DNA of 64,000 bases, from the IMG/VR virus record IMGVR_UViG_3300008954_000005, positions 1 through 64,000 of that record, one strand, 5' to 3'. The translations under genes and the position numbers were made by a program. Of the stretch, positions 1 through 64,000 are shown piece after piece (the stretch's first letter is position 1; every line of letters begins with the position of its first letter). The notes below the pieces were generated by a model. It had not been told where the DNA came from. It was given only the letters and a program-made list of their open reading frames with translations, and made no database searches. The DNA comes from a virus.

Positions 1-33
1 TTTGAAATCAGTGACGAGTTCCACGCATGGTTC

Positions 34-375
34 GTGAAGACACACTGCCCATCAAGCCGATTCAATAAGGATTCCTTTAAGGGATGGCTTCGCCGTTCAT
101 TGCGACTAGCGCTTGTTACGCTGGAGCAGGGAAAATATAAAACAATATATTCCAAAATGAACGGTGGAGCGCCCTTCGGGGCATGTAATCCCCAAGCAGG
201 AGATATTATCGTATTCTTTAGCAACGGCTACCGAACTAGAATAGTAAGTAAGGTAACCAAACGAGGCGTCGAACTAGAAGAACTGTTCGACGGAGACACC
301 TACAGGAGGGCTAGTTATGGAGAGATTCATGAGATTACACGCACCCGATCCAAGAGAGCGGGGTCCACATCCTAA
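34..375 (+). CDS. hypothetical protein
   Basis: 113-aa ORF in a run of tightly packed + strand small ORFs; start uncertain. Confidence 0.45.
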   Translation: MKTHCPSSRFNKDSFKGWLRRSLRLALVTLEQGKYKTIYSKMNGGAPFGACNPQAGDIIVFFSNGYRTRIVSKVTKRGVELEELFDGDTYRRASYGEIHEITRTRSKRAGSTS

Positions 376-534
376 GTGTACGCACCCAACCGAGGACATC
401 TACTGTTCCTTCTGCGACACTTCTTTCAAATGCGGCGGAGCGCCACACGATGACGAAGGCGTTCTCTGCCCAAGCTGCGGCAAGGGGGAGAGTATTCAAC
501 TCGCTTCCTCTCGTGGTGTAACCATTATCAAGCT

Positions 535-774
535 GTGAGAAGCTGGGATGGTGCTTGCCAACGGTGCTTTACGAAAACCGCTGGCCACATTATGTCTATG
601 TACAATGAGGACTTGATTTGCTTTGACTGCAAAGACAAAGAGAGCCAACGTCCCGATTATAAATTAGCTGAAGCGAAAGATCTCCAAGCCTACGCTAGTA
701 GGCTTCGTTCGTCTGGTATGTCCAGACAAGCAGCGACTGTTGAAGAGGTCGCAGACAAACTTATTAAGGAGTAA
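535..774 (+). CDS. small Cys-rich (zinc-binding) hypothetical protein
   Basis: CQRC...CFDC pairs; overlaps upstream stop (GTGA). Confidence 0.55.
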   Translation: MRSWDGACQRCFTKTAGHIMSMYNEDLICFDCKDKESQRPDYKLAEAKDLQAYASRLRSSGMSRQAATVEEVADKLIKE

Positions 775-778
775 TATC

Positions 779-1018
779 ATGCCCAAAATTGGGAAGGCAC
801 CAAAAGCCGACAGTATTGAAACGGTACTGGAATCGGTATCAAACGTTCTTGCTACGTCTCGAAGCACTGCCTTCGAAAAACAGTTGTGTGTTACATGCGG
901 CAAGGACGCGTCTACGTTTAAATCGGACCTCTGCCGTAAGGAGTACTCTCTTTCCGGTATGTGTCAAGTTTGCCAAGATGGTTTCTTTGTTCCAATTGAG
1001 CCTGAGGGTGACGAATAA
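779..1018 (+). CDS. small zinc-finger hypothetical protein
   Basis: AAGGAG RBS then ATG at 779; CVTC...CQVC. Confidence 0.6.
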   Translation: MPKIGKAPKADSIETVLESVSNVLATSRSTAFEKQLCVTCGKDASTFKSDLCRKEYSLSGMCQVCQDGFFVPIEPEGDE

Positions 1019-1302
1019 TGGCCCAGGTATATCAAGTACTCGAACCAAGTTTCGGGTTTGAAGACCACTCGTTCCCAGATGAATACGTACTGGTGGCGAC
1101 GGTAGCCAGTGAGGATGTAGACAAGATCTACGAACTCACTAACTCCATCGACAAGTACTGGTGGGAGAACGAGGGTGTAACTAAAGAGTTTATCGGAGAA
1201 GGGTGTCGGTCAACCAGCGTTGGTGATATTGTCATCCTTGACAGCGGTGAGAAGTTTCGGTGTGAGAACATCGGTTGGGCCAGGATGAACACGGAACCAT
1301 GA
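1018..1302 (+). CDS. hypothetical phage protein (RSTSVGD motif, YodL-like C-terminus)
   Basis: TAATG coupling; 'CRSTSVGDIVIL...IGW' motif. Confidence 0.6.
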   Translation: MAQVYQVLEPSFGFEDHSFPDEYVLVATVASEDVDKIYELTNSIDKYWWENEGVTKEFIGEGCRSTSVGDIVILDSGEKFRCENIGWARMNTEP

Positions 1303-1565
1303 ACTATAAGCCCGACTGGAGCCCGAGGTACCTCACCTCCACAAAAGATAAGCTAGATAAGATTTGTGGCTACGACGTCAAGCTCCTTAAAGAGTTTGAG
1401 GCCGAACTCTACGGAATGTCCCCAGGGATTTCGGTAGGTTTGGGTAGAGGGCAGCATTCGGCATCATTCCAGATGAACGACGCTTGTTGGAATTGGCTTA
1501 GGCCTCTTCTCGAAGAGCTTCGAGAGGCTCGGAAGGCTCGGTCGGATCAAGAGGGGGAGGCGTAG
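1299..1565 (+). CDS. hypothetical protein
   Basis: ATGA overlap with upstream stop. Confidence 0.5.
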   Translation: MNYKPDWSPRYLTSTKDKLDKICGYDVKLLKEFEAELYGMSPGISVGLGRGQHSASFQMNDACWNWLRPLLEELREARKARSDQEGEA

Positions 1566-1765
1566 CCTCCTCCTCGCCCCAGGCCTTTATGTGTGGTGGC
1601 CGGTCTATCTGCTCAGCAGATAAGTCCATGTACTCTGGGTGAACGCCCTGTAGTGTATCGCAGATCTTCTCGGAACTATATGATGCGGGAGCCTGGACAA
1701 TTACTGTCCAGGGCTCGCCTGTCTCCCGAAGACAAAATGAAATTTTCCAGAAAAGCATTAACGGT

Positions 1766-2089
1766 TTAGTCATCAGATCGTCGCACAAACATTCCCGAAG
1801 ATTTTGGTCGAGACGAGGGAGGCTCGGGTAATCCGAAACTAGCAGGTTGGCACTGTACAAGTCTTCGAGCTTCGTGCGTAAATGCTAAACCGTCCTCGAC
1901 TAGATCTTCTACACTCATTTTAGTTGGATCCCCCTCTGTAACTAGTGACAAACCAGAGGCTCCATCAGAGACTGTCCACTGACACATCAGCGTAGTGTTA
2001 CCCGGCTCATCAACATTTTTCAAGTTATGAGCGATGGCCACGCTTATCACCGCTAATAAAATTAGTATTTTCCACTTATGGCGTCTCAT
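1766..2089 (-). CDS. hypothetical protein with N-terminal signal/TM segment
   Basis: MRRHKWKILILLAVISVAIA hydrophobic N-terminus. Confidence 0.5.
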   Translation of the reverse strand: MRRHKWKILILLAVISVAIAHNLKNVDEPGNTTLMCQWTVSDGASGLSLVTEGDPTKMSVEDLVEDGLAFTHEARRLVQCQPASFGLPEPPSSRPKSSGMFVRRSDD

Positions 2090-2164
2090 ATTTAAATGAT
2101 ATGCCCGAAGTATTAGCGTGTGGAAGATGTGTTTATTATTCGTACCCTCTTTTGACCAGGAGCA

Positions 2165-2338
2165 ATGATGAAAAAGAAAAATAAAAAGAAGCCTAAGGCT
2201 CGTAATATCATTGCCTTACAAATGATACTCCGTTCGGGGAACCATGCGGGCAAACATAAAAACAGAAACCACGACTTAGCACGGGGAAGTTCCCGTAAGC
2301 AAAAACACAGGGAGTCTTATGCTGCAACAGACGGCTAA
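2165..2338 (+). CDS. small highly basic protein (57 aa, not in ORF track)
   Basis: AGGAG RBS, ATG 2165, TAA 2336-2338; MMKKKNKKKPKARNIIALQMILRSGNHAGKHKNRNHDLARGSSRKQKHRESYAATDG. Confidence 0.6.
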   Translation: MMKKKNKKKPKARNIIALQMILRSGNHAGKHKNRNHDLARGSSRKQKHRESYAATDG

Positions 2339-2339
2339 A

Positions 2340-2981
2340 ATGCGAATAAGTTCTCAATATATAGGCAGAGCGCAGTACATCTTAGACCCCTCATTGCCAA
2401 TGGCCACCCTATTCGAAACCGCCAGCAATGAAGCGCCCGAGAATAGTTACCGCCGTGGTACTCAGTACAGGCTGGGCTACTCTGTAACCCTGCTGGAAAG
2501 TCCTGGGTACTGTGCCCTTAAGCAATACATACTGAGTACGTTTGGTGATAACGCTGAGGCTGAGCCCGCAAGATACACGACAGAGGAAACTCTAAACGTG
2601 TGGGATTTTGAAGCAAAGAAGGGTTGGGTATCTCTAGAGGAGGGTGAGTGGTGGCAAAAGCTCACTACGAAAGAGTCAAGTGGTTATGGGTATATCCTTG
2701 GATCACAACTAGCAACCTACCTCAACCTGAAGGGCTTATCAGTACGATTGATCGCTATTGGGAATCAATCTTTGGCCATTATCAATGGCATTGGGAATCA
2801 ATCTTTGGCCATTATCAATGGCAAAGACATCGACCGAACTCGTGCGAACCCAGCGACTGGGTCAATCGGTATTGCGAATGGTTTCCACATAATGCCGTAC
2901 AGCCTCTACATTATTGAGGCCAAAGCTCTTCCGAAGAACCCTCTGTTCTCTAGGCGGAAAAGGCAGATTGTCTACACATAA
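2340..2981 (+). CDS. hypothetical protein
   Basis: long ORF followed by a long hairpin and T-tract. Confidence 0.6.
   Translation: MRISSQYIGRAQYILDPSLPMATLFETASNEAPENSYRRGTQYRLGYSVTLLESPGYCALKQYILSTFGDNAEAEPARYTTEETLNVWDFEAKKGWVSLEEGEWWQKLTTKESSGYGYILGSQLATYLNLKGLSVRLIAIGNQSLAIINGIGNQSLAIINGKDIDRTRANPATGSIGIANGFHIMPYSLYIIEAKALPKNPLFSRRKRQIVYT
2757..2822 (+). repeat. perfect 33-bp in-frame tandem duplication
   Basis: attgggaatcaatctttggccattatcaatggc x2 (IGNQSLAIING x2). Confidence 0.95.
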
Positions 2982-2985
2982 ATTC

Positions 2986-3055
2986 TGAGGTTGGTCTCGT
3001 TAGGGGGTGCGCATACGCGTACCTTTCTAACGAGGCCAGCACCTCATTTTTACCT
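2986..3055 (+). terminator. long hairpin terminator
   Basis: tgaggttggtctcgttag...ctaacgaggccagcacctca followed by tttttacct. Confidence 0.7.
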
Positions 3056-3112
3056 ATACTTCCCTGCGACGTACTTCGGTTATTAGGCATAATAATTATA
3101 GAGGTACCACGA

Positions 3113-3301
3113 ATGTCGTCAGTCCCTAGGAAAACGCTGTCCTATGCAGAGGTAAAGGAATACTTACGGCGAGCCGGTCTGCGCGACATAAACATCATGA
3201 ACTCCGATGCTAACGCCATCATCGCCAGCCTCGCGCACACTCTACTAGAGACCATCAAGGAACTCGAAGAGCTAAAAAGACAGCGCAATATTAGGCAGTA
3301 A
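3113..3301 (+). CDS. hypothetical protein
   Basis: GAGGT RBS; downstream of GGCATAATAATTATA promoter-like motif. Confidence 0.55.
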   Translation: MSSVPRKTLSYAEVKEYLRRAGLRDINIMNSDANAIIASLAHTLLETIKELEELKRQRNIRQ

Positions 3302-3305
3302 TACC

Positions 3306-3320
3306 GGTATAAGAATTATG
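3306..3320 (+). promoter_or_regulatory. putative phage promoter motif GG(T/C)ATAAG
   Basis: ggtataagaattatg; near-identical copies at 4439 and 5007. Confidence 0.65.
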
Positions 3321-3357
3321 CCAGGACTACTTACTGGTTTAACCAAGGAGGGCTCGC

Positions 3358-3870
3358 ATGCCTAACGACCGCGTATTTACGCACATTGGCCATGATGATC
3401 ATGGCATCTCCCCTGAGCAGGTTGAGTTCGTGATGACTCACCCCGCTCTCCTCGACCGACCGGCTGACTCGTTCATCCTTGAGGTCATCGCTCTTCCCGA
3501 AGAACTCGGAACTGCGCCCTCGGCCTTGTATGGTCCTGCGGCGGGTGACGAGCCTGTTGGGGAGGACCGCGTTTTCTACGAGACTCGTGGAAACCGAAAG
3601 GGGCCTTCGCGCCTCATGTTGGCAGGACACCGGCCTGCCACGAACCTCGTCGTTATCGGTATCCGGGGAAGCGCTTGCTTCACCATGTACGGAACCCAGG
3701 CCGACACCCCGTCGCCCAAGGAGCCGTGGGATGCTGCCAATGAGGAGGAGTTGGCTCGTTGTCTGGAGTTTTGGAATCAGCATTGTCTTGCTGAGCCCAA
3801 CCCGGAGTTTCTCGGTCTTCCGAGTTACAGCCACGGACACAAGTATCGTGTCCCACTTCATCTGAAGTAA
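3358..3870 (+). CDS. hypothetical protein
   Basis: AAGGAGGG RBS; GC3-rich ORF. Confidence 0.7.
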   Translation: MPNDRVFTHIGHDDHGISPEQVEFVMTHPALLDRPADSFILEVIALPEELGTAPSALYGPAAGDEPVGEDRVFYETRGNRKGPSRLMLAGHRPATNLVVIGIRGSACFTMYGTQADTPSPKEPWDAANEEELARCLEFWNQHCLAEPNPEFLGLPSYSHGHKYRVPLHLK

Positions 3871-3984
3871 ATCTTGGAGTAATTCTGCTTCGAGTAGGAT
3901 GAGTAGAGGGGGTGGGGATTTTTATCCTTTCTGACCCACCTCCTCTACTCCGTGTCCTATTAACCTGCCTGTAAGGAGGGCATC

Positions 3985-4230
3985 ATGGCTGAGATTATTG
4001 ACTGCGAGTGTCGGGATGGATGTCAGTGTTCTGTTGACCCTGGTCCCGCCATGCACCTCATCGAGAGAGGCGGGAAGCGCATGCAAGTGTGCTCCCGGTG
4101 TACTCTTCCCGAGGACACCGACATCGAGAAATTCGCGGTGAATCGTAACGCCCTCACGTTCAAGGACGTGATGGACTACGATCCCATCGCTGCGTTCCTG
4201 CTGCTTGCAGAGAGCGCCGAAGAAGCGTAA
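3985..4230 (+). CDS. small Cys-rich hypothetical protein
   Basis: TAAGGAGGG RBS; CECRDGCQC...CSRC. Confidence 0.65.
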   Translation: MAEIIDCECRDGCQCSVDPGPAMHLIERGGKRMQVCSRCTLPEDTDIEKFAVNRNALTFKDVMDYDPIAAFLLLAESAEEA

Positions 4231-4238
4231 AGAGATTT

Positions 4239-4376
4239 TGAACAGGCCCGTAGACCCCCCCGCCGCTTCAGCCCTTGTGGCTTGCTAATGTGGGCTGGGT
4301 CGGTGGCCGGAATGCGTACTGGTTTGGGCCAGCGTATTCGGTAAGACGCATCCCCAAAGATGTAGTTTCCTGTTCA
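4239..4376 (+). ncRNA. candidate structured non-coding RNA
   Basis: closing stem tgaacagg/cctgttca enclosing several hairpins, then a separate terminator. Confidence 0.4.
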
Positions 4377-4380
4377 GTGG

Positions 4381-4417
4381 GTCGGGGGGAGTAATCCCCC
4401 CGGCTCTTTTTTTACCT
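4381..4417 (+). terminator. intrinsic terminator
   Basis: cggggggagtaatccccccg + tttttttacct. Confidence 0.85.
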
Positions 4418-4438
4418 GCAATTCCAGCCCCCTTTTTT

Positions 4439-4453
4439 GGCATAAGAATTATG
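4439..4453 (+). promoter_or_regulatory. putative phage promoter motif
   Basis: ggcataagaattatg. Confidence 0.65.
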
Positions 4454-4508
4454 TAGGAAAGGATACCCCTTCCCTGCGTTCAACAATACTTTTGTCCCTA
4501 AGGAGGGA

Positions 4509-4898
4509 ATGCAAATGTTGGAAGCTACTACCCCTATCGCCACTACCAACAACAACACTCCCAGCGAATCCCCGGAGATGCTCGCCCGAGAAGTGATGGA
4601 CCTGTGTGGTGCATCGAAGCTCGGTGAGCAGGTCATGGAGAGCATGCTGACGATGCTGGATGATGAGATCGATCCGGAGTTCCGGCACAAGTTCCTCTCG
4701 CTCGCCAAGCCGGAACAGTTGGTCGATATGATCGTCCCTCTGTACGTGGCCCACTTCGATACGGAAACCCTCAAGGCGCTCATCGACTTCTACAAAACCC
4801 CTGCTGGGGTGAAGTTGATTGCCGCTATTCCCGCGATCACCGAGGCATCGATGAAGGCTGGGCAGCAGTGGGGAACCGAACTGGCCGCGCAACTCTGA
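4509..4898 (+). CDS. DUF2059-family protein
   Basis: 'LYVAHFDTETLKALIDFYKTPAGVKLIAAIPAI...GQQWG' is typical of DUF2059. Confidence 0.75.
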   Translation: MQMLEATTPIATTNNNTPSESPEMLAREVMDLCGASKLGEQVMESMLTMLDDEIDPEFRHKFLSLAKPEQLVDMIVPLYVAHFDTETLKALIDFYKTPAGVKLIAAIPAITEASMKAGQQWGTELAAQL

Positions 4899-4947
4899 GC
4901 TTCGCTGTGGATTACTAGAAGCGAGTCCCTCGCATAAGTGGGGCGGG

Positions 4948-4986
4948 AAAGGGGAGGGGGTTAATCACCTCTCCCTTTTTTTACCT
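4948..4986 (+). terminator. intrinsic terminator
   Basis: ggggagggggttaatcacctctccc + tttttttacct. Confidence 0.8.
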
Positions 4987-5006
4987 GCAAAACGACCCCC
5001 CGATTT

Positions 5007-5022
5007 GGATATAAGAATTATG
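5007..5022 (+). promoter_or_regulatory. putative phage promoter motif
   Basis: ggatataagaattatg. Confidence 0.6.
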
Positions 5023-5163
5023 AAGGACCGGTGTAACGTGACATTGACAACAGAGTCCCTTCAGGGGTTGACCAACGCCCCGGAGAATCGCCGTACATAC
5101 TCGGACGGAGCAGGTTGGCAGCGAGTACCCTTTTCAACAATTGTCCCTTAAGGAGGGAATGCT

Positions 5164-5568
5164 ATGGACCTTAGTAAAATCGCACTGCTCAGTACCTCTG
5201 ATGCCCGCAAGATCAAGTGGGCCTCCTGCGGGAATGATGCTGAAGAAGTCAACGCTTCTCCCCGCCTTTTGGAACTTCTTGAGGATGGGTACACGGTCTA
5301 CATCGTGTCGACGAGGCCGAAGTTGAGCCCGGAGAAGTACGACAAGTGCCTCTTCGATCTCATCCCCGAGGAGAACTTCTTCACCCCCATTCCGGAGTTG
5401 TTGGACGGCCGTTGCGCTCAGGACGCGGGGTACATCGAGATGTGGGAGCGCGTGCTTACGCACCTCGGCATCCACCCAGGAAGTTTCGACGCTAAGCACT
5501 TTCGTTATGAGCTTTGTTGGATGGACCTTCGTCTGGTCGCAGAAGAGGCGGGAATCACTATTCGGTAA
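5164..5568 (+). CDS. hypothetical protein
   Basis: TAAGGAGGGAAT RBS; GC3-rich. Confidence 0.7.
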   Translation: MDLSKIALLSTSDARKIKWASCGNDAEEVNASPRLLELLEDGYTVYIVSTRPKLSPEKYDKCLFDLIPEENFFTPIPELLDGRCAQDAGYIEMWERVLTHLGIHPGSFDAKHFRYELCWMDLRLVAEEAGITIR

Positions 5569-5791
5569 ACACTTATGCCTTTAGGAGGGCTTATGGAAAA
5601 AGAAACAACCGGTGTCTGGTGGCAAGAAGTCGCACATGTTGCACTCAAGGGAAGCCTCTACTCGTACATCCTGTACATGGTGCTCTGCTAATGCGGGGCG
5701 CTTGTGTGGCGTGCGGGTGCGCTTACCACGAATGTGAATGTGATAGACTTACGTCTACAAATATACCAAACTACAAGCCAAGGAGGCTTAC

Positions 5792-6034
5792 ATGTTCTGC
5801 AGAGAATGTTTCCGTCGTCACGGGGTCAAGAAAGCCTTGGTCCCAGGACAAGCCATGCTCCCCTGCTGGGGGAACCGGCGAAACGACCACAGCCGTGGTC
5901 AAACACTCTACGCAGTTGGATCTGTTCTAGGACAGGTGCTGAAGTGCGAGGAGTGTGGTCACTCGGTGTCTTTTAACGGATCGTTACGGATGGTGCTCCC
6001 TGAGCATCACAAGGGATTCGTTTACTCCGTGTAA
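5792..6034 (+). CDS. zinc-ribbon hypothetical protein
   Basis: AAGGAGG RBS; CREC...CEECGH. Confidence 0.6.
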   Translation: MFCRECFRRHGVKKALVPGQAMLPCWGNRRNDHSRGQTLYAVGSVLGQVLKCEECGHSVSFNGSLRMVLPEHHKGFVYSV

Positions 6035-6249
6035 TCCAAACTGAAGGCTGATGGAATATCGATGCGGTTGTCTGTAAAGACTAGAGCACACATCAGGTTA
6101 TGCCTACCCTCCGGGGTTAGCGCATAGCGGGGGGCTTGCCCCCCTCTTCTTAGCTAGGGGAGCAAGACTTGAACAGCGGTGAGAAAGTTTAACAGCCCGT
6201 GTCCCACTTCGACGCAGAAACCCGCGTTTAGTAGATAGGAGGTATTGAT

Positions 6250-6480
6250 ATGCCAATCAAAGACATGTTGAAAAAAGACAGTGACCCGTTCAAAAACGTA
6301 GCCCTACACGGACCAGAAGACATCAGCGAGTGGAAGCGGATACCCGGACTGTTCCGCAAGTGGGAGTTTGCACAGATTGTTGAAGACAGCGACGCAATCA
6401 GCTTTCAAAAGCAAGGCAAGGCCGAGGACGGCACCCAACTGTGGGCGCTCTACCGTCATTGCCCGGAGGCTACGCTATGA
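6250..6480 (+). CDS. hypothetical protein
   Basis: AGGAGGT RBS. Confidence 0.6.
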   Translation: MPIKDMLKKDSDPFKNVALHGPEDISEWKRIPGLFRKWEFAQIVEDSDAISFQKQGKAEDGTQLWALYRHCPEATL

Positions 6481-6668
6481 GCCAAAAGGTCTACACTTGG
6501 AGCCAGATGTATGCCTTTTTGTCCATAAACCTAAGCCGCTGGTGAGATTCAACTCTCCGAAAATCGTTTAACAGCAGAGAAGGTTAACAAGAAACATGAG
6601 GAACAATCAGCAGTTGCGATCGACGCAAGAGAACGGGTTGAACCCGCATGAATGGGTAAGGAACAATA

Positions 6669-6974
6669 TTGAGCCATAGAGTACAAAATCTATACTGCTC
6701 TACCTGTGGGCACAACCTGACCATGGAAGGGGTGAGGAGCGCACATGCTCACGAGGGTCATGATGAGGAGCCTTTAGGCGTACAAGCTCACAACCCGGTT
6801 CCAATACACATAACGCAATGCGTAAGTCCGTACATAGCCGTACCGCCACAACAAAGGGCATGCGACTGCAAGCTGAGCAACAACTCAAATAGCCAGATTT
6901 GGGTCGCTGTGACTCTAGGGCTTACCATCTTCTCTTTGGTGGCCGGGTTCGTCATGGGCTGGTTAGCTCACTAG
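6669..6974 (+). CDS. hypothetical membrane protein
   Basis: C-terminal TM helix IWVAVTLGLTIFSLVAGFVMGWL. Confidence 0.5.
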   Translation: MSHRVQNLYCSTCGHNLTMEGVRSAHAHEGHDEEPLGVQAHNPVPIHITQCVSPYIAVPPQQRACDCKLSNNSNSQIWVAVTLGLTIFSLVAGFVMGWLAH

Positions 6975-7270
6975 GTCACGCTGTACAAGGTGTAGGCCAC
7001 GGTCAGTTCCTCCCCAGGCCAAATCGGCCTAAGCGTAACCAACTCCATAAATTCCCCACAAGCGCTAGTAAGCTTGCGACAATTCGGATCGTCCGAGTGG
7101 TTGTAGAACCCGCCCAATGGGGTACGTATCCACCCCTCTGAATAGGATTCGTTCTTTATGTGGGACACGCCTAGAGAGCAGTCCCCAGGTATCTCGGTAG
7201 TAGCGAATAGGCCTAAGCCATGAATACCAGAGCCTCGTATGGTTACGTTTTTTGGAAGAGGCTCATACAT
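6971..7270 (-). CDS. SET-domain protein (putative lysine methyltransferase)
   Basis: SGIHGLGLFA, GGFYNHSDDPNC and GEELTVAY match SET motifs. Confidence 0.85.
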   Translation of the reverse strand: MYEPLPKNVTIRGSGIHGLGLFATTEIPGDCSLGVSHIKNESYSEGWIRTPLGGFYNHSDDPNCRKLTSACGEFMELVTLRPIWPGEELTVAYTLYSVT

Positions 7271-7275
7271 GTTTA

Positions 7276-7539
7276 TTACTTAACTACCCGAAGATGTTTA
7301 TATTTTATTATCTCAAAATATTCTGACCAAACAACATCCGACTCTAGTTCAACGCGAAGTATTTTTGCTGCGTTGTCGCCAACAATATCCACCTTCGGCG
7401 GTGACGTGCTGTGCACAACACATTCAATCCCAGGTTCAATCGTATGTTCAGAAAGGTCGTCGTCGCGCAGTATTATTACGGTGACTTCTTTCTTAAAACG
7501 TAAGATCGTCCCGGCTTGGTACGGTCCTCTACTGTCCAC
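7276..7539 (-). CDS. hypothetical protein
   Basis: ORF co-oriented with the SET gene. Confidence 0.5.
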   Translation of the reverse strand: MDSRGPYQAGTILRFKKEVTVIILRDDDLSEHTIEPGIECVVHSTSPPKVDIVGDNAAKILRVELESDVVWSEYFEIIKYKHLRVVK

Positions 7540-7885
7540 TCATCTTCCATTTTTAATTGGTCTAGTCCTATGTACTCTGTAGGCAATGTCATAATTGTCA
7601 TTGTTGATGACTCCGTTATAGTCGTCGTTGTTTGTGAGAGTTGTGTCGCCTCTGGCTGGCTAGCCTGATACGCACGAATAGCTCTCGTTGTTATATATGA
7701 AGGCACTGGGCGTCTATCGATATCCACCTCTTGTGCTGTGGGCAGGCTTACTGCTTTGGTATGTGTTTCTTGTTCCCTGGTGTTCTGCACCCTCAAGAGT
7801 ACAGGTGAAGATAAAAACTGGTCGAGCGGGCGCGGCTTCTCTTCCGTCCGCAAAATAAGGGCGGTCGCGAGAACCGAACAGGTGA

Positions 7886-8266
7886 CTAGTAGTAATGAGC
7901 AGATAACCAGCATGTCGACACTTCGTCGCCTCTCTCCAAAACAGACCAACTCTGTTGGATGCTTGATGGAGATAAGCCGAAGAGCGTGACAGCACCGAAA
8001 ACATGCCATACGGTCACCAAGGCATAAACTATTAACAAGACGCTAAGCAAACGCCTCTGTTTCCCCTTTAGGGAACGATCCAAAAATAATAAACAAACAG
8101 TTACCAACCCAACTTTGATTGATAAAAAACCAACAGCCCCGTACCGAAGAGCGAACCTCATTACAGGGTTTACCTCTAAAACACCCATCTGAACGGCGTA
8201 CAGCGTTAAAACCCCATCGAAGAGGTTCAACAAGAAAAGTATTAGTACTTTTACGTCCCACTGCAT
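7886..8266 (-). CDS. DUF5658-like membrane protein
   Basis: 'LNLFDGVLTLYAVQMGVLEVNPVMR' plus about 3 TM helices. Confidence 0.7.
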   Translation of the reverse strand: MQWDVKVLILFLLNLFDGVLTLYAVQMGVLEVNPVMRFALRYGAVGFLSIKVGLVTVCLLFLDRSLKGKQRRLLSVLLIVYALVTVWHVFGAVTLFGLSPSSIQQSWSVLERGDEVSTCWLSAHYY

Positions 8267-8409
8267 AAGTCCTGTTCCCTTGCGGGAGGGGGTGATATTA
8301 CGAGTGTATATGGAATTATTAGTGGTGTAGAAGAGGGTAACGAACGCAAGATAGAACTTTGTTAGGGTATAAGCATTTCAGAGGTACGTACTTACACAGG
8401 AGGCGCAGA

Positions 8410-8754
8410 ATGTTCTGGAAATCAGTGGCAGGTAACCAATTCATGCAGGGAACCTTGCCTCACATAATTCGCACAGTAGAAAATTTAGCAAACAACATAG
8501 GGAGGTTAGCTATGGCCAGTGAAAAACGTAATGAAACAGTATCAATCGGCGGCGATATGAAATATTTAAAATTCTTACTCGATAATTACGGAGGAAACTG
8601 CTCCGTAGGCGAGGTAGCCGTCAATGAACGTGCTCGGATAGCGGCGAAAAAGCACGAGGAGGTCGAAGGCTTCTTCGATCTCATCGATCCAGCACTAGAG
8701 TCTTTTCGAGAGATGGGCTCTACAGACGATGAGAGTGACCAAGAGTCTAACTAG
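8410..8754 (+). CDS. hypothetical protein
   Basis: AGGAGG RBS; GGTATAAG motif at 8366; terminator after. Confidence 0.6.
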   Translation: MFWKSVAGNQFMQGTLPHIIRTVENLANNIGRLAMASEKRNETVSIGGDMKYLKFLLDNYGGNCSVGEVAVNERARIAAKKHEEVEGFFDLIDPALESFREMGSTDDESDQESN

Positions 8755-8760
8755 ACTAAA

Positions 8761-8793
8761 AAGGGGGGTCCGATGCCCCCCTTTTTTTACCCT
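8761..8793 (+). terminator. intrinsic terminator
   Basis: aaggggggtccgatgccccccttttttta. Confidence 0.8.
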
Positions 8794-8824
8794 ATACTCA
8801 GTCTATGGGAACTGAGGAACTTAC

Positions 8825-9265
8825 ATGTTAGGTGACCCAAGACAATCGATACTAAAAGACATAGAGCTTTTTACAACGAGCACGCTCGCACTAAAGCACT
8901 TTGTCTCTGATGTCGCTGTGCACTACCAGACCTTCAATTACCCAGACGCTAATTGTATGTATTTAATACTAGTTAGTGGGGAAAGGTTGCTGGCCTACGG
9001 GATGGAGCTGGATTTAACTCCCGTAACGGATTTCAGTTACTTGTTCGACGAGGACAGCAACGAGCCCTCCCCGCTTGAGTCTCGGGTCTCTCTCTTTTGT
9101 CGGAGGTTTTGGGCAGACAACCCGTACCAAATAGCACAAATCATTGGAGAAGAAAGCGAGAGCGTGTATGAATCTCTGGACCACGTCACACCACGAGAGT
9201 CAGAAACAAACGAAGACTTCTTCCTTCGAAATGCGATGTGGCTTCTGAACCCTACGGTTCATTGA
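8825..9265 (+). CDS. hypothetical protein
   Basis: 146-aa acidic ORF with RBS. Confidence 0.6.
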   Translation: MLGDPRQSILKDIELFTTSTLALKHFVSDVAVHYQTFNYPDANCMYLILVSGERLLAYGMELDLTPVTDFSYLFDEDSNEPSPLESRVSLFCRRFWADNPYQIAQIIGEESESVYESLDHVTPRESETNEDFFLRNAMWLLNPTVH

Positions 9266-9534
9266 GAGTCTAGAAACTCTCTAAGGGGAGGCTCTTCCCA
9301 CTCCTCGACCTCCCAAGGCCAGTACCAGAGGTCACCTACACCACCCCCATCAGGTTTAACCACGTACACTCTATAGAAGTGGTGGAAGGCATGGCCTCTC
9401 AAAGACTCTACCCTAAAGATAGTGTCTGTGTACGGGCCTACCTTGACGATTACCCAAGAACCTATCTCGGGGTGTTCGACCTTTACGCCGCCGTACGTCC
9501 CGGCGTAATTAGCGTAATCTCCGTACAGCGGCAC
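9259..9534 (-). CDS. hypothetical protein
   Basis: last ORF of minus-strand cluster. Confidence 0.5.
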   Translation of the reverse strand: MPLYGDYANYAGTYGGVKVEHPEIGSWVIVKVGPYTDTIFRVESLRGHAFHHFYRVYVVKPDGGGVGDLWYWPWEVEEWEEPPLREFLDSQ

Positions 9535-9535
9535 T

Positions 9536-9895
9536 TCAATTTCCGCCTCCTCGCTGCAGAAGATGGGCAGAGTTATCTGAAAGCTTCTCTACTGCATCTA
9601 AGCGAGTTTCGATCTTGGCTACCTCTACAGAGAGATTTTCGAACTTCCCCTGTAGTGTTACGCCCTGTGCCTGCTGGTTTGTTATGGCGGTCTCTAAGCC
9701 ATCGATTCTCTGAGAGAGAACCTCCGACATGCGAGCAACGTCACTCTTTAACTCTGAAAGAGTGACCGAGTTGCCCGTCTCGTATTGAGTGAGCGCATCT
9801 CGCAATGACCGGTGTTGTTTCGTGACTACCAGAATCGCCGGAGTCAACGCACTAATGATGCCCAGGATCGTAGTGATGATGTACGCTGAATCCAT
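9536..9895 (-). CDS. membrane-anchored coiled-coil protein
   Basis: N-terminal TM followed by heptad-like region. Confidence 0.6.
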   Translation of the reverse strand: MDSAYIITTILGIISALTPAILVVTKQHRSLRDALTQYETGNSVTLSELKSDVARMSEVLSQRIDGLETAITNQQAQGVTLQGKFENLSVEVAKIETRLDAVEKLSDNSAHLLQRGGGN

Positions 9896-9974
9896 CTAGA
9901 TTACACCCTTTGTGAAGTTTTTATTCAGCCCTAATAACGTAAGGCTGCTTCATACACAAAAAGTATAACCTCTA

Positions 9975-10379
9975 CTACTCCTCGGAAGAAGTCCCTGGAT
10001 CGTCTTCGGAAACCTCTTCTTGGTTTTCTGGTGGCGTAACGCCCCAGTAGGCGTGAAGATCATCATGAGTCTGTAGCTCCTTCTGGAAGGCTAGGAACTC
10101 CTCATAGTTGGTGATCTCCTTCTCAAGGAGGACCTTCATCTGCGCAAAGGTGAAACTCTCCAGCCGATTAATGGCCTGTCCAGACATCTGGAAGGCTTTC
10201 ATGAGTTCCGTGAGAAGCCCCTCGCACTGACCTAGGCGCTGATTGAAGGTATCGAGAACCTCTTGAAGGCTCATCTGCTTGGGGGCTTCGGCTTCTTCCT
10301 GTGCCCCTTCTTCACTTTTTCCCTCGTTTCGGCTTAGGTTTGCTTGGGGGTTTTTTTCTTGCTGTTCTTGAACGTCCAT
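9975..10379 (-). CDS. hypothetical acidic protein
   Basis: 134-aa ORF in minus-strand operon. Confidence 0.6.
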   Translation of the reverse strand: MDVQEQQEKNPQANLSRNEGKSEEGAQEEAEAPKQMSLQEVLDTFNQRLGQCEGLLTELMKAFQMSGQAINRLESFTFAQMKVLLEKEITNYEEFLAFQKELQTHDDLHAYWGVTPPENQEEVSEDDPGTSSEE

Positions 10380-10656
10380 TTGGTTTCGTCTCCAACGAAT
10401 TTAGTTTGTTAAGTTCTTCGCGTTCCGTCTTAATAAGCTCGGAAATATTATCAATAACTGACTCGATAGCCTTATTAGAAACAGTGGGGTTAAGGCACAC
10501 ACCCTCTTCCTCAATCTTTAACTTCTCCGGGTCTAACTCTACATCTGATGGTAAGAATTCTTCAAGATAACCGATAACGTCTTCAAGAACAGCAAGCCGA
10601 TGCTGTTTATCTGTAATCGCCTTTAGTACCTCTTCGATCTTCATCTTATGCCTCAA
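10312..10656 (-). CDS. hypothetical protein with basic C-terminus
   Basis: overlapping neighbours in operon. Confidence 0.55.
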   Translation of the reverse strand: MRHKMKIEEVLKAITDKQHRLAVLEDVIGYLEEFLPSDVELDPEKLKIEEEGVCLNPTVSNKAIESVIDNISELIKTEREELNKLNSLETKPNGRSRTARKKPPSKPKPKRGKK

Positions 10657-11281
10657 TAAGAGCCTTAAACCTAATTGCTAGGTCTCCGCCCCCAACAGTA
10701 TCTTTCATAATACTCTTCAAAGCGTAGAAGACGCAGTCCCTGTCTCTAGCGGCCTCTACCTTCTTCTGGTACTTGAGAAAGGATCGGTCATTAGAATAAA
10801 GATAGTTTCGGGCCTCCTGGAATTTGGAATCCTGCTTAGTGCGGACCATATATACATCTGCACTTCCAGAAAGCAAGTTAAAGAACTCAGACATTCTTTC
10901 AGCAATCTTACTAGACTGCATATTAAACCCGTAACTATCTGGCAAGTTTTCCCGTATACATACTGTTGAGCATACGGGACAAATAACAGGCAAGGAATAC
11001 CAATTGTCGTATTTCTCCTGTAGCTGCCTCGGCCACGAATTTATATCACCATCCCCAGCGGCCTCGGCCTCCCGCTCGGACATAGTGAATACGTCAGAGA
11101 AGAACCCCTTGCACCCAGTGGCAGGACAAAACTTAAGAAGCTCATCACCCTTCCCAAACATCCCCGCCTTCTTCCACAAATTAAAGGAGCCAAGAATATT
11201 GGAGGTATTGGGCTTGAACACAGTACTCACCTGAATAATGTGCTCAGCGACTAAGTTATTAGGATCTAATATCAAACTCAT
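10646..11281 (-). CDS. hypothetical zinc-binding protein
   Basis: CPATGC...CPVC. Confidence 0.65.
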   Translation of the reverse strand: MSLILDPNNLVAEHIIQVSTVFKPNTSNILGSFNLWKKAGMFGKGDELLKFCPATGCKGFFSDVFTMSEREAEAAGDGDINSWPRQLQEKYDNWYSLPVICPVCSTVCIRENLPDSYGFNMQSSKIAERMSEFFNLLSGSADVYMVRTKQDSKFQEARNYLYSNDRSFLKYQKKVEAARDRDCVFYALKSIMKDTVGGGDLAIRFKALIEA

Positions 11282-11285
11282 TGGA

Positions 11286-11738
11286 TTACCTTAGTGGGTG
11301 CACCCTCTTCTGCTGCTCAGAGGTGTAGCCTGCTGAAGACGGTAACGGAACCTCAATCATCCCGCGCTCATCGCCCTGATTAGTGACGTTCCTCACGCCA
11401 GCGTTTTCCACAACATCTACACAGGTTGTGAATAACTTCCTAATGGCCTGCACAGCCTCGTCCAAAGACTCGTCGGACTCAAAGATCAAGACCCAACCGA
11501 AAACCAAGCGGCCCTCGTTCAGAAAATACTTCTTACCAATGAAGGAATACCACCCCTCCTCGTTGTCCAAAAACTCATTGAGAATTCGAAGCCAGCGGGG
11601 TTCATCATTCACTCGGGTAAGGAACCGAATGTCCCCGTTCCTACTCGAAACAGAGACTACCTCCATACACCCCATAGAATCTAAGGTGTCTTTCATCTCT
11701 AATTGGAGTTTCTCCATTGTTCTTTTCTTGGCCATCAT
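11286..11738 (-). CDS. hypothetical protein
   Basis: AGGAGA RBS; operon context. Confidence 0.65.
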   Translation of the reverse strand: MMAKKRTMEKLQLEMKDTLDSMGCMEVVSVSSRNGDIRFLTRVNDEPRWLRILNEFLDNEEGWYSFIGKKYFLNEGRLVFGWVLIFESDESLDEAVQAIRKLFTTCVDVVENAGVRNVTNQGDERGMIEVPLPSSAGYTSEQQKRVHPLR

Positions 11739-11745
11739 CTGTCTC

Positions 11746-12291
11746 CTATGTAGTTATTTTATAACCATGTGTAAGGTCGTTTAGCGCGTTTTGTTTGGTT
11801 GGGCCTCCCAAGAGAACGACCACATCTTTCTCTAGAGGCTCGGTCTCTAACAAGCGAAGACCTATAAAATTGATGAACTCAGTCCCTTCGTACAAAGGGA
11901 GGGTAAGCACAGACGGTATACCGAGCCAGTCCTTAAAGAAGTCTACAGAGCCAACGAACAAGTGCGTGGCTTGGTTCCCAGCACCATTCAGCTTAAGCAT
12001 GGCGTCCATAAGGGCGTCTCTTGGCGGCTTAGAAGAAACAACTTCCTCTAGAACTACCCGAGCCAACACTGATTCCGGCGCTTCGTCCGGTGGCGCAATG
12101 TGGAGAGAGTCGGATATGTCTTTATACCAAGACACTTCGATGGGCCTTCCCGTCCGTAAATGCACAGACTGCACATACGGTTTTGTTAGGACTCTGCGAA
12201 GAACCTCAATAATACCCTCGGCCGTAGAGGGCATGCTGAGTTCCTCGACAGAAAGAACAAGCGATTCGGGTACAGAAGAGGTCTCACTCAT
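11746..12291 (-). CDS. hypothetical protein
   Basis: ATGA coupling to upstream ORF. Confidence 0.65.
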   Translation of the reverse strand: MSETSSVPESLVLSVEELSMPSTAEGIIEVLRRVLTKPYVQSVHLRTGRPIEVSWYKDISDSLHIAPPDEAPESVLARVVLEEVVSSKPPRDALMDAMLKLNGAGNQATHLFVGSVDFFKDWLGIPSVLTLPLYEGTEFINFIGLRLLETEPLEKDVVVLLGGPTKQNALNDLTHGYKITT

Positions 12292-12452
12292 ATCTGATCC
12301 ACTTGCACTTTCTTGTTGGTCTTTTGTCTCAGTCTCTCAAGGTACTGAATAATAATTTCGGTCATGGTTGTGTCGTTCTGCGCTGCGTGCAGCTTCAACC
12401 ACTTATGCAAATCAGCGGATATTCTGATCTGCATCATTTTTTTACCAGTCAT
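12288..12452 (-). CDS. ribbon-helix-helix DNA-binding protein
   Basis: GGAGG RBS; MTGKKMMQIRISADLHKWLKLHAAQNDTTMTEIIIQYLE has the RHH pattern. Confidence 0.7.
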   Translation of the reverse strand: MTGKKMMQIRISADLHKWLKLHAAQNDTTMTEIIIQYLERLRQKTNKKVQVDQI

Positions 12453-12840
12453 GTGCTTTATAACCTCCGGAATAACCCTGTTAAAACAGATTTCGTTTTC
12501 TAATTCGCCCGCGTACCGTCGTTTTCCCAGGAAAACCTGACAAAACCACTTCTTGGTGTTCTTGTTGGGCTCGTACGTAGTAATTGCGGAGAGTAGTTCC
12601 CTAGCTGGGGCACTTTGTGGGAAGGTGCTCGTACCAAAGCCAAGACCAGACCGCGCATATGCGGCGGCTGAGAACAGCTTTTTTGATATCTTAGAGTCTT
12701 CATGTGCCTTATCCCCACAATTCCTAGTTTTTGTTATACGAAGCCTTGGTGGGTTAACCCCTCCGCAATTCTTACAAGGCTTTCGTCTCGGTGTGTTCGT
12801 CCTTCTTGGTCGCCCACATGTTGCGCATACCCAATACTCA

Positions 12841-13200
12841 TTAAAATTGCTGTGTAGACTCAGTTGACGTCCAAGCATCTGAGTCATCCTCAGCAGTAGT
12901 TTCATCTTCATTCCCAGACGAAATGATCTGGTTCAGGCGTTCTCGTAAGACAGCCTCATCGACAGTCCCATTTCCCTCGGAAACCTCTTCTTCCGAAGCT
13001 TCTTGTTCTTCAATGTCCAACATGTCCCCAAAGGGAACCTGGGTTAGAAGATATTGCGCCTGATCATCCGTGATCGGCAGTGAAAAATCTCTGCCTGACC
13101 CTAAATCCAGCAGAAGAAGTTCTACTGTCTGTTCGCCGCCAAATAAGACGGTGTTTGCGAGTCCGATAATAAGGACTCCTTTGTTAACTTCGACACTCAT
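12841..13200 (-). CDS. hypothetical acidic protein
   Basis: ATGA coupling. Confidence 0.6.
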   Translation of the reverse strand: MSVEVNKGVLIIGLANTVLFGGEQTVELLLLDLGSGRDFSLPITDDQAQYLLTQVPFGDMLDIEEQEASEEEVSEGNGTVDEAVLRERLNQIISSGNEDETTAEDDSDAWTSTESTQQF

Positions 13201-13520
13201 ATCTTTTTATCCTCCAAGGGGGTAACCATAATGGGACCAGCCGCAAACGCTCTTTCCAGAACAGCTTTTGTTCTGTCTCTCTCGTCAACTGCTGTCTTGA
13301 GAACATACGGAAACTTAGCCCGTTTGTACTTCTCAAAGCACTCTTGCTTCATCTTCGTATCTGTATGTAATCCAGTAAGTAATCCATAAAACTCTTGCTC
13401 CTGCCTATAACGAAACACCAGTATGCAGAGAGCCTCCTTCAGGCTTCCCGGCACGGGTGGAGCGGCAAGTTTGTCGTAAAACAAATTGGCCCGTGCCCAG
13501 CCCAGAGGAGACTCTAGCCA
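13197..13520 (-). CDS. putative frameshift extension of tail assembly chaperone (gpGT-like C-terminal part)
   Basis: -1 frame open through the A AAA AAT slippery site; no strong independent start. Confidence 0.55.
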   Translation of the reverse strand, partial: WLESPLGWARANLFYDKLAAPPVPGSLKEALCILVFRYRQEQEFYGLLTGLHTDTKMKQECFEKYKRAKFPYVLKTAVDERDRTKAVLERAFAAGPIMVTPLEDKKI

Positions 13521-14248
13521 TTTTTTAGTTGACCAAAGTCATCATCAGACAACCTCTCCACACGGTCGGCAAACCAACTAAGATTAACCAGTAGGTACTC
13601 CACAGGCTTTTCCCCGAGATCCATAATCTTGTCGAACTTGTTTCGGAACAAAGCCTCGTCAATCACCTTCGTCTCGTCTGTCCTGTGAACAGGCCCAAAC
13701 TCTCTCCCATTTAATGAGAGAATAGACAACGTGAGTCTGGCGTACCCCATCCAACTCCGAAGAGCCCAGTCAGACAAAGCTTCCTTCTCGGCTTGGCGCT
13801 CTACCCAAAAGTTCTCAGACGCCTTCAGCGAGTGGTACTCAACCTCAAGCTTCCCTGGGAGGATAGGGATTTGCTGGCTAACACGGCCGGTGAGGACAAG
13901 GTCCGCAAAATCCATCTCATCGCAGCGCTCCTCAATAGCCCTACGGGTGTCTGGGTTGTCGGCAACAGTTCCTCGATAGAACGTGGGGTCATTCCGATAG
14001 GCCTCAGTGATTTCCTCAGGAACCTCATCGATAACCACACGATTCTTTTCAATCTCCTCTTGCTCTTTAGCGGCCTCGTCCCTTTGGGACTGGACCTCTT
14101 TAGCAAAAGCTGCCACCTGCTCCATCGTCTCGGGCCGAGCCCTGTCCGATAGGTTCCGTGTGGGGGGCGGCTTTGCCTCTGGCTCTTCTTCTGGTTGGCC
14201 GATTCTTCCTTTTACAGAATCGATATTGGGGCGCTTACGCTTGGCCAT
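13514..14248 (-). CDS. putative tail assembly chaperone (gpG-like)
   Basis: ends cta aaa aat ggc tag (LKNG*) at a slippery heptamer; acidic helical protein. Confidence 0.55.
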   Translation of the reverse strand: MAKRKRPNIDSVKGRIGQPEEEPEAKPPPTRNLSDRARPETMEQVAAFAKEVQSQRDEAAKEQEEIEKNRVVIDEVPEEITEAYRNDPTFYRGTVADNPDTRRAIEERCDEMDFADLVLTGRVSQQIPILPGKLEVEYHSLKASENFWVERQAEKEALSDWALRSWMGYARLTLSILSLNGREFGPVHRTDETKVIDEALFRNKFDKIMDLGEKPVEYLLVNLSWFADRVERLSDDDFGQLKNG

Positions 14249-15098
14249 CTACTTTGTCCTCCAGTACTGTTTTAAACGGAAACCCCGCTACGTCCCACTT
14301 CCTTTTCGTGATGTGATAGTGAGCTAGGTGTCCTTGATAATTTTCAGGGTTTTCGATGATTGTTGCTTCTTCCGGGGAAGATAGTGGTATAGAAAAGGTT
14401 TCATTAATAAAAGACGCTAGTTTTGTGGCAGTTTCAATCTGCGCGTCATAATAACCGAGCAGGGTGCGGTCCTTCCCATGAACCGTGGCTTCGATTACAG
14501 GTCTAGGACCCCACCTCCGCTCGTAATAAGATTGATACCTTGTATAAACGGCATTTGATACAGAAATGCCAATAGAGCGCTTGTTGACCTCACGGTGTCC
14601 CGCGTGCCAACCAACGTGTTTTGATAAGTCTAGGTGTTGTAGGAAAGTCCCGTCGTTGTCTATAACCCCGTGATACGACAACCCCCTCCGCTTTAGAATT
14701 TTGTAGCAGGACTCCCCGCTTAACGCTGCATCCCAATGCCATACCGCCTGAATGGGCTCCTCTGTCCTGCTTGAGTGGCCCCCTAGACCGATAAGAGAAT
14801 AAGGTGAATTAGGCCCAGCCGGTTGAGCGGGAAAATCGACAGGTGTGACCAGCCCCCCAACAAGAACAAAGCCTTTCGCGTCTGGGTACTCCTCGATGCG
14901 TTTGAACTCCGCGACAGTCTGAAGTCTTAGCCATGTCATTGGCCCGACCTTTCCGTCTGCGTCCAGTTCGTGCTTCAGTTGAAATTCGACTACTGCGGCA
15001 ACGGTGTCTGCCATTGTCGCATCACAGGCAAGCCCAAGGTGCTCAGGTCCCCACCCGTACTTATCCATTGTCTTCTTATTGTATTCTGCGGCGGTCAC
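14235..15098 (-). CDS. endolysin: peptidoglycan-binding domain + N-acetylmuramoyl-L-alanine amidase (Amidase_2)
   Basis: 'AVVEFQLKHELDADGKVGPMTW' PG-binding motif; VWHWD, SYHGVID, GWHAG, NKRSIGI, AHYHI...KWD amidase motifs. Confidence 0.85.
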   Translation of the reverse strand: MTAAEYNKKTMDKYGWGPEHLGLACDATMADTVAAVVEFQLKHELDADGKVGPMTWLRLQTVAEFKRIEEYPDAKGFVLVGGLVTPVDFPAQPAGPNSPYSLIGLGGHSSRTEEPIQAVWHWDAALSGESCYKILKRRGLSYHGVIDNDGTFLQHLDLSKHVGWHAGHREVNKRSIGISVSNAVYTRYQSYYERRWGPRPVIEATVHGKDRTLLGYYDAQIETATKLASFINETFSIPLSSPEEATIIENPENYQGHLAHYHITKRKWDVAGFPFKTVLEDKVDGQA

Positions 15099-15354
15099 GT
15101 TTCTTGTCCTCCGGGTTTACAAACCGGCCATTCCCGGTTGTTTTTCTACACCCATTACAACTGAATGAGCCCCAATTCCTGTGCGCAGCGAAGCTTAGGC
15201 ACTGGTCGTAGTTGGGGCAGTCCATGTGTCTTGGAACTTTCTTGGCTTCAGAAGCCAATTCAAATGGGCCTATCCCATTATTTTTGTCAGCCGACGCGGC
15301 CATGAGCTTGCCGATGCATTCCCATAGCCCTCTCTGGTCGTTCGCTTTAATCAT
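15076..15354 (-). CDS. small Cys-rich hypothetical protein
   Basis: DCPNYDQCL...FSCNGC; GAGG RBS. Confidence 0.55.
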   Translation of the reverse strand: MIKANDQRGLWECIGKLMAASADKNNGIGPFELASEAKKVPRHMDCPNYDQCLSFAAHRNWGSFSCNGCRKTTGNGRFVNPEDKKRDRRRIQ

Positions 15355-15904
15355 TCGTATCCTCAAGCATGGAGGAGTACTCGTAGAATCTCTTAAGAAA
15401 CCGAGCCTCTGCGGGTCCAGGGGGAAGTGTGGCCAACGCCACCTCCTCATCAGCGAAAGGAGCTACCGATCTAAATTCCCTGGCCAAAATCACCTTATCT
15501 GCTTGATGGACCTCGTCGGGCCAGGGGTACTCGATAGAGAACCTTTCCGCAACACACCGCTCTACCGTAGCCTCAATCTCTTTAAATTCAGACAAGAGGG
15601 TCTTTAGCGGAGACACTACGTCCCCGATGTACGTCTCCGCAGCATCGTGGAGAAGACCAGCAAGAGCAATCTTGGGATCCTTTGTCTGAGAGAACACCAT
15701 ATCAGCGACTAATACCGAATGCTCCGCAACAGAGTAGTGCTCCGTTGTGTGGCCGTTGAACCGACACTGGAGGGATAGGGCGTGGGCTATGTCCTCAATA
15801 GTAACCTCCTCAACCTTGGGATCTAGATAGTAGAACCTACCCCCACCCCAAGTGTGGATCCAAGGGCCTCTGTCTGCGTCAATTGTGGCGTCATCTAAGG
15901 GCAT
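15347..15904 (-). CDS. HD-domain phosphohydrolase (YfbR/YfdR-like 5'-deoxynucleotidase)
   Basis: IEDIAHALS..CRFNGH..YSVAEHS..LLHDAAETYIGD. Confidence 0.85.
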   Translation of the reverse strand: MPLDDATIDADRGPWIHTWGGGRFYYLDPKVEEVTIEDIAHALSLQCRFNGHTTEHYSVAEHSVLVADMVFSQTKDPKIALAGLLHDAAETYIGDVVSPLKTLLSEFKEIEATVERCVAERFSIEYPWPDEVHQADKVILAREFRSVAPFADEEVALATLPPGPAEARFLKRFYEYSSMLEDTND

Positions 15905-16021
15905 CTTGCGTCTCCAGCGATTAGTATATACTTCATTGCTTTCAATACAGCAAACATTATCGGTATTTCAGTATAAGTATCTTGCAGAGTCAACCTAGCA
16001 CATAACCATAGGAGATAAGTA

Positions 16022-16777
16022 ATGGGACTAGACTGGTGTGTACGTGACCGGGTCATAGAGGGCCAAGAAGCAAACAACGTGTTCGCTGAGGCGCACTGTG
16101 CACGGATAAACGGAGAGATAAGTGAAGCTTATCGAGTATATTTAGAAACCAATGGTTTGGAAAGCCCAACCGCCTTCCCAAACGATGTAACAATGGCATT
16201 TCACGCTACCCCAGCGTACGCCAGCCTTGAGGCCGAGCTAAGTCGATGGGAAGAAACCAGACTGCTTTGCGTGGTGACACCAATGCAAACACTGGGGGCT
16301 CCCCAAATTGGCGTAGACCCCGAAGCTGACGAGTGGGCGATTAATTATTACAATGAAATAACCAGTGAAATCAAGAGTAAACCCAACCCCACAGAGAGGC
16401 TAGCTACTTTCTTAAAGATGTTCCCTACCACCGAGGAATACATCGAGAAGAACTCTGGAAAGTACGTAGCTGAGCTAGCCAAGAACAAGGGAGGTCTTGG
16501 GAAAGTAATTGGGATGTGTGTGGGTCCTGAGTCCTTTCGTGGAAAGATGCTCCGGTACATGGAGTGGCTTGACGAAAATCTTCAAAACCAAGCCTACGAA
16601 AACCACGAGCCTTCTGAGCTTGAGGCATATGGAAGGAGGCTTCTTGAAGCAGCCGTTAAGCAGGAGCCCAACGCAAAAACAGAGGAACAGAAAGAAGAAG
16701 TACAAACCCTAAAGGACGCCGCAGCTTGGTGTATCTTTTGGGGTGAGAACGGCCACGCAATGGCCGCTTGGTATTAA
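16022..16777 (+). CDS. hypothetical protein
   Basis: AGGAGA RBS; GTATAAG motif at 15971; MGLD start and AWY end. Confidence 0.7.
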   Translation: MGLDWCVRDRVIEGQEANNVFAEAHCARINGEISEAYRVYLETNGLESPTAFPNDVTMAFHATPAYASLEAELSRWEETRLLCVVTPMQTLGAPQIGVDPEADEWAINYYNEITSEIKSKPNPTERLATFLKMFPTTEEYIEKNSGKYVAELAKNKGGLGKVIGMCVGPESFRGKMLRYMEWLDENLQNQAYENHEPSELEAYGRRLLEAAVKQEPNAKTEEQKEEVQTLKDAAAWCIFWGENGHAMAAWY

Positions 16778-16838
16778 CCCTAGAGGGGGTTGGGTCGCAC
16801 ATGACTCAACCCCCTCTTTTTATCGAAAGAGAGGCCTA

Positions 16839-17210
16839 ATGAAAGTATTCACTGCAGGAAACGCCCACAACATGCTTGGGGTTCGAACAAAGTTTGCACT
16901 TGGAAAAGTTGTTGCGACCAACAACTTCATAGACACGGTTCTAGACAAATGCTTCGGTGCGACAGCAGAGGAAATCAAAGAGTCTGAGTACGACAACGAA
17001 GTAGCCGATGAGGCGATGAAGGCCCTAATTCGCCACGCACATGGTGACTGGGGTGAGGTCTGTGACGAGGACAAGAAGCGCAACGACGAATCCGTAAAAG
17101 ATGGAACACAAATACTGTCTGTTTACACATCCCAAAACGGAATCAAGTTCTGGGTAATCACTGAGGGAGATCGCTCAGTCACTACGATACTTCTGCCAGA
17201 GGATTACTAA
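16839..17210 (+). CDS. conserved plasmid/phage hypothetical protein
   Basis: 'RHAHGDWGEVCDED...WVITEGDRSVTTILLPEDY' family motif. Confidence 0.7.
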   Translation: MKVFTAGNAHNMLGVRTKFALGKVVATNNFIDTVLDKCFGATAEEIKESEYDNEVADEAMKALIRHAHGDWGEVCDEDKKRNDESVKDGTQILSVYTSQNGIKFWVITEGDRSVTTILLPEDY

Positions 17211-17212
17211 TA

Positions 17213-17395
17213 ATGAATGAACTGCTAGCTGAGTACCAAGACCGCATGGGTTGGAACGAACAATCACTACTAAGCATCATGTCCGACTACATCGAATATA
17301 CCAGTAAGCCAGACCACGAGTGTCTGCCTTTTAGGGACTACATAGAGAACCGGGCTTTGGAAGAAGAGGCCATGGGAGAAGAGGAGGAAGAATGA
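17213..17395 (+). CDS. small acidic hypothetical protein
   Basis: coupled to neighbours. Confidence 0.55.
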   Translation: MNELLAEYQDRMGWNEQSLLSIMSDYIEYTSKPDHECLPFRDYIENRALEEEAMGEEEEE

Positions 17396-17826
17396 CATCA
17401 CCAAACGATCAAGATCCACCTGACTACGTCACGGGGGACACAGAAGAGAACGCGTTCTTTGAAACTATATATGAGAAGTTTCCTTGGCTAATGGCCGTAG
17501 AGGAGATGCTTGGAGATGACGTAGTGTTCACCGGGGAGCCCATTGAGGGAGTCCACGAGATGCTCACGTTCGTTATCAACGAGTCTGTTAAATGGGGGCG
17601 GGAAAACGAACGAGTCGAATCAGGCGAGTACCTACAACAATTAGAACAAGAAGCCCTCGACGCCATTAGTATGGTTCTAGACGCCGCTACAGAAGAAGGT
17701 CACGAACTAAGTGACAGCGAAATCTGTAACGCTATTGATTGGGAGCAGCATTGGGAGCAGCTTAGAAAAACAGAGAAAAAGTGGAAAGAAACCTGGGGGT
17801 GGTACTCAGAAGGAGAAAGAACATGA
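17392..17826 (+). CDS. hypothetical protein
   Basis: ATGA coupling. Confidence 0.6.
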   Translation: MTSPNDQDPPDYVTGDTEENAFFETIYEKFPWLMAVEEMLGDDVVFTGEPIEGVHEMLTFVINESVKWGRENERVESGEYLQQLEQEALDAISMVLDAATEEGHELSDSEICNAIDWEQHWEQLRKTEKKWKETWGWYSEGERT

Positions 17827-18056
17827 GAAATTATGGATTACCAGAGTCAGATGTCTTGAGTAAACCAGTGGCAAAACCGGTTCAATCCGGTGGCGCTTTC
17901 GTACAATGCCCAAACTGTGGGTGCGAACAGATGATGGAGATTACCCTTCAGGTCAAGCAAGACCTGATCGCATCAACCACATCTACAGGCACCTACGTTG
18001 GTTGCCCAGCTTGTCCCTTTGCTAGCCCAATGGTTGTCATCGGGAATAAGGACTAA
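17823..18056 (+). CDS. zinc-ribbon hypothetical protein
   Basis: CPNCGC...CPAC. Confidence 0.6.
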   Translation: MRNYGLPESDVLSKPVAKPVQSGGAFVQCPNCGCEQMMEITLQVKQDLIASTTSTGTYVGCPACPFASPMVVIGNKD

Positions 18057-18064
18057 AGTGTTTT

Positions 18065-18589
18065 ATGGGAGATCGAACATACGTCCGTATCGCCGTCCAC
18101 CCCCTAGATTGGCATCTTGTCTACAACCTATTCGACGCCGATGAATCGATTTCTTCCTTGAAGGCTTTGGTGGAACAGCGCAGTGAGGGGTTCGATTCCT
18201 CAAAGATACACTGTTCCGATTGGATCTCATTACAAGAAACGCCATACAAAGCTGTTGAAGTAGAGGTCTACGAAGCCAACTATGGCTGGTACGATGAGAT
18301 GCATGAAGCTGCTAGTACCGGGGCCAGATTTTACGGCTACCATAGTTACGGTGGCGATTATGATTGTGGCGAATGCATTGGCTATGGTTTCAAAGCCCAC
18401 TACCTACGAGTAACCCGTGAACAAGAACCCTATGCCAGGGTGCTTGGAGGAGAAGTAGTCGAAGACGATGTGAGACAGATTAGAGAACATATCGAAGCTG
18501 AAAATAAATTCATTGCTTCAGTAAACCTACTGCCCCCCACCTGGGAGGAGATTATCGAATTATGCCCCCCCAAGACGCTAAATGGGTAA
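18065..18589 (+). CDS. hypothetical protein
   Basis: 174-aa ORF in operon. Confidence 0.6.
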   Translation: MGDRTYVRIAVHPLDWHLVYNLFDADESISSLKALVEQRSEGFDSSKIHCSDWISLQETPYKAVEVEVYEANYGWYDEMHEAASTGARFYGYHSYGGDYDCGECIGYGFKAHYLRVTREQEPYARVLGGEVVEDDVRQIREHIEAENKFIASVNLLPPTWEEIIELCPPKTLNG

Positions 18590-18816
18590 GCACAGATACC
18601 TGGATTTGTATGAACCACATTCCGGCTGCGAGACTTCCGGCTGGCTTAGAGAAGTGCTGGTATCAGGACTGTTCTGTGCGACCCGCTCGACCACGACCTG
18701 TTTGTTCGTGGGATAGTTGCGAGTCCACCGCGAGAGAAAAATCCAAGTACTGCTCCCGTACGTGCTCAAACAAGAACGCCAGAAAACGGCACCGAGAGCG
18801 CAAGAAGGTTGCGTAA
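18582..18816 (+). CDS. CGNR-like zinc-finger small protein
   Basis: CSWDSC...KYCSRTCSNKNARKRHR; start uncertain. Confidence 0.5.
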
Positions 18817-18997
18817 AGGAGAGAAACTTGCCTTACGTACATGACAAGCAAAGCGCGAAAGAGATGCTTGATGCTGTCCACTTCTGGGCAAACATATTCA
18901 AGAGAATCGGTGCGTGGATAAAGAAAACAACCCTTCGGGTTTTTTGTAGACATAGACAAAAGGAGGACCAACCTAACGACTGACAAAGGAGAGCCCA

Positions 18998-19285
18998 ATG
19001 CAGCCAAACCAAGGCACCGTCTTTTATGAAGAAGTACACGCAGAAACACCAGAAGAGGGTCTCTGCCAAATAGACGCTGAAGTGCAGCATTCCAAGATCG
19101 TGATGTGCCGCGTACCTAGGGGAAAAGACCCCTATACGTTCGCAAACCAAATGCTAGAAAATTCAGACCCAAGAGTGGGTGAGAACCAAGTTGCCTGTAT
19201 AAACATAACCTTGTCCTCACGTAATAAAAAGAAGAAGAGGCAGAATGAACTACCTCTATGGCTATTCTTTGGATGGGAGGAATAA
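18998..19285 (+). CDS. hypothetical protein
   Basis: AAGGAG RBS; TAATG coupling to next gene. Confidence 0.55.
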   Translation: MQPNQGTVFYEEVHAETPEEGLCQIDAEVQHSKIVMCRVPRGKDPYTFANQMLENSDPRVGENQVACINITLSSRNKKKKRQNELPLWLFFGWEE

Positions 19286-20901
19286 TGGCTATTCAATACC
19301 CAAAGACACATCATGATTGGGCACTAAAAACCTCAGACTCCTGGCAGGGTCTTCCGGGGATGCTCGCTACACTAAAGCATATTACCAGCCTAATGGACGG
19401 CGGCGACACGGGGACGGGCTTCGGCACGTCAATCGCAACGATGAATAATATAAACGCCCTGTCCGACTGGGTGGTCTCAGAGTTCCTCGTTGGGCCATAC
19501 GATGAGGTTGCAAGAGTAGAGCTACAGTGCCTGCTCTTCTACAGAGAGTTTGATCGACAGATCTTCTGTTTGAACCCAATCATTCAAGAGATGTTCGACA
19601 AAACTGATGTGGGTAAGGTTGGGTTGGCCGAGATAAAGAAGCTTCCGTACCCTTGCTTCTACATCAACCTAGCCAAGTCAAAACTCAAAGTTAAGAACTT
19701 TGAAACGGGTAAGTACTACCCGGTGTCTGGGTTCTATGTATTAAGAGATAATACAGACGGGGACGTGGATAAGCTTACCTTCTTCGTTCATGCTGAGGGT
19801 GACAATAACAAGTTTGGAGGGAAGTACTACTTCTCTTTCTCCTTGGAACGCTGCTTCTCAGAGTTCGACAGTGTAGGTGACTACGTTAAGTTCGTTTGTC
19901 GAAACCCTGAGCGAGACAGTTCTTCTCCTGGGGTAGAGCACACTAATAAAGACCTTCGTGAACACGCTAAGATGTTCATGTCGATCTATAGAATTTTCGC
20001 GGCTTTCCTTATGTACCTAAACATGGAGGACCCGAGCCTTAGAAAAGATGTGGCCGATGTACAACGACAGAAAGAGTTAGAGGGTAAAAGAGACCGGGCC
20101 AAAAACCCGAGCAGAAAGAAAAAGTATGAGACCCGTCTCCAGAAGTTGAAGCAGCGAGCCAACATCACCCATGTTGGTGAACGAGAAGAGACTAGAATTC
20201 TCGGTCAATGCGGTGGTTACGAAACCGAGCGCCATTGGCGTCGCGGCCATGACCACAGGTTCTGGATTGGCCCCAAGAAGAACAAGGAAACTGGTGAAGA
20301 CTGGTCCGTTGTTCCTGAGGGGGTGCTCCCAGAAGTGTATTGGGAGGGTCGTCGTATCTTGCTGTCGAAGTGGGTTGAACCAACGCTCATCCATCCCGAA
20401 AAGGAATTGATCGAGCAGGAGACTGGTCACAACTACTCCCTGGCGGTTCCGGCGTCTTACCTAGAGAAGAGGAAAATCCTCGAAGACATGTACTCGGCAA
20501 TGGAAGGAGAACTGGAGACGGTCACCCTAAATCGCCATGAACGAAGCAAGAAAAACCAACGAAACTGCTTCAAGCATTGGGGTTTCGAGTGTCGTGTCTG
20601 TGGTTTCGACCCAGTTAGGGATCACCCGCTAGGTGAGATGGTAGAAGATCTTCCGTCTCGTGGGTTGGAAGCACACCACCTTACCCCCCTTGGCGATAGC
20701 GATGAGGGTCGGCTAGTGAGCGCAATCGATGATATGCGCCCTCTATGCCACGTCTGTCACAAGGTTGTGCACGCACGAGGCACAAAGGAGCCACCAAGGG
20801 ATGTAGAGAAGATGCGTAAGGTGGTTGCGGATGAACTGACCAAACGGGCAATGATTCTTCATGCAGCCAACGAGCAGACTACGCCTCCCCAGGCTTCATA
20901 A
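19285..20901 (+). CDS. multidomain protein with C-terminal HNH endonuclease domain
   Basis: ER..N...C....GFECRVCGFD...LEAHHLTPL...LCHVCHKVVH (McrA-like HNH); central HWRRGH motif. Confidence 0.75.
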   Translation: MAIQYPKTHHDWALKTSDSWQGLPGMLATLKHITSLMDGGDTGTGFGTSIATMNNINALSDWVVSEFLVGPYDEVARVELQCLLFYREFDRQIFCLNPIIQEMFDKTDVGKVGLAEIKKLPYPCFYINLAKSKLKVKNFETGKYYPVSGFYVLRDNTDGDVDKLTFFVHAEGDNNKFGGKYYFSFSLERCFSEFDSVGDYVKFVCRNPERDSSSPGVEHTNKDLREHAKMFMSIYRIFAAFLMYLNMEDPSLRKDVADVQRQKELEGKRDRAKNPSRKKKYETRLQKLKQRANITHVGEREETRILGQCGGYETERHWRRGHDHRFWIGPKKNKETGEDWSVVPEGVLPEVYWEGRRILLSKWVEPTLIHPEKELIEQETGHNYSLAVPASYLEKRKILEDMYSAMEGELETVTLNRHERSKKNQRNCFKHWGFECRVCGFDPVRDHPLGEMVEDLPSRGLEAHHLTPLGDSDEGRLVSAIDDMRPLCHVCHKVVHARGTKEPPRDVEKMRKVVADELTKRAMILHAANEQTTPPQAS

Positions 20902-21143
20902 ACATTGCCATAGAGAGCAGCATCAGATGTCTGGTGACTGCTTTATAGAAGTCGTCTTTTAATCCAAAGGCGTCCAGTGTGTCTCTCCATTGATCACCAT
21001 CAAGCTCGGTGCCCGTAGAAGGGCACCGGGCGTGATCGATGGAGAAGACATCCACTGCTTTGTAGTTCATTTCGGGGTACTTACGGACTTCCTGATGCAC
21101 CGAACATTTGATTTCCCACACCACCCCCGAGATGGAGAACGAG

Positions 21144-21422
21144 ATGAAGAAAGATAGCTCATCAAACAAAGAAGACATTACCAATAATATTACTAACAAT
21201 TCTCTTCGGGACACAGACGTAGCCGACAAAGAGAATAATGATTTAGTTCAAAAAATAATTGATTACGAACAAGACACTATGTCCGACGAGGACATACCTG
21301 CCTTTTTCCAGCACCTCATTAACACGGGCCAAGCCTGGGAACTGCAGGGGCACTATGGACGAATGGCTAAATACCTTATCGACATTGGAGTATGCAATGA
21401 AGTTGTACCACGGAACGAGTGA
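21144..21422 (+). CDS. conserved phage hypothetical protein
   Basis: 'IIDYEQ..FFQHLINTGQAWELQGHYGRMA..LI' motif. Confidence 0.6.
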   Translation: MKKDSSSNKEDITNNITNNSLRDTDVADKENNDLVQKIIDYEQDTMSDEDIPAFFQHLINTGQAWELQGHYGRMAKYLIDIGVCNEVVPRNE

Positions 21423-22635
21423 AAGCTCACTAAAACGTATCCTTAGAGAGGGCCTGCTTCCCAGGTCAATGAGTAATGTCCCAAGTAACTGGGAACACAC
21501 CGTAGATGCTTCCCCTGACCGAGTGTACCTGAGTCTTGGTTACGCTCCTTACTTTGCCATGTCGGCATGTGAGGAAGGAGAACGGTGGGCAATCCTAGAG
21601 ATAGATAAAGACCGAATGGTCAACGACGCTTTCTCTAATATGTCCGCTGAGGACTCGTTGTCGGGGAAGGGTTTTGATTACTTCTACCCTGACGAGGACT
21701 ATGTGGAAAACGTTCTTCGTTCGGTAGAAACCTCAGCGGGCCTAAAGAAACATAACGCATGGCTCGCAGAAGAAATGGACACCAGAGGATTCCCTTGGAG
21801 TGCCGAGGTTATGGAAAGAACGGGTTGGATTCGGGACAACATAGACCTGTTCAAGTTCATGGCAGAGGGGTCTTTAGAGCATTTGGGTAACGTCAGTTAC
21901 TCTAGGCACATTCCTCTCAAGTGCATCACACGAGCGGTTCTATACGATCCCAGATCAAATCCAACCATGACCATCGCGGCTATGGATCCAACGATCACCA
22001 CCATGAACTGGCGTATCTGCTCCCAGAAGTACACCGAGCTTACTCGATGGTTCCTTGGGTATGAAGACGTGAAAGGGGAAACCATTCGCGGATACAACGG
22101 GGCTGGTGAAGATGACAATGAGAAGAAGCTCAACGGCCTCAAGACCTTCCTAGGCGAACTAGAAGGTCTAGACGAAAGCCGTATGGATACTGTCCCGGAC
22201 ATCAGCCTCGACTACAAAGGAGACCTCAGAGGTGTTGATGTGGGTGAGGAGTTTCGGGATAAAACCCCACGAGAAGTAATCGAAACCGTTAAGGGGCAAA
22301 TCGACTTCTACCAACGGTATGTTGACTCAACGGAACAATTCAATAACGAAGTGCTCCCAAACCGAAGCGGTATTGAGCTAATTGAAGTAGCTCAATTCGG
22401 TCTCGGTGGAACCGCGAAAACCATTAAACGGGAAGAGTTTTACGAACGATGCTTAGATAAGATCGTCGGTAAATCAAACCCCGTCACCGGTATTCGCTCT
22501 GGGAACAGTTGGGTTCAGCAACATGAGCACTGGGACGCTATGACGGCACGGTACGGTGCTGACTACGTCGGCAAGGAGATGGAAAAGTCGGTACGTAAAA
22601 CACTAGATAACGCGTATAAAACCGAAGAGTTCTAG
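21397..22635 (+). CDS. putative ADP-ribosyltransferase-fold protein
   Basis: N-terminal LYHGTS....ILREGLLP, then VYLS and AILEID, typical of HGT-type ART/Tpt1-like domains. Confidence 0.6.
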   Translation: MKLYHGTSESSLKRILREGLLPRSMSNVPSNWEHTVDASPDRVYLSLGYAPYFAMSACEEGERWAILEIDKDRMVNDAFSNMSAEDSLSGKGFDYFYPDEDYVENVLRSVETSAGLKKHNAWLAEEMDTRGFPWSAEVMERTGWIRDNIDLFKFMAEGSLEHLGNVSYSRHIPLKCITRAVLYDPRSNPTMTIAAMDPTITTMNWRICSQKYTELTRWFLGYEDVKGETIRGYNGAGEDDNEKKLNGLKTFLGELEGLDESRMDTVPDISLDYKGDLRGVDVGEEFRDKTPREVIETVKGQIDFYQRYVDSTEQFNNEVLPNRSGIELIEVAQFGLGGTAKTIKREEFYERCLDKIVGKSNPVTGIRSGNSWVQQHEHWDAMTARYGADYVGKEMEKSVRKTLDNAYKTEEF

Positions 22636-22641
22636 AAATAA

Positions 22642-22672
22642 AGCGGGGGGCAAAGTGCCCCCCGTTTTTTTA
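22642..22672. terminator. terminator between convergent genes
   Basis: gcggggggcaaagtgccccccg + ttttttt. Confidence 0.8.
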
Positions 22673-22720
22673 CATCGCTTTTCGTCGACTGGACTAACGC
22701 GTTTTATAAGCCTAATACTA

Positions 22721-24223
22721 CTAGCAGCCCTCCCCAGGGAGAGCATGGATAACAGCGACCAAGCCCCTATCTTTATCATGCAAATAAACGGGCAAGCTCT
22801 TAGGGGAACCAACGTACCCAGAACGAGCGTGCCATCTATCCGGGCCACTCAAACTAGGTAACTGTCGGCGTGTGACGCCATAAGCTACGTCTGTTTCGGT
22901 TTTCTCATAATGTAGATGGCCTGTGTAAATGGTCCGGTATGGACAGTGGGACCATTCCTTAGCGGCCTCTCTTGCCATATGGCCAGCTAGGTCTTTTGTT
23001 TTCCCTACCGTATCTCCGTGGGCAAAGCCAATTAAATTTTTACCGTACGCCACATACTGCCGAGCAGTTGTTTCAGTAGTGATCGTGACGTCAGGAGCAT
23101 TCCTAAAGAATGCCCTTAGATACAAGAGGATCACATATCCCATAGCCCGGTCGTGGTTTCCGTTCATAAGAACTAGGTGTACAGGAGCCACTTGTCTTAG
23201 TGACTCGATCCACTCTTCCATAAGGGTGCAGCCCGTCTCCAGGATACTATAAAAGTTACCATCATTGTCCTGTGGAGTCCCACGGGTAGTGGTTCCAGCA
23301 TCATTGTCTATGTGTAAAAAATCGCTCCCAATAGGAACGATAATCTTCTCTGGTGCCCCAAACTGGACAAGGCGACTAACGGCATCCTCTGTACAAGAGA
23401 ACAACCGTTTACGAGCTATATTACGATCAAATAACTCACCATTCTCCATATCGGAATATTTGCCCCAATGAAAATCTGAGAGGCCGACGACAGCGGCATA
23501 AGGAGCTTTTGCTACCTTGATGTTCAACTTATGGACTTTGGCTGGGCTCCTATCCCCAATGGTCTCAAGGAGCTGTCTAAGAACTTGGTCCTCAAACTCA
23601 CGCCACTTGTTCGCTTCCTTCTGGACCTCGCTCCATTTCTTTTTCTCAAACCGACGATAGAACGTAGCCCGTCTTTTTTGAAGGGCCTCTTCAACCAACT
23701 CGTCAGTATCCCTAGCCATCATTTCTTCGGCTGTGAAGGGCTCATGGTCCTTCGTCCAACCATGAATCTTCTTGTACTTGACGAACCACACGCGAGGCAT
23801 GCCAAACTCTCGGCAAACCATGTTGATGGTTCCCTCGCCAATGGTGTTGGAGTACATATCAAGCATGGCCCTATGCACCGTTCCGGGAACCGTTAATGGG
23901 CCAACGTCTGGGATAAAAGTGACGTAGCTGTCATTTTCTTTATCGTACCAGTACCGATCATCACTGACGAAGTTCTCGTCAACAATGACCTCTTCTTGCT
24001 CGATATCCTCTGTCTCGGGTGACGTCTCTTTTCGAAGAGACCTAGACCACTTCCCAAAGGCTACGAGTTCATCGTAGTCCATCCCAAGCTTTTCGCCGTG
24101 CCTATCGGATACTACCCGCCACTCTCGATTTAAAAATTGTTTATACAGTCGGTCCCCATACTCCTCATCGAGTTGGAACCAGTGCTCTGGTATATGTTCG
24201 TTACTCAAAAAAAGCCTCCACAC
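22721..24223 (-). CDS. calcineurin-like metallophosphoesterase with N-terminal extension
   Basis: SDFHWG, GSDFLH, NGNHD, FAHGD and TGHLH motifs. Confidence 0.85.
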   Translation of the reverse strand: MWRLFLSNEHIPEHWFQLDEEYGDRLYKQFLNREWRVVSDRHGEKLGMDYDELVAFGKWSRSLRKETSPETEDIEQEEVIVDENFVSDDRYWYDKENDSYVTFIPDVGPLTVPGTVHRAMLDMYSNTIGEGTINMVCREFGMPRVWFVKYKKIHGWTKDHEPFTAEEMMARDTDELVEEALQKRRATFYRRFEKKKWSEVQKEANKWREFEDQVLRQLLETIGDRSPAKVHKLNIKVAKAPYAAVVGLSDFHWGKYSDMENGELFDRNIARKRLFSCTEDAVSRLVQFGAPEKIIVPIGSDFLHIDNDAGTTTRGTPQDNDGNFYSILETGCTLMEEWIESLRQVAPVHLVLMNGNHDRAMGYVILLYLRAFFRNAPDVTITTETTARQYVAYGKNLIGFAHGDTVGKTKDLAGHMAREAAKEWSHCPYRTIYTGHLHYEKTETDVAYGVTRRQLPSLSGPDRWHARSGYVGSPKSLPVYLHDKDRGLVAVIHALPGEGC

Positions 24224-24381
24224 GAAAATCTACGTTATGTAGCGCACGATTTCTGCGCTAGGTCCCCGGTTCCGTGTGTTGTTCATAAGTAGAACAGGGC
24301 TAAAAAATAAGAGATGACGTAGCCGCTGATCCTGTACCCCCCAACACGAAAAGCGCATCGGGGGATACAGGCACAGCATTA

Positions 24382-25053
24382 CTAGATTAAATTTAGGGCT
24401 CCCGTTGTAGCCAATGTACTTCCCTCTGTCTGTCGCAAAGCCATCCAACGCTCCCTATTGAAAAGCGGATTACCGGTTAATATGGAATCAACATAATCCA
24501 TGACGGCAATATCATCCGCAGGTTTAGTATAGTCCTGCGCAGACACCTTGTCGTAGAGGGTCTCCCAAAGAAGATAGCGATAAGCCTTCCGGTAATAGTC
24601 ACTAAGCTCGTTCTCCCAATAAGACGTCCACCGTTCATCGTTGCGTCGGCCTTCGAGGGTATACCCCCACATCTTGTTTATCAGAGCATCGAGGCTCCTA
24701 CCATTCTCAGAGAAGTTGCAATCTGTCTGATAACGTGTTCCTCTGTAAACTTGTAGGGCAGAGGTATGGCTACTTTGGTCACCATGCATCAATCTAAAAT
24801 TTCCGGGGAACCACCTATCCGCGCACATCGACATGGTGTCAGAGGACTGTCCGCTGTGGTGAAGTCCGGGAAGAACCGGATATGCCCCTACACAAACATT
24901 GAGATGCCTACACCTATCCAGCGCAGTCATAAAAGCTAGCTTGCCTACCTTTTGGCCGTAGAAAAGCGTCGCGGTGTCTAAAAAACTTTTGTCTAGTAAA
25001 CCCCCCTCTTTTGAAAGAAAGTTTGCTAGAATCTTCTCCGTGGTGTACGTCAT
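24382..25053 (-). CDS. hypothetical protein
   Basis: TAAGGAGG RBS; GGTATAAG on minus strand at 25109-25116. Confidence 0.65.
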   Translation of the reverse strand: MTYTTEKILANFLSKEGGLLDKSFLDTATLFYGQKVGKLAFMTALDRCRHLNVCVGAYPVLPGLHHSGQSSDTMSMCADRWFPGNFRLMHGDQSSHTSALQVYRGTRYQTDCNFSENGRSLDALINKMWGYTLEGRRNDERWTSYWENELSDYYRKAYRYLLWETLYDKVSAQDYTKPADDIAVMDYVDSILTGNPLFNRERWMALRQTEGSTLATTGALNLI

Positions 25054-25223
25054 AGTGCCTCCTTAGCGTACAGTTTCAGCTATTTTAGGCCACTTTGACC
25101 TCAAAGAGCTTATACCAACAAGGTGCACAATCCTGCGAAGAAAGATAAAAGTACTTACAGATACATTTCCTTATGGAAAACCAAGAAACACCATAAAAGC
25201 CAACTAATAAGAGGAGGGTCTAA

Positions 25224-27203
25224 ATGATCTTTGAACAGGTGTCCGATGCCAGAAAAGTGAGAAACTTTACGCTGCCTTCAGCGTTTCTAGAACAATACAT
25301 GGGGAAGCAGCCGAAGTGGGGACCACTTGGGTATTTCACCTTTAAACGAACTTACGCCCGACCGCTAAAAGATGGAACGACAGAGGAATTCTGGCAGACC
25401 TGTAAACGCGTTGTGGAGGGTGTCTATAACATTCAAAAGCTCCACTGCAGTAACCTGCGCCTCCCTTGGGATCACGCGAAAGCCCGAAGGTCTTCACAAG
25501 AGATGTTTGAGCGGATGTGGACCTTCAAGTGGCTCCCACCCGGTAGAGGCTTGTGGACCATGGGAACAGACATGGTCTACGAAAAAGGCAGTGCCGCTCT
25601 AAATAACTGCGCCTTCGTCAGCACGGAAGAGATCGACGTAGACTTTGCTGCTCCCTTTGTGTTCCTGATGGATATGAGCATGTTGGGTGTCGGAGTTGGT
25701 GGAGACACCAAAGGTGCCGACCGTATTCAGGTTGTTGTCCCTAAGTACCACGACGAGCCTTACATTGTTGAGGATAGTCGTGAGGGGTGGGTAGAGCTTA
25801 CGCGGGTAGTCTTAAACGCTTTCGTCAGTAAGGGCCAATACCCCACCAACATCGACTATTCCCAAATTCGCCCCAAAGGTGCGCCTATCCTCGGATTTGG
25901 TGGCACCGCATCTGGGCCGAAGCCTCTGGTTGATTTGATTGATAACCTGTCCGAACTGCTTATGCCGAAGGACGGGGAACCATACAAAATCACTAGCGCC
26001 ATTATCGTAGACATCTTCAACTACATCGGTAAGTGCGTTGTTGCGGGCGGTATCCGAAGAACTGCGGAGATCATGTTCGGTGACGCGGATGATCGTGAGT
26101 TCATCACTCTGAAGCAAGACGTGGAAGCTCTACAAGACAGGCGGTGGGCCTCAAACAACAGTGTCTTCGGAACAGTCGGAATGGACTACACCAGTGTGGT
26201 GGACTCCATCGCAGAGAACGGAGAGCCTGGGTTGATTTGGCTAGATAACATGCAGCATTACCGCCGAATGGATGGTAAGCGAAATGGTTACGACGTTCGG
26301 GCTATGGGCAGTAACCCCTGCAGCGAGCAGACCTTAGAAAGCTTTGAGTTGTGTTGCTTAGTAGAAACATTCCCAGCGAACCACGATAGTTTCGATGACT
26401 ACCAACGTACGCTGAAGTTTGCCTACCTCTATGCCAAGACCGTCACTCTTGTTCCCACGCATGACCCGCGAACGAATGCGGTGATGATGAGAAACCGCCG
26501 TATAGGTTGTTCAATGAGCGGCATCGTACAAGCTCTTAACAAGCACGGTCGTCGCGAGTTTCTCAAGTGGTGTGACAACGGCTACCAGTACATAAGACAA
26601 CTTGATCGCCTGTATTCTGAGTGGTTGTGTATCCCACGGTCAATCAAGGTTACAAGCGTCAAGCCTAGTGGAACGGTTAGTCTCCTTTGTGGTGCTACGG
26701 CAGGTATTCATTACCCCCACAGTGAGTACTACATCAGGAACATTCGTGTCTCCGATATCTCTCCGCTTGTGAAAGCTGCGAAAGATGCTGGGTATCCGGT
26801 CGAACCAGACGCATACGCAGACAGTACTGTTTGCATAAGCTTCCCTGTACACGAGCCGCACTATGCTAAAGGAAAGAGTGAAGTCTCGATCTGGGAGCAG
26901 TTCGCTAATGCTGCGGACCTACAAAAGTACTGGGCCGACAACCAAGTGTCTGTGACGGTTACGTTCACTAAAGAGGAGATTCAGGACATCAAGTCTTGTC
27001 TTGAGGTGTACGAAACCCGTTTGAAGTCCGTGTCTATGCTCCCACTTATGGATAAAGACCACGGCTACAAACAGGCCCCGTACATTGCGATCACAAAAGA
27101 GCAGTACGACAACATGTCGACTAAAACCAAGCCTCTGAATCTGGCTCAGTCAGTGCATGAGGTTACGGAGAAGTTTTGTGATGGGGACTCCTGTACTATC
27201 TAA
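25224..27203 (+). CDS. nrdJ: class II (adenosylcobalamin-dependent, monomeric RTPR-type) ribonucleotide reductase
   Basis: LPPGRGLW, NNCAF, GGIRRTA, NPCSEQ, VKPSGTVS, C-terminal FCDGDSC. Confidence 0.93.
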   Translation: MIFEQVSDARKVRNFTLPSAFLEQYMGKQPKWGPLGYFTFKRTYARPLKDGTTEEFWQTCKRVVEGVYNIQKLHCSNLRLPWDHAKARRSSQEMFERMWTFKWLPPGRGLWTMGTDMVYEKGSAALNNCAFVSTEEIDVDFAAPFVFLMDMSMLGVGVGGDTKGADRIQVVVPKYHDEPYIVEDSREGWVELTRVVLNAFVSKGQYPTNIDYSQIRPKGAPILGFGGTASGPKPLVDLIDNLSELLMPKDGEPYKITSAIIVDIFNYIGKCVVAGGIRRTAEIMFGDADDREFITLKQDVEALQDRRWASNNSVFGTVGMDYTSVVDSIAENGEPGLIWLDNMQHYRRMDGKRNGYDVRAMGSNPCSEQTLESFELCCLVETFPANHDSFDDYQRTLKFAYLYAKTVTLVPTHDPRTNAVMMRNRRIGCSMSGIVQALNKHGRREFLKWCDNGYQYIRQLDRLYSEWLCIPRSIKVTSVKPSGTVSLLCGATAGIHYPHSEYYIRNIRVSDISPLVKAAKDAGYPVEPDAYADSTVCISFPVHEPHYAKGKSEVSIWEQFANAADLQKYWADNQVSVTVTFTKEEIQDIKSCLEVYETRLKSVSMLPLMDKDHGYKQAPYIAITKEQYDNMSTKTKPLNLAQSVHEVTEKFCDGDSCTI

Positions 27204-27223
27204 AAAGAGCCTTCCGGCTCATA

Positions 27224-27260
27224 GGGGAGGGGGCATTACGCCCCCTCCCCTTTTTTAGCT
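27224..27260. terminator. intrinsic terminator
   Basis: ggggaggggg cattacg ccccctcccc ttttttagct. Confidence 0.85.
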
Positions 27261-27771
27261 ATGCCACCTCTTGTGTGGACTCGGTGTGAACCGTAGGCCT
27301 AATGTCGCTCTCAATCTCTTCCAACAGACAAAGGCACTCATCAAGGAAGCAGTCTCCGGGACTGTGATCGTATCCGGCCTCAGAGGCAGACTCTGACGCA
27401 TACTCCCCGCAATAGTATGAAGAGCTTGCAGCGCCGATTGCATCGCTAAAGCACTCACTAACAGAAGACTGCTGTTCTCTAAGGTCAGACGCTAACCTCT
27501 GAATCTTATCCAGCACCGACACGGTCACGTTCTCCGACGTCAACGCAGGAACCGAGCCGATAGGGGCGTCAGTAAGCGACTTCTCAAAAACCGTGAACAG
27601 CTTGTGTAAATCTAGGCTGTGCCCATTTACTTGGATTTCTACTGCAAGATTCGTCATATCAATCTCGCCGCCCTCATTTCTAGAGAGTTGTGCTTGTAGT
27701 ACTTGGCTAAGCGAGCAGCCCAGCAAGCGCCCAAACAACGTGTCTTTAACTACCTCATAGTTTGCTTCCAT
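27259..27771 (-). CDS. hypothetical protein
   Basis: AAGGAGG RBS; GGTATAAG on minus strand at 27809-27816. Confidence 0.6.
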   Translation of the reverse strand: MEANYEVVKDTLFGRLLGCSLSQVLQAQLSRNEGGEIDMTNLAVEIQVNGHSLDLHKLFTVFEKSLTDAPIGSVPALTSENVTVSVLDKIQRLASDLREQQSSVSECFSDAIGAASSSYYCGEYASESASEAGYDHSPGDCFLDECLCLLEEIESDIRPTVHTESTQEVA

Positions 27772-28042
27772 ATGTCCTCCTTCGTGGCTATAGGTTTGGA
27801 GCAAAATCCTTATACCAACAAAAGGTACAAACCTACCGCGCACTCTAAAGCTTTCGTAATTGATATACAGAGGCGCATAAACGCGGTTAACTACTGGCTT
27901 ATCGGTGAATCATTAAGTACTGCTATGGATACATAGGGTACCTGTTATTAACGGGTAATGGGCGCAGCTACGACCCACCCCCCAAAGGGGACTACAATGT
28001 AGAAAACACCAGTATCCTCAGAGGATTACGGGAGCCCTGTAG

Positions 28043-28423
28043 ATGAGTAAGAAAAAGAAGACCTACCCAGACAACGTTATTCCCTTCCCTTCGGGTAGGA
28101 CGGAAGCGGTGTCTGAAGAAGACCTTAGAAAACTAGAAATATCTCACCAGTCTGTCCAAGACCTTGTAATCATGGCGGCGTGCGTAAACATGAGCACGAC
28201 CTACAAAGGCAAATTCGAGGATCAATGCCGAGAGAACGTTAAAAACGAAACCTTCCCTTGCTCAGAAAATTGTGGTTGTTATACACACATGCTCTCGTCG
28301 ATGGCGCTTGAACTCATCTTTGATGGACCGAGAGCAGACGAAGCGCGTGGACAACTCTATAGAGAATATTCTGACCTAATACGGAAAGCCAAGGAGCGCG
28401 GCTCAGACGACGCAATAGACTAA
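28043..28423 (+). CDS. hypothetical protein
   Basis: GGGAG RBS; NVIPFP motif. Confidence 0.6.
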   Translation: MSKKKKTYPDNVIPFPSGRTEAVSEEDLRKLEISHQSVQDLVIMAACVNMSTTYKGKFEDQCRENVKNETFPCSENCGCYTHMLSSMALELIFDGPRADEARGQLYREYSDLIRKAKERGSDDAID

Positions 28424-28464
28424 CTTTATGGGGTATAAGTTTACTGGTCCCGAATTAGCTTCAG

Positions 28465-28540
28465 GGGCCGGTAGCTCAACCGGTAGAGCACCAGACTTTT
28501 AATCTGTAGGTTGTGGGTTCAAGTCCCACCCGGCTCACCA
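28465..28540 (+). tRNA. tRNA-Lys (anticodon TTT)
   Basis: acceptor GGGCCGG/CCGGCTC, anticodon loop CT-TTT-AA, TTCAA T-loop, encoded CCA. Confidence 0.93.
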
Positions 28541-28566
28541 ATCACCCAATAAGGAGGAGGGACTCT

Positions 28567-28959
28567 ATGTCCGAAGAAAAGAAAGACCCCATGAGCATGT
28601 CTGACGTCATGCGAGAATTTTATTCCTTTGTAGAACAAAAAGTAAACGACGAAGAGGACCAAGAACTACGAGAGGCTCTTCTTCCAGAACTAGAACGGCT
28701 AAGGGATACAGTCCTAGAATCAGAGAGATTCATCTCTGAGTACCCCAACATCTCCGGGTTGTTTTCATCCATGTGCGGCATCATCTCCGAGCACGAGAGC
28801 AAGCTTGAGCTAGTCAAAGACGTTCTCGTCTCAAATGGTCTTATGATTCAAATCGAAGCCAGCACAGAAGAAGAGGCTGTGGAGATGGCAAAAAAGACGT
28901 TTGAGGAAGACATGCTCAACCGAATGATGGCAAACGTGGATAAATCCACAATCCACTAG
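28567..28959 (+). CDS. hypothetical acidic protein
   Basis: TAAGGAGGAGG RBS. Confidence 0.65.
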   Translation: MSEEKKDPMSMSDVMREFYSFVEQKVNDEEDQELREALLPELERLRDTVLESERFISEYPNISGLFSSMCGIISEHESKLELVKDVLVSNGLMIQIEASTEEEAVEMAKKTFEEDMLNRMMANVDKSTIH

Positions 28960-28967
28960 TAAAGCTA

Positions 28968-29054
28968 GGGGCTGTGGCGGAATCGGTAGACGCAACGGAC
29001 TTAAAATCCGTTATCCTTCTGGGTGTGAGGGTTCGATCCCCTCCAGCCCCACCA
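28968..29054 (+). tRNA. tRNA-Leu (anticodon TAA)
   Basis: GGGGCTG/CAGCCCC, aacgga CT-TAA-AA tccgtt, long variable arm, CCA. Confidence 0.95.
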
Positions 29055-29183
29055 TATCTAAAATGATATCTTTAGAAGGTAAATCAGACCAAGGACCGCA
29101 TAGAATGGACCAACCTCAGACCGCCATAGGCTAGGGGAGAGGGCACCGCTCTCTCCCCTAGAGGTGGCATCAGCCCTTTTTAC

Positions 29184-29259
29184 GCGCCCTTAGCTCAGAG
29201 GTTAGAGCCCCACTCTTATAAGGTGGTAGTCCTGGGTTCAAGTCCCAGAGGGCGTACCA
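29184..29259 (+). tRNA. tRNA-Ile (anticodon TAT)
   Basis: GCGCCCT/AGGGCGT, ccact CT-TAT-AA ggtgg, TTCAA T-loop, CCA. Confidence 0.9.
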
Positions 29260-29539
29260 TGCTAAAAACTAGACTACTACTACGCAAGTAGCTATGAGAC
29301 TATACTTAGATTGTGGCCAGCCCTGGTCACATAGGGAGAGTAGAGATGCGCAGCGCCTCAGACAGACCTGTACACGAGGTAGAGAACTCCATTACAGGAC
29401 CGAGTTTCTCGTGCTTGTGCCCTACTTCTTCCGTACCCGCAGGGAGGCATGGGGGAGCCCCGCCGCATGAGTGCTAAGCTACCGGCGCGATTGCATAGCT
29501 AAACAGATGCCTCACTTTTTATAGGAGATACCATGCCAA

Positions 29540-29899
29540 GTGTATTATCGAGCTAAAGAACTAGCCCGTGAGAATGGGCAGCAATATCACCTTGCTGCAA
29601 TACTGAAGCGTAAAAATAAAACCATCCGTATCGGAACTAATTCCGCTAAAACACACCCCGCGTACGGAAGAAAATACCCAGACGGAACCCACGGCTACAC
29701 AATGCATGCGGAGATGAACGTTCTCCGATTTGCCGAGCCGGGGGATCATATCGAGGTGTTGAGGGTATCAAAGGGAGGGGACCTCACAATGGCTAAGCCT
29801 TGTGTGCACTGCCAGCGTATGATGAGATATGCAAAAATCCGCTCAGTCAGATACACAGGGTCTGACGGGTCATGGGAGACACTCAAACTGTATGGCTAA
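29540..29899 (+). CDS. zinc-dependent cytidine/dCMP deaminase-fold protein
   Basis: MHAEMN...AKPCVHC (HAE / PCxxC). Confidence 0.85.
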   Translation: MYYRAKELARENGQQYHLAAILKRKNKTIRIGTNSAKTHPAYGRKYPDGTHGYTMHAEMNVLRFAEPGDHIEVLRVSKGGDLTMAKPCVHCQRMMRYAKIRSVRYTGSDGSWETLKLYG

Positions 29900-30129
29900 A
29901 TCGGTTATTTCTATAAGATGCACAAAATGCAAAGAACATTATCGTTCAAAACTAAACAGGGGCGTGCCTTTACGAAAATGTCCGGGCTGTGGGCACCACA
30001 ACAAACCTGATGCAAATCGTAACCTGTGCAACATGTAGCCAGACATTCTTGCCTGACACCCCCTATTGCCCGTATTGTTGGGCCGGGGATTATTATTCCT
30101 TAATACCTTATTCAAAGAAGGAGACTCAA

Positions 30130-30714
30130 ATGAGTTTTAACAAAAACTGGGCAGGAGACCTGCCAAAAGAAACCCTACAAAAATTTATAGCGATTGGGGA
30201 CGGTCACACGCTGTTTGACCCCGAAACCTATCTAGAGATCGGCGTCCCTAAAGAGGTCGTTGACCACTACACCCGAACCCATATAAGCCCAAAAAGACCT
30301 CATCCGGAAGCAGTAGACTCACTTAGCGACGCTCTTCGTACTGTGGCCCAAACGTATCTTACCCAGCAAGACGAGCAGGTAGACCCGGATGAACCTTGGT
30401 CTGTCCAAACGTTTATGGGCCACCTTCTAAACGAGGAGGATGACTGGTTCTCTTCTGAATTCGCCAGCCTTCTGTTGGAGAAGATGATTGAGGCTGGTGT
30501 AGATTCTGTCTACGGCTACCACCCAAAAGAGGCTATGTGGGACAACCAAGGAAACGTGATCGAATCCTTGGAAGCTGTTTACGGCCTAGAAATCACAAGA
30601 GGTCTCTGTACAAGCCTGTCTCTAGAGTACGACGGGAAAATTGGTAGGGGATCACAGTATGATGCATACTGCGAGGCCATTCGTGGGTATATCGACGGGA
30701 AGGAGGCATCATAA
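30130..30714 (+). CDS. hypothetical protein
   Basis: AAGGAG RBS. Confidence 0.65.
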   Translation: MSFNKNWAGDLPKETLQKFIAIGDGHTLFDPETYLEIGVPKEVVDHYTRTHISPKRPHPEAVDSLSDALRTVAQTYLTQQDEQVDPDEPWSVQTFMGHLLNEEDDWFSSEFASLLLEKMIEAGVDSVYGYHPKEAMWDNQGNVIESLEAVYGLEITRGLCTSLSLEYDGKIGRGSQYDAYCEAIRGYIDGKEAS

Positions 30715-30758
30715 TATGAATTGCTCTAACCCCAAAAAACCATTAAATTATTCCGAAC

Positions 30759-31049
30759 ATGGAGGTTACCCATATGTGTAAACCAGCTTATGTCGAATTC
30801 CCAGACGCTCAGGTCAAGGGGAGCAGTGTGTGGGTAAACCCCTCACATATTATTGTAATCATCCCCTCGCCCGAGGCGGCTAAAACCCAATGTACCTTAA
30901 TGTTAAGCAGCAATCTTGACTCTGGGATAGAGGTTGAAATGTCTGCCGACGCGGCGGTGGAACACCTAAAAACGTCTATTGAGGCAGCAATGAACTCAGG
31001 GTACTACGTCGCAGTTGATCGTAAGATGTACAATACTGATGCCACGTAG
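30759..31049 (+). CDS. hypothetical protein
   Basis: GGAGG RBS (start may be 30774). Confidence 0.55.
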   Translation: MEVTHMCKPAYVEFPDAQVKGSSVWVNPSHIIVIIPSPEAAKTQCTLMLSSNLDSGIEVEMSADAAVEHLKTSIEAAMNSGYYVAVDRKMYNTDAT

Positions 31050-31107
31050 TAATACTCACTCGGGAAACCCCTGTCTGAGTATGACCGCTGCTTAGAGGAT
31101 TTTCGCT

Positions 31108-31605
31108 ATGCTCATTTGTATCGATCTCAGCGCACTTTACTTTACTATTCGGAAGTTGGGCATCACTGTGAATTATGAGAAGTTGACGGACTGGTTAAGC
31201 TCCGACTGCTTCAAAAACCTTTACCCAGATGATGTACTCGACAAGCCTGTAGAACTACACGCGTTTACAGTGGCAGACCCAAAGAACACTTCCCAAACAA
31301 AGTTTTTGGAGAGGCTAAAAGCTTTGGGCTACACCCTGCACGTATACAACTTCACTACTAAACCCTGCTTCTCAATTGAAATGGCTGTGCTAGCTGCGCT
31401 GTCCGACCACGACAAGCAGGTGTTCATGACAAATGACGATTCTCTGATGAGGTCTTTTAGTCTACTAAGCGGTGCGGGGAAGGACCCAGCACTATGCTTC
31501 TTTAGTGAAGCTCTGCACGGAAATTGGACCCCAAAAATACTATCGAGAGAAGTTAGATTCACCGATCTATCCGATCCGGCAGTAAGGGCCAAAGTATCCT
31601 CCTGA
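31108..31605 (+). CDS. NYN/LabA-like PIN-domain protein (divergent)
   Basis: N-terminal ICIDLSALY...VNYEKL and MTNDDSL resemble NYN motifs. Confidence 0.5.
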   Translation: MLICIDLSALYFTIRKLGITVNYEKLTDWLSSDCFKNLYPDDVLDKPVELHAFTVADPKNTSQTKFLERLKALGYTLHVYNFTTKPCFSIEMAVLAALSDHDKQVFMTNDDSLMRSFSLLSGAGKDPALCFFSEALHGNWTPKILSREVRFTDLSDPAVRAKVSS

Positions 31606-31623
31606 CCTGCTTTTTCTACCTGA

Positions 31624-31700
<77 letters not shown>

Positions 31701-31702
31701 TC

Positions 31703-31969
31703 TTGAAAACCATAATTCATGTAAATCAGCATGTAATAAAAAAGAACCGAAAAGCGGGAAGCGCGGATCCGGTCCTCACAGTAAAGACCTATAAGAGTAA
31801 TACCTACGGGCACGAAGCTGTCTTGTTTGACAAGGAGGGGAATGAAGTAGCTACCGTTATCTACCGACCTGACAAGCCGCTATCCTGCGGCGCACACGTT
31901 TGGATTGAAACCCAGAACCCTGTCGATGTAATTGTTTACGAAGACGGCGAGGAAGTTAGTGATGAATGA
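31703..31969 (+). CDS. conserved phage hypothetical protein
   Basis: IHVNQHVIKKN...YRPDKPLSCGAHVWIET. Confidence 0.7.
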   Translation: MKTIIHVNQHVIKKNRKAGSADPVLTVKTYKSNTYGHEAVLFDKEGNEVATVIYRPDKPLSCGAHVWIETQNPVDVIVYEDGEEVSDE

Positions 31970-32390
31970 CCCTAATAAAACCTCTACCTCTGAACAGGCC
32001 CCTAGGCCACTAACAGTCTACCTTGGAGAAAGTGGGAACGCCCACGACAGCCAGCGAGTAGACATTCTCCCACACGGTATCTCAATTTCCGTATCGGTTG
32101 ACGCAACCGGAGTACGGGTTTGTGATATCTCTGGGGGAGAACAAACAACTATTTGGAGCGTCGACTACGATGACCTACCTGTCCGATGAAGAGCTTTCAG
32201 CTATAGAAGAAGAACTAAAACAGACATCACCCAGCGTTCACTCGTTCACGATGTCCTTAGACCAAGCTACAGCACTAATTGCTGAGCTAATTGCGAATCG
32301 AGGGGTCGCCAAAACTGCGCCCAGGGGCCAGCAAATAGACCTATTCGATACCTCGTATATCTCAGGACGACGATAACCTCAGGAGGTTGG

Positions 32391-32660
32391 ATGATCGACG
32401 CAAAGGAAAAAATTGAACTGGACGTGACGGAAGATACGCCAGAGACCATCATTAAGTTCTTCAAGCATTTACTAGACCTTGGGATCTTCCCACGCGCCTA
32501 CGACCCAAACAGTAAGAAACTCTACGAAGCCGCTAAAGTTATACACAAGCATCTGTGTACGTTAGACACGGGCTACTACTCACCAACACGAGAAGTTAAG
32601 CTAATAGAGTTCGCAAGCGCGTACGCCAAAGTCCATAGTGGGCTTAGGGAACTAGACTAG
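32391..32660 (+). CDS. hypothetical protein
   Basis: AGGAGGT RBS. Confidence 0.6.
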   Translation: MIDAKEKIELDVTEDTPETIIKFFKHLLDLGIFPRAYDPNSKKLYEAAKVIHKHLCTLDTGYYSPTREVKLIEFASAYAKVHSGLRELD

Positions 32661-32758
32661 TCTTGAAAAAATGAAATCAAAATTCTCGTGGCTCCTGGCT
32701 TTAGCCGCTCTTTGTTTGGCAACCGCCCTATGGGTCTTTGTCCAAAAGGAAGAAACCC

Positions 32759-33055
32759 ATGAAACGCAATCTCCCCACGTCCATCCAAGTTGGGGGCCAC
32801 GAGATTAAGATCGAACGACGCGCTGGCCTTATTGATTACTGTGAGGCCTTCGGTTTGTTCGATCCTACAAGCCTGACCATAGCCATAGACGAGAGCCTAA
32901 CAAATACGATGGCGTGGGAAACACTATGGCACGAAGTTGTTGAGGCTATTAACTTTTTCTCGGAAGCCGAGATGGAGCACAAGTCAATTCAAGTATTCGG
33001 CCTCTTGCTACACCAAGTGATAGACTCTATATTTATACGTAGTAAGAAACCCTAA
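32759..33055 (+). CDS. small phage zincin-like metallopeptidase
   Basis: GLFDP...IAID...ETLWHEVVEAI (HExxE variant). Confidence 0.55.
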   Translation: MKRNLPTSIQVGGHEIKIERRAGLIDYCEAFGLFDPTSLTIAIDESLTNTMAWETLWHEVVEAINFFSEAEMEHKSIQVFGLLLHQVIDSIFIRSKKP

Positions 33056-33079
33056 CTTCCGATATTACGAGATAATATA

Positions 33080-33550
33080 ATGCCTATACCGAAAACAAAT
33101 AAGTCAGAAGAGCGGCAACGAAACAGACACCAAGCAGCCAGAGCGCTAGTTGGTGGTGGCATGATCGGAACTGGTGTCGGGGTTGGTACTGGTGTTGGCC
33201 ACTACGAGATAAACAAAGAATACTACAACACACTCACCAAGAAGCTGAAAGAGGGCTTGACTTCGGGAGAGAAGGAAGTAGTAAAGAAGCTAGAGTCCCG
33301 AGGGTGGCTTGGAAGAAGATTTGCCCGAAACATAACCCCAGGAACACTCAAGAAAAAGGTTCCTGCGTGGTCTGCTGTGTCTGGCGAAGTAGCAAAAGGA
33401 TCTAAAAGGCTTGGAAGAGCGGCCGGTATTGGCTCAGGGGCTTTAGCCGCCTTAGCCATACTCACACTAGATAAAATGAGAAGTGCTGAGCCCAAGGGCA
33501 AAAAGGCTTCCGTAGAAAGGGAGTATCTCCTAGCTGTTTTGGGCCATTAA
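33080..33550 (+). CDS. basic Gly/Ala-rich protein, possible virion internal protein
   Basis: composition like the 46.2 kb and 62.8-64 kb head-region proteins. Confidence 0.5.
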   Translation: MPIPKTNKSEERQRNRHQAARALVGGGMIGTGVGVGTGVGHYEINKEYYNTLTKKLKEGLTSGEKEVVKKLESRGWLGRRFARNITPGTLKKKVPAWSAVSGEVAKGSKRLGRAAGIGSGALAALAILTLDKMRSAEPKGKKASVEREYLLAVLGH

Positions 33551-33594
33551 GCCCCCATGCAAAAACGTATATTACGGTGGTATAAGTATTTTGC

Positions 33595-33922
33595 TGAGCG
33601 CTTTTAGTTTTATTTCTTGGGTCCCCGGTGGTGCACTACCGACATACTCTTGTGTAACTCTACTGGCGTGAAGTCACGCTTCTATACCGTGTAGCTGGCA
33701 TCTTTATAGAGATGTGCAGTGAGATAGTGTGGAATGACAGCCCGGAAAAGCCGGTCTCACCGGATGCGCATCTGGTGAGATAGTGGGGATAGGCGCACCC
33801 GAGGGTACCGATTTCTCCCAGCTAGGATAAGCCTTCCGCCGAAACAAGGCCTTTTTTCTTTACAGGTATTGGGCGCGAGGGATAACCTTGCTGCCCTTTA
33901 CTTGTAGAGGAGCTAAGTAAAA
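33595..33922 (+). ncRNA. candidate structured RNA / long 5' leader
   Basis: about 330 nt without ORF downstream of a GGTATAAG motif (33579); many hairpins. Confidence 0.45.
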
Positions 33923-33935
33923 AGAGGAATTTGCC

Positions 33936-34556
33936 GTGAACAAACAAAAACTAGTTCCATTATTTCTAGTGCTATCTGGGTGTCTATACCTTGTGCCCGC
34001 CAATGCTCAAACGTACAGCGGGTCTGGGCGAAGACCACCAAACCAGTTGACTGAAAATCAGTTGACGATGCTAGACCACGTAAATAGACAGATCCCAGCA
34101 ACAGAGGATCGCTTTGAGATACTTGCTATTATCTTGGTCGAGTCCAACCTGAACCATGAAGCGGTCAGTAGGACAGGTGACTACGGTTTGATGCAAGTTA
34201 ATTGTCGAATATGGCGGCAAACCCTTTTAAGAGAATTCGAGATTCACGACTGTGAAGCAGAAATGATGTCGGTCCAAACAAGCCTCATGGCAGGGATCTA
34301 CATCCTAAATCGATTTAAACGTTATAGAAGATGTCGAGGCTCCCGTGTTTACGCCTGTTACAACGGGGGGCAAAACTGGCGCGGCCGAGCAGAGAACTGT
34401 GAAGCTGCTTGCGCTGACGACGCTTGCAAGAGACGCTGTTGGAGACCGATGCGGTATTCAGACAGTGTCCGTCGACACATACGGTTTTTGAGAAGAAACT
34501 ACGCTGACCGTATCCAAAATATTAATACTACAGTAGGTTCTCCGCACCCTGGTTAG
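33936..34556 (+). CDS. secreted lytic transglycosylase (SLT domain)
   Basis: signal peptide; IILVES (catalytic Glu), GDYGLMQVN, CYNGG. Confidence 0.85.
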   Translation: MNKQKLVPLFLVLSGCLYLVPANAQTYSGSGRRPPNQLTENQLTMLDHVNRQIPATEDRFEILAIILVESNLNHEAVSRTGDYGLMQVNCRIWRQTLLREFEIHDCEAEMMSVQTSLMAGIYILNRFKRYRRCRGSRVYACYNGGQNWRGRAENCEAACADDACKRRCWRPMRYSDSVRRHIRFLRRNYADRIQNINTTVGSPHPG

Positions 34557-34567
34557 AAGACATTTTA

Positions 34568-34930
34568 GTGGAGACATGGATGAAGGAAAAAGGAGACACG
34601 GTAGACTTACTGCCGTTTGCTCAGCAAGTTAATGCTTCTCTCCAGAAGCAGAGCAAAGTAAAAAGTACGCTATATGAAAACTGGTTGGTGGACATCTACT
34701 TTGGGCCTAGCCCTACAGCAGATGAAGAACTACCAAGACTAGGTTTTATCGCTTGTGCATCGACACAAGACAAAGAGGCTGGTCCTCTCCCCAACTTGAG
34801 TAACTCAAGTGGGGTGCGAGTAGACTTCGACGAGAAGTCGGTTGTGTGGTGGTCCGGTGACTCACTGGACGATTTAGAATCTAAAATCACAAACGCATTC
34901 CCAGAAATTACCTGGAATAGGGAGGACTAA
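34568..34930 (+). CDS. hypothetical protein
   Basis: TAATG coupling to the Ubl gene. Confidence 0.6.
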   Translation: METWMKEKGDTVDLLPFAQQVNASLQKQSKVKSTLYENWLVDIYFGPSPTADEELPRLGFIACASTQDKEAGPLPNLSNSSGVRVDFDEKSVVWWSGDSLDDLESKITNAFPEITWNRED

Positions 34931-35361
34931 TGTCCACAGAGAATCTTCAAGAACAGCTTGATTCAGCAATCAAGACCAGAGATGAACATGTTCAAAATAT
35001 GGGAGATGAATTCAGCCAAGCCAATATGGATCGGCTGTCTGCACTCCAGAAGGCCGTTGCATCCGCAAAGACTGCCTTGGAAACCGCCGCTGCTGCAGCG
35101 GCTGCTCCTGCGGTAGAGGGAAATACCGACCTTTGTGTCGTATCTCTAATCCGAAGCGGAAAAAGCGACCGGGTCGTCGAGGTTCCTACGGATACCTCGG
35201 TGAGCGACCTTATGAATACTCTTGGTTGGCCAACCAACGACTTCACGTTTAAGCGTCGAGTCGGCCCAGGCCAAACCGTAGAGATTACCAATCTTGCAGC
35301 CACCCTCGGTACAGGTGATCACGAAATCTTCGTATCACCTCGTGTTGCAGGAGGCTTCTAG
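34930..35361 (+). CDS. ubiquitin-like (beta-grasp) protein with N-terminal coiled coil
   Basis: beta-grasp pattern VVSLIR..RVVEVPTDTSVSDLM...EIFVSPRVAGG-F; adjacent E2/JAB/E1. Confidence 0.8.
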   Translation: MSTENLQEQLDSAIKTRDEHVQNMGDEFSQANMDRLSALQKAVASAKTALETAAAAAAAPAVEGNTDLCVVSLIRSGKSDRVVEVPTDTSVSDLMNTLGWPTNDFTFKRRVGPGQTVEITNLAATLGTGDHEIFVSPRVAGGF

Positions 35362-35390
35362 ACTCTAGTCTAACTAGAGATTCCCTCCTT

Positions 35391-35430
35391 GGGGGTGGGG
35401 CTACTTCGGTAGCTTCACCCCCTTTTTATT
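35391..35430 (+). terminator. hairpin with cUUCGg loop and T-tract between Ubl and E2 genes
   Basis: ggggtggggctac ttcg gtagcttcacccc ctttttatt. Confidence 0.8.
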
Positions 35431-35444
35431 TACGGAGAATACCC

Positions 35445-36539
35445 ATGGCTTCAACAAGCAACACACAATGGGAATGGAGAGTTGACGACGACAGCGACAA
35501 TCTCGAATTCCTTCTATCTAAAATTATTGATGACTCCGTAGCCTCCTCCAAAGTCAACACAGTTGAACTGGAAACAGAGCTAGCAAAGCTCACAGCAAAA
35601 CGCACTGCTTGGGAGAGTAAGCTAACGCGGAGAAAGTCTATAGAGCAGTCTGTGCGAGAACGCCTAGAAAAACGACAAGTCGAACTCAGAAAAGCTCAAG
35701 ACGCCTTCCATAAAGCTAGGCAAAAAACTAGAGCAGTAGGCTACAAAGTTTCTCAGGCAGTTGAAGACTCAAGGGCTCTTAGTAATACCCTCGGACAGGA
35801 AAAGCTCTTTCTAGACAACTTCGCTGGTATCTACACAGAGGACGCCTTTAAGAACAGGGCCTTTATGGTGATGTCCCTGCGCGAGCGCATTGACTCATCT
35901 ATTCCCATCTCGTTCTCTCATGATAGAGACCAAAAGAAGATGCGGCTCTCGTGGGTCACTGGAGACATCTACATAAATAACTCCTTAGAGGGCGGTGTCT
36001 GGCCATTTAACTTTGGGCAGTACCGCGTAGAGGTCACCTTCAGCTATATGAACGGACATAGAGACGCCAGAGTGCTTATCCGTGGCCACCGAAGAAATAC
36101 CATTGTTTCAGGTGAGTACTTTCACCCGCATATCCGGAGCGATGGTACGGCCTGTCTAGGCAATGTCGCCAGGATGCTAATTGAGCACATGGCTAACCAA
36201 GACGTGGCCCAAGTCATTTGCACAGTTACGGAATATCTGTGTCACTACAACGAACAAGATCCGTACAGAAAACTGATGTTCTGGGGTGTAGCTAATCCTT
36301 ACGACCTCCCACACATCAACATGTACCAGTCTCACTTAGTGTTTGACTCAGGGCCAAAGAACCCCTGTGGCCTCTCACAATCTGACTGCATGGTTCAGCA
36401 TTTGACAGATAAAGCTGGGGAGTGCTCGTCGAGGAGCCTGCCCGCAGAGGTAGTTGTGACAGCAACATCCGTATATGAAAATCTTCAATCTTTTAGGGAG
36501 CGACTTAATGGCGAAGGTAACGAAGAAACCAACGGTTAG
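35445..36539 (+). CDS. prokaryotic E2-like ubiquitin-conjugating protein with N-terminal coiled coil
   Basis: YFHPHIRSDGTACLGN matches the E2 HPxI..G.xCL signature. Confidence 0.75.
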   Translation: MASTSNTQWEWRVDDDSDNLEFLLSKIIDDSVASSKVNTVELETELAKLTAKRTAWESKLTRRKSIEQSVRERLEKRQVELRKAQDAFHKARQKTRAVGYKVSQAVEDSRALSNTLGQEKLFLDNFAGIYTEDAFKNRAFMVMSLRERIDSSIPISFSHDRDQKKMRLSWVTGDIYINNSLEGGVWPFNFGQYRVEVTFSYMNGHRDARVLIRGHRRNTIVSGEYFHPHIRSDGTACLGNVARMLIEHMANQDVAQVICTVTEYLCHYNEQDPYRKLMFWGVANPYDLPHINMYQSHLVFDSGPKNPCGLSQSDCMVQHLTDKAGECSSRSLPAEVVVTATSVYENLQSFRERLNGEGNEETNG

Positions 36540-37506
36540 GTTCAGTCAAAAAGCCTACCAACAAATGTTTGCGTTAACGAACGCGTGTAAAATCGAAATC
36601 AGTGCTATGGGTATTGTTGCTACTGCCGAACAAAAAGAAGACGCGGGTGTAACTGAAGACTTCTATGTAACTGAGTTCTTTGTCATTGATCAGGAGTGCA
36701 CAGGCACGTCAACTGATCTAGATGATGATGCAATGGTGGACCTTCTTATGAACCTGCGTGATCAGGGAATTAAGTCGGAGCAAATGTGTGTTTGGTGGCA
36801 TAGCCACGTAAACATGGCCACTGCTCACTCAGGAACAGATGAAGCCCAAATCGAAAGATTTGATTTCGACACAGTCTGCATCTCTATTATCACTAATAAG
36901 AAGGGTGAGCTAAATCTGCGCGTGGACATGTTCCAGCCGTTTAGACACACCTTCGAGAAGTGTGATTACGTTCTAGACTTCGTAGATATCCTCCCAGATA
37001 ACTGGGCTGAGGAGATGGTCGCCACTCATGTAAATGAGAAAAAGATCATCCCGCAGAGGCTCAACGTTGTGAAATCACGATCACGCGGAGTTGTCACCGG
37101 ATACGGTGGGAACTGGGGTGGTTGGAGTCGTTGGGAAGATGACGATGACGAGCGTAACGTGCTTGGGGCATCCACCACTAGTGGTCGTGAAATCGTTAAG
37201 TCCTCCGACCTACTGAAAGAAGGCGATGACGATGACCTCCCGGCATTTGACGCCCTCGATCTCCCAAAAGAATTGGGTCATCTACAAGACGCGTGGGATC
37301 TAAATCTGCTCGACACTCAGGACGTAATGGAACTCTTTGCGAGATGGTATGCAAAAGAGTTGAGTACAGAAGAAGTTGTCCAAGAGCTAGAGGAAACCCA
37401 CAACATCCTTGTAAGCGATTTAAAAGCTGGAGACGATGAGGATCCGGCTGATGCTGTCGTGGATACTGAAGTAGATGACCTGTTAACTTTTGGAGGTACT
37501 GCATGA
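36508..37506 (+). CDS. JAB/MPN+ (JAMM) metalloprotease with acidic C-terminal tail
   Basis: E(KIEISA)...WWHSHVNMATAHSGTD = HxHx7Sx2D. Confidence 0.9.
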   Translation: MAKVTKKPTVRFSQKAYQQMFALTNACKIEISAMGIVATAEQKEDAGVTEDFYVTEFFVIDQECTGTSTDLDDDAMVDLLMNLRDQGIKSEQMCVWWHSHVNMATAHSGTDEAQIERFDFDTVCISIITNKKGELNLRVDMFQPFRHTFEKCDYVLDFVDILPDNWAEEMVATHVNEKKIIPQRLNVVKSRSRGVVTGYGGNWGGWSRWEDDDDERNVLGASTTSGREIVKSSDLLKEGDDDDLPAFDALDLPKELGHLQDAWDLNLLDTQDVMELFARWYAKELSTEEVVQELEETHNILVSDLKAGDDEDPADAVVDTEVDDLLTFGGTA

Positions 37507-38165
37507 TTGACACCACGAGGCAGTCTGGAATTATTCCAGACGACCGCCTCTCGGACGTGTCGGTAGCGATCATCGGTGTGGGGGCCATTGGCTCTCACAC
37601 CGTTGAGTCGCTCTCAAAAATGGGAATCCGACATTTTCATATATTTGATGATGACGTTGTAGAAGAACACAACCTAGCCAACCAAGGCTATTTCCTACCC
37701 GAAATCGGGTATAAGAAAGTTGAAGCCTTAGCTAATCGTATTTCGGTTGGAACTGGGGCGGAGGTTGTTGCTGACGCATGTCGAGTAGAAGACAACCACG
37801 ACTTTACGGAACGGTACGTAATCTCTGCTGTAGACAATATGGCCTCTCGAAAAAGCATTTTCGAATCATTCCTCAACAGCACCACATCCCGTTTCTTTTT
37901 GGATGGTCGTATGGCGGCTCGGTTCGGGCAAGTCTACTTCGTAGACAAACTCAAACCAGAAACCATCGAAAAGTATGAAAACAGCCTATTCAGTGATGAG
38001 GAAGCTGTTCCCCTGCCGTGCACGGAGAAGGCCACAATCTTCTGCGCGTATGGGATTGCGTCTTTTATGTCCGCTCTTATCGCAAAGAGCATTATCGAAG
38101 AGCCCATTAAGTTTATGTCTGCGGAACTAGATTTCGCAAACATACTCCTGATGCAAGCTCTTTAA
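37503..38165 (+). CDS. E1-like ThiF-family adenylyltransferase
   Basis: IIGVGAIGS, FDDDVVEEHNLANQ, AVDN, candidate catalytic Cys in PLPCTEK. Confidence 0.92.
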   Translation: MIDTTRQSGIIPDDRLSDVSVAIIGVGAIGSHTVESLSKMGIRHFHIFDDDVVEEHNLANQGYFLPEIGYKKVEALANRISVGTGAEVVADACRVEDNHDFTERYVISAVDNMASRKSIFESFLNSTTSRFFLDGRMAARFGQVYFVDKLKPETIEKYENSLFSDEEAVPLPCTEKATIFCAYGIASFMSALIAKSIIEEPIKFMSAELDFANILLMQAL

Positions 38166-38215
38166 ATCAACCAATCGGGCTACGTCCCGAACTTAGAACC
38201 CTTAAGGAGGGAATT

Positions 38216-38959
38216 ATGGCGAATGACAAGCAGAAAAGTTGGACCACCGGTCTTCCTATGGAGGGCCTCATCAGCCCGTCTCGGGCACCCGATGTGATCA
38301 GCGTGGAATTCAACGGTACTACCACCAAGCTTCTGAAGCAGGTGGTAGCGAAGGATGAGGAGGGCACCGCCGTCTCCATCCGATACGTTGGAACACCTGT
38401 TGGTCCTGACGGGCGGTCCTGCCGCTTCGCAATGTCCATTGAAACAAATGGATTCGTGCGAGGCTCTGCGGCGATGAACTTCATCGCTGCGGGTGGTTGG
38501 GGTCGTGGTACGACTAAGCCCGATGAGGCTACCAAGCGTGAGAGCCGGAACAACTTCGTTCGTGGACTCATCACTAGCGCAATCGTCCATCAGGGTATGG
38601 ACAACAGCGCGGAGATGAAGTCCGTGATCGAACGGGAAACCGGCCTCACGGTTACTGACGGTGAGATGTCCCCAGAGGACAAGAACCTGTACGCTCTGTT
38701 GGGCGTTCGGGCGTACATCGTCACCTTGGCGGAAAGCCGGAACCTCAAGTTCTCGGTGGACCTCAAGAGCTTCATGGGCAAGGTGGTTCAGCCTACCTAT
38801 GCCGCCATCGTTGAGGGGGAGTGGGATGAGGAAAGTGACGAAGTCGCTCTCACCTCTGCTCTGAGCGAGGCTCACGTTCAACTGCTCACTGGTGCAGGCC
38901 TGAAGTTCCGCAAGGTTCGGAGGGCTCGTGGGGTGCAAAGGAAGACTCAGACCTCGTAG
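38216..38959 (+). CDS. hypothetical protein (GC3-rich)
   Basis: CCCTTAAGGAGGGAAT RBS; followed by terminator at 39001-39040. Confidence 0.75.
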   Translation: MANDKQKSWTTGLPMEGLISPSRAPDVISVEFNGTTTKLLKQVVAKDEEGTAVSIRYVGTPVGPDGRSCRFAMSIETNGFVRGSAAMNFIAAGGWGRGTTKPDEATKRESRNNFVRGLITSAIVHQGMDNSAEMKSVIERETGLTVTDGEMSPEDKNLYALLGVRAYIVTLAESRNLKFSVDLKSFMGKVVQPTYAAIVEGEWDEESDEVALTSALSEAHVQLLTGAGLKFRKVRRARGVQRKTQTS

Positions 38960-39074
38960 TCTGATCTCCCAATTGTACGCTTAGCCGTGCGGGCCTTATA
39001 GAGAGAGGGGGGTTTATCCCCCCCTCTTTCTTTTTACCCCAAACCCTATTAAGGTGTAATACCGATTGATAGAA

Positions 39075-39188
39075 TGACAGAGAATACCCTGTCACTGACA
39101 AACAATAGACTGTCAGTAAAACACTAGGTTTATCCGCTAGTTACGTATTTTTTAGGGTATAAGTACCCTGACAGACAATTACTTGTCA
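39075..39188. promoter_or_regulatory. three TGACA-N10-TGTCA palindromic sites plus GGTATAAG promoter motif (39156)
   Basis: sites at 39075-39094, 39096-39115 and 39169-39188. Confidence 0.8.
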
Positions 39189-39225
39189 GTCCCTTCTATT
39201 CCCACAGTCCACAAGGAGGATTCAA

Positions 39226-40308
39226 ATGTCGATAAGGTTGATGAACACACGTGTTCCAGACCATATTCTTGTAAAAGGCGTGGTCACAAAAAGGTCTACG
39301 GCGTATTCAACCAACCTTTTCTGTGACCCAAACGACCCAGAAGAAACAGCTTACTTCGAAGATGAACTTACCCCGCTTGAAAAGGGTCACGTCTACCTTT
39401 GGAAAGAAGATGAATCTGGTGCAGTCTTAGTCCACATGCCATACAGAATTATGGATAAAGAAACTGGTTCCCTTCTGAAGGGTCTCAGTTCCTATAGGTC
39501 AATTGGGACTTTAATTGCTAGAAGCATACCCCAGAAAATGACTCTATCTCCAAAATCTTGCTTACAGGATTTTTTACTGAGCTATACCGATTTTAAAGTA
39601 TTCTCTCATAGAGTAGAGACCTTAGGGGGTACTACTGAAAAGGACTCAGTTGACCTAGAGCAGTTCCTGAAAGACATGCAGTACATCACTTCAGAAGCAA
39701 GTACCCTCCAAGCAAAAATAGGGACACTCAGGACAAAATACTGTATGTCTAGTTCAGAAGAATTATTGGACACAGAGGAAAAACTAAACGAAGTTCTTAG
39801 AGAGTTTGCCTGGGTAAGAGAAGAGATAACAGAGCTTGGTAACAAGCGGGTACTTATTGTTAAGAAGCTTGCCGCATTGAAGTGTGAAATCAATAGGACA
39901 ACTGACTATATCAGAGCTTCAGCGGAACAAGAGCAAGTACAAGAAGCCCTTAAGATGCTTAACCAAACCAACTTCGACAGAATTACCAGAGAAGCGATAC
40001 ACAAACACAATATCGATTCAGGCAGAGAACAGTCTACTGTGATACCTGCCCATATTGGTTCTCTGGCTAGCGCAATAGCGGAACTTAGAACGTACTACCC
40101 AGCCCTCACAAAGCTGACAGGTCATGGAGAGAACGTAGTCATAAGCCTCTCAGGTCTTAGGCTCATTCTTACACCAACTACCATAAAGGTAGAAGGAGAC
40201 CCATCAGTATTGAAGCCCTACATGGGTGAGGGCGCTACAGTAGACGCTTCCGGAAATGCTTCTCTTCGGAGAAGGAGGAGGAACATTGTACCAGATGTAA
40301 AGAAGTAA
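39226..40308 (+). CDS. hypothetical coiled-coil protein
   Basis: AAGGAGG RBS; long heptad region. Confidence 0.7.
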   Translation: MSIRLMNTRVPDHILVKGVVTKRSTAYSTNLFCDPNDPEETAYFEDELTPLEKGHVYLWKEDESGAVLVHMPYRIMDKETGSLLKGLSSYRSIGTLIARSIPQKMTLSPKSCLQDFLLSYTDFKVFSHRVETLGGTTEKDSVDLEQFLKDMQYITSEASTLQAKIGTLRTKYCMSSSEELLDTEEKLNEVLREFAWVREEITELGNKRVLIVKKLAALKCEINRTTDYIRASAEQEQVQEALKMLNQTNFDRITREAIHKHNIDSGREQSTVIPAHIGSLASAIAELRTYYPALTKLTGHGENVVISLSGLRLILTPTTIKVEGDPSVLKPYMGEGATVDASGNASLRRRRRNIVPDVKK

Positions 40309-40315
40309 CACACAC

Positions 40316-40429
40316 CGACAGAGTATAGATTGTCAAGCCAATAGGCGGTTGATCTCGAAGTAAGTACAGGCAATTACTACGTTTTTAACGACAAAGATTA
40401 CCTTGTCAGTGACACACATTATATTGTCA
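40316..40429. promoter_or_regulatory. three YGACA-N10-TGTCA palindromic sites upstream of parB
   Basis: sites at 40316-40335, 40389-40408 and 40410-40429. Confidence 0.8.
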
Positions 40430-40513
40430 TTTTATTCCTAATGGAGAACCTACTACCGATGAATATTTATGCAGCGGTATTGAGAACAAAACCAACAAAT
40501 GGAGGTTATTACC

Positions 40514-41413
40514 ATGCAGCTTGAGCAGCAGGTATTCCCAATTGACAGCATCGAGCGAAATGTGCTCGGTTTCCGAAACAGTCGATCCGATGTTGGAGAT
40601 ACGCGAGAACTTCGCGCCTCCATCATTTCCGATGGGCTGCTAAACCCCCCAATCGTTCACGTTACTACAGATGAAGATGGTAATGAGAGAGTCCTTCTCA
40701 TTGCGGGCTATCGACGACTCCAGGCTATTCTGGATGAGCGGCAGGCTCGAAGTGAGGGGGAGGATGAAGAGGCTTTCTTCGAAGACATCGCATGCGGTGT
40801 CCACGTTGGATCTCTTGAGTCCGCTCTCGCCCTGAACATTGCAGAGAACCTGCAGCGTGAAACGCTAAACTTCGCAGATAAGTGTGAAGCCGTATTCCGA
40901 CTTAATGAGCGCATCGGTAATCAGCAAGAAGTTGCTGATATGCTGAACATCTCTCAGCCCCAGGTGAGCGTTCTTTGCTCCACCTACAAGGGACTGAGTA
41001 CTGTTGCGTTCGATTGTCTTCGGCACGGTCGAATCACCATGGGACAGGCTAAGAAGCTTGCCAAGGTGGTGAAGGCTGACGGTACTCCAGACGCTGGTCA
41101 GCAGGATGAAATCCTTGAACAGCTTCTGGGACAGGGTAAGGATGAGGTTCCTGACACTAAGCAGCGTCAGCGAGCTAAGACCTACCGCTCGAAGAAGGAA
41201 GTCGAAGAGCTTCGTACCGCTCTTGCAAACGACGAAACCGGACTGGATCAGGAGCACAAGGACGCGGCGACCCGCTTCGTTCAGTGGTACTTCTGCGAAA
41301 TCGATACTGATGAACTCATTCATCGTATTGATGCGGTCGAAGAGGTTACGGTCGAAGATAAGCCCACCAAGAAGACGATTAAGCGTAAGCGTCGTATTCG
41401 GGTAGGTGACTAA
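40514..41413 (+). CDS. parB: ParB/Spo0J-family protein (ParB N-terminal domain + HTH)
   Basis: LRASIISDGLLNPPIV, LIAGYRRL, ENLQRETLN, QQEVADMLNISQPQVS. Confidence 0.85.
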   Translation: MQLEQQVFPIDSIERNVLGFRNSRSDVGDTRELRASIISDGLLNPPIVHVTTDEDGNERVLLIAGYRRLQAILDERQARSEGEDEEAFFEDIACGVHVGSLESALALNIAENLQRETLNFADKCEAVFRLNERIGNQQEVADMLNISQPQVSVLCSTYKGLSTVAFDCLRHGRITMGQAKKLAKVVKADGTPDAGQQDEILEQLLGQGKDEVPDTKQRQRAKTYRSKKEVEELRTALANDETGLDQEHKDAATRFVQWYFCEIDTDELIHRIDAVEEVTVEDKPTKKTIKRKRRIRVGD

Positions 41414-43006
41414 ATGAACCGGAGCGTCGAAGAACTCGACGTTCTCATTAGGGCTGCGCACCCGGTGATCTTTGTGGTTAGCCATGAAGAACATCGGGTT
41501 GCGCAAGCTCTTCATGAGATTGTTGAGCGCAAAAATAAAAGTTCAGAGGCTAACGCCTCTCTGTGGACATGGTCTATGACCGATGGAGCCTACTGCGGCG
41601 ACGAAAACTTCACAGATTTAGACGGTCCTCTTGAGATTCTTGAGCATATCGGAAAGTACGAAAAATCCGGTGTCTTTATGTTGAAGGACTTCGCGTATTT
41701 CCTGAATGAAGGCCCTGCCTATCTTGTTCAAAGAAAACTACGCGACCTCACGTCAGCTATGGGGCATGGAATTTCCATCGTAATTGTGGATAGTGAGTTA
41801 AACATCCCACCCCGTCTTGAGAAGCTTATGACCGTTGTGGACTTCGACCTCCCAACAGCACAAGAACTTGAGAGCTACACGGCGTGGGTAGTTAAGGACC
41901 ACCTAGGTAAGCAGAAGGACGTACCCCAAATTCATGAGGACGCCTGTAATGCTGCCGTAGGCCTTACTGCTACAGAAGTTGAAAACGTCTTCTGTAAGTC
42001 GCTCGCTAAAAATAGCACGCTTGATCCTAAAGTGATCATGGAAGAGAAGAAGCACATCATTCGTAAGTCTGGGGTGCTTCAGTACCATGACGTAGATAGG
42101 GATATGGCTGATGTAGGTGGACTCGCAACCCTTAAGGGATGGGTCAACCAACGAGGTCGGGCGTTCACCTCCAAGGCTAGAGAGTATGGTCTTCCACACC
42201 CAAGAGGAGCCCTCATTGTGGGAATTCCGGGTACTGGTAAATCCTTGATTGCAAAGTGTATCGGCGCATCATGGAAGATGCCGGTGCTGCGTATGGATGT
42301 GGGCGCTTTGTTCGGACAGTTTGTCGGGCAGTCAGAAGCAAATATGCGGAAGGCCCTGAAGACTGCGGAAGCTCTAGCTCCCTGTGTATTGTGGATTGAT
42401 GAACTCGAAAAGGGTTTTGGTAGTGCGGGTGGTGGGGGTGCTCACGATAGCGGAACCTCTGCCCGTGTGTTTGGTAGCTTCCTATCTTGGATGCAGGAGA
42501 AAACTTCTCCTGTATTCGTAGTTGCTACCGCAAATGACGTAAGCCAACTTCCACCAGAGATGCTTAGAAAAGGAAGATTTGACGAATTGTTTTTCGTAGA
42601 CCTTCCAAATGAAGCAGACAGGAAGGAAGTATTCCGTATCCACATTAGCAGGCTGGGGAGAGACCCAGACATGTTTGATCTCGGTGATCTTGTCAAACTC
42701 ACGAACGGTTTTACCGGCGCTGAGATTGAGCAAGTGATCGTTGACGGTTTATTCTTGGCCTTTGATGAGGACAGGGAACCAACCCTAAATGATTATTCAA
42801 TTGCTGCTGCTAGGACAGTCCCAATCTCCAAAACAATGGAGAAGAAGATTGAAGCTCTTCGTGGCTGGGCAAATGGTCGTGCTCTCATGGCCAATGAGTC
42901 TGACAAGCGAAAGAACGCTCCTACAAGCAGAGCGGCCAAGCGTGAAGGACGAGTCAAGCCAACAACAGGCTCTGACTGGTCCGGTCTGAAGAAGAAGGCA
43001 AATTGA
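41414..43006 (+). CDS. Ycf46-like AAA+ ATPase
   Basis: degenerate N-terminal AAA; GIPGTGKS Walker A, LWIDELEK Walker B, LPPEMLRKGRFDELFFVDLP. Confidence 0.9.
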   Translation: MNRSVEELDVLIRAAHPVIFVVSHEEHRVAQALHEIVERKNKSSEANASLWTWSMTDGAYCGDENFTDLDGPLEILEHIGKYEKSGVFMLKDFAYFLNEGPAYLVQRKLRDLTSAMGHGISIVIVDSELNIPPRLEKLMTVVDFDLPTAQELESYTAWVVKDHLGKQKDVPQIHEDACNAAVGLTATEVENVFCKSLAKNSTLDPKVIMEEKKHIIRKSGVLQYHDVDRDMADVGGLATLKGWVNQRGRAFTSKAREYGLPHPRGALIVGIPGTGKSLIAKCIGASWKMPVLRMDVGALFGQFVGQSEANMRKALKTAEALAPCVLWIDELEKGFGSAGGGGAHDSGTSARVFGSFLSWMQEKTSPVFVVATANDVSQLPPEMLRKGRFDELFFVDLPNEADRKEVFRIHISRLGRDPDMFDLGDLVKLTNGFTGAEIEQVIVDGLFLAFDEDREPTLNDYSIAAARTVPISKTMEKKIEALRGWANGRALMANESDKRKNAPTSRAAKREGRVKPTTGSDWSGLKKKAN

Positions 43007-43875
43007 GTCGCGGGCGGCATCATACTGGAATAATCCAGCTAGACGAATTTCTTCAGGGAGGTCTTCCTTCGGGTATCTGCGAAGTTATCGGGGAAGACGC
43101 GAGTGGGAAATCTACGTTGGGGTTTAGTGTGATGAGGGAGGCCTCTTTAAGGGGCCTCCCAACCGCCTTGATTCATACGGAAGGGTATCCCGATAAAGGG
43201 TATATCCGTAGGTCCGGTCCAACCGAATGCTTAGTTAGTGTACCTACTAACGCCGAAGCAGCTATCGAATCTGCCCACGTTTCCCTCCTTAGTGGGTGTG
43301 TGATCGTAGTGATCGATTCTCTTTCGGCTGCTGAGTCTGTATGCGATCAGGCTCAAGTTGTCGGTGACCGTGTCCCTTTCGCTGCTAGGAAGATGGCTTA
43401 CCATGGCCTTAGTATCCTCCGAGAAGAAGCCTTAAAAAGAAACGCATTGGTGCTGGTCGTGAATCAGCTAAGAACGCCTATCCAATCCCTAGTGCCCACA
43501 CCCTGTTCCTCATTTGAGGGGACTATAAACAGGTTGTGTGCCGTGCGGATAAGGACCGTTAGAGAAACCACCAGAAATGAGTATGGGGAGCTTGCCTACC
43601 TAAAGGTGCGGTTCAACATCTATCGCTCATTGGTTTCTCCCCCAAGTGACAGAGCCTACGGATTTCTCTTTAATCAAAAAGGGTTTTGTCGGGGCTTCGA
43701 ACTTATGCGTGCTCTATTATCGGCTAATATACTAGACCAAAAAGGCGCATACCTTATCGGTCAAGATGGCAAATCGCTAGGCCCTGGGTATCTAGGTGCC
43801 GCAGAGCAAATCAATAAAAATTTTGAACACTATCGGAGGATCTACGATGATCGAAGTCAAAGTAGTAGTCCATGA
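43003..43875 (+). CDS. RecA/UvsX-like ATPase (divergent)
   Basis: TGIIQLD..LQGGLPSG, GEDASGKST, VVIDSLSA, VVNQLR. Confidence 0.8.
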   Translation: MSRGRHHTGIIQLDEFLQGGLPSGICEVIGEDASGKSTLGFSVMREASLRGLPTALIHTEGYPDKGYIRRSGPTECLVSVPTNAEAAIESAHVSLLSGCVIVVIDSLSAAESVCDQAQVVGDRVPFAARKMAYHGLSILREEALKRNALVLVVNQLRTPIQSLVPTPCSSFEGTINRLCAVRIRTVRETTRNEYGELAYLKVRFNIYRSLVSPPSDRAYGFLFNQKGFCRGFELMRALLSANILDQKGAYLIGQDGKSLGPGYLGAAEQINKNFEHYRRIYDDRSQSSSP

Positions 43876-44032
43876 AGACGGAACCGTTGAGACCGAGGTT
43901 AATGGCGTAAAGGGAAAGGGTTGTACCCAGTACACAAACGCTGTAATCAAGGCCTTGGGCGGTGAAGTAGTCAAGGATGAAAAGAAACAAGAGTATTATG
44001 AGTCCGAGTCTACCTCTGTGAAGAGTAGATGA
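43847..44032 (+). CDS. DUF2997-family protein
   Basis: DGTVETEVNGVKGKGCTQYT..ALG......KQEYY. Confidence 0.8.
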   Translation: MIEVKVVVHEDGTVETEVNGVKGKGCTQYTNAVIKALGGEVVKDEKKQEYYESESTSVKSR

Positions 44033-44616
44033 GGATCCATAGAGTTACCTACGGAAGTCGTGTAAACGGCCCCGGTGTAAGAACAGTTCTACATACACAG
44101 GGATGCACAATAGGCTGCGCCGGTTGTTTCAATGCACACACCTGGGATGCCGACAAAGGCGACGAACTCACGGTAGATACCGTTATTGAACTGCTTCTGT
44201 CCGACATTAAGGACGGAGTGACTATTTCTGGTGGAGAGCCCACCGAGCAATGGGAAGAGCTACACGTAGTTCTTCAAAGACTTAAAGACGTAGGCCACAG
44301 TGTGGTCCTATTTACAGGACTAACCAAAGCCCAACTAGAAGAACGTGAGATCTGGAAAGATCTTCAGAGCCTAACCGATATCCTTATCGTTGGGCCATAT
44401 GACAGAACAAAACATATACAAAGTGAACCTTTAAGAAGCTCCTCTAATCAGGAAGTCTTCTTCTTCTCAGAATACACATCTGATGATCTAGAATCCGTAC
44501 CGGAAATCGAAGTACACGTTGACGGGGATACCGTCACCATTGCTGGGTTTCCTACTAAACCAATAAGAACAACTCTCTTACGAGAGTTAAAGGAGGGCGC
44601 ATGTCGCACCTTGTAA
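44029..44616 (+). CDS. NrdG-like radical SAM (4Fe-4S) protein
   Basis: NGPGVR..QGCTIGCAGCFN, GVTISGGEP, SSNQ. Confidence 0.85.
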   Translation: MRIHRVTYGSRVNGPGVRTVLHTQGCTIGCAGCFNAHTWDADKGDELTVDTVIELLLSDIKDGVTISGGEPTEQWEELHVVLQRLKDVGHSVVLFTGLTKAQLEEREIWKDLQSLTDILIVGPYDRTKHIQSEPLRSSSNQEVFFFSEYTSDDLESVPEIEVHVDGDTVTIAGFPTKPIRTTLLRELKEGACRTL

Positions 44617-45020
44617 GTTGTAAGTCCTGTATGAAGGACAAAGATGCCGTACTCTCCGCTCTTAGTAAGCTAGGGGTTCCCGCAGAACTGATTCAAGTAG
44701 CGCAAGATGGCCAAACCCTGGACCTCCAAGGTTACATGCGTGGCCACACTGCGAAAGTGGATATCCTTGTGGATAGATCTTTTCACGGCGGATACGGACC
44801 TTTTGGTTTTTCCAAGAGTGAGGACGGAACATATCAAGTTCACGTAGACGATATGGATGACCGTGGCGCACTAGCTGCGAAGACTAAGACTAGTACATTT
44901 TCCACTGGAGTAAGTCAGTGGTACAGCGCTCTGAAAGCCCAGAGAGCCTTAAAGAAGCAAGGTCTCTCCACCAAAATCAAGCAAGAAGGGCAAAAGCTGG
45001 TGGTTTTGGCTAAGGGATAA
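44601..45020 (+). CDS. DUF1257 (Ycf35-like) protein
   Basis: MSHL...KDKDAVLSALSKLG...GF....GTYQ..D pattern. Confidence 0.7.
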   Translation: MSHLVSCKSCMKDKDAVLSALSKLGVPAELIQVAQDGQTLDLQGYMRGHTAKVDILVDRSFHGGYGPFGFSKSEDGTYQVHVDDMDDRGALAAKTKTSTFSTGVSQWYSALKAQRALKKQGLSTKIKQEGQKLVVLAKG

Positions 45021-45027
45021 TACACTA

Positions 45028-45066
45028 AATGCGGACTCCCCCGGTGGGGTCCGCATTTTTTTACCT
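45028..45066 (+). terminator. intrinsic terminator
   Basis: aatgcggactcc...ggggtccgcatttttttacct. Confidence 0.85.
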
Positions 45067-45083
45067 ATAAATGAGGAGGATAA

Positions 45084-45443
45084 ATGTGGTTAAAAATAAC
45101 GGAGTTCTTTAGTAAGGTCTGGAGCCTCTTAAAGAAGACCCCTGGGGCAATCATTCTAGTTCTATTGGCATTGGTTGCTGTGGTCTGGTGGTTAGTGAAT
45201 CGACAACTTCTCCTTAAGAAGAAGCTACAGATCCAAAAAGAGATCACCAACATCGAGACCGACGCAGCTACGGCTCGGGCTATGGCGGAAGCCACACACA
45301 GCGCAGAGACAGCCGCCGCTACTAAAGAGTATGAAGAAGAGAAGGCTAAGCTAGAAGAACAAAAGAAGCGTATCGAGGAGGCCGAGAAAAAAGGCCCTGT
45401 AGCAATAGCTGAAGAATGGAAGAAGTTCCTGTCAGGAGGGTGA
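45084..45443 (+). CDS. membrane-anchored coiled-coil protein (i-spanin-like)
   Basis: single N-terminal TM then helical charged domain. Confidence 0.5.
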   Translation: MWLKITEFFSKVWSLLKKTPGAIILVLLALVAVVWWLVNRQLLLKKKLQIQKEITNIETDAATARAMAEATHSAETAAATKEYEEEKAKLEEQKKRIEEAEKKGPVAIAEEWKKFLSGG

Positions 45444-45444
45444 G

Positions 45445-45879
45445 ATGAAGAATGTACTAAACTCTATTACCGTTGTAATGGTCTCCGTAGGATTGGTGTT
45501 CACACCTGTTATCGCCTACGCAGATGACCCCCCGTCAGAGGCGTGCACTGAGCCTGTGGCAGTGACCACGCCGTGTTCCGGAGTACTGCTCCCACCAGAT
45601 GCGGCGGCGGAGGGGCTACGCTGTTTGAGCGTTACCGTTCCAAGGCTTCAGTTGGATATCGACTTCCTGAACACGACTTACACAAGCCGGGAAACCCGCT
45701 ATCAATTACTGCTAGACGCAGAAAGAACCAGGGGAGACCGGCTGTTTGAACAACTACAGGACGCAGCCGGTATGACTGCCCCCAAGTGGTACGAACATCC
45801 TATCTTCTGGTTCTCTGTGGGATTCATAGTAGCTGGAGCGACCACTGTAGGGATTACCTACGCGGTGAATAACGAGTAA
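45445..45879 (+). CDS. exported protein with C-terminal TM (possible spanin partner)
   Basis: signal peptide ending AYA; C-terminal WFSVGFIVAGATTVGI. Confidence 0.5.
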   Translation: MKNVLNSITVVMVSVGLVFTPVIAYADDPPSEACTEPVAVTTPCSGVLLPPDAAAEGLRCLSVTVPRLQLDIDFLNTTYTSRETRYQLLLDAERTRGDRLFEQLQDAAGMTAPKWYEHPIFWFSVGFIVAGATTVGITYAVNNE

Positions 45880-45880
45880 G

Positions 45881-46189
45881 CTACTGTTGTCGCCAGTCAC
45901 CAACTCGTAAGAGCGTTTTTGCCGCCTTTGCCACTCTTTGGCCCGCAGGCTGTACCCGAGGTGGTCGTATCTTCGGCGGAGCAGCACCAATACTAGCAAC
46001 GCCCTTTGGCCCGAGAACTGGAGCTTGCTTCGGTCGCCAAGAACCTGCTCGGAAGAGCGTTTTTGCCGCTCCCCCCACTCTTCCCAAGAGGCTTTGCTCC
46101 TGGGCAATCTTGGTAAGCTCTCTTACAAGAAGCTTTCTAGCAGCATGCTTTCCCAAAGCGTTCATAAGTTTAACCTTTATCTCCGGCAC
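45881..46189 (-). CDS. basic hypothetical virion protein
   Basis: end of structural operon; repeated AAKTL.R.G.WR. Confidence 0.5.
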   Translation of the reverse strand: MPEIKVKLMNALGKHAARKLLVRELTKIAQEQSLLGRVGGAAKTLFRAGSWRPKQAPVLGPKGVASIGAAPPKIRPPRVQPAGQRVAKAAKTLLRVGDWRQQ

Positions 46190-46913
46190 GTTTCAGCGCC
46201 CTAATTGCCATAGCGTCTGATGATCCTATACCACCCTCATAACCAGTTCTGGCTCTTCCGCGAGCGGCTCTTGCGTGTATTGCTCGAAGAAGGGCTTGTG
46301 CACCATAACCAGCACCACCGCCCATAAGGCCCATCAAAGCGGCCCCCTTAAGGCCACCAATCGCACCACCCAATCCCGCGCCAGCAAGTCCCCCGAGGGC
46401 ACCGGTGCCGGAAGCGCTAGTAATTGCTCTTGATAGAGGATTGGTTCCGTGGGAACGGCCTTTTGACTCTGTTTCCCCGCTTGCGCGTAAAGCGCGAAGA
46501 AGCCTTTGCTCAGAACCACCAATACCTTCTTGGCCCTGTCGTGCGCGACCACGAGCAGCCCTAGCTCGAATTACACGAAGCAATGCCGATGATGCCGCAC
46601 CCGTTAAAGCGCCACCTATCATTAGTTTGGCGTAATTTGGCTTCATCTTCCCTATAAATGGTTTTGCCTTAGCAAGGATCTCCACCGCCTCTTTATTGCC
46701 CCCCGCTGCTGCTCTTTGGAGTTTATCGACACCCAGACCTCCCAAACCCGCTAGTGCGGCTCCACCGAGGCCCTTCTGTGCAGCCGCAATCGCCCCGAAC
46801 CCTCCGGGGTTTGTAAAGGTTCTGGAGATCGGGAAGGTGCGCTCATCTTTCTCAGCGAGCTTTATGATCAGACGTCGTTTTGCGGTGTGCTTTACTAAGG
46901 CGGAATATTCCAT
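46170..46913 (-). CDS. Gly/Ala-rich basic protein with internal duplication
   Basis: two copies of ALLR.I.ARAARGRAR.G.EG..GS. Confidence 0.65.
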   Translation of the reverse strand: MEYSALVKHTAKRRLIIKLAEKDERTFPISRTFTNPGGFGAIAAAQKGLGGAALAGLGGLGVDKLQRAAAGGNKEAVEILAKAKPFIGKMKPNYAKLMIGGALTGAASSALLRVIRARAARGRARQGQEGIGGSEQRLLRALRASGETESKGRSHGTNPLSRAITSASGTGALGGLAGAGLGGAIGGLKGAALMGLMGGGAGYGAQALLRAIHARAARGRARTGYEGGIGSSDAMAIRALKRAGDKG

Positions 46914-46921
46914 TTTGTTCC

Positions 46922-47221
46922 TCAACGGCACCGAGCGCCGGTTGCTTGGCAAATAGAGCTAATGTTTTCAGCAGCCCTGCTTTGCTCAGTACGAATAACG
47001 CGCTGTTCCATAATCATTTCGCGGGTATCCTCTTCAAGAGACTCAACACGCTCCTCAATGACCGGGTGTGCATCAAGCTTTTCATGCTCTTGGATATGGA
47101 TATCGTTGGTAGCCGCCTGTGCGGAAGTCTGGTGCTGTTGGTAGTACAGAGAACCCGAGGCAAAGATAATGGGCACCAACCACAGAGCTACCTTAAACGC
47201 GTTTTGTGTTCGAGCAGTCAT
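46922..47221 (-). CDS. membrane-anchored coiled-coil protein
   Basis: N-terminal TM; adjacent to holin-like gene. Confidence 0.55.
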   Translation of the reverse strand: MTARTQNAFKVALWLVPIIFASGSLYYQQHQTSAQAATNDIHIQEHEKLDAHPVIEERVESLEEDTREMIMEQRVIRTEQSRAAENISSICQATGARCR

Positions 47222-47224
47222 TGT

Positions 47225-47533
47225 TCAGCCCTTGTACGCATCGATAAGCTTCTCAATCTTCTTATATAGAAGGATTGAGAGAATACCACCAGAGGCCCCT
47301 ACGGAAACATCCCAGGGAAAAGCGTAAGGAAAAGACAATCCCACCCCTGCACCAATCAGGAGTGGGATTAGCCTAAACGCCGCTTGCCACATCCATGGGT
47401 CGGCGGAATTAACATCCCGACCAACCCACTTGCCGCAGATAAGTTTTATTATCTGCGTAATACCATAGCTAAGCACGCCCGAAATCGCGAGCAGTGCTAA
47501 AAGCTCTGGCATAGATGGCATGGAAGACTCCAC
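47225..47533 (-). CDS. putative holin
   Basis: about 100 aa, three TM segments, charged C-terminus. Confidence 0.55.
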   Translation of the reverse strand: MESSMPSMPELLALLAISGVLSYGITQIIKLICGKWVGRDVNSADPWMWQAAFRLIPLLIGAGVGLSFPYAFPWDVSVGASGGILSILLYKKIEKLIDAYKG

Positions 47534-47535
47534 GA

Positions 47536-48300
47536 TTATACGGCCGTCTCAGAGGTGAAACCACCAGTGTCATCCGCAAGGACACCACTGATAAGCTGCA
47601 ACTGAGTAAGCTTAATCGGAACCATCTTCTCGTACTGGATTCCTACCGACTCTTGAATCAGTAGCCCCTGGGCATCTACAGCCAAAGAGTGCTGAGGTAC
47701 ATAACACTGGTCAAGGTAGACCGTTGCAATGTTGTTTTCCTCATTGTCCTTGAAGATCAACAGCAACCCAAGTGGCTGGCTGAACAGGTCAGAAGCCAGA
47801 TTGAGGAACATGTTGTCGTAGCCAGGGGGAACCTTAACGGAGTGGAGCCCCGCGCTAACGCCGTCAGCGCCAGTAACAGAGAAGGGGTTCACACCAAGTC
47901 CAGCAGATTCCATAAGAGGGCTGATCTTGTACTCATCCGATCCACCATCGGAGGTGTCATAATATGCGTATAGACATCTCAGGAGGCTCGGGCCGTGGTA
48001 AACCACGCGACCGAGGGAAAGCTGTCCAACGCTACGACCAGAGATGAAGTAGCTTCGATCTGAACCGATCTCAAAGATTCGGCTGATAGCCTTGTTCTGT
48101 GACAACGCAATGTTCTGAGTAAGTCCGATTGGGTAAACAATCGTGTTTGTCAGATCAGTGTCGCCAGAGCCTAGGGCTACTTGGCTGAAAAAGGGAGGTC
48201 CCGCGCAGATAAGGATAAACTGCCCGTTAAGGAAGTTACCTTCTCGGAGACCACCCTGTACGTGGGTCTTGTATGGTGACCAATTTTCTAAACCGGGCAT
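47536..48300 (-). CDS. putative tail tube protein
   Basis: PIGLTQN...RIFEIGS..YFISGR; position downstream of sheath. Confidence 0.7.
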   Translation of the reverse strand: MPGLENWSPYKTHVQGGLREGNFLNGQFILICAGPPFFSQVALGSGDTDLTNTIVYPIGLTQNIALSQNKAISRIFEIGSDRSYFISGRSVGQLSLGRVVYHGPSLLRCLYAYYDTSDGGSDEYKISPLMESAGLGVNPFSVTGADGVSAGLHSVKVPPGYDNMFLNLASDLFSQPLGLLLIFKDNEENNIATVYLDQCYVPQHSLAVDAQGLLIQESVGIQYEKMVPIKLTQLQLISGVLADDTGGFTSETAV

Positions 48301-48334
48301 GATTTCTCCTTATCCGGGCGTGGTTTCAAATGTT

Positions 48335-49126
48335 CTAGGCATCCGTTACGCGGAAGTCGCCAACACGGATAATGCTGCTTCCATACACAAGAAAAATGCC
48401 GAGTTGCCCAGCACCAACATCGGGCGGGTCAGACGTAAGAGTTGCGTTTGCACAAGAAAGTGACGAGTCAGTCCAAGAAATCGAACCAGAGGCCGGATCA
48501 AGACCGGTACCAGCGATCTCACCAATGTGAACCTGAAGGTTGGCACCCTGACCACCCGAAAGGTTGGTCTGAGAAATCAGGTCAGCCTCGGCCCAAGCCG
48601 TCCCAGCGCCCGATTCAACAGCGGCGAAAACCAAGTTGTCGGCGTCGGTGTCGGCATTGATGAGAGCGACTAACTCAGTCGTCGTCGTAGCGTCATCGCT
48701 TTCTTGTACGAGAGCGATGTCCGTACCAGAAGTGGTACAGGCGTCACCACCAGCATCTTCAGTCAGAGTAAGGGTAATATCATTACCACCTGTACCGGGG
48801 CGAAGTGCCGTTACACTGAACGAAGCTGTACCAGCAGCGTTCGAGAACGTCTTGGTTGCCGCTGCCAACTGGGTGGGGTCACCGAGGTCAGCCAGCCAGA
48901 AGTTGTCACCGGTCAAAATGACACTCACGCTGCCCGCGCCGGAACCGTTGTTAGCCGTGATAACACCGGATGCGTTGTACAGAGTTGGTGAACTAGAACC
49001 ACCCTCCATTGCCGCAAAAGCTGTTTCGATATCGGCCCGAAGGTCCGCAATCGCCTCACCGACGATACCATCACGGAATTCCTTGCCCGCGAGGTTCTTG
49101 GTGGGTCCAAAAGAATTACTTGCCAT
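48335..49126 (-). CDS. virion structural protein with sheath-like beta domain
   Basis: VTALRPGTGGNDITLTL...LVALINAD...NLSGG motifs. Confidence 0.6.
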   Translation of the reverse strand: MASNSFGPTKNLAGKEFRDGIVGEAIADLRADIETAFAAMEGGSSSPTLYNASGVITANNGSGAGSVSVILTGDNFWLADLGDPTQLAAATKTFSNAAGTASFSVTALRPGTGGNDITLTLTEDAGGDACTTSGTDIALVQESDDATTTTELVALINADTDADNLVFAAVESGAGTAWAEADLISQTNLSGGQGANLQVHIGEIAGTGLDPASGSISWTDSSLSCANATLTSDPPDVGAGQLGIFLVYGSSIIRVGDFRVTDA

Positions 49127-49156
49127 TGTTCAAATCCTCCTAAGATTCCTAATTGA

Positions 49157-52100
49157 TTACACGTAAATCGTGATTTTGATGTAGTTGGCCGGGTAAAACG
49201 GCACGATTGTTACTTCTGCCTGAATGGTATCAGGGTTCTCCGAGTCCTGGATAAGGGAGTCAAGACTAGCTTCGGCAACAACCGACCCAGTCACACTCGC
49301 CAATGCTCCCTGCATACCCAGGGAAACTGCTTCTAAAAGCTGCTTTGTAATGTTGTTACGTCCAATAAATTTCTTGACCTGTCCACGAAGCAGTTTAGCT
49401 ACGTAGTCTACAGCTTTAAGAATAGACAACTCCCTGGTCTTCAACGAAGAGACGTCTGTGGTCAATTGGTGTCTTGACACACAAGGAGCCCCAGGAACAT
49501 CCTGGATAACCCAATAAATACCGCCAGCGGCTGCAGTAGCCATAGCGTTCTCACTAAACAGATCATTCGAACCAATCGGACGGGTGAACCCAACCATCGG
49601 TAGGTTGGTGAACGGTTGTGACGGATTCTGTTGTCCAATCATCGCAGCAACACCAGCGGCTAGGTAGTAGCCAGGGACCAAAGTCTCTAGACCACCAACA
49701 GAAACCGCACACTGGTCAGGCTGCATCATAATCAGTCGACGATTCTGGAACCCAGTTACGCCGCCAGCGATTTCAGCAAGAGTCTCGCAAGTCTCCAACT
49801 TCCCACCAGTGGACGAGTTGTCCAGAGCGGCCTGTCGAACAAAGACACTACCCGCTTCGGGTACATCTGTGATGTCTTCAGGGGCAGCTTCGTTGTAGTA
49901 GGAATCCTCGTTACCCGATGTTGCAGGGCCGTAGACACCGGCTTGGTAAATATCATCCGTCTCTAGAATGATAGTCGTATCGGTCTCTCCATCGAGAAGA
50001 CCAACGACCAAGTACCGGAAAGCGTCACCCTCACGGTCAAAGTAAACACCGTCAGCAGGGTCAAAGGCTTGCGTCGGATCTAGTCCCTCACCAGCAGCGT
50101 TCGAAATCGAACTATCAGCAAGAGCCAAGAAGACGTTTTTACCGGAGTCTTGGAGAGTGGCCGTGTACTGGGTACCCGACTTGTGCTCGATAACCCAATC
50201 ACCAGAGATGGCTAGACCCGAAGGCTTCTCAGTGGGTAGCTCGGGACAAGTAAGGGCCATACGCTCTTTCTTAGCGGTAGGCGCAGACATGTCCGTTACA
50301 TGCTGATTGAAAACCTTGATGACTTCCATATCGTGGGTGAGGGGCGCAAGTGCGTATACCTCTTTCAACTGTAGGAAATCGAGGGCTTCAGCGTAGGCCT
50401 TGACGGTACCCATCGGGGCATCGTCAGTAGTCGCAGAGATCCCGATAGCCGAAACATTGATATTAGTCGTGTTCAAGAACGCGAGGTACATACCAAAGGC
50501 AAGCGGGTTCGCAGGGTCAATCGGACCAATCGTGGACTCAACCTCAGCAATACTATTAAAGGTTAATAATCCGGGATTGGCTGCTGCACCAGTCACGTCC
50601 TTACGGAGAGCTTTATAATCAACGTAGATGTCAGCGCTTCCGGAAGATGCGATACCAGCGGCGTCGCGGTTCAAACCACCCTTGATTGTGTAAGACTGCT
50701 CAAGATCGTTTCCAGAGCCCTCGGGCTGAATGCTGCGGTCAGTGGCGACCGTATCATCATCAAGACCCTCGGCAGTAAGATACCAAGTACTAAGGTTGTC
50801 CTTGTTATCAACAGTCAGGTCATCAAGAACCAGCATGGCTCCAGTGAACGAAGACGCTGGGGTCGACAAGTTCTCCTGACCAACGACAAGACCTAGAGCG
50901 GTCCCATTGTCATACAGCCGGTCTGCAAGAGCGGTCGAGTTACTAGCACCGTGGAAGATCCGACTCGTATAGCTAGACGCTGCAGCCTTCGCCGCAGACG
51001 CCCAAGCACGCTTGTAGGTAATATCCCAAGTAGTGGAGGTCGTGAATCGGAACACAATGGGCTCAGCGGTCTGGGAGTTTCCAGCATTTTCATCGCCAGA
51101 GAAGCACAGGCTGATTTGTCCCGTTGAGTACGCGATACGGCTCATAGCCTTACCGGTATTTGCGGTTACCCCGCCGTCAAAGCACCAATCAGTGAATGCA
51201 TCTGACGAGGGCGCGTTGACCACATGCGATAGGGAGTTGGAGATGGAGTAGATCTCCATTCCATAATCACCAGCGCCGTTGTCTTTAAGAACCACATCAA
51301 CCGCAACAGACGTTGAGGTGTTCGCCGCATCATCGGTGGCGTCGGTACCAGTATCCGACAACCCGAGCCAAGCAAGTAGCGCAGCATCGGTATCAGCAAG
51401 TACAGCGATTGCGTCACCCACAGCAGGCGCACCGTTGTGGAAGAGAACAATCTCTCCAGCGTGATTACAGGCTTCGACACCCGTTCCATCAAGAGCGCCA
51501 GGGGCATTAAGAATGGTTACACAGTCATCGATGTCGGCCTCGGCACCACCCACAGTTACTGTGAGTTCTGCAGAAGCTGCACCATCTACAGAGATGTAGA
51601 GGGAGTAGGCACCCGCTGCTGGGATGTTGGCAACCGCAGCATCCTCGCAACGAATTGCGGGAACAGCAGTGAGGCTACCAAGCGCGATGGTTTGGCCCCC
51701 AGGCTGAAGCGCCTTCTGCATGACAGAGGTTACCGCTGTGGACCCCATCATGTTGTAGTCGCTAGAATCAAGCTGCGCTCCACGACCATTGGCCATCGAA
51801 GCAGAGCCGGAGTTTACGAGGTCGGTAAGCTGACCAGCACTAAAGGTGCCCGTCTTGTTTCCTTCCAGGGCACCAGACCACAGATTGTAAATAGCAGCCG
51901 CGCTACTCATGCTCATTTCAAGCATGGAGTCAGCGCCATCGTTAGAGTCCGTCTTAATCCGTAGAGGAGCGAAGGTTTCACCAATCTCGTTAGCAAGGTT
52001 GTAGCCAAGAACACTGGCTTCACCATCATCGAGAAGAGCGGTGATTACCGTCGCAGGAACATCTGTTGCCGCGAAGGTATGGGAAACAGCCGTTCCACCA

Positions 52101-53554
52101 TCTACCGCGATAGTGATGCTTTCCCCAGTAAGGTCCAGGTCAGCAGCAGTAGCGGCTCCGATATCGATGGAACCGCAGATGTAAGCGCATCCCTGGTCTT
52201 CCGCAGCTTCTGCATTACCGACCGCTAGTGTCGCATCAGCGTCAGCAGTAAAGTCGACCGGGTCATGCCCACCGCAGAGGTTCCATTGCCCAGCGCCAGC
52301 AGCACTAATCAACCCGCCACCAAGGGCAGCGGCTCCAGTACCATCGAAGTCAAGCACCCGGACAAGAGAAGTATCCGAATCGGATACATCACTTCGGAGG
52401 TATACAGCGATTTCGTCAGAGGCCGCAGCAATCGTTGCTGACGAATCGATAGCAGACGCTAGATCAGCGAAAGTGGTCGTATCTTCCAGCGTAATGGTAA
52501 GTGTCGGGGATGCGTAAACAGCGCTTACCGCGCCTTCAGCAAGAACCACAACAATATCGTTACCCGCATCACCGATGCTTGCAGCAGCGCCCATATCAGA
52601 AGCTACGCCACTATCCTTGTAGGTAGAAAGCCCAAGAGCAACCACCTCAATGTAGTTAGCACCCTGTGGGTCGGGCCACTGTGCCGCACCAAGAAGCTCA
52701 GAAGCATCAGGAGCGATATCATGGCCGAGGGGGATCTTCACAGAAGCTTCCCCACCCATAGCGGCTAATTTATTAGTCTTTAATCCAGACGAGACAATAC
52801 CGAACAACTCACCCTTGGTATCGTGAAGTGCGGGAGAGTGCGACCGTCCAGTTACCTTTTCGGTTCCATCAGATACGTGATAACGCGTAGGCGAGACATG
52901 GTACGCGTTTACGTTGACCGCGCTATCTTCCGAGAACTCCTGCAGCGTTCCACCAAAGTATCGATACAGCTTCGTGTTGGCATCGCTGATGACAATTTCG
53001 TCCACGTCAGCCAGCGGTGAGGGGAAGCTGCTGTAAGGAATGATGTATTCGCTATTGGTGTACTGAGTTTGCCCAGAGACCTTTTGTCCCTCGACAAAAC
53101 CAAGTTCCGTGTAGGCGTCATCAGCAACCGCAACCAGTTCAAGCGACTGGCTAGAGCCGCTGGAATCAGTCTGGATAACAAGTTTCTCATTCACGAACGA
53201 CGCCGTAGCGCCGGAAAGAGCCTTGTTAATCTGGTTCTTAATAAGGTTGTGGTCCAACCCTGAGTTGGACAGGGTGGGAGGGAACGTTACAACTGTCGCC
53301 AAGTTGCCGTTAATCTTGATAGAAATGCTCTTACCCTCGATAGAGACAAGCTCTCCGAGAGCAGCACTGCTACGCAAAATCGCGGCTACATCGACAAGAG
53401 CGTCTGTATCCAGACTCCCTTCACTGTCGATTGGTGAAACAATTTGATAACAAGGCCCAACGAGGCACGGGACCAAGGTGGGGGTAAGGACTGTAGGCGC
53501 ACCGGCAGTGATTTCCTGTGCAATCTCTACGCCTGGACGAGTAAGCGTTGCCAT
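49157..53554 (-). CDS. tail sheath protein (very large, 1465 aa)
   Basis: N-terminal TLTRPGVEI; C-terminal RHQLTTD, ELSILKAVDYV, FIGRNNIT, VPFYPANYIKITIYV. Confidence 0.88.
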   Translation of the reverse strand: MATLTRPGVEIAQEITAGAPTVLTPTLVPCLVGPCYQIVSPIDSEGSLDTDALVDVAAILRSSAALGELVSIEGKSISIKINGNLATVVTFPPTLSNSGLDHNLIKNQINKALSGATASFVNEKLVIQTDSSGSSQSLELVAVADDAYTELGFVEGQKVSGQTQYTNSEYIIPYSSFPSPLADVDEIVISDANTKLYRYFGGTLQEFSEDSAVNVNAYHVSPTRYHVSDGTEKVTGRSHSPALHDTKGELFGIVSSGLKTNKLAAMGGEASVKIPLGHDIAPDASELLGAAQWPDPQGANYIEVVALGLSTYKDSGVASDMGAAASIGDAGNDIVVVLAEGAVSAVYASPTLTITLEDTTTFADLASAIDSSATIAAASDEIAVYLRSDVSDSDTSLVRVLDFDGTGAAALGGGLISAAGAGQWNLCGGHDPVDFTADADATLAVGNAEAAEDQGCAYICGSIDIGAATAADLDLTGESITIAVDGGTAVSHTFAATDVPATVITALLDDGEASVLGYNLANEIGETFAPLRIKTDSNDGADSMLEMSMSSAAAIYNLWSGALEGNKTGTFSAGQLTDLVNSGSASMANGRGAQLDSSDYNMMGSTAVTSVMQKALQPGGQTIALGSLTAVPAIRCEDAAVANIPAAGAYSLYISVDGAASAELTVTVGGAEADIDDCVTILNAPGALDGTGVEACNHAGEIVLFHNGAPAVGDAIAVLADTDAALLAWLGLSDTGTDATDDAANTSTSVAVDVVLKDNGAGDYGMEIYSISNSLSHVVNAPSSDAFTDWCFDGGVTANTGKAMSRIAYSTGQISLCFSGDENAGNSQTAEPIVFRFTTSTTWDITYKRAWASAAKAAASSYTSRIFHGASNSTALADRLYDNGTALGLVVGQENLSTPASSFTGAMLVLDDLTVDNKDNLSTWYLTAEGLDDDTVATDRSIQPEGSGNDLEQSYTIKGGLNRDAAGIASSGSADIYVDYKALRKDVTGAAANPGLLTFNSIAEVESTIGPIDPANPLAFGMYLAFLNTTNINVSAIGISATTDDAPMGTVKAYAEALDFLQLKEVYALAPLTHDMEVIKVFNQHVTDMSAPTAKKERMALTCPELPTEKPSGLAISGDWVIEHKSGTQYTATLQDSGKNVFLALADSSISNAAGEGLDPTQAFDPADGVYFDREGDAFRYLVVGLLDGETDTTIILETDDIYQAGVYGPATSGNEDSYYNEAAPEDITDVPEAGSVFVRQAALDNSSTGGKLETCETLAEIAGGVTGFQNRRLIMMQPDQCAVSVGGLETLVPGYYLAAGVAAMIGQQNPSQPFTNLPMVGFTRPIGSNDLFSENAMATAAAGGIYWVIQDVPGAPCVSRHQLTTDVSSLKTRELSILKAVDYVAKLLRGQVKKFIGRNNITKQLLEAVSLGMQGALASVTGSVVAEASLDSLIQDSENPDTIQAEVTIVPFYPANYIKITIYV

Positions 53555-53578
53555 GTCTTTTTAACTCCTGTCGGTTTG

Positions 53579-54199
53579 CTATTCCAAACCCATATGTAGG
53601 TTAACAGCTTGTACTAATGAGTAGAAGTCCTTCTCCTCAGCGGAGATTACTTCCTGTATGTAGAACGGTATAATCAGTTGGACCATTTTCCACTCTGGGG
53701 TTGATGACCCCGGCACAATCTGCCCTTGTTGGGTTTCCTGCGTCAAAGTAATATTATTACCGATAGCGTGCAATCTTCCTAACCGCATTATTTGCGGTTT
53801 GAATATAGGTATCATGCGAAAAAGGGTGTAAGCTATACTTTGTGCCTCTAAGCCTTCTCTGGCTACCACCGTGATAGTCATAGAAGTTCCCAAAAGATCA
53901 GCAACGATCCTCTTAGGTGATTGAAACACAGGTTGCATAGACTGCCCCAGAGACGTACTTGAATAAGTCGCTGGTCCACGAGCGGTACTAATAATTGGTC
54001 TCTTGTTCGTGTTTTCAACACCGGAGGGATTTTGATCAGTAATTATGATCTCAGTCTCTTCAACATTAGACGACCACTTGTAGTACCCGGAAGGCCTGCT
54101 TCTAAATAACCCTTGAATAAAAATCAACCATGCCCGAGTAGCCACAAGAAGTCTATCTTCTGGCAGGGTAAAGTTGACGTCTGGTGCTACGGCTTCCAT
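53579..54199 (-). CDS. putative tail completion/terminator protein
   Basis: position just upstream of sheath; RPIISTARG motif. Confidence 0.55.
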   Translation of the reverse strand: MEAVAPDVNFTLPEDRLLVATRAWLIFIQGLFRSRPSGYYKWSSNVEETEIIITDQNPSGVENTNKRPIISTARGPATYSSTSLGQSMQPVFQSPKRIVADLLGTSMTITVVAREGLEAQSIAYTLFRMIPIFKPQIMRLGRLHAIGNNITLTQETQQGQIVPGSSTPEWKMVQLIIPFYIQEVISAEEKDFYSLVQAVNLHMGLE

Positions 54200-55096
54200 T
54201 TAATCTCTATTACTGAATATATCAGTCAATACATTAGATAATTTCGCTGATTCCAACGTCTGTGGGTTCGTATAGTTTCTGTCTGGCGAAGCAGACAAGT
54301 CTTTTATCTCATCGTCAGACATATTAATAGGCAGTTTATACTCAATATCCCCTTTTGGGATTCTGTGTAGTGCTGCCTGTTGCCTAACTAATGATCTAGC
54401 TTTTTTGATTTTTGACATTGTGGAAGAAACACGCCAACGAACATTCTCCGCTTCAACCACAACGTCCCCCTCAAATAATTCAGGGTAGTTGCCTAGTTGA
54501 AGGGTTGTGTTCTCGTTTTCCACGTTGCCGAAGTTAGCATGAATGGTCTGTTCATTAGGCGTAACAACTAACCCATAAGCTTCTACGGGGGCGTGGTAGC
54601 CGCCAACCCAGGAACTGTCAAAGCAGACAGCGCACTGTGATCTGAGTTTTCTCTGGGAGACCTTGTCAAAACAAACGCCGCAACGTTGGCCTGTCTTCTT
54701 TTTAGGGAAGATCCAAAGCTTACGCCCAGAGAACTCTTTTAGCTTTAAGTTATTGAGTCGGGCCATCTCTAACGCAGATAAATCAGGCTTAGCAGCTAGC
54801 TTAAAACCGCCTAATTCTGGGTAGGTAAGCGTAGCTCCGGTCTCACGATTACGGACCACTACCCGGTAGTATATTTTGTTGTAATACGAGTGACGGCCAC
54901 GAACAGAGCTATCTCTGAAGTGGTACTTGTCAACCATCGCACTACTTACAGCGACGTACAGACCAAACTCCGTGTCTGCCCTCTCGACGATAAACTCGTA
55001 TCCATTTATATCTTCAAAGGCATCTTCAAGTGTCCAGTAGATATCTAAGTAGTCGATATCAAAACTTTTAACTTGTATGTCTGCCACTTTAATCAA
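54200..55096 (-). CDS. putative neck/head-closure protein
   Basis: FN3-like N-terminus; GQRC..C...C..CF...WVGGY; position. Confidence 0.6.
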   Translation of the reverse strand: MIKVADIQVKSFDIDYLDIYWTLEDAFEDINGYEFIVERADTEFGLYVAVSSAMVDKYHFRDSSVRGRHSYYNKIYYRVVVRNRETGATLTYPELGGFKLAAKPDLSALEMARLNNLKLKEFSGRKLWIFPKKKTGQRCGVCFDKVSQRKLRSQCAVCFDSSWVGGYHAPVEAYGLVVTPNEQTIHANFGNVENENTTLQLGNYPELFEGDVVVEAENVRWRVSSTMSKIKKARSLVRQQAALHRIPKGDIEYKLPINMSDDEIKDLSASPDRNYTNPQTLESAKLSNVLTDIFSNRD

Positions 55097-55107
55097 CGAA
55101 CTAACCC

Positions 55108-55485
55108 TCAGCTTTTAGCTTTTAGCAGTTGTTTCAGCTTTCGTTTACTTTGCGCTTTTGGGGTTTCCCCACCGGTAACCGCTTTAGCCATTGCCTTAGG
55201 TTCCGCAATTTCAGTCTGCTTAGGAACTGCTCTCGCCTTTCCGGCTGTACTTGCGGATTCGGAATGGATTTTTGAGATGCTGGGTGCCTTTTGTGTACGC
55301 CCGCCAAGAGAGGATCTCAATCTAGCAGTCGTCGTCCCCTTGCTCTTTAGGAGGTCTTTTGTTTGGTCCCTGGCAATTGCGCGAGCGGAGGACTCCTTCT
55401 TGAGGGACAAAAAGAACTCAACCCGATCCATGTAACGATCATCGGTACGCTCTGTGTCATTGAGGGCTTCGAATGGATTGTCCAT
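55108..55485 (-). CDS. basic hypothetical virion protein
   Basis: structural operon. Confidence 0.55.
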   Translation of the reverse strand: MDNPFEALNDTERTDDRYMDRVEFFLSLKKESSARAIARDQTKDLLKSKGTTTARLRSSLGGRTQKAPSISKIHSESASTAGKARAVPKQTEIAEPKAMAKAVTGGETPKAQSKRKLKQLLKAKS

Positions 55486-55488
55486 TGT

Positions 55489-55854
55489 TTACTTCCTCCC
55501 CTCACTGTAGAGCGAGCCAGTCATCGTAACGGTCACGGTGACCTCGACCGACGTCCCGGCGTCGTTGTCTGTGATGCCCAACCGAACGCCCCCTTTTGCC
55601 GGGGCTCCAATATCCACGATGTTCACGCCACTAGCGTTTAGCGTCACTTGTGCGGCAGCACCCGTTTCAGTCGTGTACAGGTTACGCCAACCGCTCCCAA
55701 GATTAACCTGGATTGTGAGTCCCGTTACATTAGTGTGGACAGCATCAATAATAAACTTTGTGTAATTGCGGGCGTTAGTAATCTCTAAGTTTGCTTCACC
55801 ATTTACGCATGTATGCGTAAAGGCGATAGACTTAGTGTGTGCGATTTGAGGCAT
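55489..55854 (-). CDS. beta-rich virion protein
   Basis: AGGAG RBS; structural operon. Confidence 0.6.
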   Translation of the reverse strand: MPQIAHTKSIAFTHTCVNGEANLEITNARNYTKFIIDAVHTNVTGLTIQVNLGSGWRNLYTTETGAAAQVTLNASGVNIVDIGAPAKGGVRLGITDNDAGTSVEVTVTVTMTGSLYSEGRK

Positions 55855-55863
55855 AACGTACTC

Positions 55864-56400
55864 CTATAACTCGTCAAAGTAGCCGTTAATCAAAGAGTAC
55901 TCTGAGGCTACGCCTTTTCCGTTCAACGCCGTGCCTAGATTAATAGCCTGCTTAAGACGGAATTTCTTTTGTTCGTAGTTCTGAGCGAACATGTTGATCC
56001 AGTTAGCTAATTGAGGTCCCTTGTCGGACACACTAACAGACACCCCTTGTCCGTCAGAGTACTGCATGTGATTTCTTGTCTGAAGAAGTCCTACAGATTC
56101 CAACACCATGATTATACTCCCCCTAATAAGCAGGGACATAGAGGGAAAATCCTCAATAGTATATGGGGTGATTAACGGAGGGGTGGTATTGAAATCATCA
56201 ATCGCCTCCATAACAGCGAAAGCGATCTCCCTATCCGAAGTTTCGTGCCCCTCAATGAGCCTATTTAGTTCGGGGTAATCACGCATCTTGGCCCGCACCA
56301 GTACGATAGTATCCAAAAGCTTTTTTGGAATGCCCTTCTTAACAGTTGCATCTGCGCCTGTTGTATTGGTGCTGGGCTTTTGTGCGTCATTGCTAGCCAT
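55864..56400 (-). CDS. putative head-tail adaptor (neck) protein
   Basis: VRAKMRDYPELNRL...DFNTTPP...YSDGQGVSV; position after capsid. Confidence 0.6.
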   Translation of the reverse strand: MASNDAQKPSTNTTGADATVKKGIPKKLLDTIVLVRAKMRDYPELNRLIEGHETSDREIAFAVMEAIDDFNTTPPLITPYTIEDFPSMSLLIRGSIIMVLESVGLLQTRNHMQYSDGQGVSVSVSDKGPQLANWINMFAQNYEQKKFRLKQAINLGTALNGKGVASEYSLINGYFDEL

Positions 56401-56659
56401 CAGTCTTCGTACTCTTAGCCTTAGACTTAGAAGAAGCCTTGGCACCCTTTAGGTCTTTCTGTTTAGTTGATGCCCTTGCTCGACGACGAGAAGCTGCCTT
56501 CTTTTTTTCGTCTGGGTGGTCATCTAAAACGACGAGGTCCCCGGAGCTAAGCAGACTACGGTAATCCTTGAGTTGCTCAGCCGTGATGGGCATGACAGCG
56601 CCTTTAGTCAGGTGCTTCCCTAGGATCTTCCAAGTACGCTTTTCGCTTCGAATATACAT
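56393..56659 (-). CDS. basic hypothetical protein
   Basis: coupled to neighbours. Confidence 0.55.
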   Translation of the reverse strand: MYIRSEKRTWKILGKHLTKGAVMPITAEQLKDYRSLLSSGDLVVLDDHPDEKKKAASRRRARASTKQKDLKGAKASSKSKAKSTKTDG

Positions 56660-57177
56660 TACTTGTCCTCAGCCTTTTTGCGCTTCCGACGCCTCGATTG
56701 AACCTTCTTCTTAGGCTTTTCTGCCTTCTTTGGTTCTGGCTCGGGAGCAGGTTCCGGTTCCGGTTCGGGCTCAGGTTCGGGCTCAGGTTCGGGCTCGGGT
56801 TCCGGCTCTGGCTCTGGCTCGGGTGTTGGTTCTTCAGCAGCCGCCTCAACCGGGGCTTCTTCAGCAGCAGCTTCTTCAGGTGCTGCCTCTTGTGCCTCTT
56901 CGGCCGGTGGCTCTACTGGTACGTGGATCTGTTCTGGTTCCCAGTTACTCGCTGCGCCCAGTTTGCGTAGCTCGATAATTCCAGCTTTAGCTAAGGCAGT
57001 GATTTGGGCTTCGTTTCTCTCAAACACTGTGTCGCTGATAGACACAGACTTACCGGCCTTAATGGACCGTTTTCCAATGTGGAGTCGTGCGGAATTTCTA
57101 ACAACGAAGGGGCTCCGATGCCCACGACGATTCGGATCTCTCCGCGTGCCGACCAGACTTTTAATGATGTAGGGCAT
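56659..57177 (-). CDS. hypothetical protein with Pro-Glu repeat
   Basis: AGGAG RBS; (PE)n tract. Confidence 0.65.
   Translation of the reverse strand: MPYIIKSLVGTRRDPNRRGHRSPFVVRNSARLHIGKRSIKAGKSVSISDTVFERNEAQITALAKAGIIELRKLGAASNWEPEQIHVPVEPPAEEAQEAAPEEAAAEEAPVEAAAEEPTPEPEPEPEPEPEPEPEPEPEPEPEPAPEPEPKKAEKPKKKVQSRRRKRKKAEDK
56733..56826 (-). repeat. coding 6-bp microsatellite (PE)n
   Basis: PTPEPEPEPEPEPEPEPEPEPEPEPEPAPEPEP. Confidence 0.9.
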
Positions 57178-57264
57178 CCTATTAGCTCCTAATATGAATA
57201 AATGAAGGGGTGAGACACCCCCCAGCCGAAGCCAGGGGGTGCCCACCAGTACTACTACAAAAGG

Positions 57265-58458
57265 CTAGAAGTTCGAGATGCTGGGGAAGGTTTCGCCTTC
57301 CTCAACAAGGTTGTTCTTCGCACCAAGATCGGCCTCTGCCTTGGGCAGGTATGCGGCCCGTGTGGTCGCATTGTCAGCGGCAGTACCAACGGTCTCGACC
57401 GCACCGGCGTAAAGCTCAAGCTTACGCACACCAGCGACGTTACCAACGTACATACCAATGTCTTCCCATGCCTCAAACGAGACCCGGTTCCGTTCCTTAT
57501 CGGCAAAGAACTTGGTCTTGTTGAGAAGCAGGAAGCCACCCAAGTACTCCGGAGAGCAGAACGCGTAGATGTTACCGGGACGGAGGATGTCCGTCTTCAG
57601 GGTACGCACAAAGCGACGCCCAATGAGCGTCTTGTACTTGAACCCGTCAACGGTCGTCTCACCGACCTTCTCGCCCATATCGCTATGAGCCCACGCGTTG
57701 ATGTCTTCGAAGTCAGTGTCAGTGATCAGGAACTGATCACAACGCAAACGCGAACCACGGTTACCCGTACCAGTGAAAAGCTGGAACAGCTTAATCAGGT
57801 CATCCTTCTGGATGGGGTAGACGAGATCCTCATCAAGGCTGTCCGAAGCGTTAGCTACGGCAGTATTGTTGAGAACATCAACACCCTTGCACTTACCGAC
57901 CTCAGACAGGCTGTTATTCTCGACGTTCCATGCCGAGAAGGCAGCAGCGTCGGCGTAAGCAGCGCCAAAGGTAAGGCTCTGTGCATCCTGCTGGAGTGAC
58001 TGAACAGCCGACTCCATGTGGTTCAGGAACACCCGATCCTCGATCTCCTGGATGTCGTTAACAATGTTACGACGGATGATCTCGGTGATCGGAAGCGTGT
58101 AGGCCATAAGCTCCTGCTCGGTCTGCTCGTAACGGAGCGAACCGACCGTGTGGAACGGAACCTCAAAACGCGGGCCAGTGTAGTACTTCACCGAGGGCTG
58201 GCCTCGGAAAGACATCGACATGGCACGGCTCTGGGGTTCGACCTCTACGATCTTCACCAGGGTGTCGTGGGCAACACTGACCTGAAGGTCAGAGCGAGAA
58301 ACCGACTTCGGGGGGAGGACTTTGCGAGCAAAGCTCTCCTCACGCAGACGATCACGAATGTAATCACCACCTAGGGCAGCAATCTTTTCTTTACCAGCCT
58401 CACTATCGAGTTTCGAAACGAAAAGCTCGTTGAGGACTTCATTAGGTACACTAGACAT
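57265..58458 (-). CDS. major capsid protein (HK97 fold)
   Basis: IRDRLREESFARKVL, DIQEIEDRVFL, FEAWEDIGMYVGN; strong RBS, GC3-rich codons, position after scaffold. Confidence 0.85.
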   Translation of the reverse strand: MSSVPNEVLNELFVSKLDSEAGKEKIAALGGDYIRDRLREESFARKVLPPKSVSRSDLQVSVAHDTLVKIVEVEPQSRAMSMSFRGQPSVKYYTGPRFEVPFHTVGSLRYEQTEQELMAYTLPITEIIRRNIVNDIQEIEDRVFLNHMESAVQSLQQDAQSLTFGAAYADAAAFSAWNVENNSLSEVGKCKGVDVLNNTAVANASDSLDEDLVYPIQKDDLIKLFQLFTGTGNRGSRLRCDQFLITDTDFEDINAWAHSDMGEKVGETTVDGFKYKTLIGRRFVRTLKTDILRPGNIYAFCSPEYLGGFLLLNKTKFFADKERNRVSFEAWEDIGMYVGNVAGVRKLELYAGAVETVGTAADNATTRAAYLPKAEADLGAKNNLVEEGETFPSISNF

Positions 58459-58471
58459 GATTTAGCCCTCC

Positions 58472-59053
58472 TTAAGCTTGAGCGTTGTCTTCGATGATTC
58501 TGGGTTCGGAGTAGAGCATGACCTCAATCTCTCCAGTTCCAGAAGTGGCGGAATCGTTTACGACGCGAACGACGTATCCGACGACCCAGGCAGCTACGCC
58601 ACCCGATTCCTGCACAGGGGCAAGAAACAGGCGGTTAGCCGTACCACGGTGAGCGCCGCTAGGGGCGGCAACGGTAAGTGCGGCTCCGGCCGTGTACCCA
58701 TCAGTCGAAGGCGCATTGCCATCGGTGAGAAAGGTCTTCATCCGGAAACGACCGCCACCGTGCATGATCACCGGGCACTTCTGGTCTCCCAGAGCCTGAC
58801 GATCCGAACGGCGGGCGGAAGCCCACACCATACGCAGTGCGCCACCAAGCTCTCCTAGAGCATTGGAACTCGCTGCGTATGCAGTACAAGTAGCAGCTTC
58901 CGCACCGGGAAGCGCTACAATAAATTGGCCATCTTCGGGCATTTCGGCAAACCCACTAGCATCCATATCCTCAACAAGCATCTTGAGGGTTGACGTGGTG
59001 GGGCTGACGTTCCGCCTTTTGCTGGCCTCCATGACAGTATCATTAAATGCCAT
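58472..59053 (-). CDS. putative head decoration protein
   Basis: immediately upstream of capsid gene; beta-rich. Confidence 0.55.
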   Translation of the reverse strand: MAFNDTVMEASKRRNVSPTTSTLKMLVEDMDASGFAEMPEDGQFIVALPGAEAATCTAYAASSNALGELGGALRMVWASARRSDRQALGDQKCPVIMHGGGRFRMKTFLTDGNAPSTDGYTAGAALTVAAPSGAHRGTANRLFLAPVQESGGVAAWVVGYVVRVVNDSATSGTGEIEVMLYSEPRIIEDNAQA

Positions 59054-59078
59054 TTTGGTTCTCCTACAATTGGTTTAG

Positions 59079-59426
59079 TTAGTCTCCGAGAAGGAAATTC
59101 TCGAAGGCGGAAGTTGCATCTGTGTTTTCAGGCACATCGGAAATAGATGCAAAGGACAAGTCGGGTGCGGATAGGGCCAATGCTTCTTTGACTACTTCCA
59201 GATCCTTCTTAGAAGCTAGCAATGCAGCTACCTTCTTCTTAAAAGGAACGGCTTTGTCAGAGAATCCACGGGCATCCATCATGCTCACGATTTCTTCCGC
59301 TTTCTCCCGTTGCTCAAAATCTGCCAAAGCAGTTGCGAGCTTGGTGTTCTCTTCTACAAGCGCCCGAAGAACATCGGGAACCTGCGAGAGGACTTCCTTG
59401 GTTGAAGTTGGGTCCATTGTGCTCAT
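59079..59426 (-). CDS. putative scaffold/head protein
   Basis: helical; between protease and capsid. Confidence 0.55.
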   Translation of the reverse strand: MSTMDPTSTKEVLSQVPDVLRALVEENTKLATALADFEQREKAEEIVSMMDARGFSDKAVPFKKKVAALLASKKDLEVVKEALALSAPDLSFASISDVPENTDATSAFENFLLGD

Positions 59427-60166
59427 GACTGTGCCTCCTTACCGACAGTGGCGAGGAGTTTCTCTTTGAGAACCTCTACACCTTGTTTACGGGCTTTCGG
59501 CCCGTTGCCACCACGAACGCCAGCAGTCTTCGCATCCTCATCTGGGACACTCTCCTGAACTTGTTCGTCAGAGCTAAGTGCTGCATTCAGCACATCAGCG
59601 AGGCTTTGATCAACGCTTGCAGCCTTGACCTCTTCCTCGGATGAAGCTTCATTCGAAACTTCGGGTTCGTCGTTACTATAAGGGCTGGTTTCAAAAGCTT
59701 CCTCTAAGGGCTCAACAGAAGCCGTTTCGGGCTTCTCCTCAACCTCAGTCTCTTCTTCTGAAGAACCAGATCGTAGGGCTAGCAGTCTGCCTAATACATT
59801 TTGGGCAACCTGCGAAGCCTGCTGATCTTCTTCTACGGTTTCCGTTTCCGTCTTCTTAGCTAGCTGCGCTTGTAGGCGCTCACGCATAAGATCGGAAATT
59901 TGGGAAACGTTTTCAACCACAGGCGTTTCTTCTGTGACTTCAGAAGCAACAGGCGCTGCGGTTTCGGATACTTGCGTTTGGGGCTCTTCTTGCTGATTTG
60001 GATACTGGTCCACGATAAAGTCTACCGCAGAAGCCAATTTCTCTACGAAAACCGGATCAGTTAATGAATCAGATAAAACCGTTGCTTCTTCAACAATCGG
60101 TTCTGCCGCAGAAACAGAAGAGTTCGCCCCAGCAAGTTTTTGAATGAGTGTGTCTAAAGATGACAT
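59423..60166 (-). CDS. acidic putative scaffolding/core protein
   Basis: very acidic; multiple K-x-A motifs. Confidence 0.6.
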   Translation of the reverse strand: MSSLDTLIQKLAGANSSVSAAEPIVEEATVLSDSLTDPVFVEKLASAVDFIVDQYPNQQEEPQTQVSETAAPVASEVTEETPVVENVSQISDLMRERLQAQLAKKTETETVEEDQQASQVAQNVLGRLLALRSGSSEEETEVEEKPETASVEPLEEAFETSPYSNDEPEVSNEASSEEEVKAASVDQSLADVLNAALSSDEQVQESVPDEDAKTAGVRGGNGPKARKQGVEVLKEKLLATVGKEAQS

Positions 60167-60332
60167 TTTTCCCTATCTCCTGGGGATAACCCCTGGCTGA
60201 GTTTCCCCAGCCAGGGGGTCTCTCATTGTACTTCTGTGGCTAGGTTCAATAATATTACGGACTAATAGAGTAAGCAAACCGTATCTACCAATTAAATTAG
60301 TTAATTCTGAGTGCTTACCCAACATAGTTCGC

Positions 60333-60986
60333 TTACTGATCCCCGTAGATGGCCTGGGCGATAGCGTTGACGTCGTAGCCAGCTTCGTTAAGAAGCTCAC
60401 CGGCACGCGACATCACAGCCGTCTCAAGCTCCTCGTCGTCAAAAGCAGAGGACTGCTTCGACGTACCATCGGTATCGATGAAGTCGAGGATCTCCTGGGC
60501 GCGAGTCAGCGCAGCATCTTCAAACTGCTGCATTACTTCGGGGCTAATCTCGGGCTCACCCGCTACAGCCTCGTCGCCAGCAGTCTTCAGAAAGTGGTCG
60601 CTCTTACGAGCGCCAGCAGTCTTCTCAGTGCCATCGGTCTGAATGGACGTGAGTTCATCGTAGAACGCATGAGCCATAGTGCGGCCAAGGAAATCAGCTT
60701 CAGCCAACTTGGCCTCGCCTTCCTCTACCTCACCACCCTCAGTGGTCTCCGTGGTCTCCGTGGTCTCGTCGCCTTCAGCGGCGGCGGTCTTCTCCGTCTC
60801 ACCCATAGCCTCGGTGATGATCTCAAGAATATCGTTGTCGTCAAACTCATTAAGGTCGATACCTTCAGCGGTAGCGATCTTCTCAAGTTCTTCCAAAAGG
60901 ACGGCCTCAGCAGTCTTCTCCGTGTCACCGGAGTTGGCCTGAATGTTAGCCTCGGTTCCGTATGCCTGTGCAAGCAATTCGTTCAT
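60333..60986 (-). CDS. acidic putative scaffolding/core protein
   Basis: AGGAGGG RBS; repeated EKTA. Confidence 0.65.
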   Translation of the reverse strand: MNELLAQAYGTEANIQANSGDTEKTAEAVLLEELEKIATAEGIDLNEFDDNDILEIITEAMGETEKTAAAEGDETTETTETTEGGEVEEGEAKLAEADFLGRTMAHAFYDELTSIQTDGTEKTAGARKSDHFLKTAGDEAVAGEPEISPEVMQQFEDAALTRAQEILDFIDTDGTSKQSSAFDDEELETAVMSRAGELLNEAGYDVNAIAQAIYGDQ

Positions 60987-61086
60987 TTTAGTACCCTCCT
61001 AGGGTGTTTTCAGGTTTAGTTTGCACTCGTTACTTTGCCAAGGCACCATCTTCGGCTGAATATTCGGCCTAAATACCTCATGGCGA

Positions 61087-62772
61087 TTAATCAATCTTAG
61101 CAATTGCCTTCTCCCAAGCTCTACCGAGATGACCCTTACTATGAGCCTTAAGCCCTAGACGAGTCAGCCCTACCAGTACAGAGGTTGCCAAGATTGGATG
61201 TCGCTCCACAAATCGATCAAGTGCGCTGATGTCCTGTCCGGAACCTCGCTTCTTTCGAACGTTGGCCCCGTAAAGATACATAAGTGGAAACACTCCCAAG
61301 AGAGCACTAGGTAGCCCTTTTCCCTCTTTGGTAAGTTCGTGTCCCATAAATGCGTCTTCTAGTTCCACGCCATTGTCGATTGTAGAAAGCAACTTTATAT
61401 CACCTCTGGTAATATCCTCAACTATGGAGCCTATTTTCTCCAATAATTGTTCGCGGTACCCATTGTAACCTGCTGCGATCTTACTAAGAAGAGCATTTTC
61501 TTCGTCTGTGAGATCAACATTGGTTTCTCCAAGTTTCCGCATACCCAGCATACGCTGTGCTTGGGGGTTTGTAGAAGCCCCTGTGGATTTAATGATAATT
61601 ATACGTTTGCGCAATACGGGCTCAAACATACTCCGTTGTTGTACGGAATTTAATAACAGATTTCTTATTAAAGAGGAATGGTCAGATGGAGCACCAATTC
61701 GGATGCTCTTATCCACCATTGGCGACGGATTGAATACGTGTCCTGCATTGTCGAGACGATTTGCCAAACTAGGTCTTCCGATCCTAATGAGTATTATTCT
61801 CTGATACTCCTTAGGCTTTAACACAATTCCACCAGCAGATGCAGTAGTTAATACTTTCTCTACCGGATGCCTAGCTAATCTATCAAGAAGGCTGGTCTTG
61901 AGATCTGGTTCTGTGTCGGCAACTGGCTTTATGTGCTTCGCAGACAAGGCGGGGACCTGCTTCAACAATTCAGAAGTTTTCCTCTTGTTAGCCAACTTCT
62001 CCCGAAGAGACTCAAGAGCAACCCCATCCCGAAGACCCCCAGTTTCAGCGGCTAGGGCGGAAGAACCACCGAAGACAGAAGCCACTTTAGCCATTGCATA
62101 ACTAGTTCTGTCTGCCCCTATGATGACAAAACTAATGTCAAAGAATCTAGGTCGGGGGTTGTAGACAAACACCTTTCTACCATCCGGAAAGATTTTGCCC
62201 ATCATAGTCTTGGTGTGTACGCAGTAGTCTTTTCTCGTCTTGGACTTATGCCCACAGATCGAGCAGACATCGTACTTTACCTTACACCCCATACTGACAG
62301 CGGGATGCTCACCAGCATCCAACTTTCGAACTAAATCCTCATGCCCCACTTCGGAAGCTTTTTCTCGATCAATTCGAATGATCAACTCGACTCTGTGCAT
62401 AACGGGGTTGTAACAAGCACAAACAATCTCCCCCATAGAGCGGCTGATGTCTTTGTTTTTGTGGTGCCTGTACACACCAGACTTCTTGAACGTTTTGTAC
62501 CCCGAAAGCTCAGTGTCTGTTTTGGGAGCGAGTTCGGACTCCTCAAAATAGTCCCCATTGATATTACTACCGTAATACTCACCGGCACCGAGAGCATTAA
62601 CTAGAACATACAAGTGTTTGTCTGACGGACTGATCCCATCAATGTGGCTTTTAATCGTATCGTGGAGGTCTGAGTGAGAGGCCTGCTTTACCAACCCCTC
62701 GGTTGGATTAATGGCCTGCACAAAGATGTTTCCATCTTCATCTGATCCGGGGAATGTGAGTAACTTAAGCAT
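61087..62772 (-). CDS. putative prohead maturation protease
   Basis: NINGDYF, YRHHKN, VSMGCKVKYDVCSICGH, FFDISFVIIGAD. Confidence 0.75.
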   Translation of the reverse strand: MLKLLTFPGSDEDGNIFVQAINPTEGLVKQASHSDLHDTIKSHIDGISPSDKHLYVLVNALGAGEYYGSNINGDYFEESELAPKTDTELSGYKTFKKSGVYRHHKNKDISRSMGEIVCACYNPVMHRVELIIRIDREKASEVGHEDLVRKLDAGEHPAVSMGCKVKYDVCSICGHKSKTRKDYCVHTKTMMGKIFPDGRKVFVYNPRPRFFDISFVIIGADRTSYAMAKVASVFGGSSALAAETGGLRDGVALESLREKLANKRKTSELLKQVPALSAKHIKPVADTEPDLKTSLLDRLARHPVEKVLTTASAGGIVLKPKEYQRIILIRIGRPSLANRLDNAGHVFNPSPMVDKSIRIGAPSDHSSLIRNLLLNSVQQRSMFEPVLRKRIIIIKSTGASTNPQAQRMLGMRKLGETNVDLTDEENALLSKIAAGYNGYREQLLEKIGSIVEDITRGDIKLLSTIDNGVELEDAFMGHELTKEGKGLPSALLGVFPLMYLYGANVRKKRGSGQDISALDRFVERHPILATSVLVGLTRLGLKAHSKGHLGRAWEKAIAKID

Positions 62773-63499
62773 TCGAAGCTCCCAACCCTTGGATAGTCTT
62801 AAGAAGACGGCGCTCGCTCGGGAGCAGTTTTCGCTTCTTATCTAGTCTATCACGGAGAGCCTTAGCCATAATAAACCCTCTATACTTTGTATCTGCGGCG
62901 GAAGTCGAACTGTTTAACACGGCTCCACCCGCCCTAGCCAGCGCTGATCCCGGCATTACGGCTGTAATTGCTGCTGCTGTTAAGCCCATCTTTTTGGGAG
63001 ACCAATAGATGTCTTCTGCCTTTTGGAGGCCTGTGGACTTTATCCGAGAACGCTTAGGGAATCTACGGATATCCGCCACCCGCGACAACGCCTCTTTCTC
63101 AGAGCGACTGAGTTTTTTACCGGCCTGAATCTTATGTGCCAAGTTATCGGCGTAAGCTTTCCTCTCGAACTTGGCAGTCAACCCAGAAAGTCCCGCACCA
63201 AGAGCGGTAGCAGTACCTATACTCCCCTTACTTAGAAGGCCACCAGAAGCAAGCGTCTTATTTATCGCAGCATTGGCCCTTGTAGATGGACCAAAGCCAA
63301 GCTCTAGTTGTCTGTTCCTTTTAAGGGGAAGACGGCTAGCCCGCTCAAAAACCTTGCTAGTGATGGCACGAGCCGCACGGGTGCCTAACGCCTTTCGCAT
63401 TGCGATAAGCGTTCCAGCCGTTACGGCCCCTGACGTTAAAGCCTTTCCGGGTGCCCCAGTTAGCTTTTCATACAGGGTAGTTTTACCCTCATCCGCCAC
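62765..63499 (-). CDS. basic Gly/Ala-rich virion protein
   Basis: head module position. Confidence 0.55.
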   Translation of the reverse strand: MADEGKTTLYEKLTGAPGKALTSGAVTAGTLIAMRKALGTRAARAITSKVFERASRLPLKRNRQLELGFGPSTRANAAINKTLASGGLLSKGSIGTATALGAGLSGLTAKFERKAYADNLAHKIQAGKKLSRSEKEALSRVADIRRFPKRSRIKSTGLQKAEDIYWSPKKMGLTAAAITAVMPGSALARAGGAVLNSSTSAADTKYRGFIMAKALRDRLDKKRKLLPSERRLLKTIQGLGASNA

Positions 63500-64000
63500 C
63501 GGCAGCAGCCCCCATCATTGCCTGAAGAAGAGATTCCTTACCCCTGGAGTCAGACCTCATCTTGTTGATCTCAGCTAAAGTCTTCACATCCTGCGGCTGG
63601 ATTCCTTCATCCTTGTATTGCAAGGATCGGCGCATGAACGACCCGGCTACCAGTGGATCCTTGGCCATGTCGGGGTTGAAGGTGTGCAGCGTGCGGAAGA
63701 TCTTCTTTACGTCGCCTTGGTCTTCTTTCTTGAGGTTGGGGTTCTCATCCATCATCGCATTGAAAGCCTTCCGTTGACGGATAGGCCCTCCAATCGAATC
63801 AATGGCTGCGTCAGCGCCCCTGATACCAGCAGTTAAGCCAGCAGCGCCCAGACCAAGACCCAGAACCTTTTCGCCAGTAGACAGGTCTGCTACACGGCGA
63901 GACAACATCCCACCCTGCGACGGATCAACATTGATCCCAAAACGTCTCCCAAAACCACCTACTCGACGTCCAAGTGCAGCCCTTAGTGCCTGTAGACGAC
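63489..64000 (-). CDS. head-region protein (5' end probably outside window)
   Basis: frame stays open to the window edge; FNPDMAKDPLVAGSFMR motif. Confidence 0.6.
   Translation of the reverse strand, partial: RLQALRAALGRRVGGFGRRFGINVDPSQGGMLSRRVADLSTGEKVLGLGLGAAGLTAGIRGADAAIDSIGGPIRQRKAFNAMMDENPNLKKEDQGDVKKIFRTLHTFNPDMAKDPLVAGSFMRRSLQYKDEGIQPQDVKTLAEINKMRSDSRGKESLLQAMMGAAAGGG

What the first reader, a model, noticed from the sequence alone, without database searches (positions are those of the whole stretch)
34930..38165. Complete phage-encoded ubiquitin-like conjugation operon (Ubl - E2 - JAB - E1)
Seen in sequence: four adjacent co-oriented genes. (1) A 143-aa protein with an N-terminal coiled coil and Ala linker, then a beta-grasp-like domain ending VAGG-F-stop. 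(2) An E2-like protein with YFHPHIRSDGTACLGN. (3) A JAMM protease with an exact HSHx7Sx2D motif, overlapping the E2 gene. (4) A ThiF/E1 with GxGxxG, DxDxxxxxNLxxQ and a candidate catalytic Cys (PLPC), coupled by ATGA. Established knowledge: bacterial E1/E2/JAB/Ubl operons exist (Bil, Bub-type, CBASS Cap2/Cap3), several are anti-phage, and the JAB trims the Ubl to expose the terminal Gly. Inference: here the set lies among phage tRNA, RNR and virion genes with no thiamine or molybdopterin genes nearby. It is therefore probably a viral protein-tagging pathway, used to modify host or virion proteins, counter host Ubl defences, or exclude rival phages. The single Phe after GG predicts obligatory JAB maturation.
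Basis: partly seen in the sequence, partly recalled or inferred. Interest (0 to 1): 0.93.

Follow-up and report, generated by a model that had tools for sequence, protein, structure and literature searches.

The report
Phage-encoded ubiquitin-like protein-tagging cassette
An uncultured ~156 kb marine phage carries its own four-gene ubiquitin-style tagging kit (tag, activating enzyme, carrier enzyme, trimming protease), machinery studied so far only as bacterial anti-phage defence; relatives occur in many other phages, and what it tags is unknown.

Summary
Four co-oriented, overlapping or abutting genes (34930-38165, + strand) lie in an IMG/VR virus record among phage genes.

- **Ubl precursor:** a coiled-coil N-terminus and a beta-grasp domain. 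The Gly-Gly is invariant in 18 homologues and is followed by 0-3 variable residues.
- **E2-like protein:** a UBC-like fold with an HPH-x7-C-x-G motif. The motif is essentially invariant in ~154 family representatives and spaced as in UbcH5.
- **JAMM peptidase:** E, HxH, S and D are invariant. The family profile hits Rpn11 at E=2.3e-7.
- **Minimal ThiF-type E1:** 220 aa (Pfam 9.8e-22), with an invariant Cys173.

Synteny holds in every related contig I examined. The E2 family has 1,432 metagenomic representatives. All seven distant members sampled sit in the same small-Ubl / E2 / JAB / mini-E1 cassette. The setting is evidently phage in one (terminase, portal), and three lie on 170-205 kb contigs. 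crAss001 gp77-gp76 is a related JAB-E1 pair.

Gene order and Ubl processing logic match Bil operons, but the proteins fail the PADLOC, PRTRC and Bub membership tests.

It most likely runs a thioester conjugation cascade. Targets and biological role are untested. No description was found in the searchable literature. The scan has noted the same class of cassette on other phage DNA, but not this clade.

The parts
34568..34930 (+). Conserved 120-aa protein of unknown family, translationally coupled to the Ubl (its stop overlaps the Ubl start as TAATG, and GGAGGA lies just upstream). Possible accessory, adaptor or target.
   Evidence: ORF and junction. A 119-aa gene holds the same position in L002-L007. 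No Pfam, PHROG or NCBIfam hit. ESM Atlas gave nothing useful. It diverges fast, 26-38% identity.
34930..35361 (+). Ubl precursor: N-terminal helical coiled-coil domain (res 3-57), Ala-rich linker, beta-grasp domain (68-137), and C-terminal R-VAGG followed by a one-residue tail (Phe143).
   Evidence: 18 homologues have invariant G141-G142 and a variable tail of 0-3 aa. AF2 model. Foldseek top hits are all Ubl domains: TBCE, USP7, SUMO, ubiquitin, MoaD, E ~1e-4.
35391..35430 (+). GC-rich hairpin (14 bp stem, UUCG loop) plus T-tract. An intrinsic terminator or attenuator between the Ubl gene and the enzyme genes.
   Evidence: Scan and sequence. A hairpin plus T-tract occupies the same intergenic position in L003, L005 and L002, although the sequences differ.
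35445..36539 (+). E2-like conjugating enzyme: long N-terminal helix (17-129), UBC-like core (130-287) with HPH(227-229)-x7-Cys237-x-Gly, and a C-terminal Cys/His cluster (C308, C315, H319, C327) that is probably a small zinc module.
   Evidence: Alignment A2. AF2 model. The Foldseek top 50 are all E2 enzymes, prob 0.9-0.99. VIA Z 5-5.8 over 115-125 residues spanning the whole UBC core. Motif invariant in ~154 representatives. Pfam UQ_con is sub-threshold, E=0.027. Zinc-finger Pfam hits occur in relatives.
36475..37506 (+). JAMM/MPN+ metallopeptidase (N-terminal ~170 aa) with an acidic, poorly conserved C-terminal half. The likely true start is 36508. Predicted Ubl-maturing and possibly deconjugating enzyme.
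   Evidence: E41, H109, H111, S119 and D122 are invariant across 8 divergent homologues. The profile hits only JAMM deubiquitinases in the PDB, with Rpn11 at E=2.3e-7. Prok-JAB is matched by 6 of 8 members, best 3e-5.
37503..38165 (+). Minimal E1 (ThiF-type adenylation domain only, 220 aa) with candidate catalytic Cys173 in a C-T-x-K-x-T motif. It has no inserted CYS domain, UFD or zinc motif.
   Evidence: PF00899 E=9.8e-22, 77.7 bits. PDB profile hits UBA5, TcdA, UBA1, MccB and Cap2. R6, G25, G27, D49, D51, N57, Q61, K72, D111, R116 and C173 are invariant across 9 phage mini-E1s, including crAss001 gp76 and Fpv1 gp53.
38216..38959 (+). Conserved 247-aa protein of unknown family that follows the E1 and precedes the next terminator-like site. 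Possibly part of the same transcription unit (accessory or target).
   Evidence: ORF. A gene of 232-269 aa holds the same position in L002-L006. No family hit. ESM Atlas: viral hypothetical clusters only.
39007..39025 (+). Terminator-like G6/C6 hairpin with a T-rich tail. The probable 3' end of the enzyme transcription unit.
   Evidence: Consensus scan only. Not tested further.

Best explanation
This is a virus-encoded ubiquitin-like conjugation cascade. All reaction steps below are inferred from sequence and predicted structure; none is shown biochemically.

1) The Ubl is made as a precursor, in excess over its enzymes because a terminator or attenuator follows its gene. The JAMM peptidase removes the short tail after Gly142.
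2) The minimal E1, presumably a ThiF-like homodimer, adenylates Gly142 and probably forms a thioester on Cys173.
3) The Ubl passes to Cys237 of the E2-like protein.
4) The E2 transfers it to lysines of target proteins. Its own long coiled-coil and C-terminal Cys/His (zinc) module probably act as the specificity (E3-like) elements.
5) The JAB may also reverse the modification.
6) The Ubl's coiled-coil N-terminus would let conjugated tags pair or cluster.

The cassette is a vertically inherited part of this phage clade. In distant phages it usually sits among replication and nucleotide-metabolism genes. My best guess for its role is modification of host or phage proteins during infection (take-over or counter-defence) rather than cofactor synthesis. 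That role is a low-confidence inference.
For: - All four components carry their family's catalytic residues as invariant columns.
- Folds: beta-grasp and UBC-like.
- The JAB profile hits only deubiquitinating JAMM enzymes.
- The His229-to-Cys237 spacing equals Asn77-to-Cys85 of UbcH5. The UbcH5 numbering is from my own knowledge; the motif is.
- Invariant GG with a variable tail matches the experimentally shown BilC processing of BilA, and the gene order Ubl-E2-DUB-E1 matches Bil operons (paper 10.1101/2023.09.26.559546).
- The genes are overlapping or tightly spaced.
- The attenuator position is conserved in four diverged loci.
- Synteny is conserved in all five related loci examined and in 7 of 7 distant E2 relatives. 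The setting is evidently phage in one (terminase, portal), and three lie on 170-205 kb contigs.
- E2 is the fastest-evolving enzyme (29-34% identity against 58-66% for E1), as expected for the target-recognising part.
- The phage record holds no sulfur-relay genes.
Against: - There is no biochemical evidence.
- The E2 and JAB matches to Pfam are below the gathering scores.
- The structural Z for the E2 core is only 5-5.8 with rmsd 4-5 A. Both AF2 models rest on shallow alignments (mean pLDDT ~75, pTM <0.5).
- The E1 lacks the Arg of the canonical NLxRQ motif (Asn60 here, variable in relatives) and has no CYS or UFD domain. How it hands the Ubl to the E2 is therefore unclear.
- No target or E3 has been identified.
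- Synteny within this clade may reflect only collinear genomes. The distant cassettes are what carry the weight.
Confidence: 0.7

Rival explanations
1. Same chemistry but a different purpose. The cassette is a phage-carried defence or superinfection-exclusion system that tags proteins of rival phages, as host Bil systems tag the central tail fibre, so protecting the infected cell for the resident phage.
For: Architecture and gene order are those of Bil. Bil is an anti-phage system that conjugates its Ubl to a phage tail protein (abstract of 10.1101/2023.09.04.556158). The fast-evolving E2 fits an arms race.
Against: The cassette sits at a fixed position in every relative examined rather than in a variable island. 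It is found in phages of very different types, next to replication genes. Its proteins match no PADLOC defence model except the generic E1 domain.
Confidence: 0.12
2. A structural or assembly role. The Ubl is ligated to the phage's own virion or scaffold proteins (covalent cross-linking or assembly control). This would be a more elaborate version of the Ubl/JAB pair in lambdoid tail-assembly genes.
For: Lambdoid and T1-like phages have a Ubl (TAPI) and a JAB (TAPK) in their tail modules (PMC1779556). The Ubl's coiled-coil could bridge subunits. An SLT lysin lies two genes upstream.
Against: In this window the virion genes lie more than 10 kb away on the other strand. In distant phages the cassette neighbours primase, UDG, RNR and exonuclease genes, not structural genes. 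Lambda-type systems have no E1 or E2.
Confidence: 0.08
3. Not a protein-conjugation system. The ThiS-like protein is a sulfur carrier (thiocarboxylate) activated by the ThiF-like enzyme and matured by the JAMM peptidase, as in CysO/Mec+ or TtuB. It would serve thiolation of a nucleoside, cofactor or phage DNA/tRNA.
For: The small Ubl of a distant cassette matches Pfam ThiS above its cut-off. The E1 is a minimal ThiF/MoeB-type enzyme and its best NCBIfam hit is ThiF. The phage encodes four tRNAs. Deposited relatives are annotated as 'thiamine biosynthesis protein'.
Against: An E2-like protein with an invariant UBC-type HPH...C active site is an obligatory member of the cassette. The 155.7 kb record holds no rhodanese, PP-loop sulfurtransferase or cysteine desulfurase, although it is only ~87% complete and the host could supply them. 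There are no thiazole or molybdopterin genes. The Ubl model resembles ubiquitin/SUMO-type domains at least as well as MoaD.
Confidence: 0.06
4. The E1-like enzyme modifies a peptide C-terminus (MccB/PaaA-like RiPP chemistry), and the other genes are unrelated neighbours.
For: MccB and PaaA are among the E1's PDB sequence matches.
Against: Those matches are no better than UBA5 or UBA1. The substrate gene encodes a folded beta-grasp protein with a GG end. Four-gene linkage is conserved across very distant phages.
Confidence: 0.02

Closest known systems
Bil (BilABCD, 'bacterial ISG15-like') operons, Types I and II (Hor et al., 10.1101/2023.09.04.556158; Chambers et al., 10.1101/2023.09.26.559546)
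   Same: The gene order is identical (Ubl-E2-JAB DUB-E1). The Ubl has a conserved C-terminal Gly followed by a non-conserved tail that the JAB removes. Some Type II Ubls also have coiled-coil N-terminal domains. There is no separate E3. A thioester E1/E2 cascade is expected.
   Different: It is encoded by a phage, not a host defence island. The E1 is a 220-aa adenylation domain without the inserted CYS domain that carries BilD's catalytic Cys. The E2 has a canonical UBC-type HPH-x7-C motif, a ~130-aa coiled-coil and a Cys/His C-terminal module, not the CEHH-type BilB. No PADLOC model matched the Ubl, E2 or JAB. The JAB's nearest solved relatives by sequence are Rpn11-type, not BilC.
Related uncharacterised cassettes in other phages: crAss001 gp78-gp77-gp76, Flavobacterium phage Fpv1 gp54-gp53, and uncultured marine phages (loci L008-L014)
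   Same: They share the mini-E1 family with the invariant C-T-x-K-x-T cysteine. The JAB variant HSH-x-NM...SGTD is the same. L009, L010 and L013 have a small Ubl ending KG-A or GG and an E2 with HPH...C.
   Different: The other cassettes have a short Ubl (65-101 aa) without the coiled-coil, longer E2s (520-620 aa) with many more C-terminal cysteines, and in crAss001 an E1 with an N-terminal extension. The E2 status of crAss001 gp78 is weak (hhalign E=0.16). None is characterised, and the deposited annotation reads 'thiamine biosynthesis protein'.
Eukaryotic/archaeal ubiquitin machinery (UBC E2s; Rpn11; the Caldiarchaeum E1/E2/RING/Rpn11 operon, PMC5654768)
   Same: The E2 core's best structural matches are canonical UBC enzymes, with the same motif spacing. 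The JAB profile's only PDB matches are Rpn11/PSMD14 and the Caldiarchaeum Rpn11-like protein. The Ubl has a GG end.
   Different: The E1 is minimal. There is no separate RING E3 and no proteasome partner. Sequence identity is very low (10-17%), and the structural scores are moderate.
Bub operons (Ye et al., PMC11601596) and Type II CBASS Cap2/Cap3
   Same: They use E1-, E2- and peptidase-type domains from the same superfamilies. The E1's N-terminal part matches Cap2-type PADLOC models (E=6e-16).
   Different: [quoted passage not shown] Here the genes are separate and both cysteines are invariant. CBASS fuses E1 to E2 and conjugates a CD-NTase, not a Ubl.
PRTRC cassette (ParB-related, ThiF-related; NCBIfam TIGR03734-03742) of plasmids and ICEs
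   Same: A ThiF-type protein and a ParB gene lie in one neighbourhood. There are weak hits to PRTRC_ThiF (1.5e-16) and PRTRC_parB (1.9e-8).
   Different: Both scores are far below the curated cut-offs (60 vs 145 bits; 33 vs 279 bits), and no PRTRC protein A-F model matched any other gene.

Membership tests
Bil (BilABCD) Type I/II | Four-gene operon in the order Ubl - E2 - JAB DUB - E1 | tested here: met
   ORF map. Order as stated in 10.1101/2023.09.26.559546.
Bil (BilABCD) Type I/II | Ubl with a conserved C-terminal Gly followed by a non-conserved tail removed by the DUB | tested here: met
   GG is invariant in 18 sequences, with a tail of 0-3 variable residues. Cleavage itself was not tested.
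Bil (BilABCD) Type I/II | Multidomain E1 with an inserted CYS domain carrying the catalytic cysteine | tested here: not met
   The E1 is 220 aa, and the ThiF domain covers residues 14-208. The only candidate Cys (173) lies within the adenylation domain.
Bil (BilABCD) Type I/II | Sequence membership of the Ubl, E2 and DUB in defence-system HMMs | tested here: not met
   PADLOC found 0 families for the Ubl, E2 and JAB at E<=0.1. The 25 E1 matches listed (of 32) are all Cap2-type E1-E2 models. Caveat: I did not verify which Bil models that library release holds.
Bil (BilABCD) Type I/II | Host-encoded anti-phage function | not testable with these tools
   Here the operon lies in a virus record. 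Function was not assayed.
UBC/E2 superfamily | UBC fold | tested here: met
   The Foldseek top 50 are all E2 enzymes, prob 0.9-0.99, E ~1e-3. VIA Z 5.0-5.8, rmsd 4-5 A, 111-127 aligned residues in the E2 rows, covering model 130-287 against essentially the whole E2. Moderate strength.
UBC/E2 superfamily | HPN-type motif with the catalytic Cys 8 residues after its last residue | tested here: met
   HPH(227-229) and C237. H227 152/154, P228 154/154, H229 154/154, C237 154/154. The third residue is His instead of Asn.
UBC/E2 superfamily | Pfam UQ_con above the gathering score | tested here: not met
   14.5 bits against 27. 10 of 76 family members hit UQ_con at E<=0.05, best 4.9e-4, none above the cut-off. 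No Prok-E2 family was listed.
UBC/E2 superfamily | Forms a thioester with the Ubl | not testable with these tools
   Requires biochemistry.
JAMM/MPN+ metallopeptidases | Catalytic motif E ... H-x-H-x7-S-x2-D | tested here: met
   E41, H109, H111, S119 and D122 are invariant in 8 divergent sequences.
JAMM/MPN+ metallopeptidases | Significant sequence similarity to known members | tested here: met
   Profile A6 against the PDB: Rpn11 at E=2.3e-7, and all 15 hits are JAMM deubiquitinases. The single sequence against Pfam Prok-JAB gives only 15.3 bits against a 25-bit cut-off.
ThiF/E1 adenylating enzymes | Pfam PF00899 above the gathering score, with the GxGxxG, DxD, Lys and Asp adenylation residues | tested here: met
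   77.7 bits against 28.1. G25, G27, D49, D51, K72, D111 and R116 are invariant.
ThiF/E1 adenylating enzymes | Arg of the canonical NLxRQ ATP-binding motif | tested here: not met
   The sequence is NLANQ. The position is Asn/Cys/Ser/Gly across 9 phage mini-E1s. The invariant N-terminal Arg6 may substitute (inference).
ThiF/E1 adenylating enzymes | Catalytic cysteine for the E1~Ubl thioester | tested here: inconclusive
   Cys173 is invariant in 9 divergent sequences, but its position relative to the active site was not modelled.
PRTRC cassette | Matches to the PRTRC ThiF, ParB and protein A-F models above their cut-offs | tested here: not met
   60.5 bits against 144.75; 33.3 against 278.6; no A-F hits.
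Bub operons | [quoted passage not shown] | tested here: not met
   The genes are separate, and the E1 and E2 cysteines are invariant. Features as given in the abstract of PMC11601596.
ThiS/MoaD sulfur-carrier pathways | Sulfur donor and acceptor enzymes (rhodanese, cysteine desulfurase, PP-loop thiolase, ThiG/MoaE) associated, and no E2 | tested here: not met
   No PF00581, PF01171 or PF00266 in the 155.7 kb record. An E2 is present. ThiG and MoaE were not searched for across the record. The record is ~87% complete and host enzymes cannot be excluded.

The most novel reading that the evidence does not exclude
Tailed phages of many lineages, including crAss-like gut phages, own a distinct and undescribed ubiquitination system. 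Its E2 is a self-contained E2-E3 hybrid (coiled-coil, canonical HPH...C UBC core, RING/B-box-like zinc module). It tags host defence or DNA-metabolism proteins to take over the cell. Its UBC- and Rpn11-like components are closer to the archaeal/eukaryotic machinery than the known bacterial systems are, which would make viruses a reservoir or vehicle in the early evolution of ubiquitin signalling.
Probability: 0.15. Interest if true: 0.93.

Novelty: new variant of a known kind. Interest (0 to 1): 0.8.

Why it matters
Prokaryotic E1/E2/JAB/Ubl systems (CBASS Cap2/Cap3, Bil, Bub) have been characterised only as host weapons against phages. A complete cascade that is a stable, vertically inherited part of phage genomes would show that viruses of bacteria use ubiquitin-like tagging themselves, as many eukaryotic viruses manipulate ubiquitin.

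The family is large: 1,432 representatives at 50% clustering. Related JAB-E1 pairs occur in cultured crAss-like and Flavobacterium phages.

It also offers compact, E3-free enzymes:
- a 220-aa E1
- an E2 with a canonical active site
- a tag that leaves a predictable VAGG remnant

These could be studied biochemically and perhaps used as ligation tools. Finally, it suggests that 'ThiF, thiamine biosynthesis' annotations in phage genomes may need revisiting.

Tried and rejected
No complex model was obtained.
- **VIA-align wide search** with the whole E2 model was swamped by the 110-residue N-terminal helix, giving only coiled-coil matches at Z ~7.
- **76-sequence E2 family profile against PDB sequences** likewise returned only coiled-coil or low-complexity matches. 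The 10-sequence profile did the same.
- **Single-sequence searches against the PDB** for the Ubl and E2 gave nothing significant.
- **blastn of the operon and tblastn of the JAB and of a distant E2** against 50,697 deposited phage genomes found nothing. Only the E1 finds deposited relatives.
- **Pattern scans:** the viral-contig scan with the single E2 found nothing. With the alignment it found one IMG/VR locus. The scan of 185,579 species genomes found none. This method is pattern-limited and is not evidence of absence from bacteria.
- **ESM Atlas** gave no lead for the 120-aa or 247-aa neighbours.
- **PRTRC membership**, a lead from an earlier scan note, was tested and rejected.
- **No Bil or Cap2 chain** appeared among the best 50 structural matches of the E2 model. 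This is not evidence that the folds differ.
- **Eight literature searches** found no description of a phage-encoded E1/E2/JAB/Ubl set. The library lacks most subscription journals.

Full report
**What is there.** The window belongs to an IMG/VR virus record of 155,722 bp, CheckV completeness 87%. Composition is even, GC 0.46-0.55. Recognisable phage genes lie on both sides of the finding:
- ribonucleotide reductase, a repair exonuclease, ParB, an AAA ATPase, a tail-sheath-like protein and a head maturation protease
- an SLT lysin
- four tRNAs

On the + strand between 34568 and 38959 lie six tightly packed genes:
- a 120-aa unknown
- the 143-aa putative Ubl
- a 364-aa E2-like protein
- a 343-aa JAB-like protein
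- a 220-aa ThiF-like protein
- a 247-aa unknown

The 120-aa gene's stop overlaps the Ubl start as TAATG. The JAB gene overlaps the E2 gene, and the E1 start overlaps the JAB stop as ATGA. A strong hairpin with a T-tract (35391-35430) follows the Ubl gene, and a second terminator-like site follows the 247-aa gene.

**The Ubl.**
- Eighteen homologues (44-100% identical) share an N-terminal helical region and a conserved C-terminal domain. Their Gly-Gly is invariant and is followed by 0-3 non-conserved residues. One homologue stops exactly at GG.
- AlphaFold2 on this alignment gives two long helices (3-57), a disordered Ala-rich linker and a bb-a-bbb domain with pLDDT ~85.
- All leading Foldseek matches are ubiquitin-like domains: TBCE, USP7, SUMO, ubiquitin, MoaD and archaeal ubiquitin, at E 1e-4 to 1e-3.
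- The pattern of a conserved C-terminal Gly plus a variable tail is what Chambers et al. describe for Type II BilA, whose tail is removed by the JAB protein BilC.

**The E2.**
- Sequence searches are weak: UQ_con E=0.027.
- In ten homologues the motif Y-x-H-P-H-x4-G-x2-C-L-G-N is invariant.
- The model has a 113-residue helix, then a domain (130-287) whose 50 best Foldseek matches are all E2 enzymes. VIA-align gives Z 5.0-5.8 over about 111-127 residues for the E2 chains, covering essentially the entire UBC core. This is moderate, and I treat it as support rather than proof.
- The cysteine lies 8 residues after the third motif residue, as Cys85 does after Asn77 in UbcH5 (my knowledge of UbcH5).
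- A core-only profile found 1,432 representatives (E<=1e-3) among 1.84 billion clustered proteins. Among the ~154 best, H-P-H and the Cys are invariant or nearly so.
- Downstream, C308, C315, H319 and C327 are conserved. Larger relatives have many more cysteines there and give weak AN1, Prok-RING_1 and B-box zinc-finger hits. This suggests a zinc module (inference).

**The JAB.**
- E41, H109, H111, S119 and D122, the full JAMM set, are invariant across eight homologues down to 20% identity.
- The profile matches only JAMM deubiquitinases in the PDB: Rpn11 at 2.3e-7, PSMD14, and the Caldiarchaeum Rpn11-like protein.
- Homologues start at the residue aligned with Met12, so the real start is probably 36508.

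**The E1.**
- PF00899 matches at 9.8e-22. The nearest solved relatives by sequence are UBA5, TcdA, UBA1, MccB and Cap2.
- It is only the adenylation domain.
- Across nine phage mini-E1s, including crAss001 gp76 and Flavobacterium phage Fpv1 gp53, the adenylation residues and Cys173 (C-T-x-K-x-T) are invariant. The Arg of the canonical NLxRQ motif is absent.

**Distribution.**
- Related contigs of 35-167 kb from marine and other metagenomes keep the order SLT - 119 aa - Ubl - E2 - JAB - E1 - ~240 aa - ~358 aa - ParB - AAA.
- The hairpin after the Ubl gene is conserved in position but not in sequence.
- All seven distant E2 relatives sampled (E 1e-10 to 1e-26) sit in a cassette of small Ubl / E2 / JAB / mini-E1. 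In one the contig ends within the E1 gene. The cassette was checked gene by gene only in L009, L010, L013 and L014. In the other three it rests on gene order, gene sizes and a ThiF hit.
- These lie in different genomic settings. L010 is a 42 kb contig with a T7-like portal and terminase, L009 is a 170 kb contig and L013 a 205 kb contig.
- There the Ubl is 65-101 aa, matches Pfam ThiS above its cut-off in one case (L009), and ends KG-A or GG.
- No deposited phage has a detectable JAB or E2 homologue by tblastn, but 84 deposited phages have the mini-E1.
- In crAss001 the mini-E1 follows a JAB protein carrying the same HSH-x-NM...SGTD variant. gp78 upstream is only faintly E2-like.
- BFVD holds structurally similar uncharacterised proteins from uncultured Caudovirales and crAss-like phages.

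**Mechanism.** The most economical reading is a thioester cascade:
1. JAB trimming of the precursor.
2. Adenylation of Gly142 by the E1, with a probable Cys173 thioester.
3. Transfer to E2 Cys237.
4. Ligation to target lysines, with the E2's own coiled-coil and zinc module supplying specificity.

The attenuator would give excess tag over enzymes. E2 is the fastest-evolving enzyme (29-34% identity, against 42-48% for JAB and 58-66% for E1), which fits a target-recognition role. All reaction steps are inferred.

The sulfur-carrier alternative is disfavoured by the obligatory E2 and by the absence of rhodanese, PP-loop thiolase and cysteine desulfurase in the record.

The biological role is open. 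The cassette's fixed position in the clade, and its placement near replication genes in distant phages, suggest an infection-cycle function. One distant locus has it flanked by a Gad2 (anti-Gabija) homologue and NAD-salvage genes. That is a single suggestive observation for counter-defence.

**Comparison with known systems.**
- **Bil.** The cassette works like Bil in gene order, tail-processing logic, coiled-coil Ubl variants and the lack of a separate E3. It is not a Bil member. The E1 lacks the CYS domain, the E2 is UBC-canonical rather than CEHH-type, and no PADLOC model matches three of the four proteins.
- **PRTRC.** Not a member; scores are far below the cut-offs.
- **Bub.** Not a member; Bub uses fusions and oxyester chemistry.
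- **CBASS Cap2/Cap3.** Not a member.

**Novelty.** Eight full-text searches found no description of a phage-encoded E1/E2/JAB/Ubl set. Iyer et al. 2006 report only the Ubl/JAB pair of lambdoid tail modules.

Earlier notes of this scan report the same class of cassette on other phage DNA, but nothing close to this clade.

**Limits.**
- There is no biochemistry.
- The AF2 models come from shallow alignments (pLDDT ~75).
- No target has been identified.

Noticed in passing
L008 (Bacteroides phage crAss001, MH675552.1) 2028-5699: gp78 (hypothetical), gp77 ('metalloprotease', Prok-JAB E=4.9e-4, motif HSHNNMATFFSGTD) and gp76 ('thiamine biosynthesis protein ThiF', with the ThiF domain in its C-terminal 220 aa) form a co-oriented set resembling E2?-JAB-E1. 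The 'thiamine biosynthesis' annotation is probably misleading.
   Followed up: partly
L009 2919-11526: In a 170 kb metagenomic contig carrying a distant copy of the cassette, the cassette is flanked upstream by a Gad2 (anti-Gabija) family gene and an RNA ligase. Downstream lie NAPRTase and an isochorismatase/nicotinamidase-like gene (NAD salvage). This looks like a possible anti-defence neighbourhood.
   Followed up: no
window 37503-38165 (E1 residues 57-61): The canonical ATP-binding Arg of the E1 'NLxRQ' motif is Asn here, and Cys/Ser/Gly in other phage mini-E1s. An N-terminal Arg6 is invariant instead. This is a family-wide departure from ThiF/MoeB/UBA enzymes.
   Followed up: partly
window 36366-36425 (E2 residues 308-327): A conserved C-x6-C-x3-H-x7-C cluster lies at the E2 C-terminus. 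Relatives expand it to 8 or more cysteines with weak AN1, Prok-RING_1 and B-box hits. It may be a built-in E3-like zinc module.
   Followed up: partly
window 36475-36508: The listed JAB ORF probably starts 11 codons too early. Homologues align from Met12 (36508), which gives the same 32-nt overlap with the E2 gene as in L003.
   Followed up: yes
L002 5127-5558; L005 4912-5964: SET-domain (protein lysine methyltransferase-like) genes lie a few genes upstream of the cassette in two related contigs. None was seen at that position in the window.
   Followed up: no
window 38180-38938 (- strand): A 252-aa ORF on the minus strand almost exactly shadows the conserved 247-aa + strand gene. It is most likely a spurious antisense ORF.
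   Followed up: no
window 40499-45020: Downstream lies a ParB-like gene, then an AAA ATPase of PHROG 8638 (E=4e-140) that is 33-35% identical to AAA ATPases of mycobacteriophages and a streptococcal satellite phage, then a RecA/UvsX-like gene. This module of unknown role is conserved next to the cassette in this clade.
   Followed up: partly
window 49157-53554 (- strand): A 1,465-aa ORF matches tail sheath (phrog_279) weakly, and only in its last ~180 residues. This is unusually large for a sheath protein.
   Followed up: no
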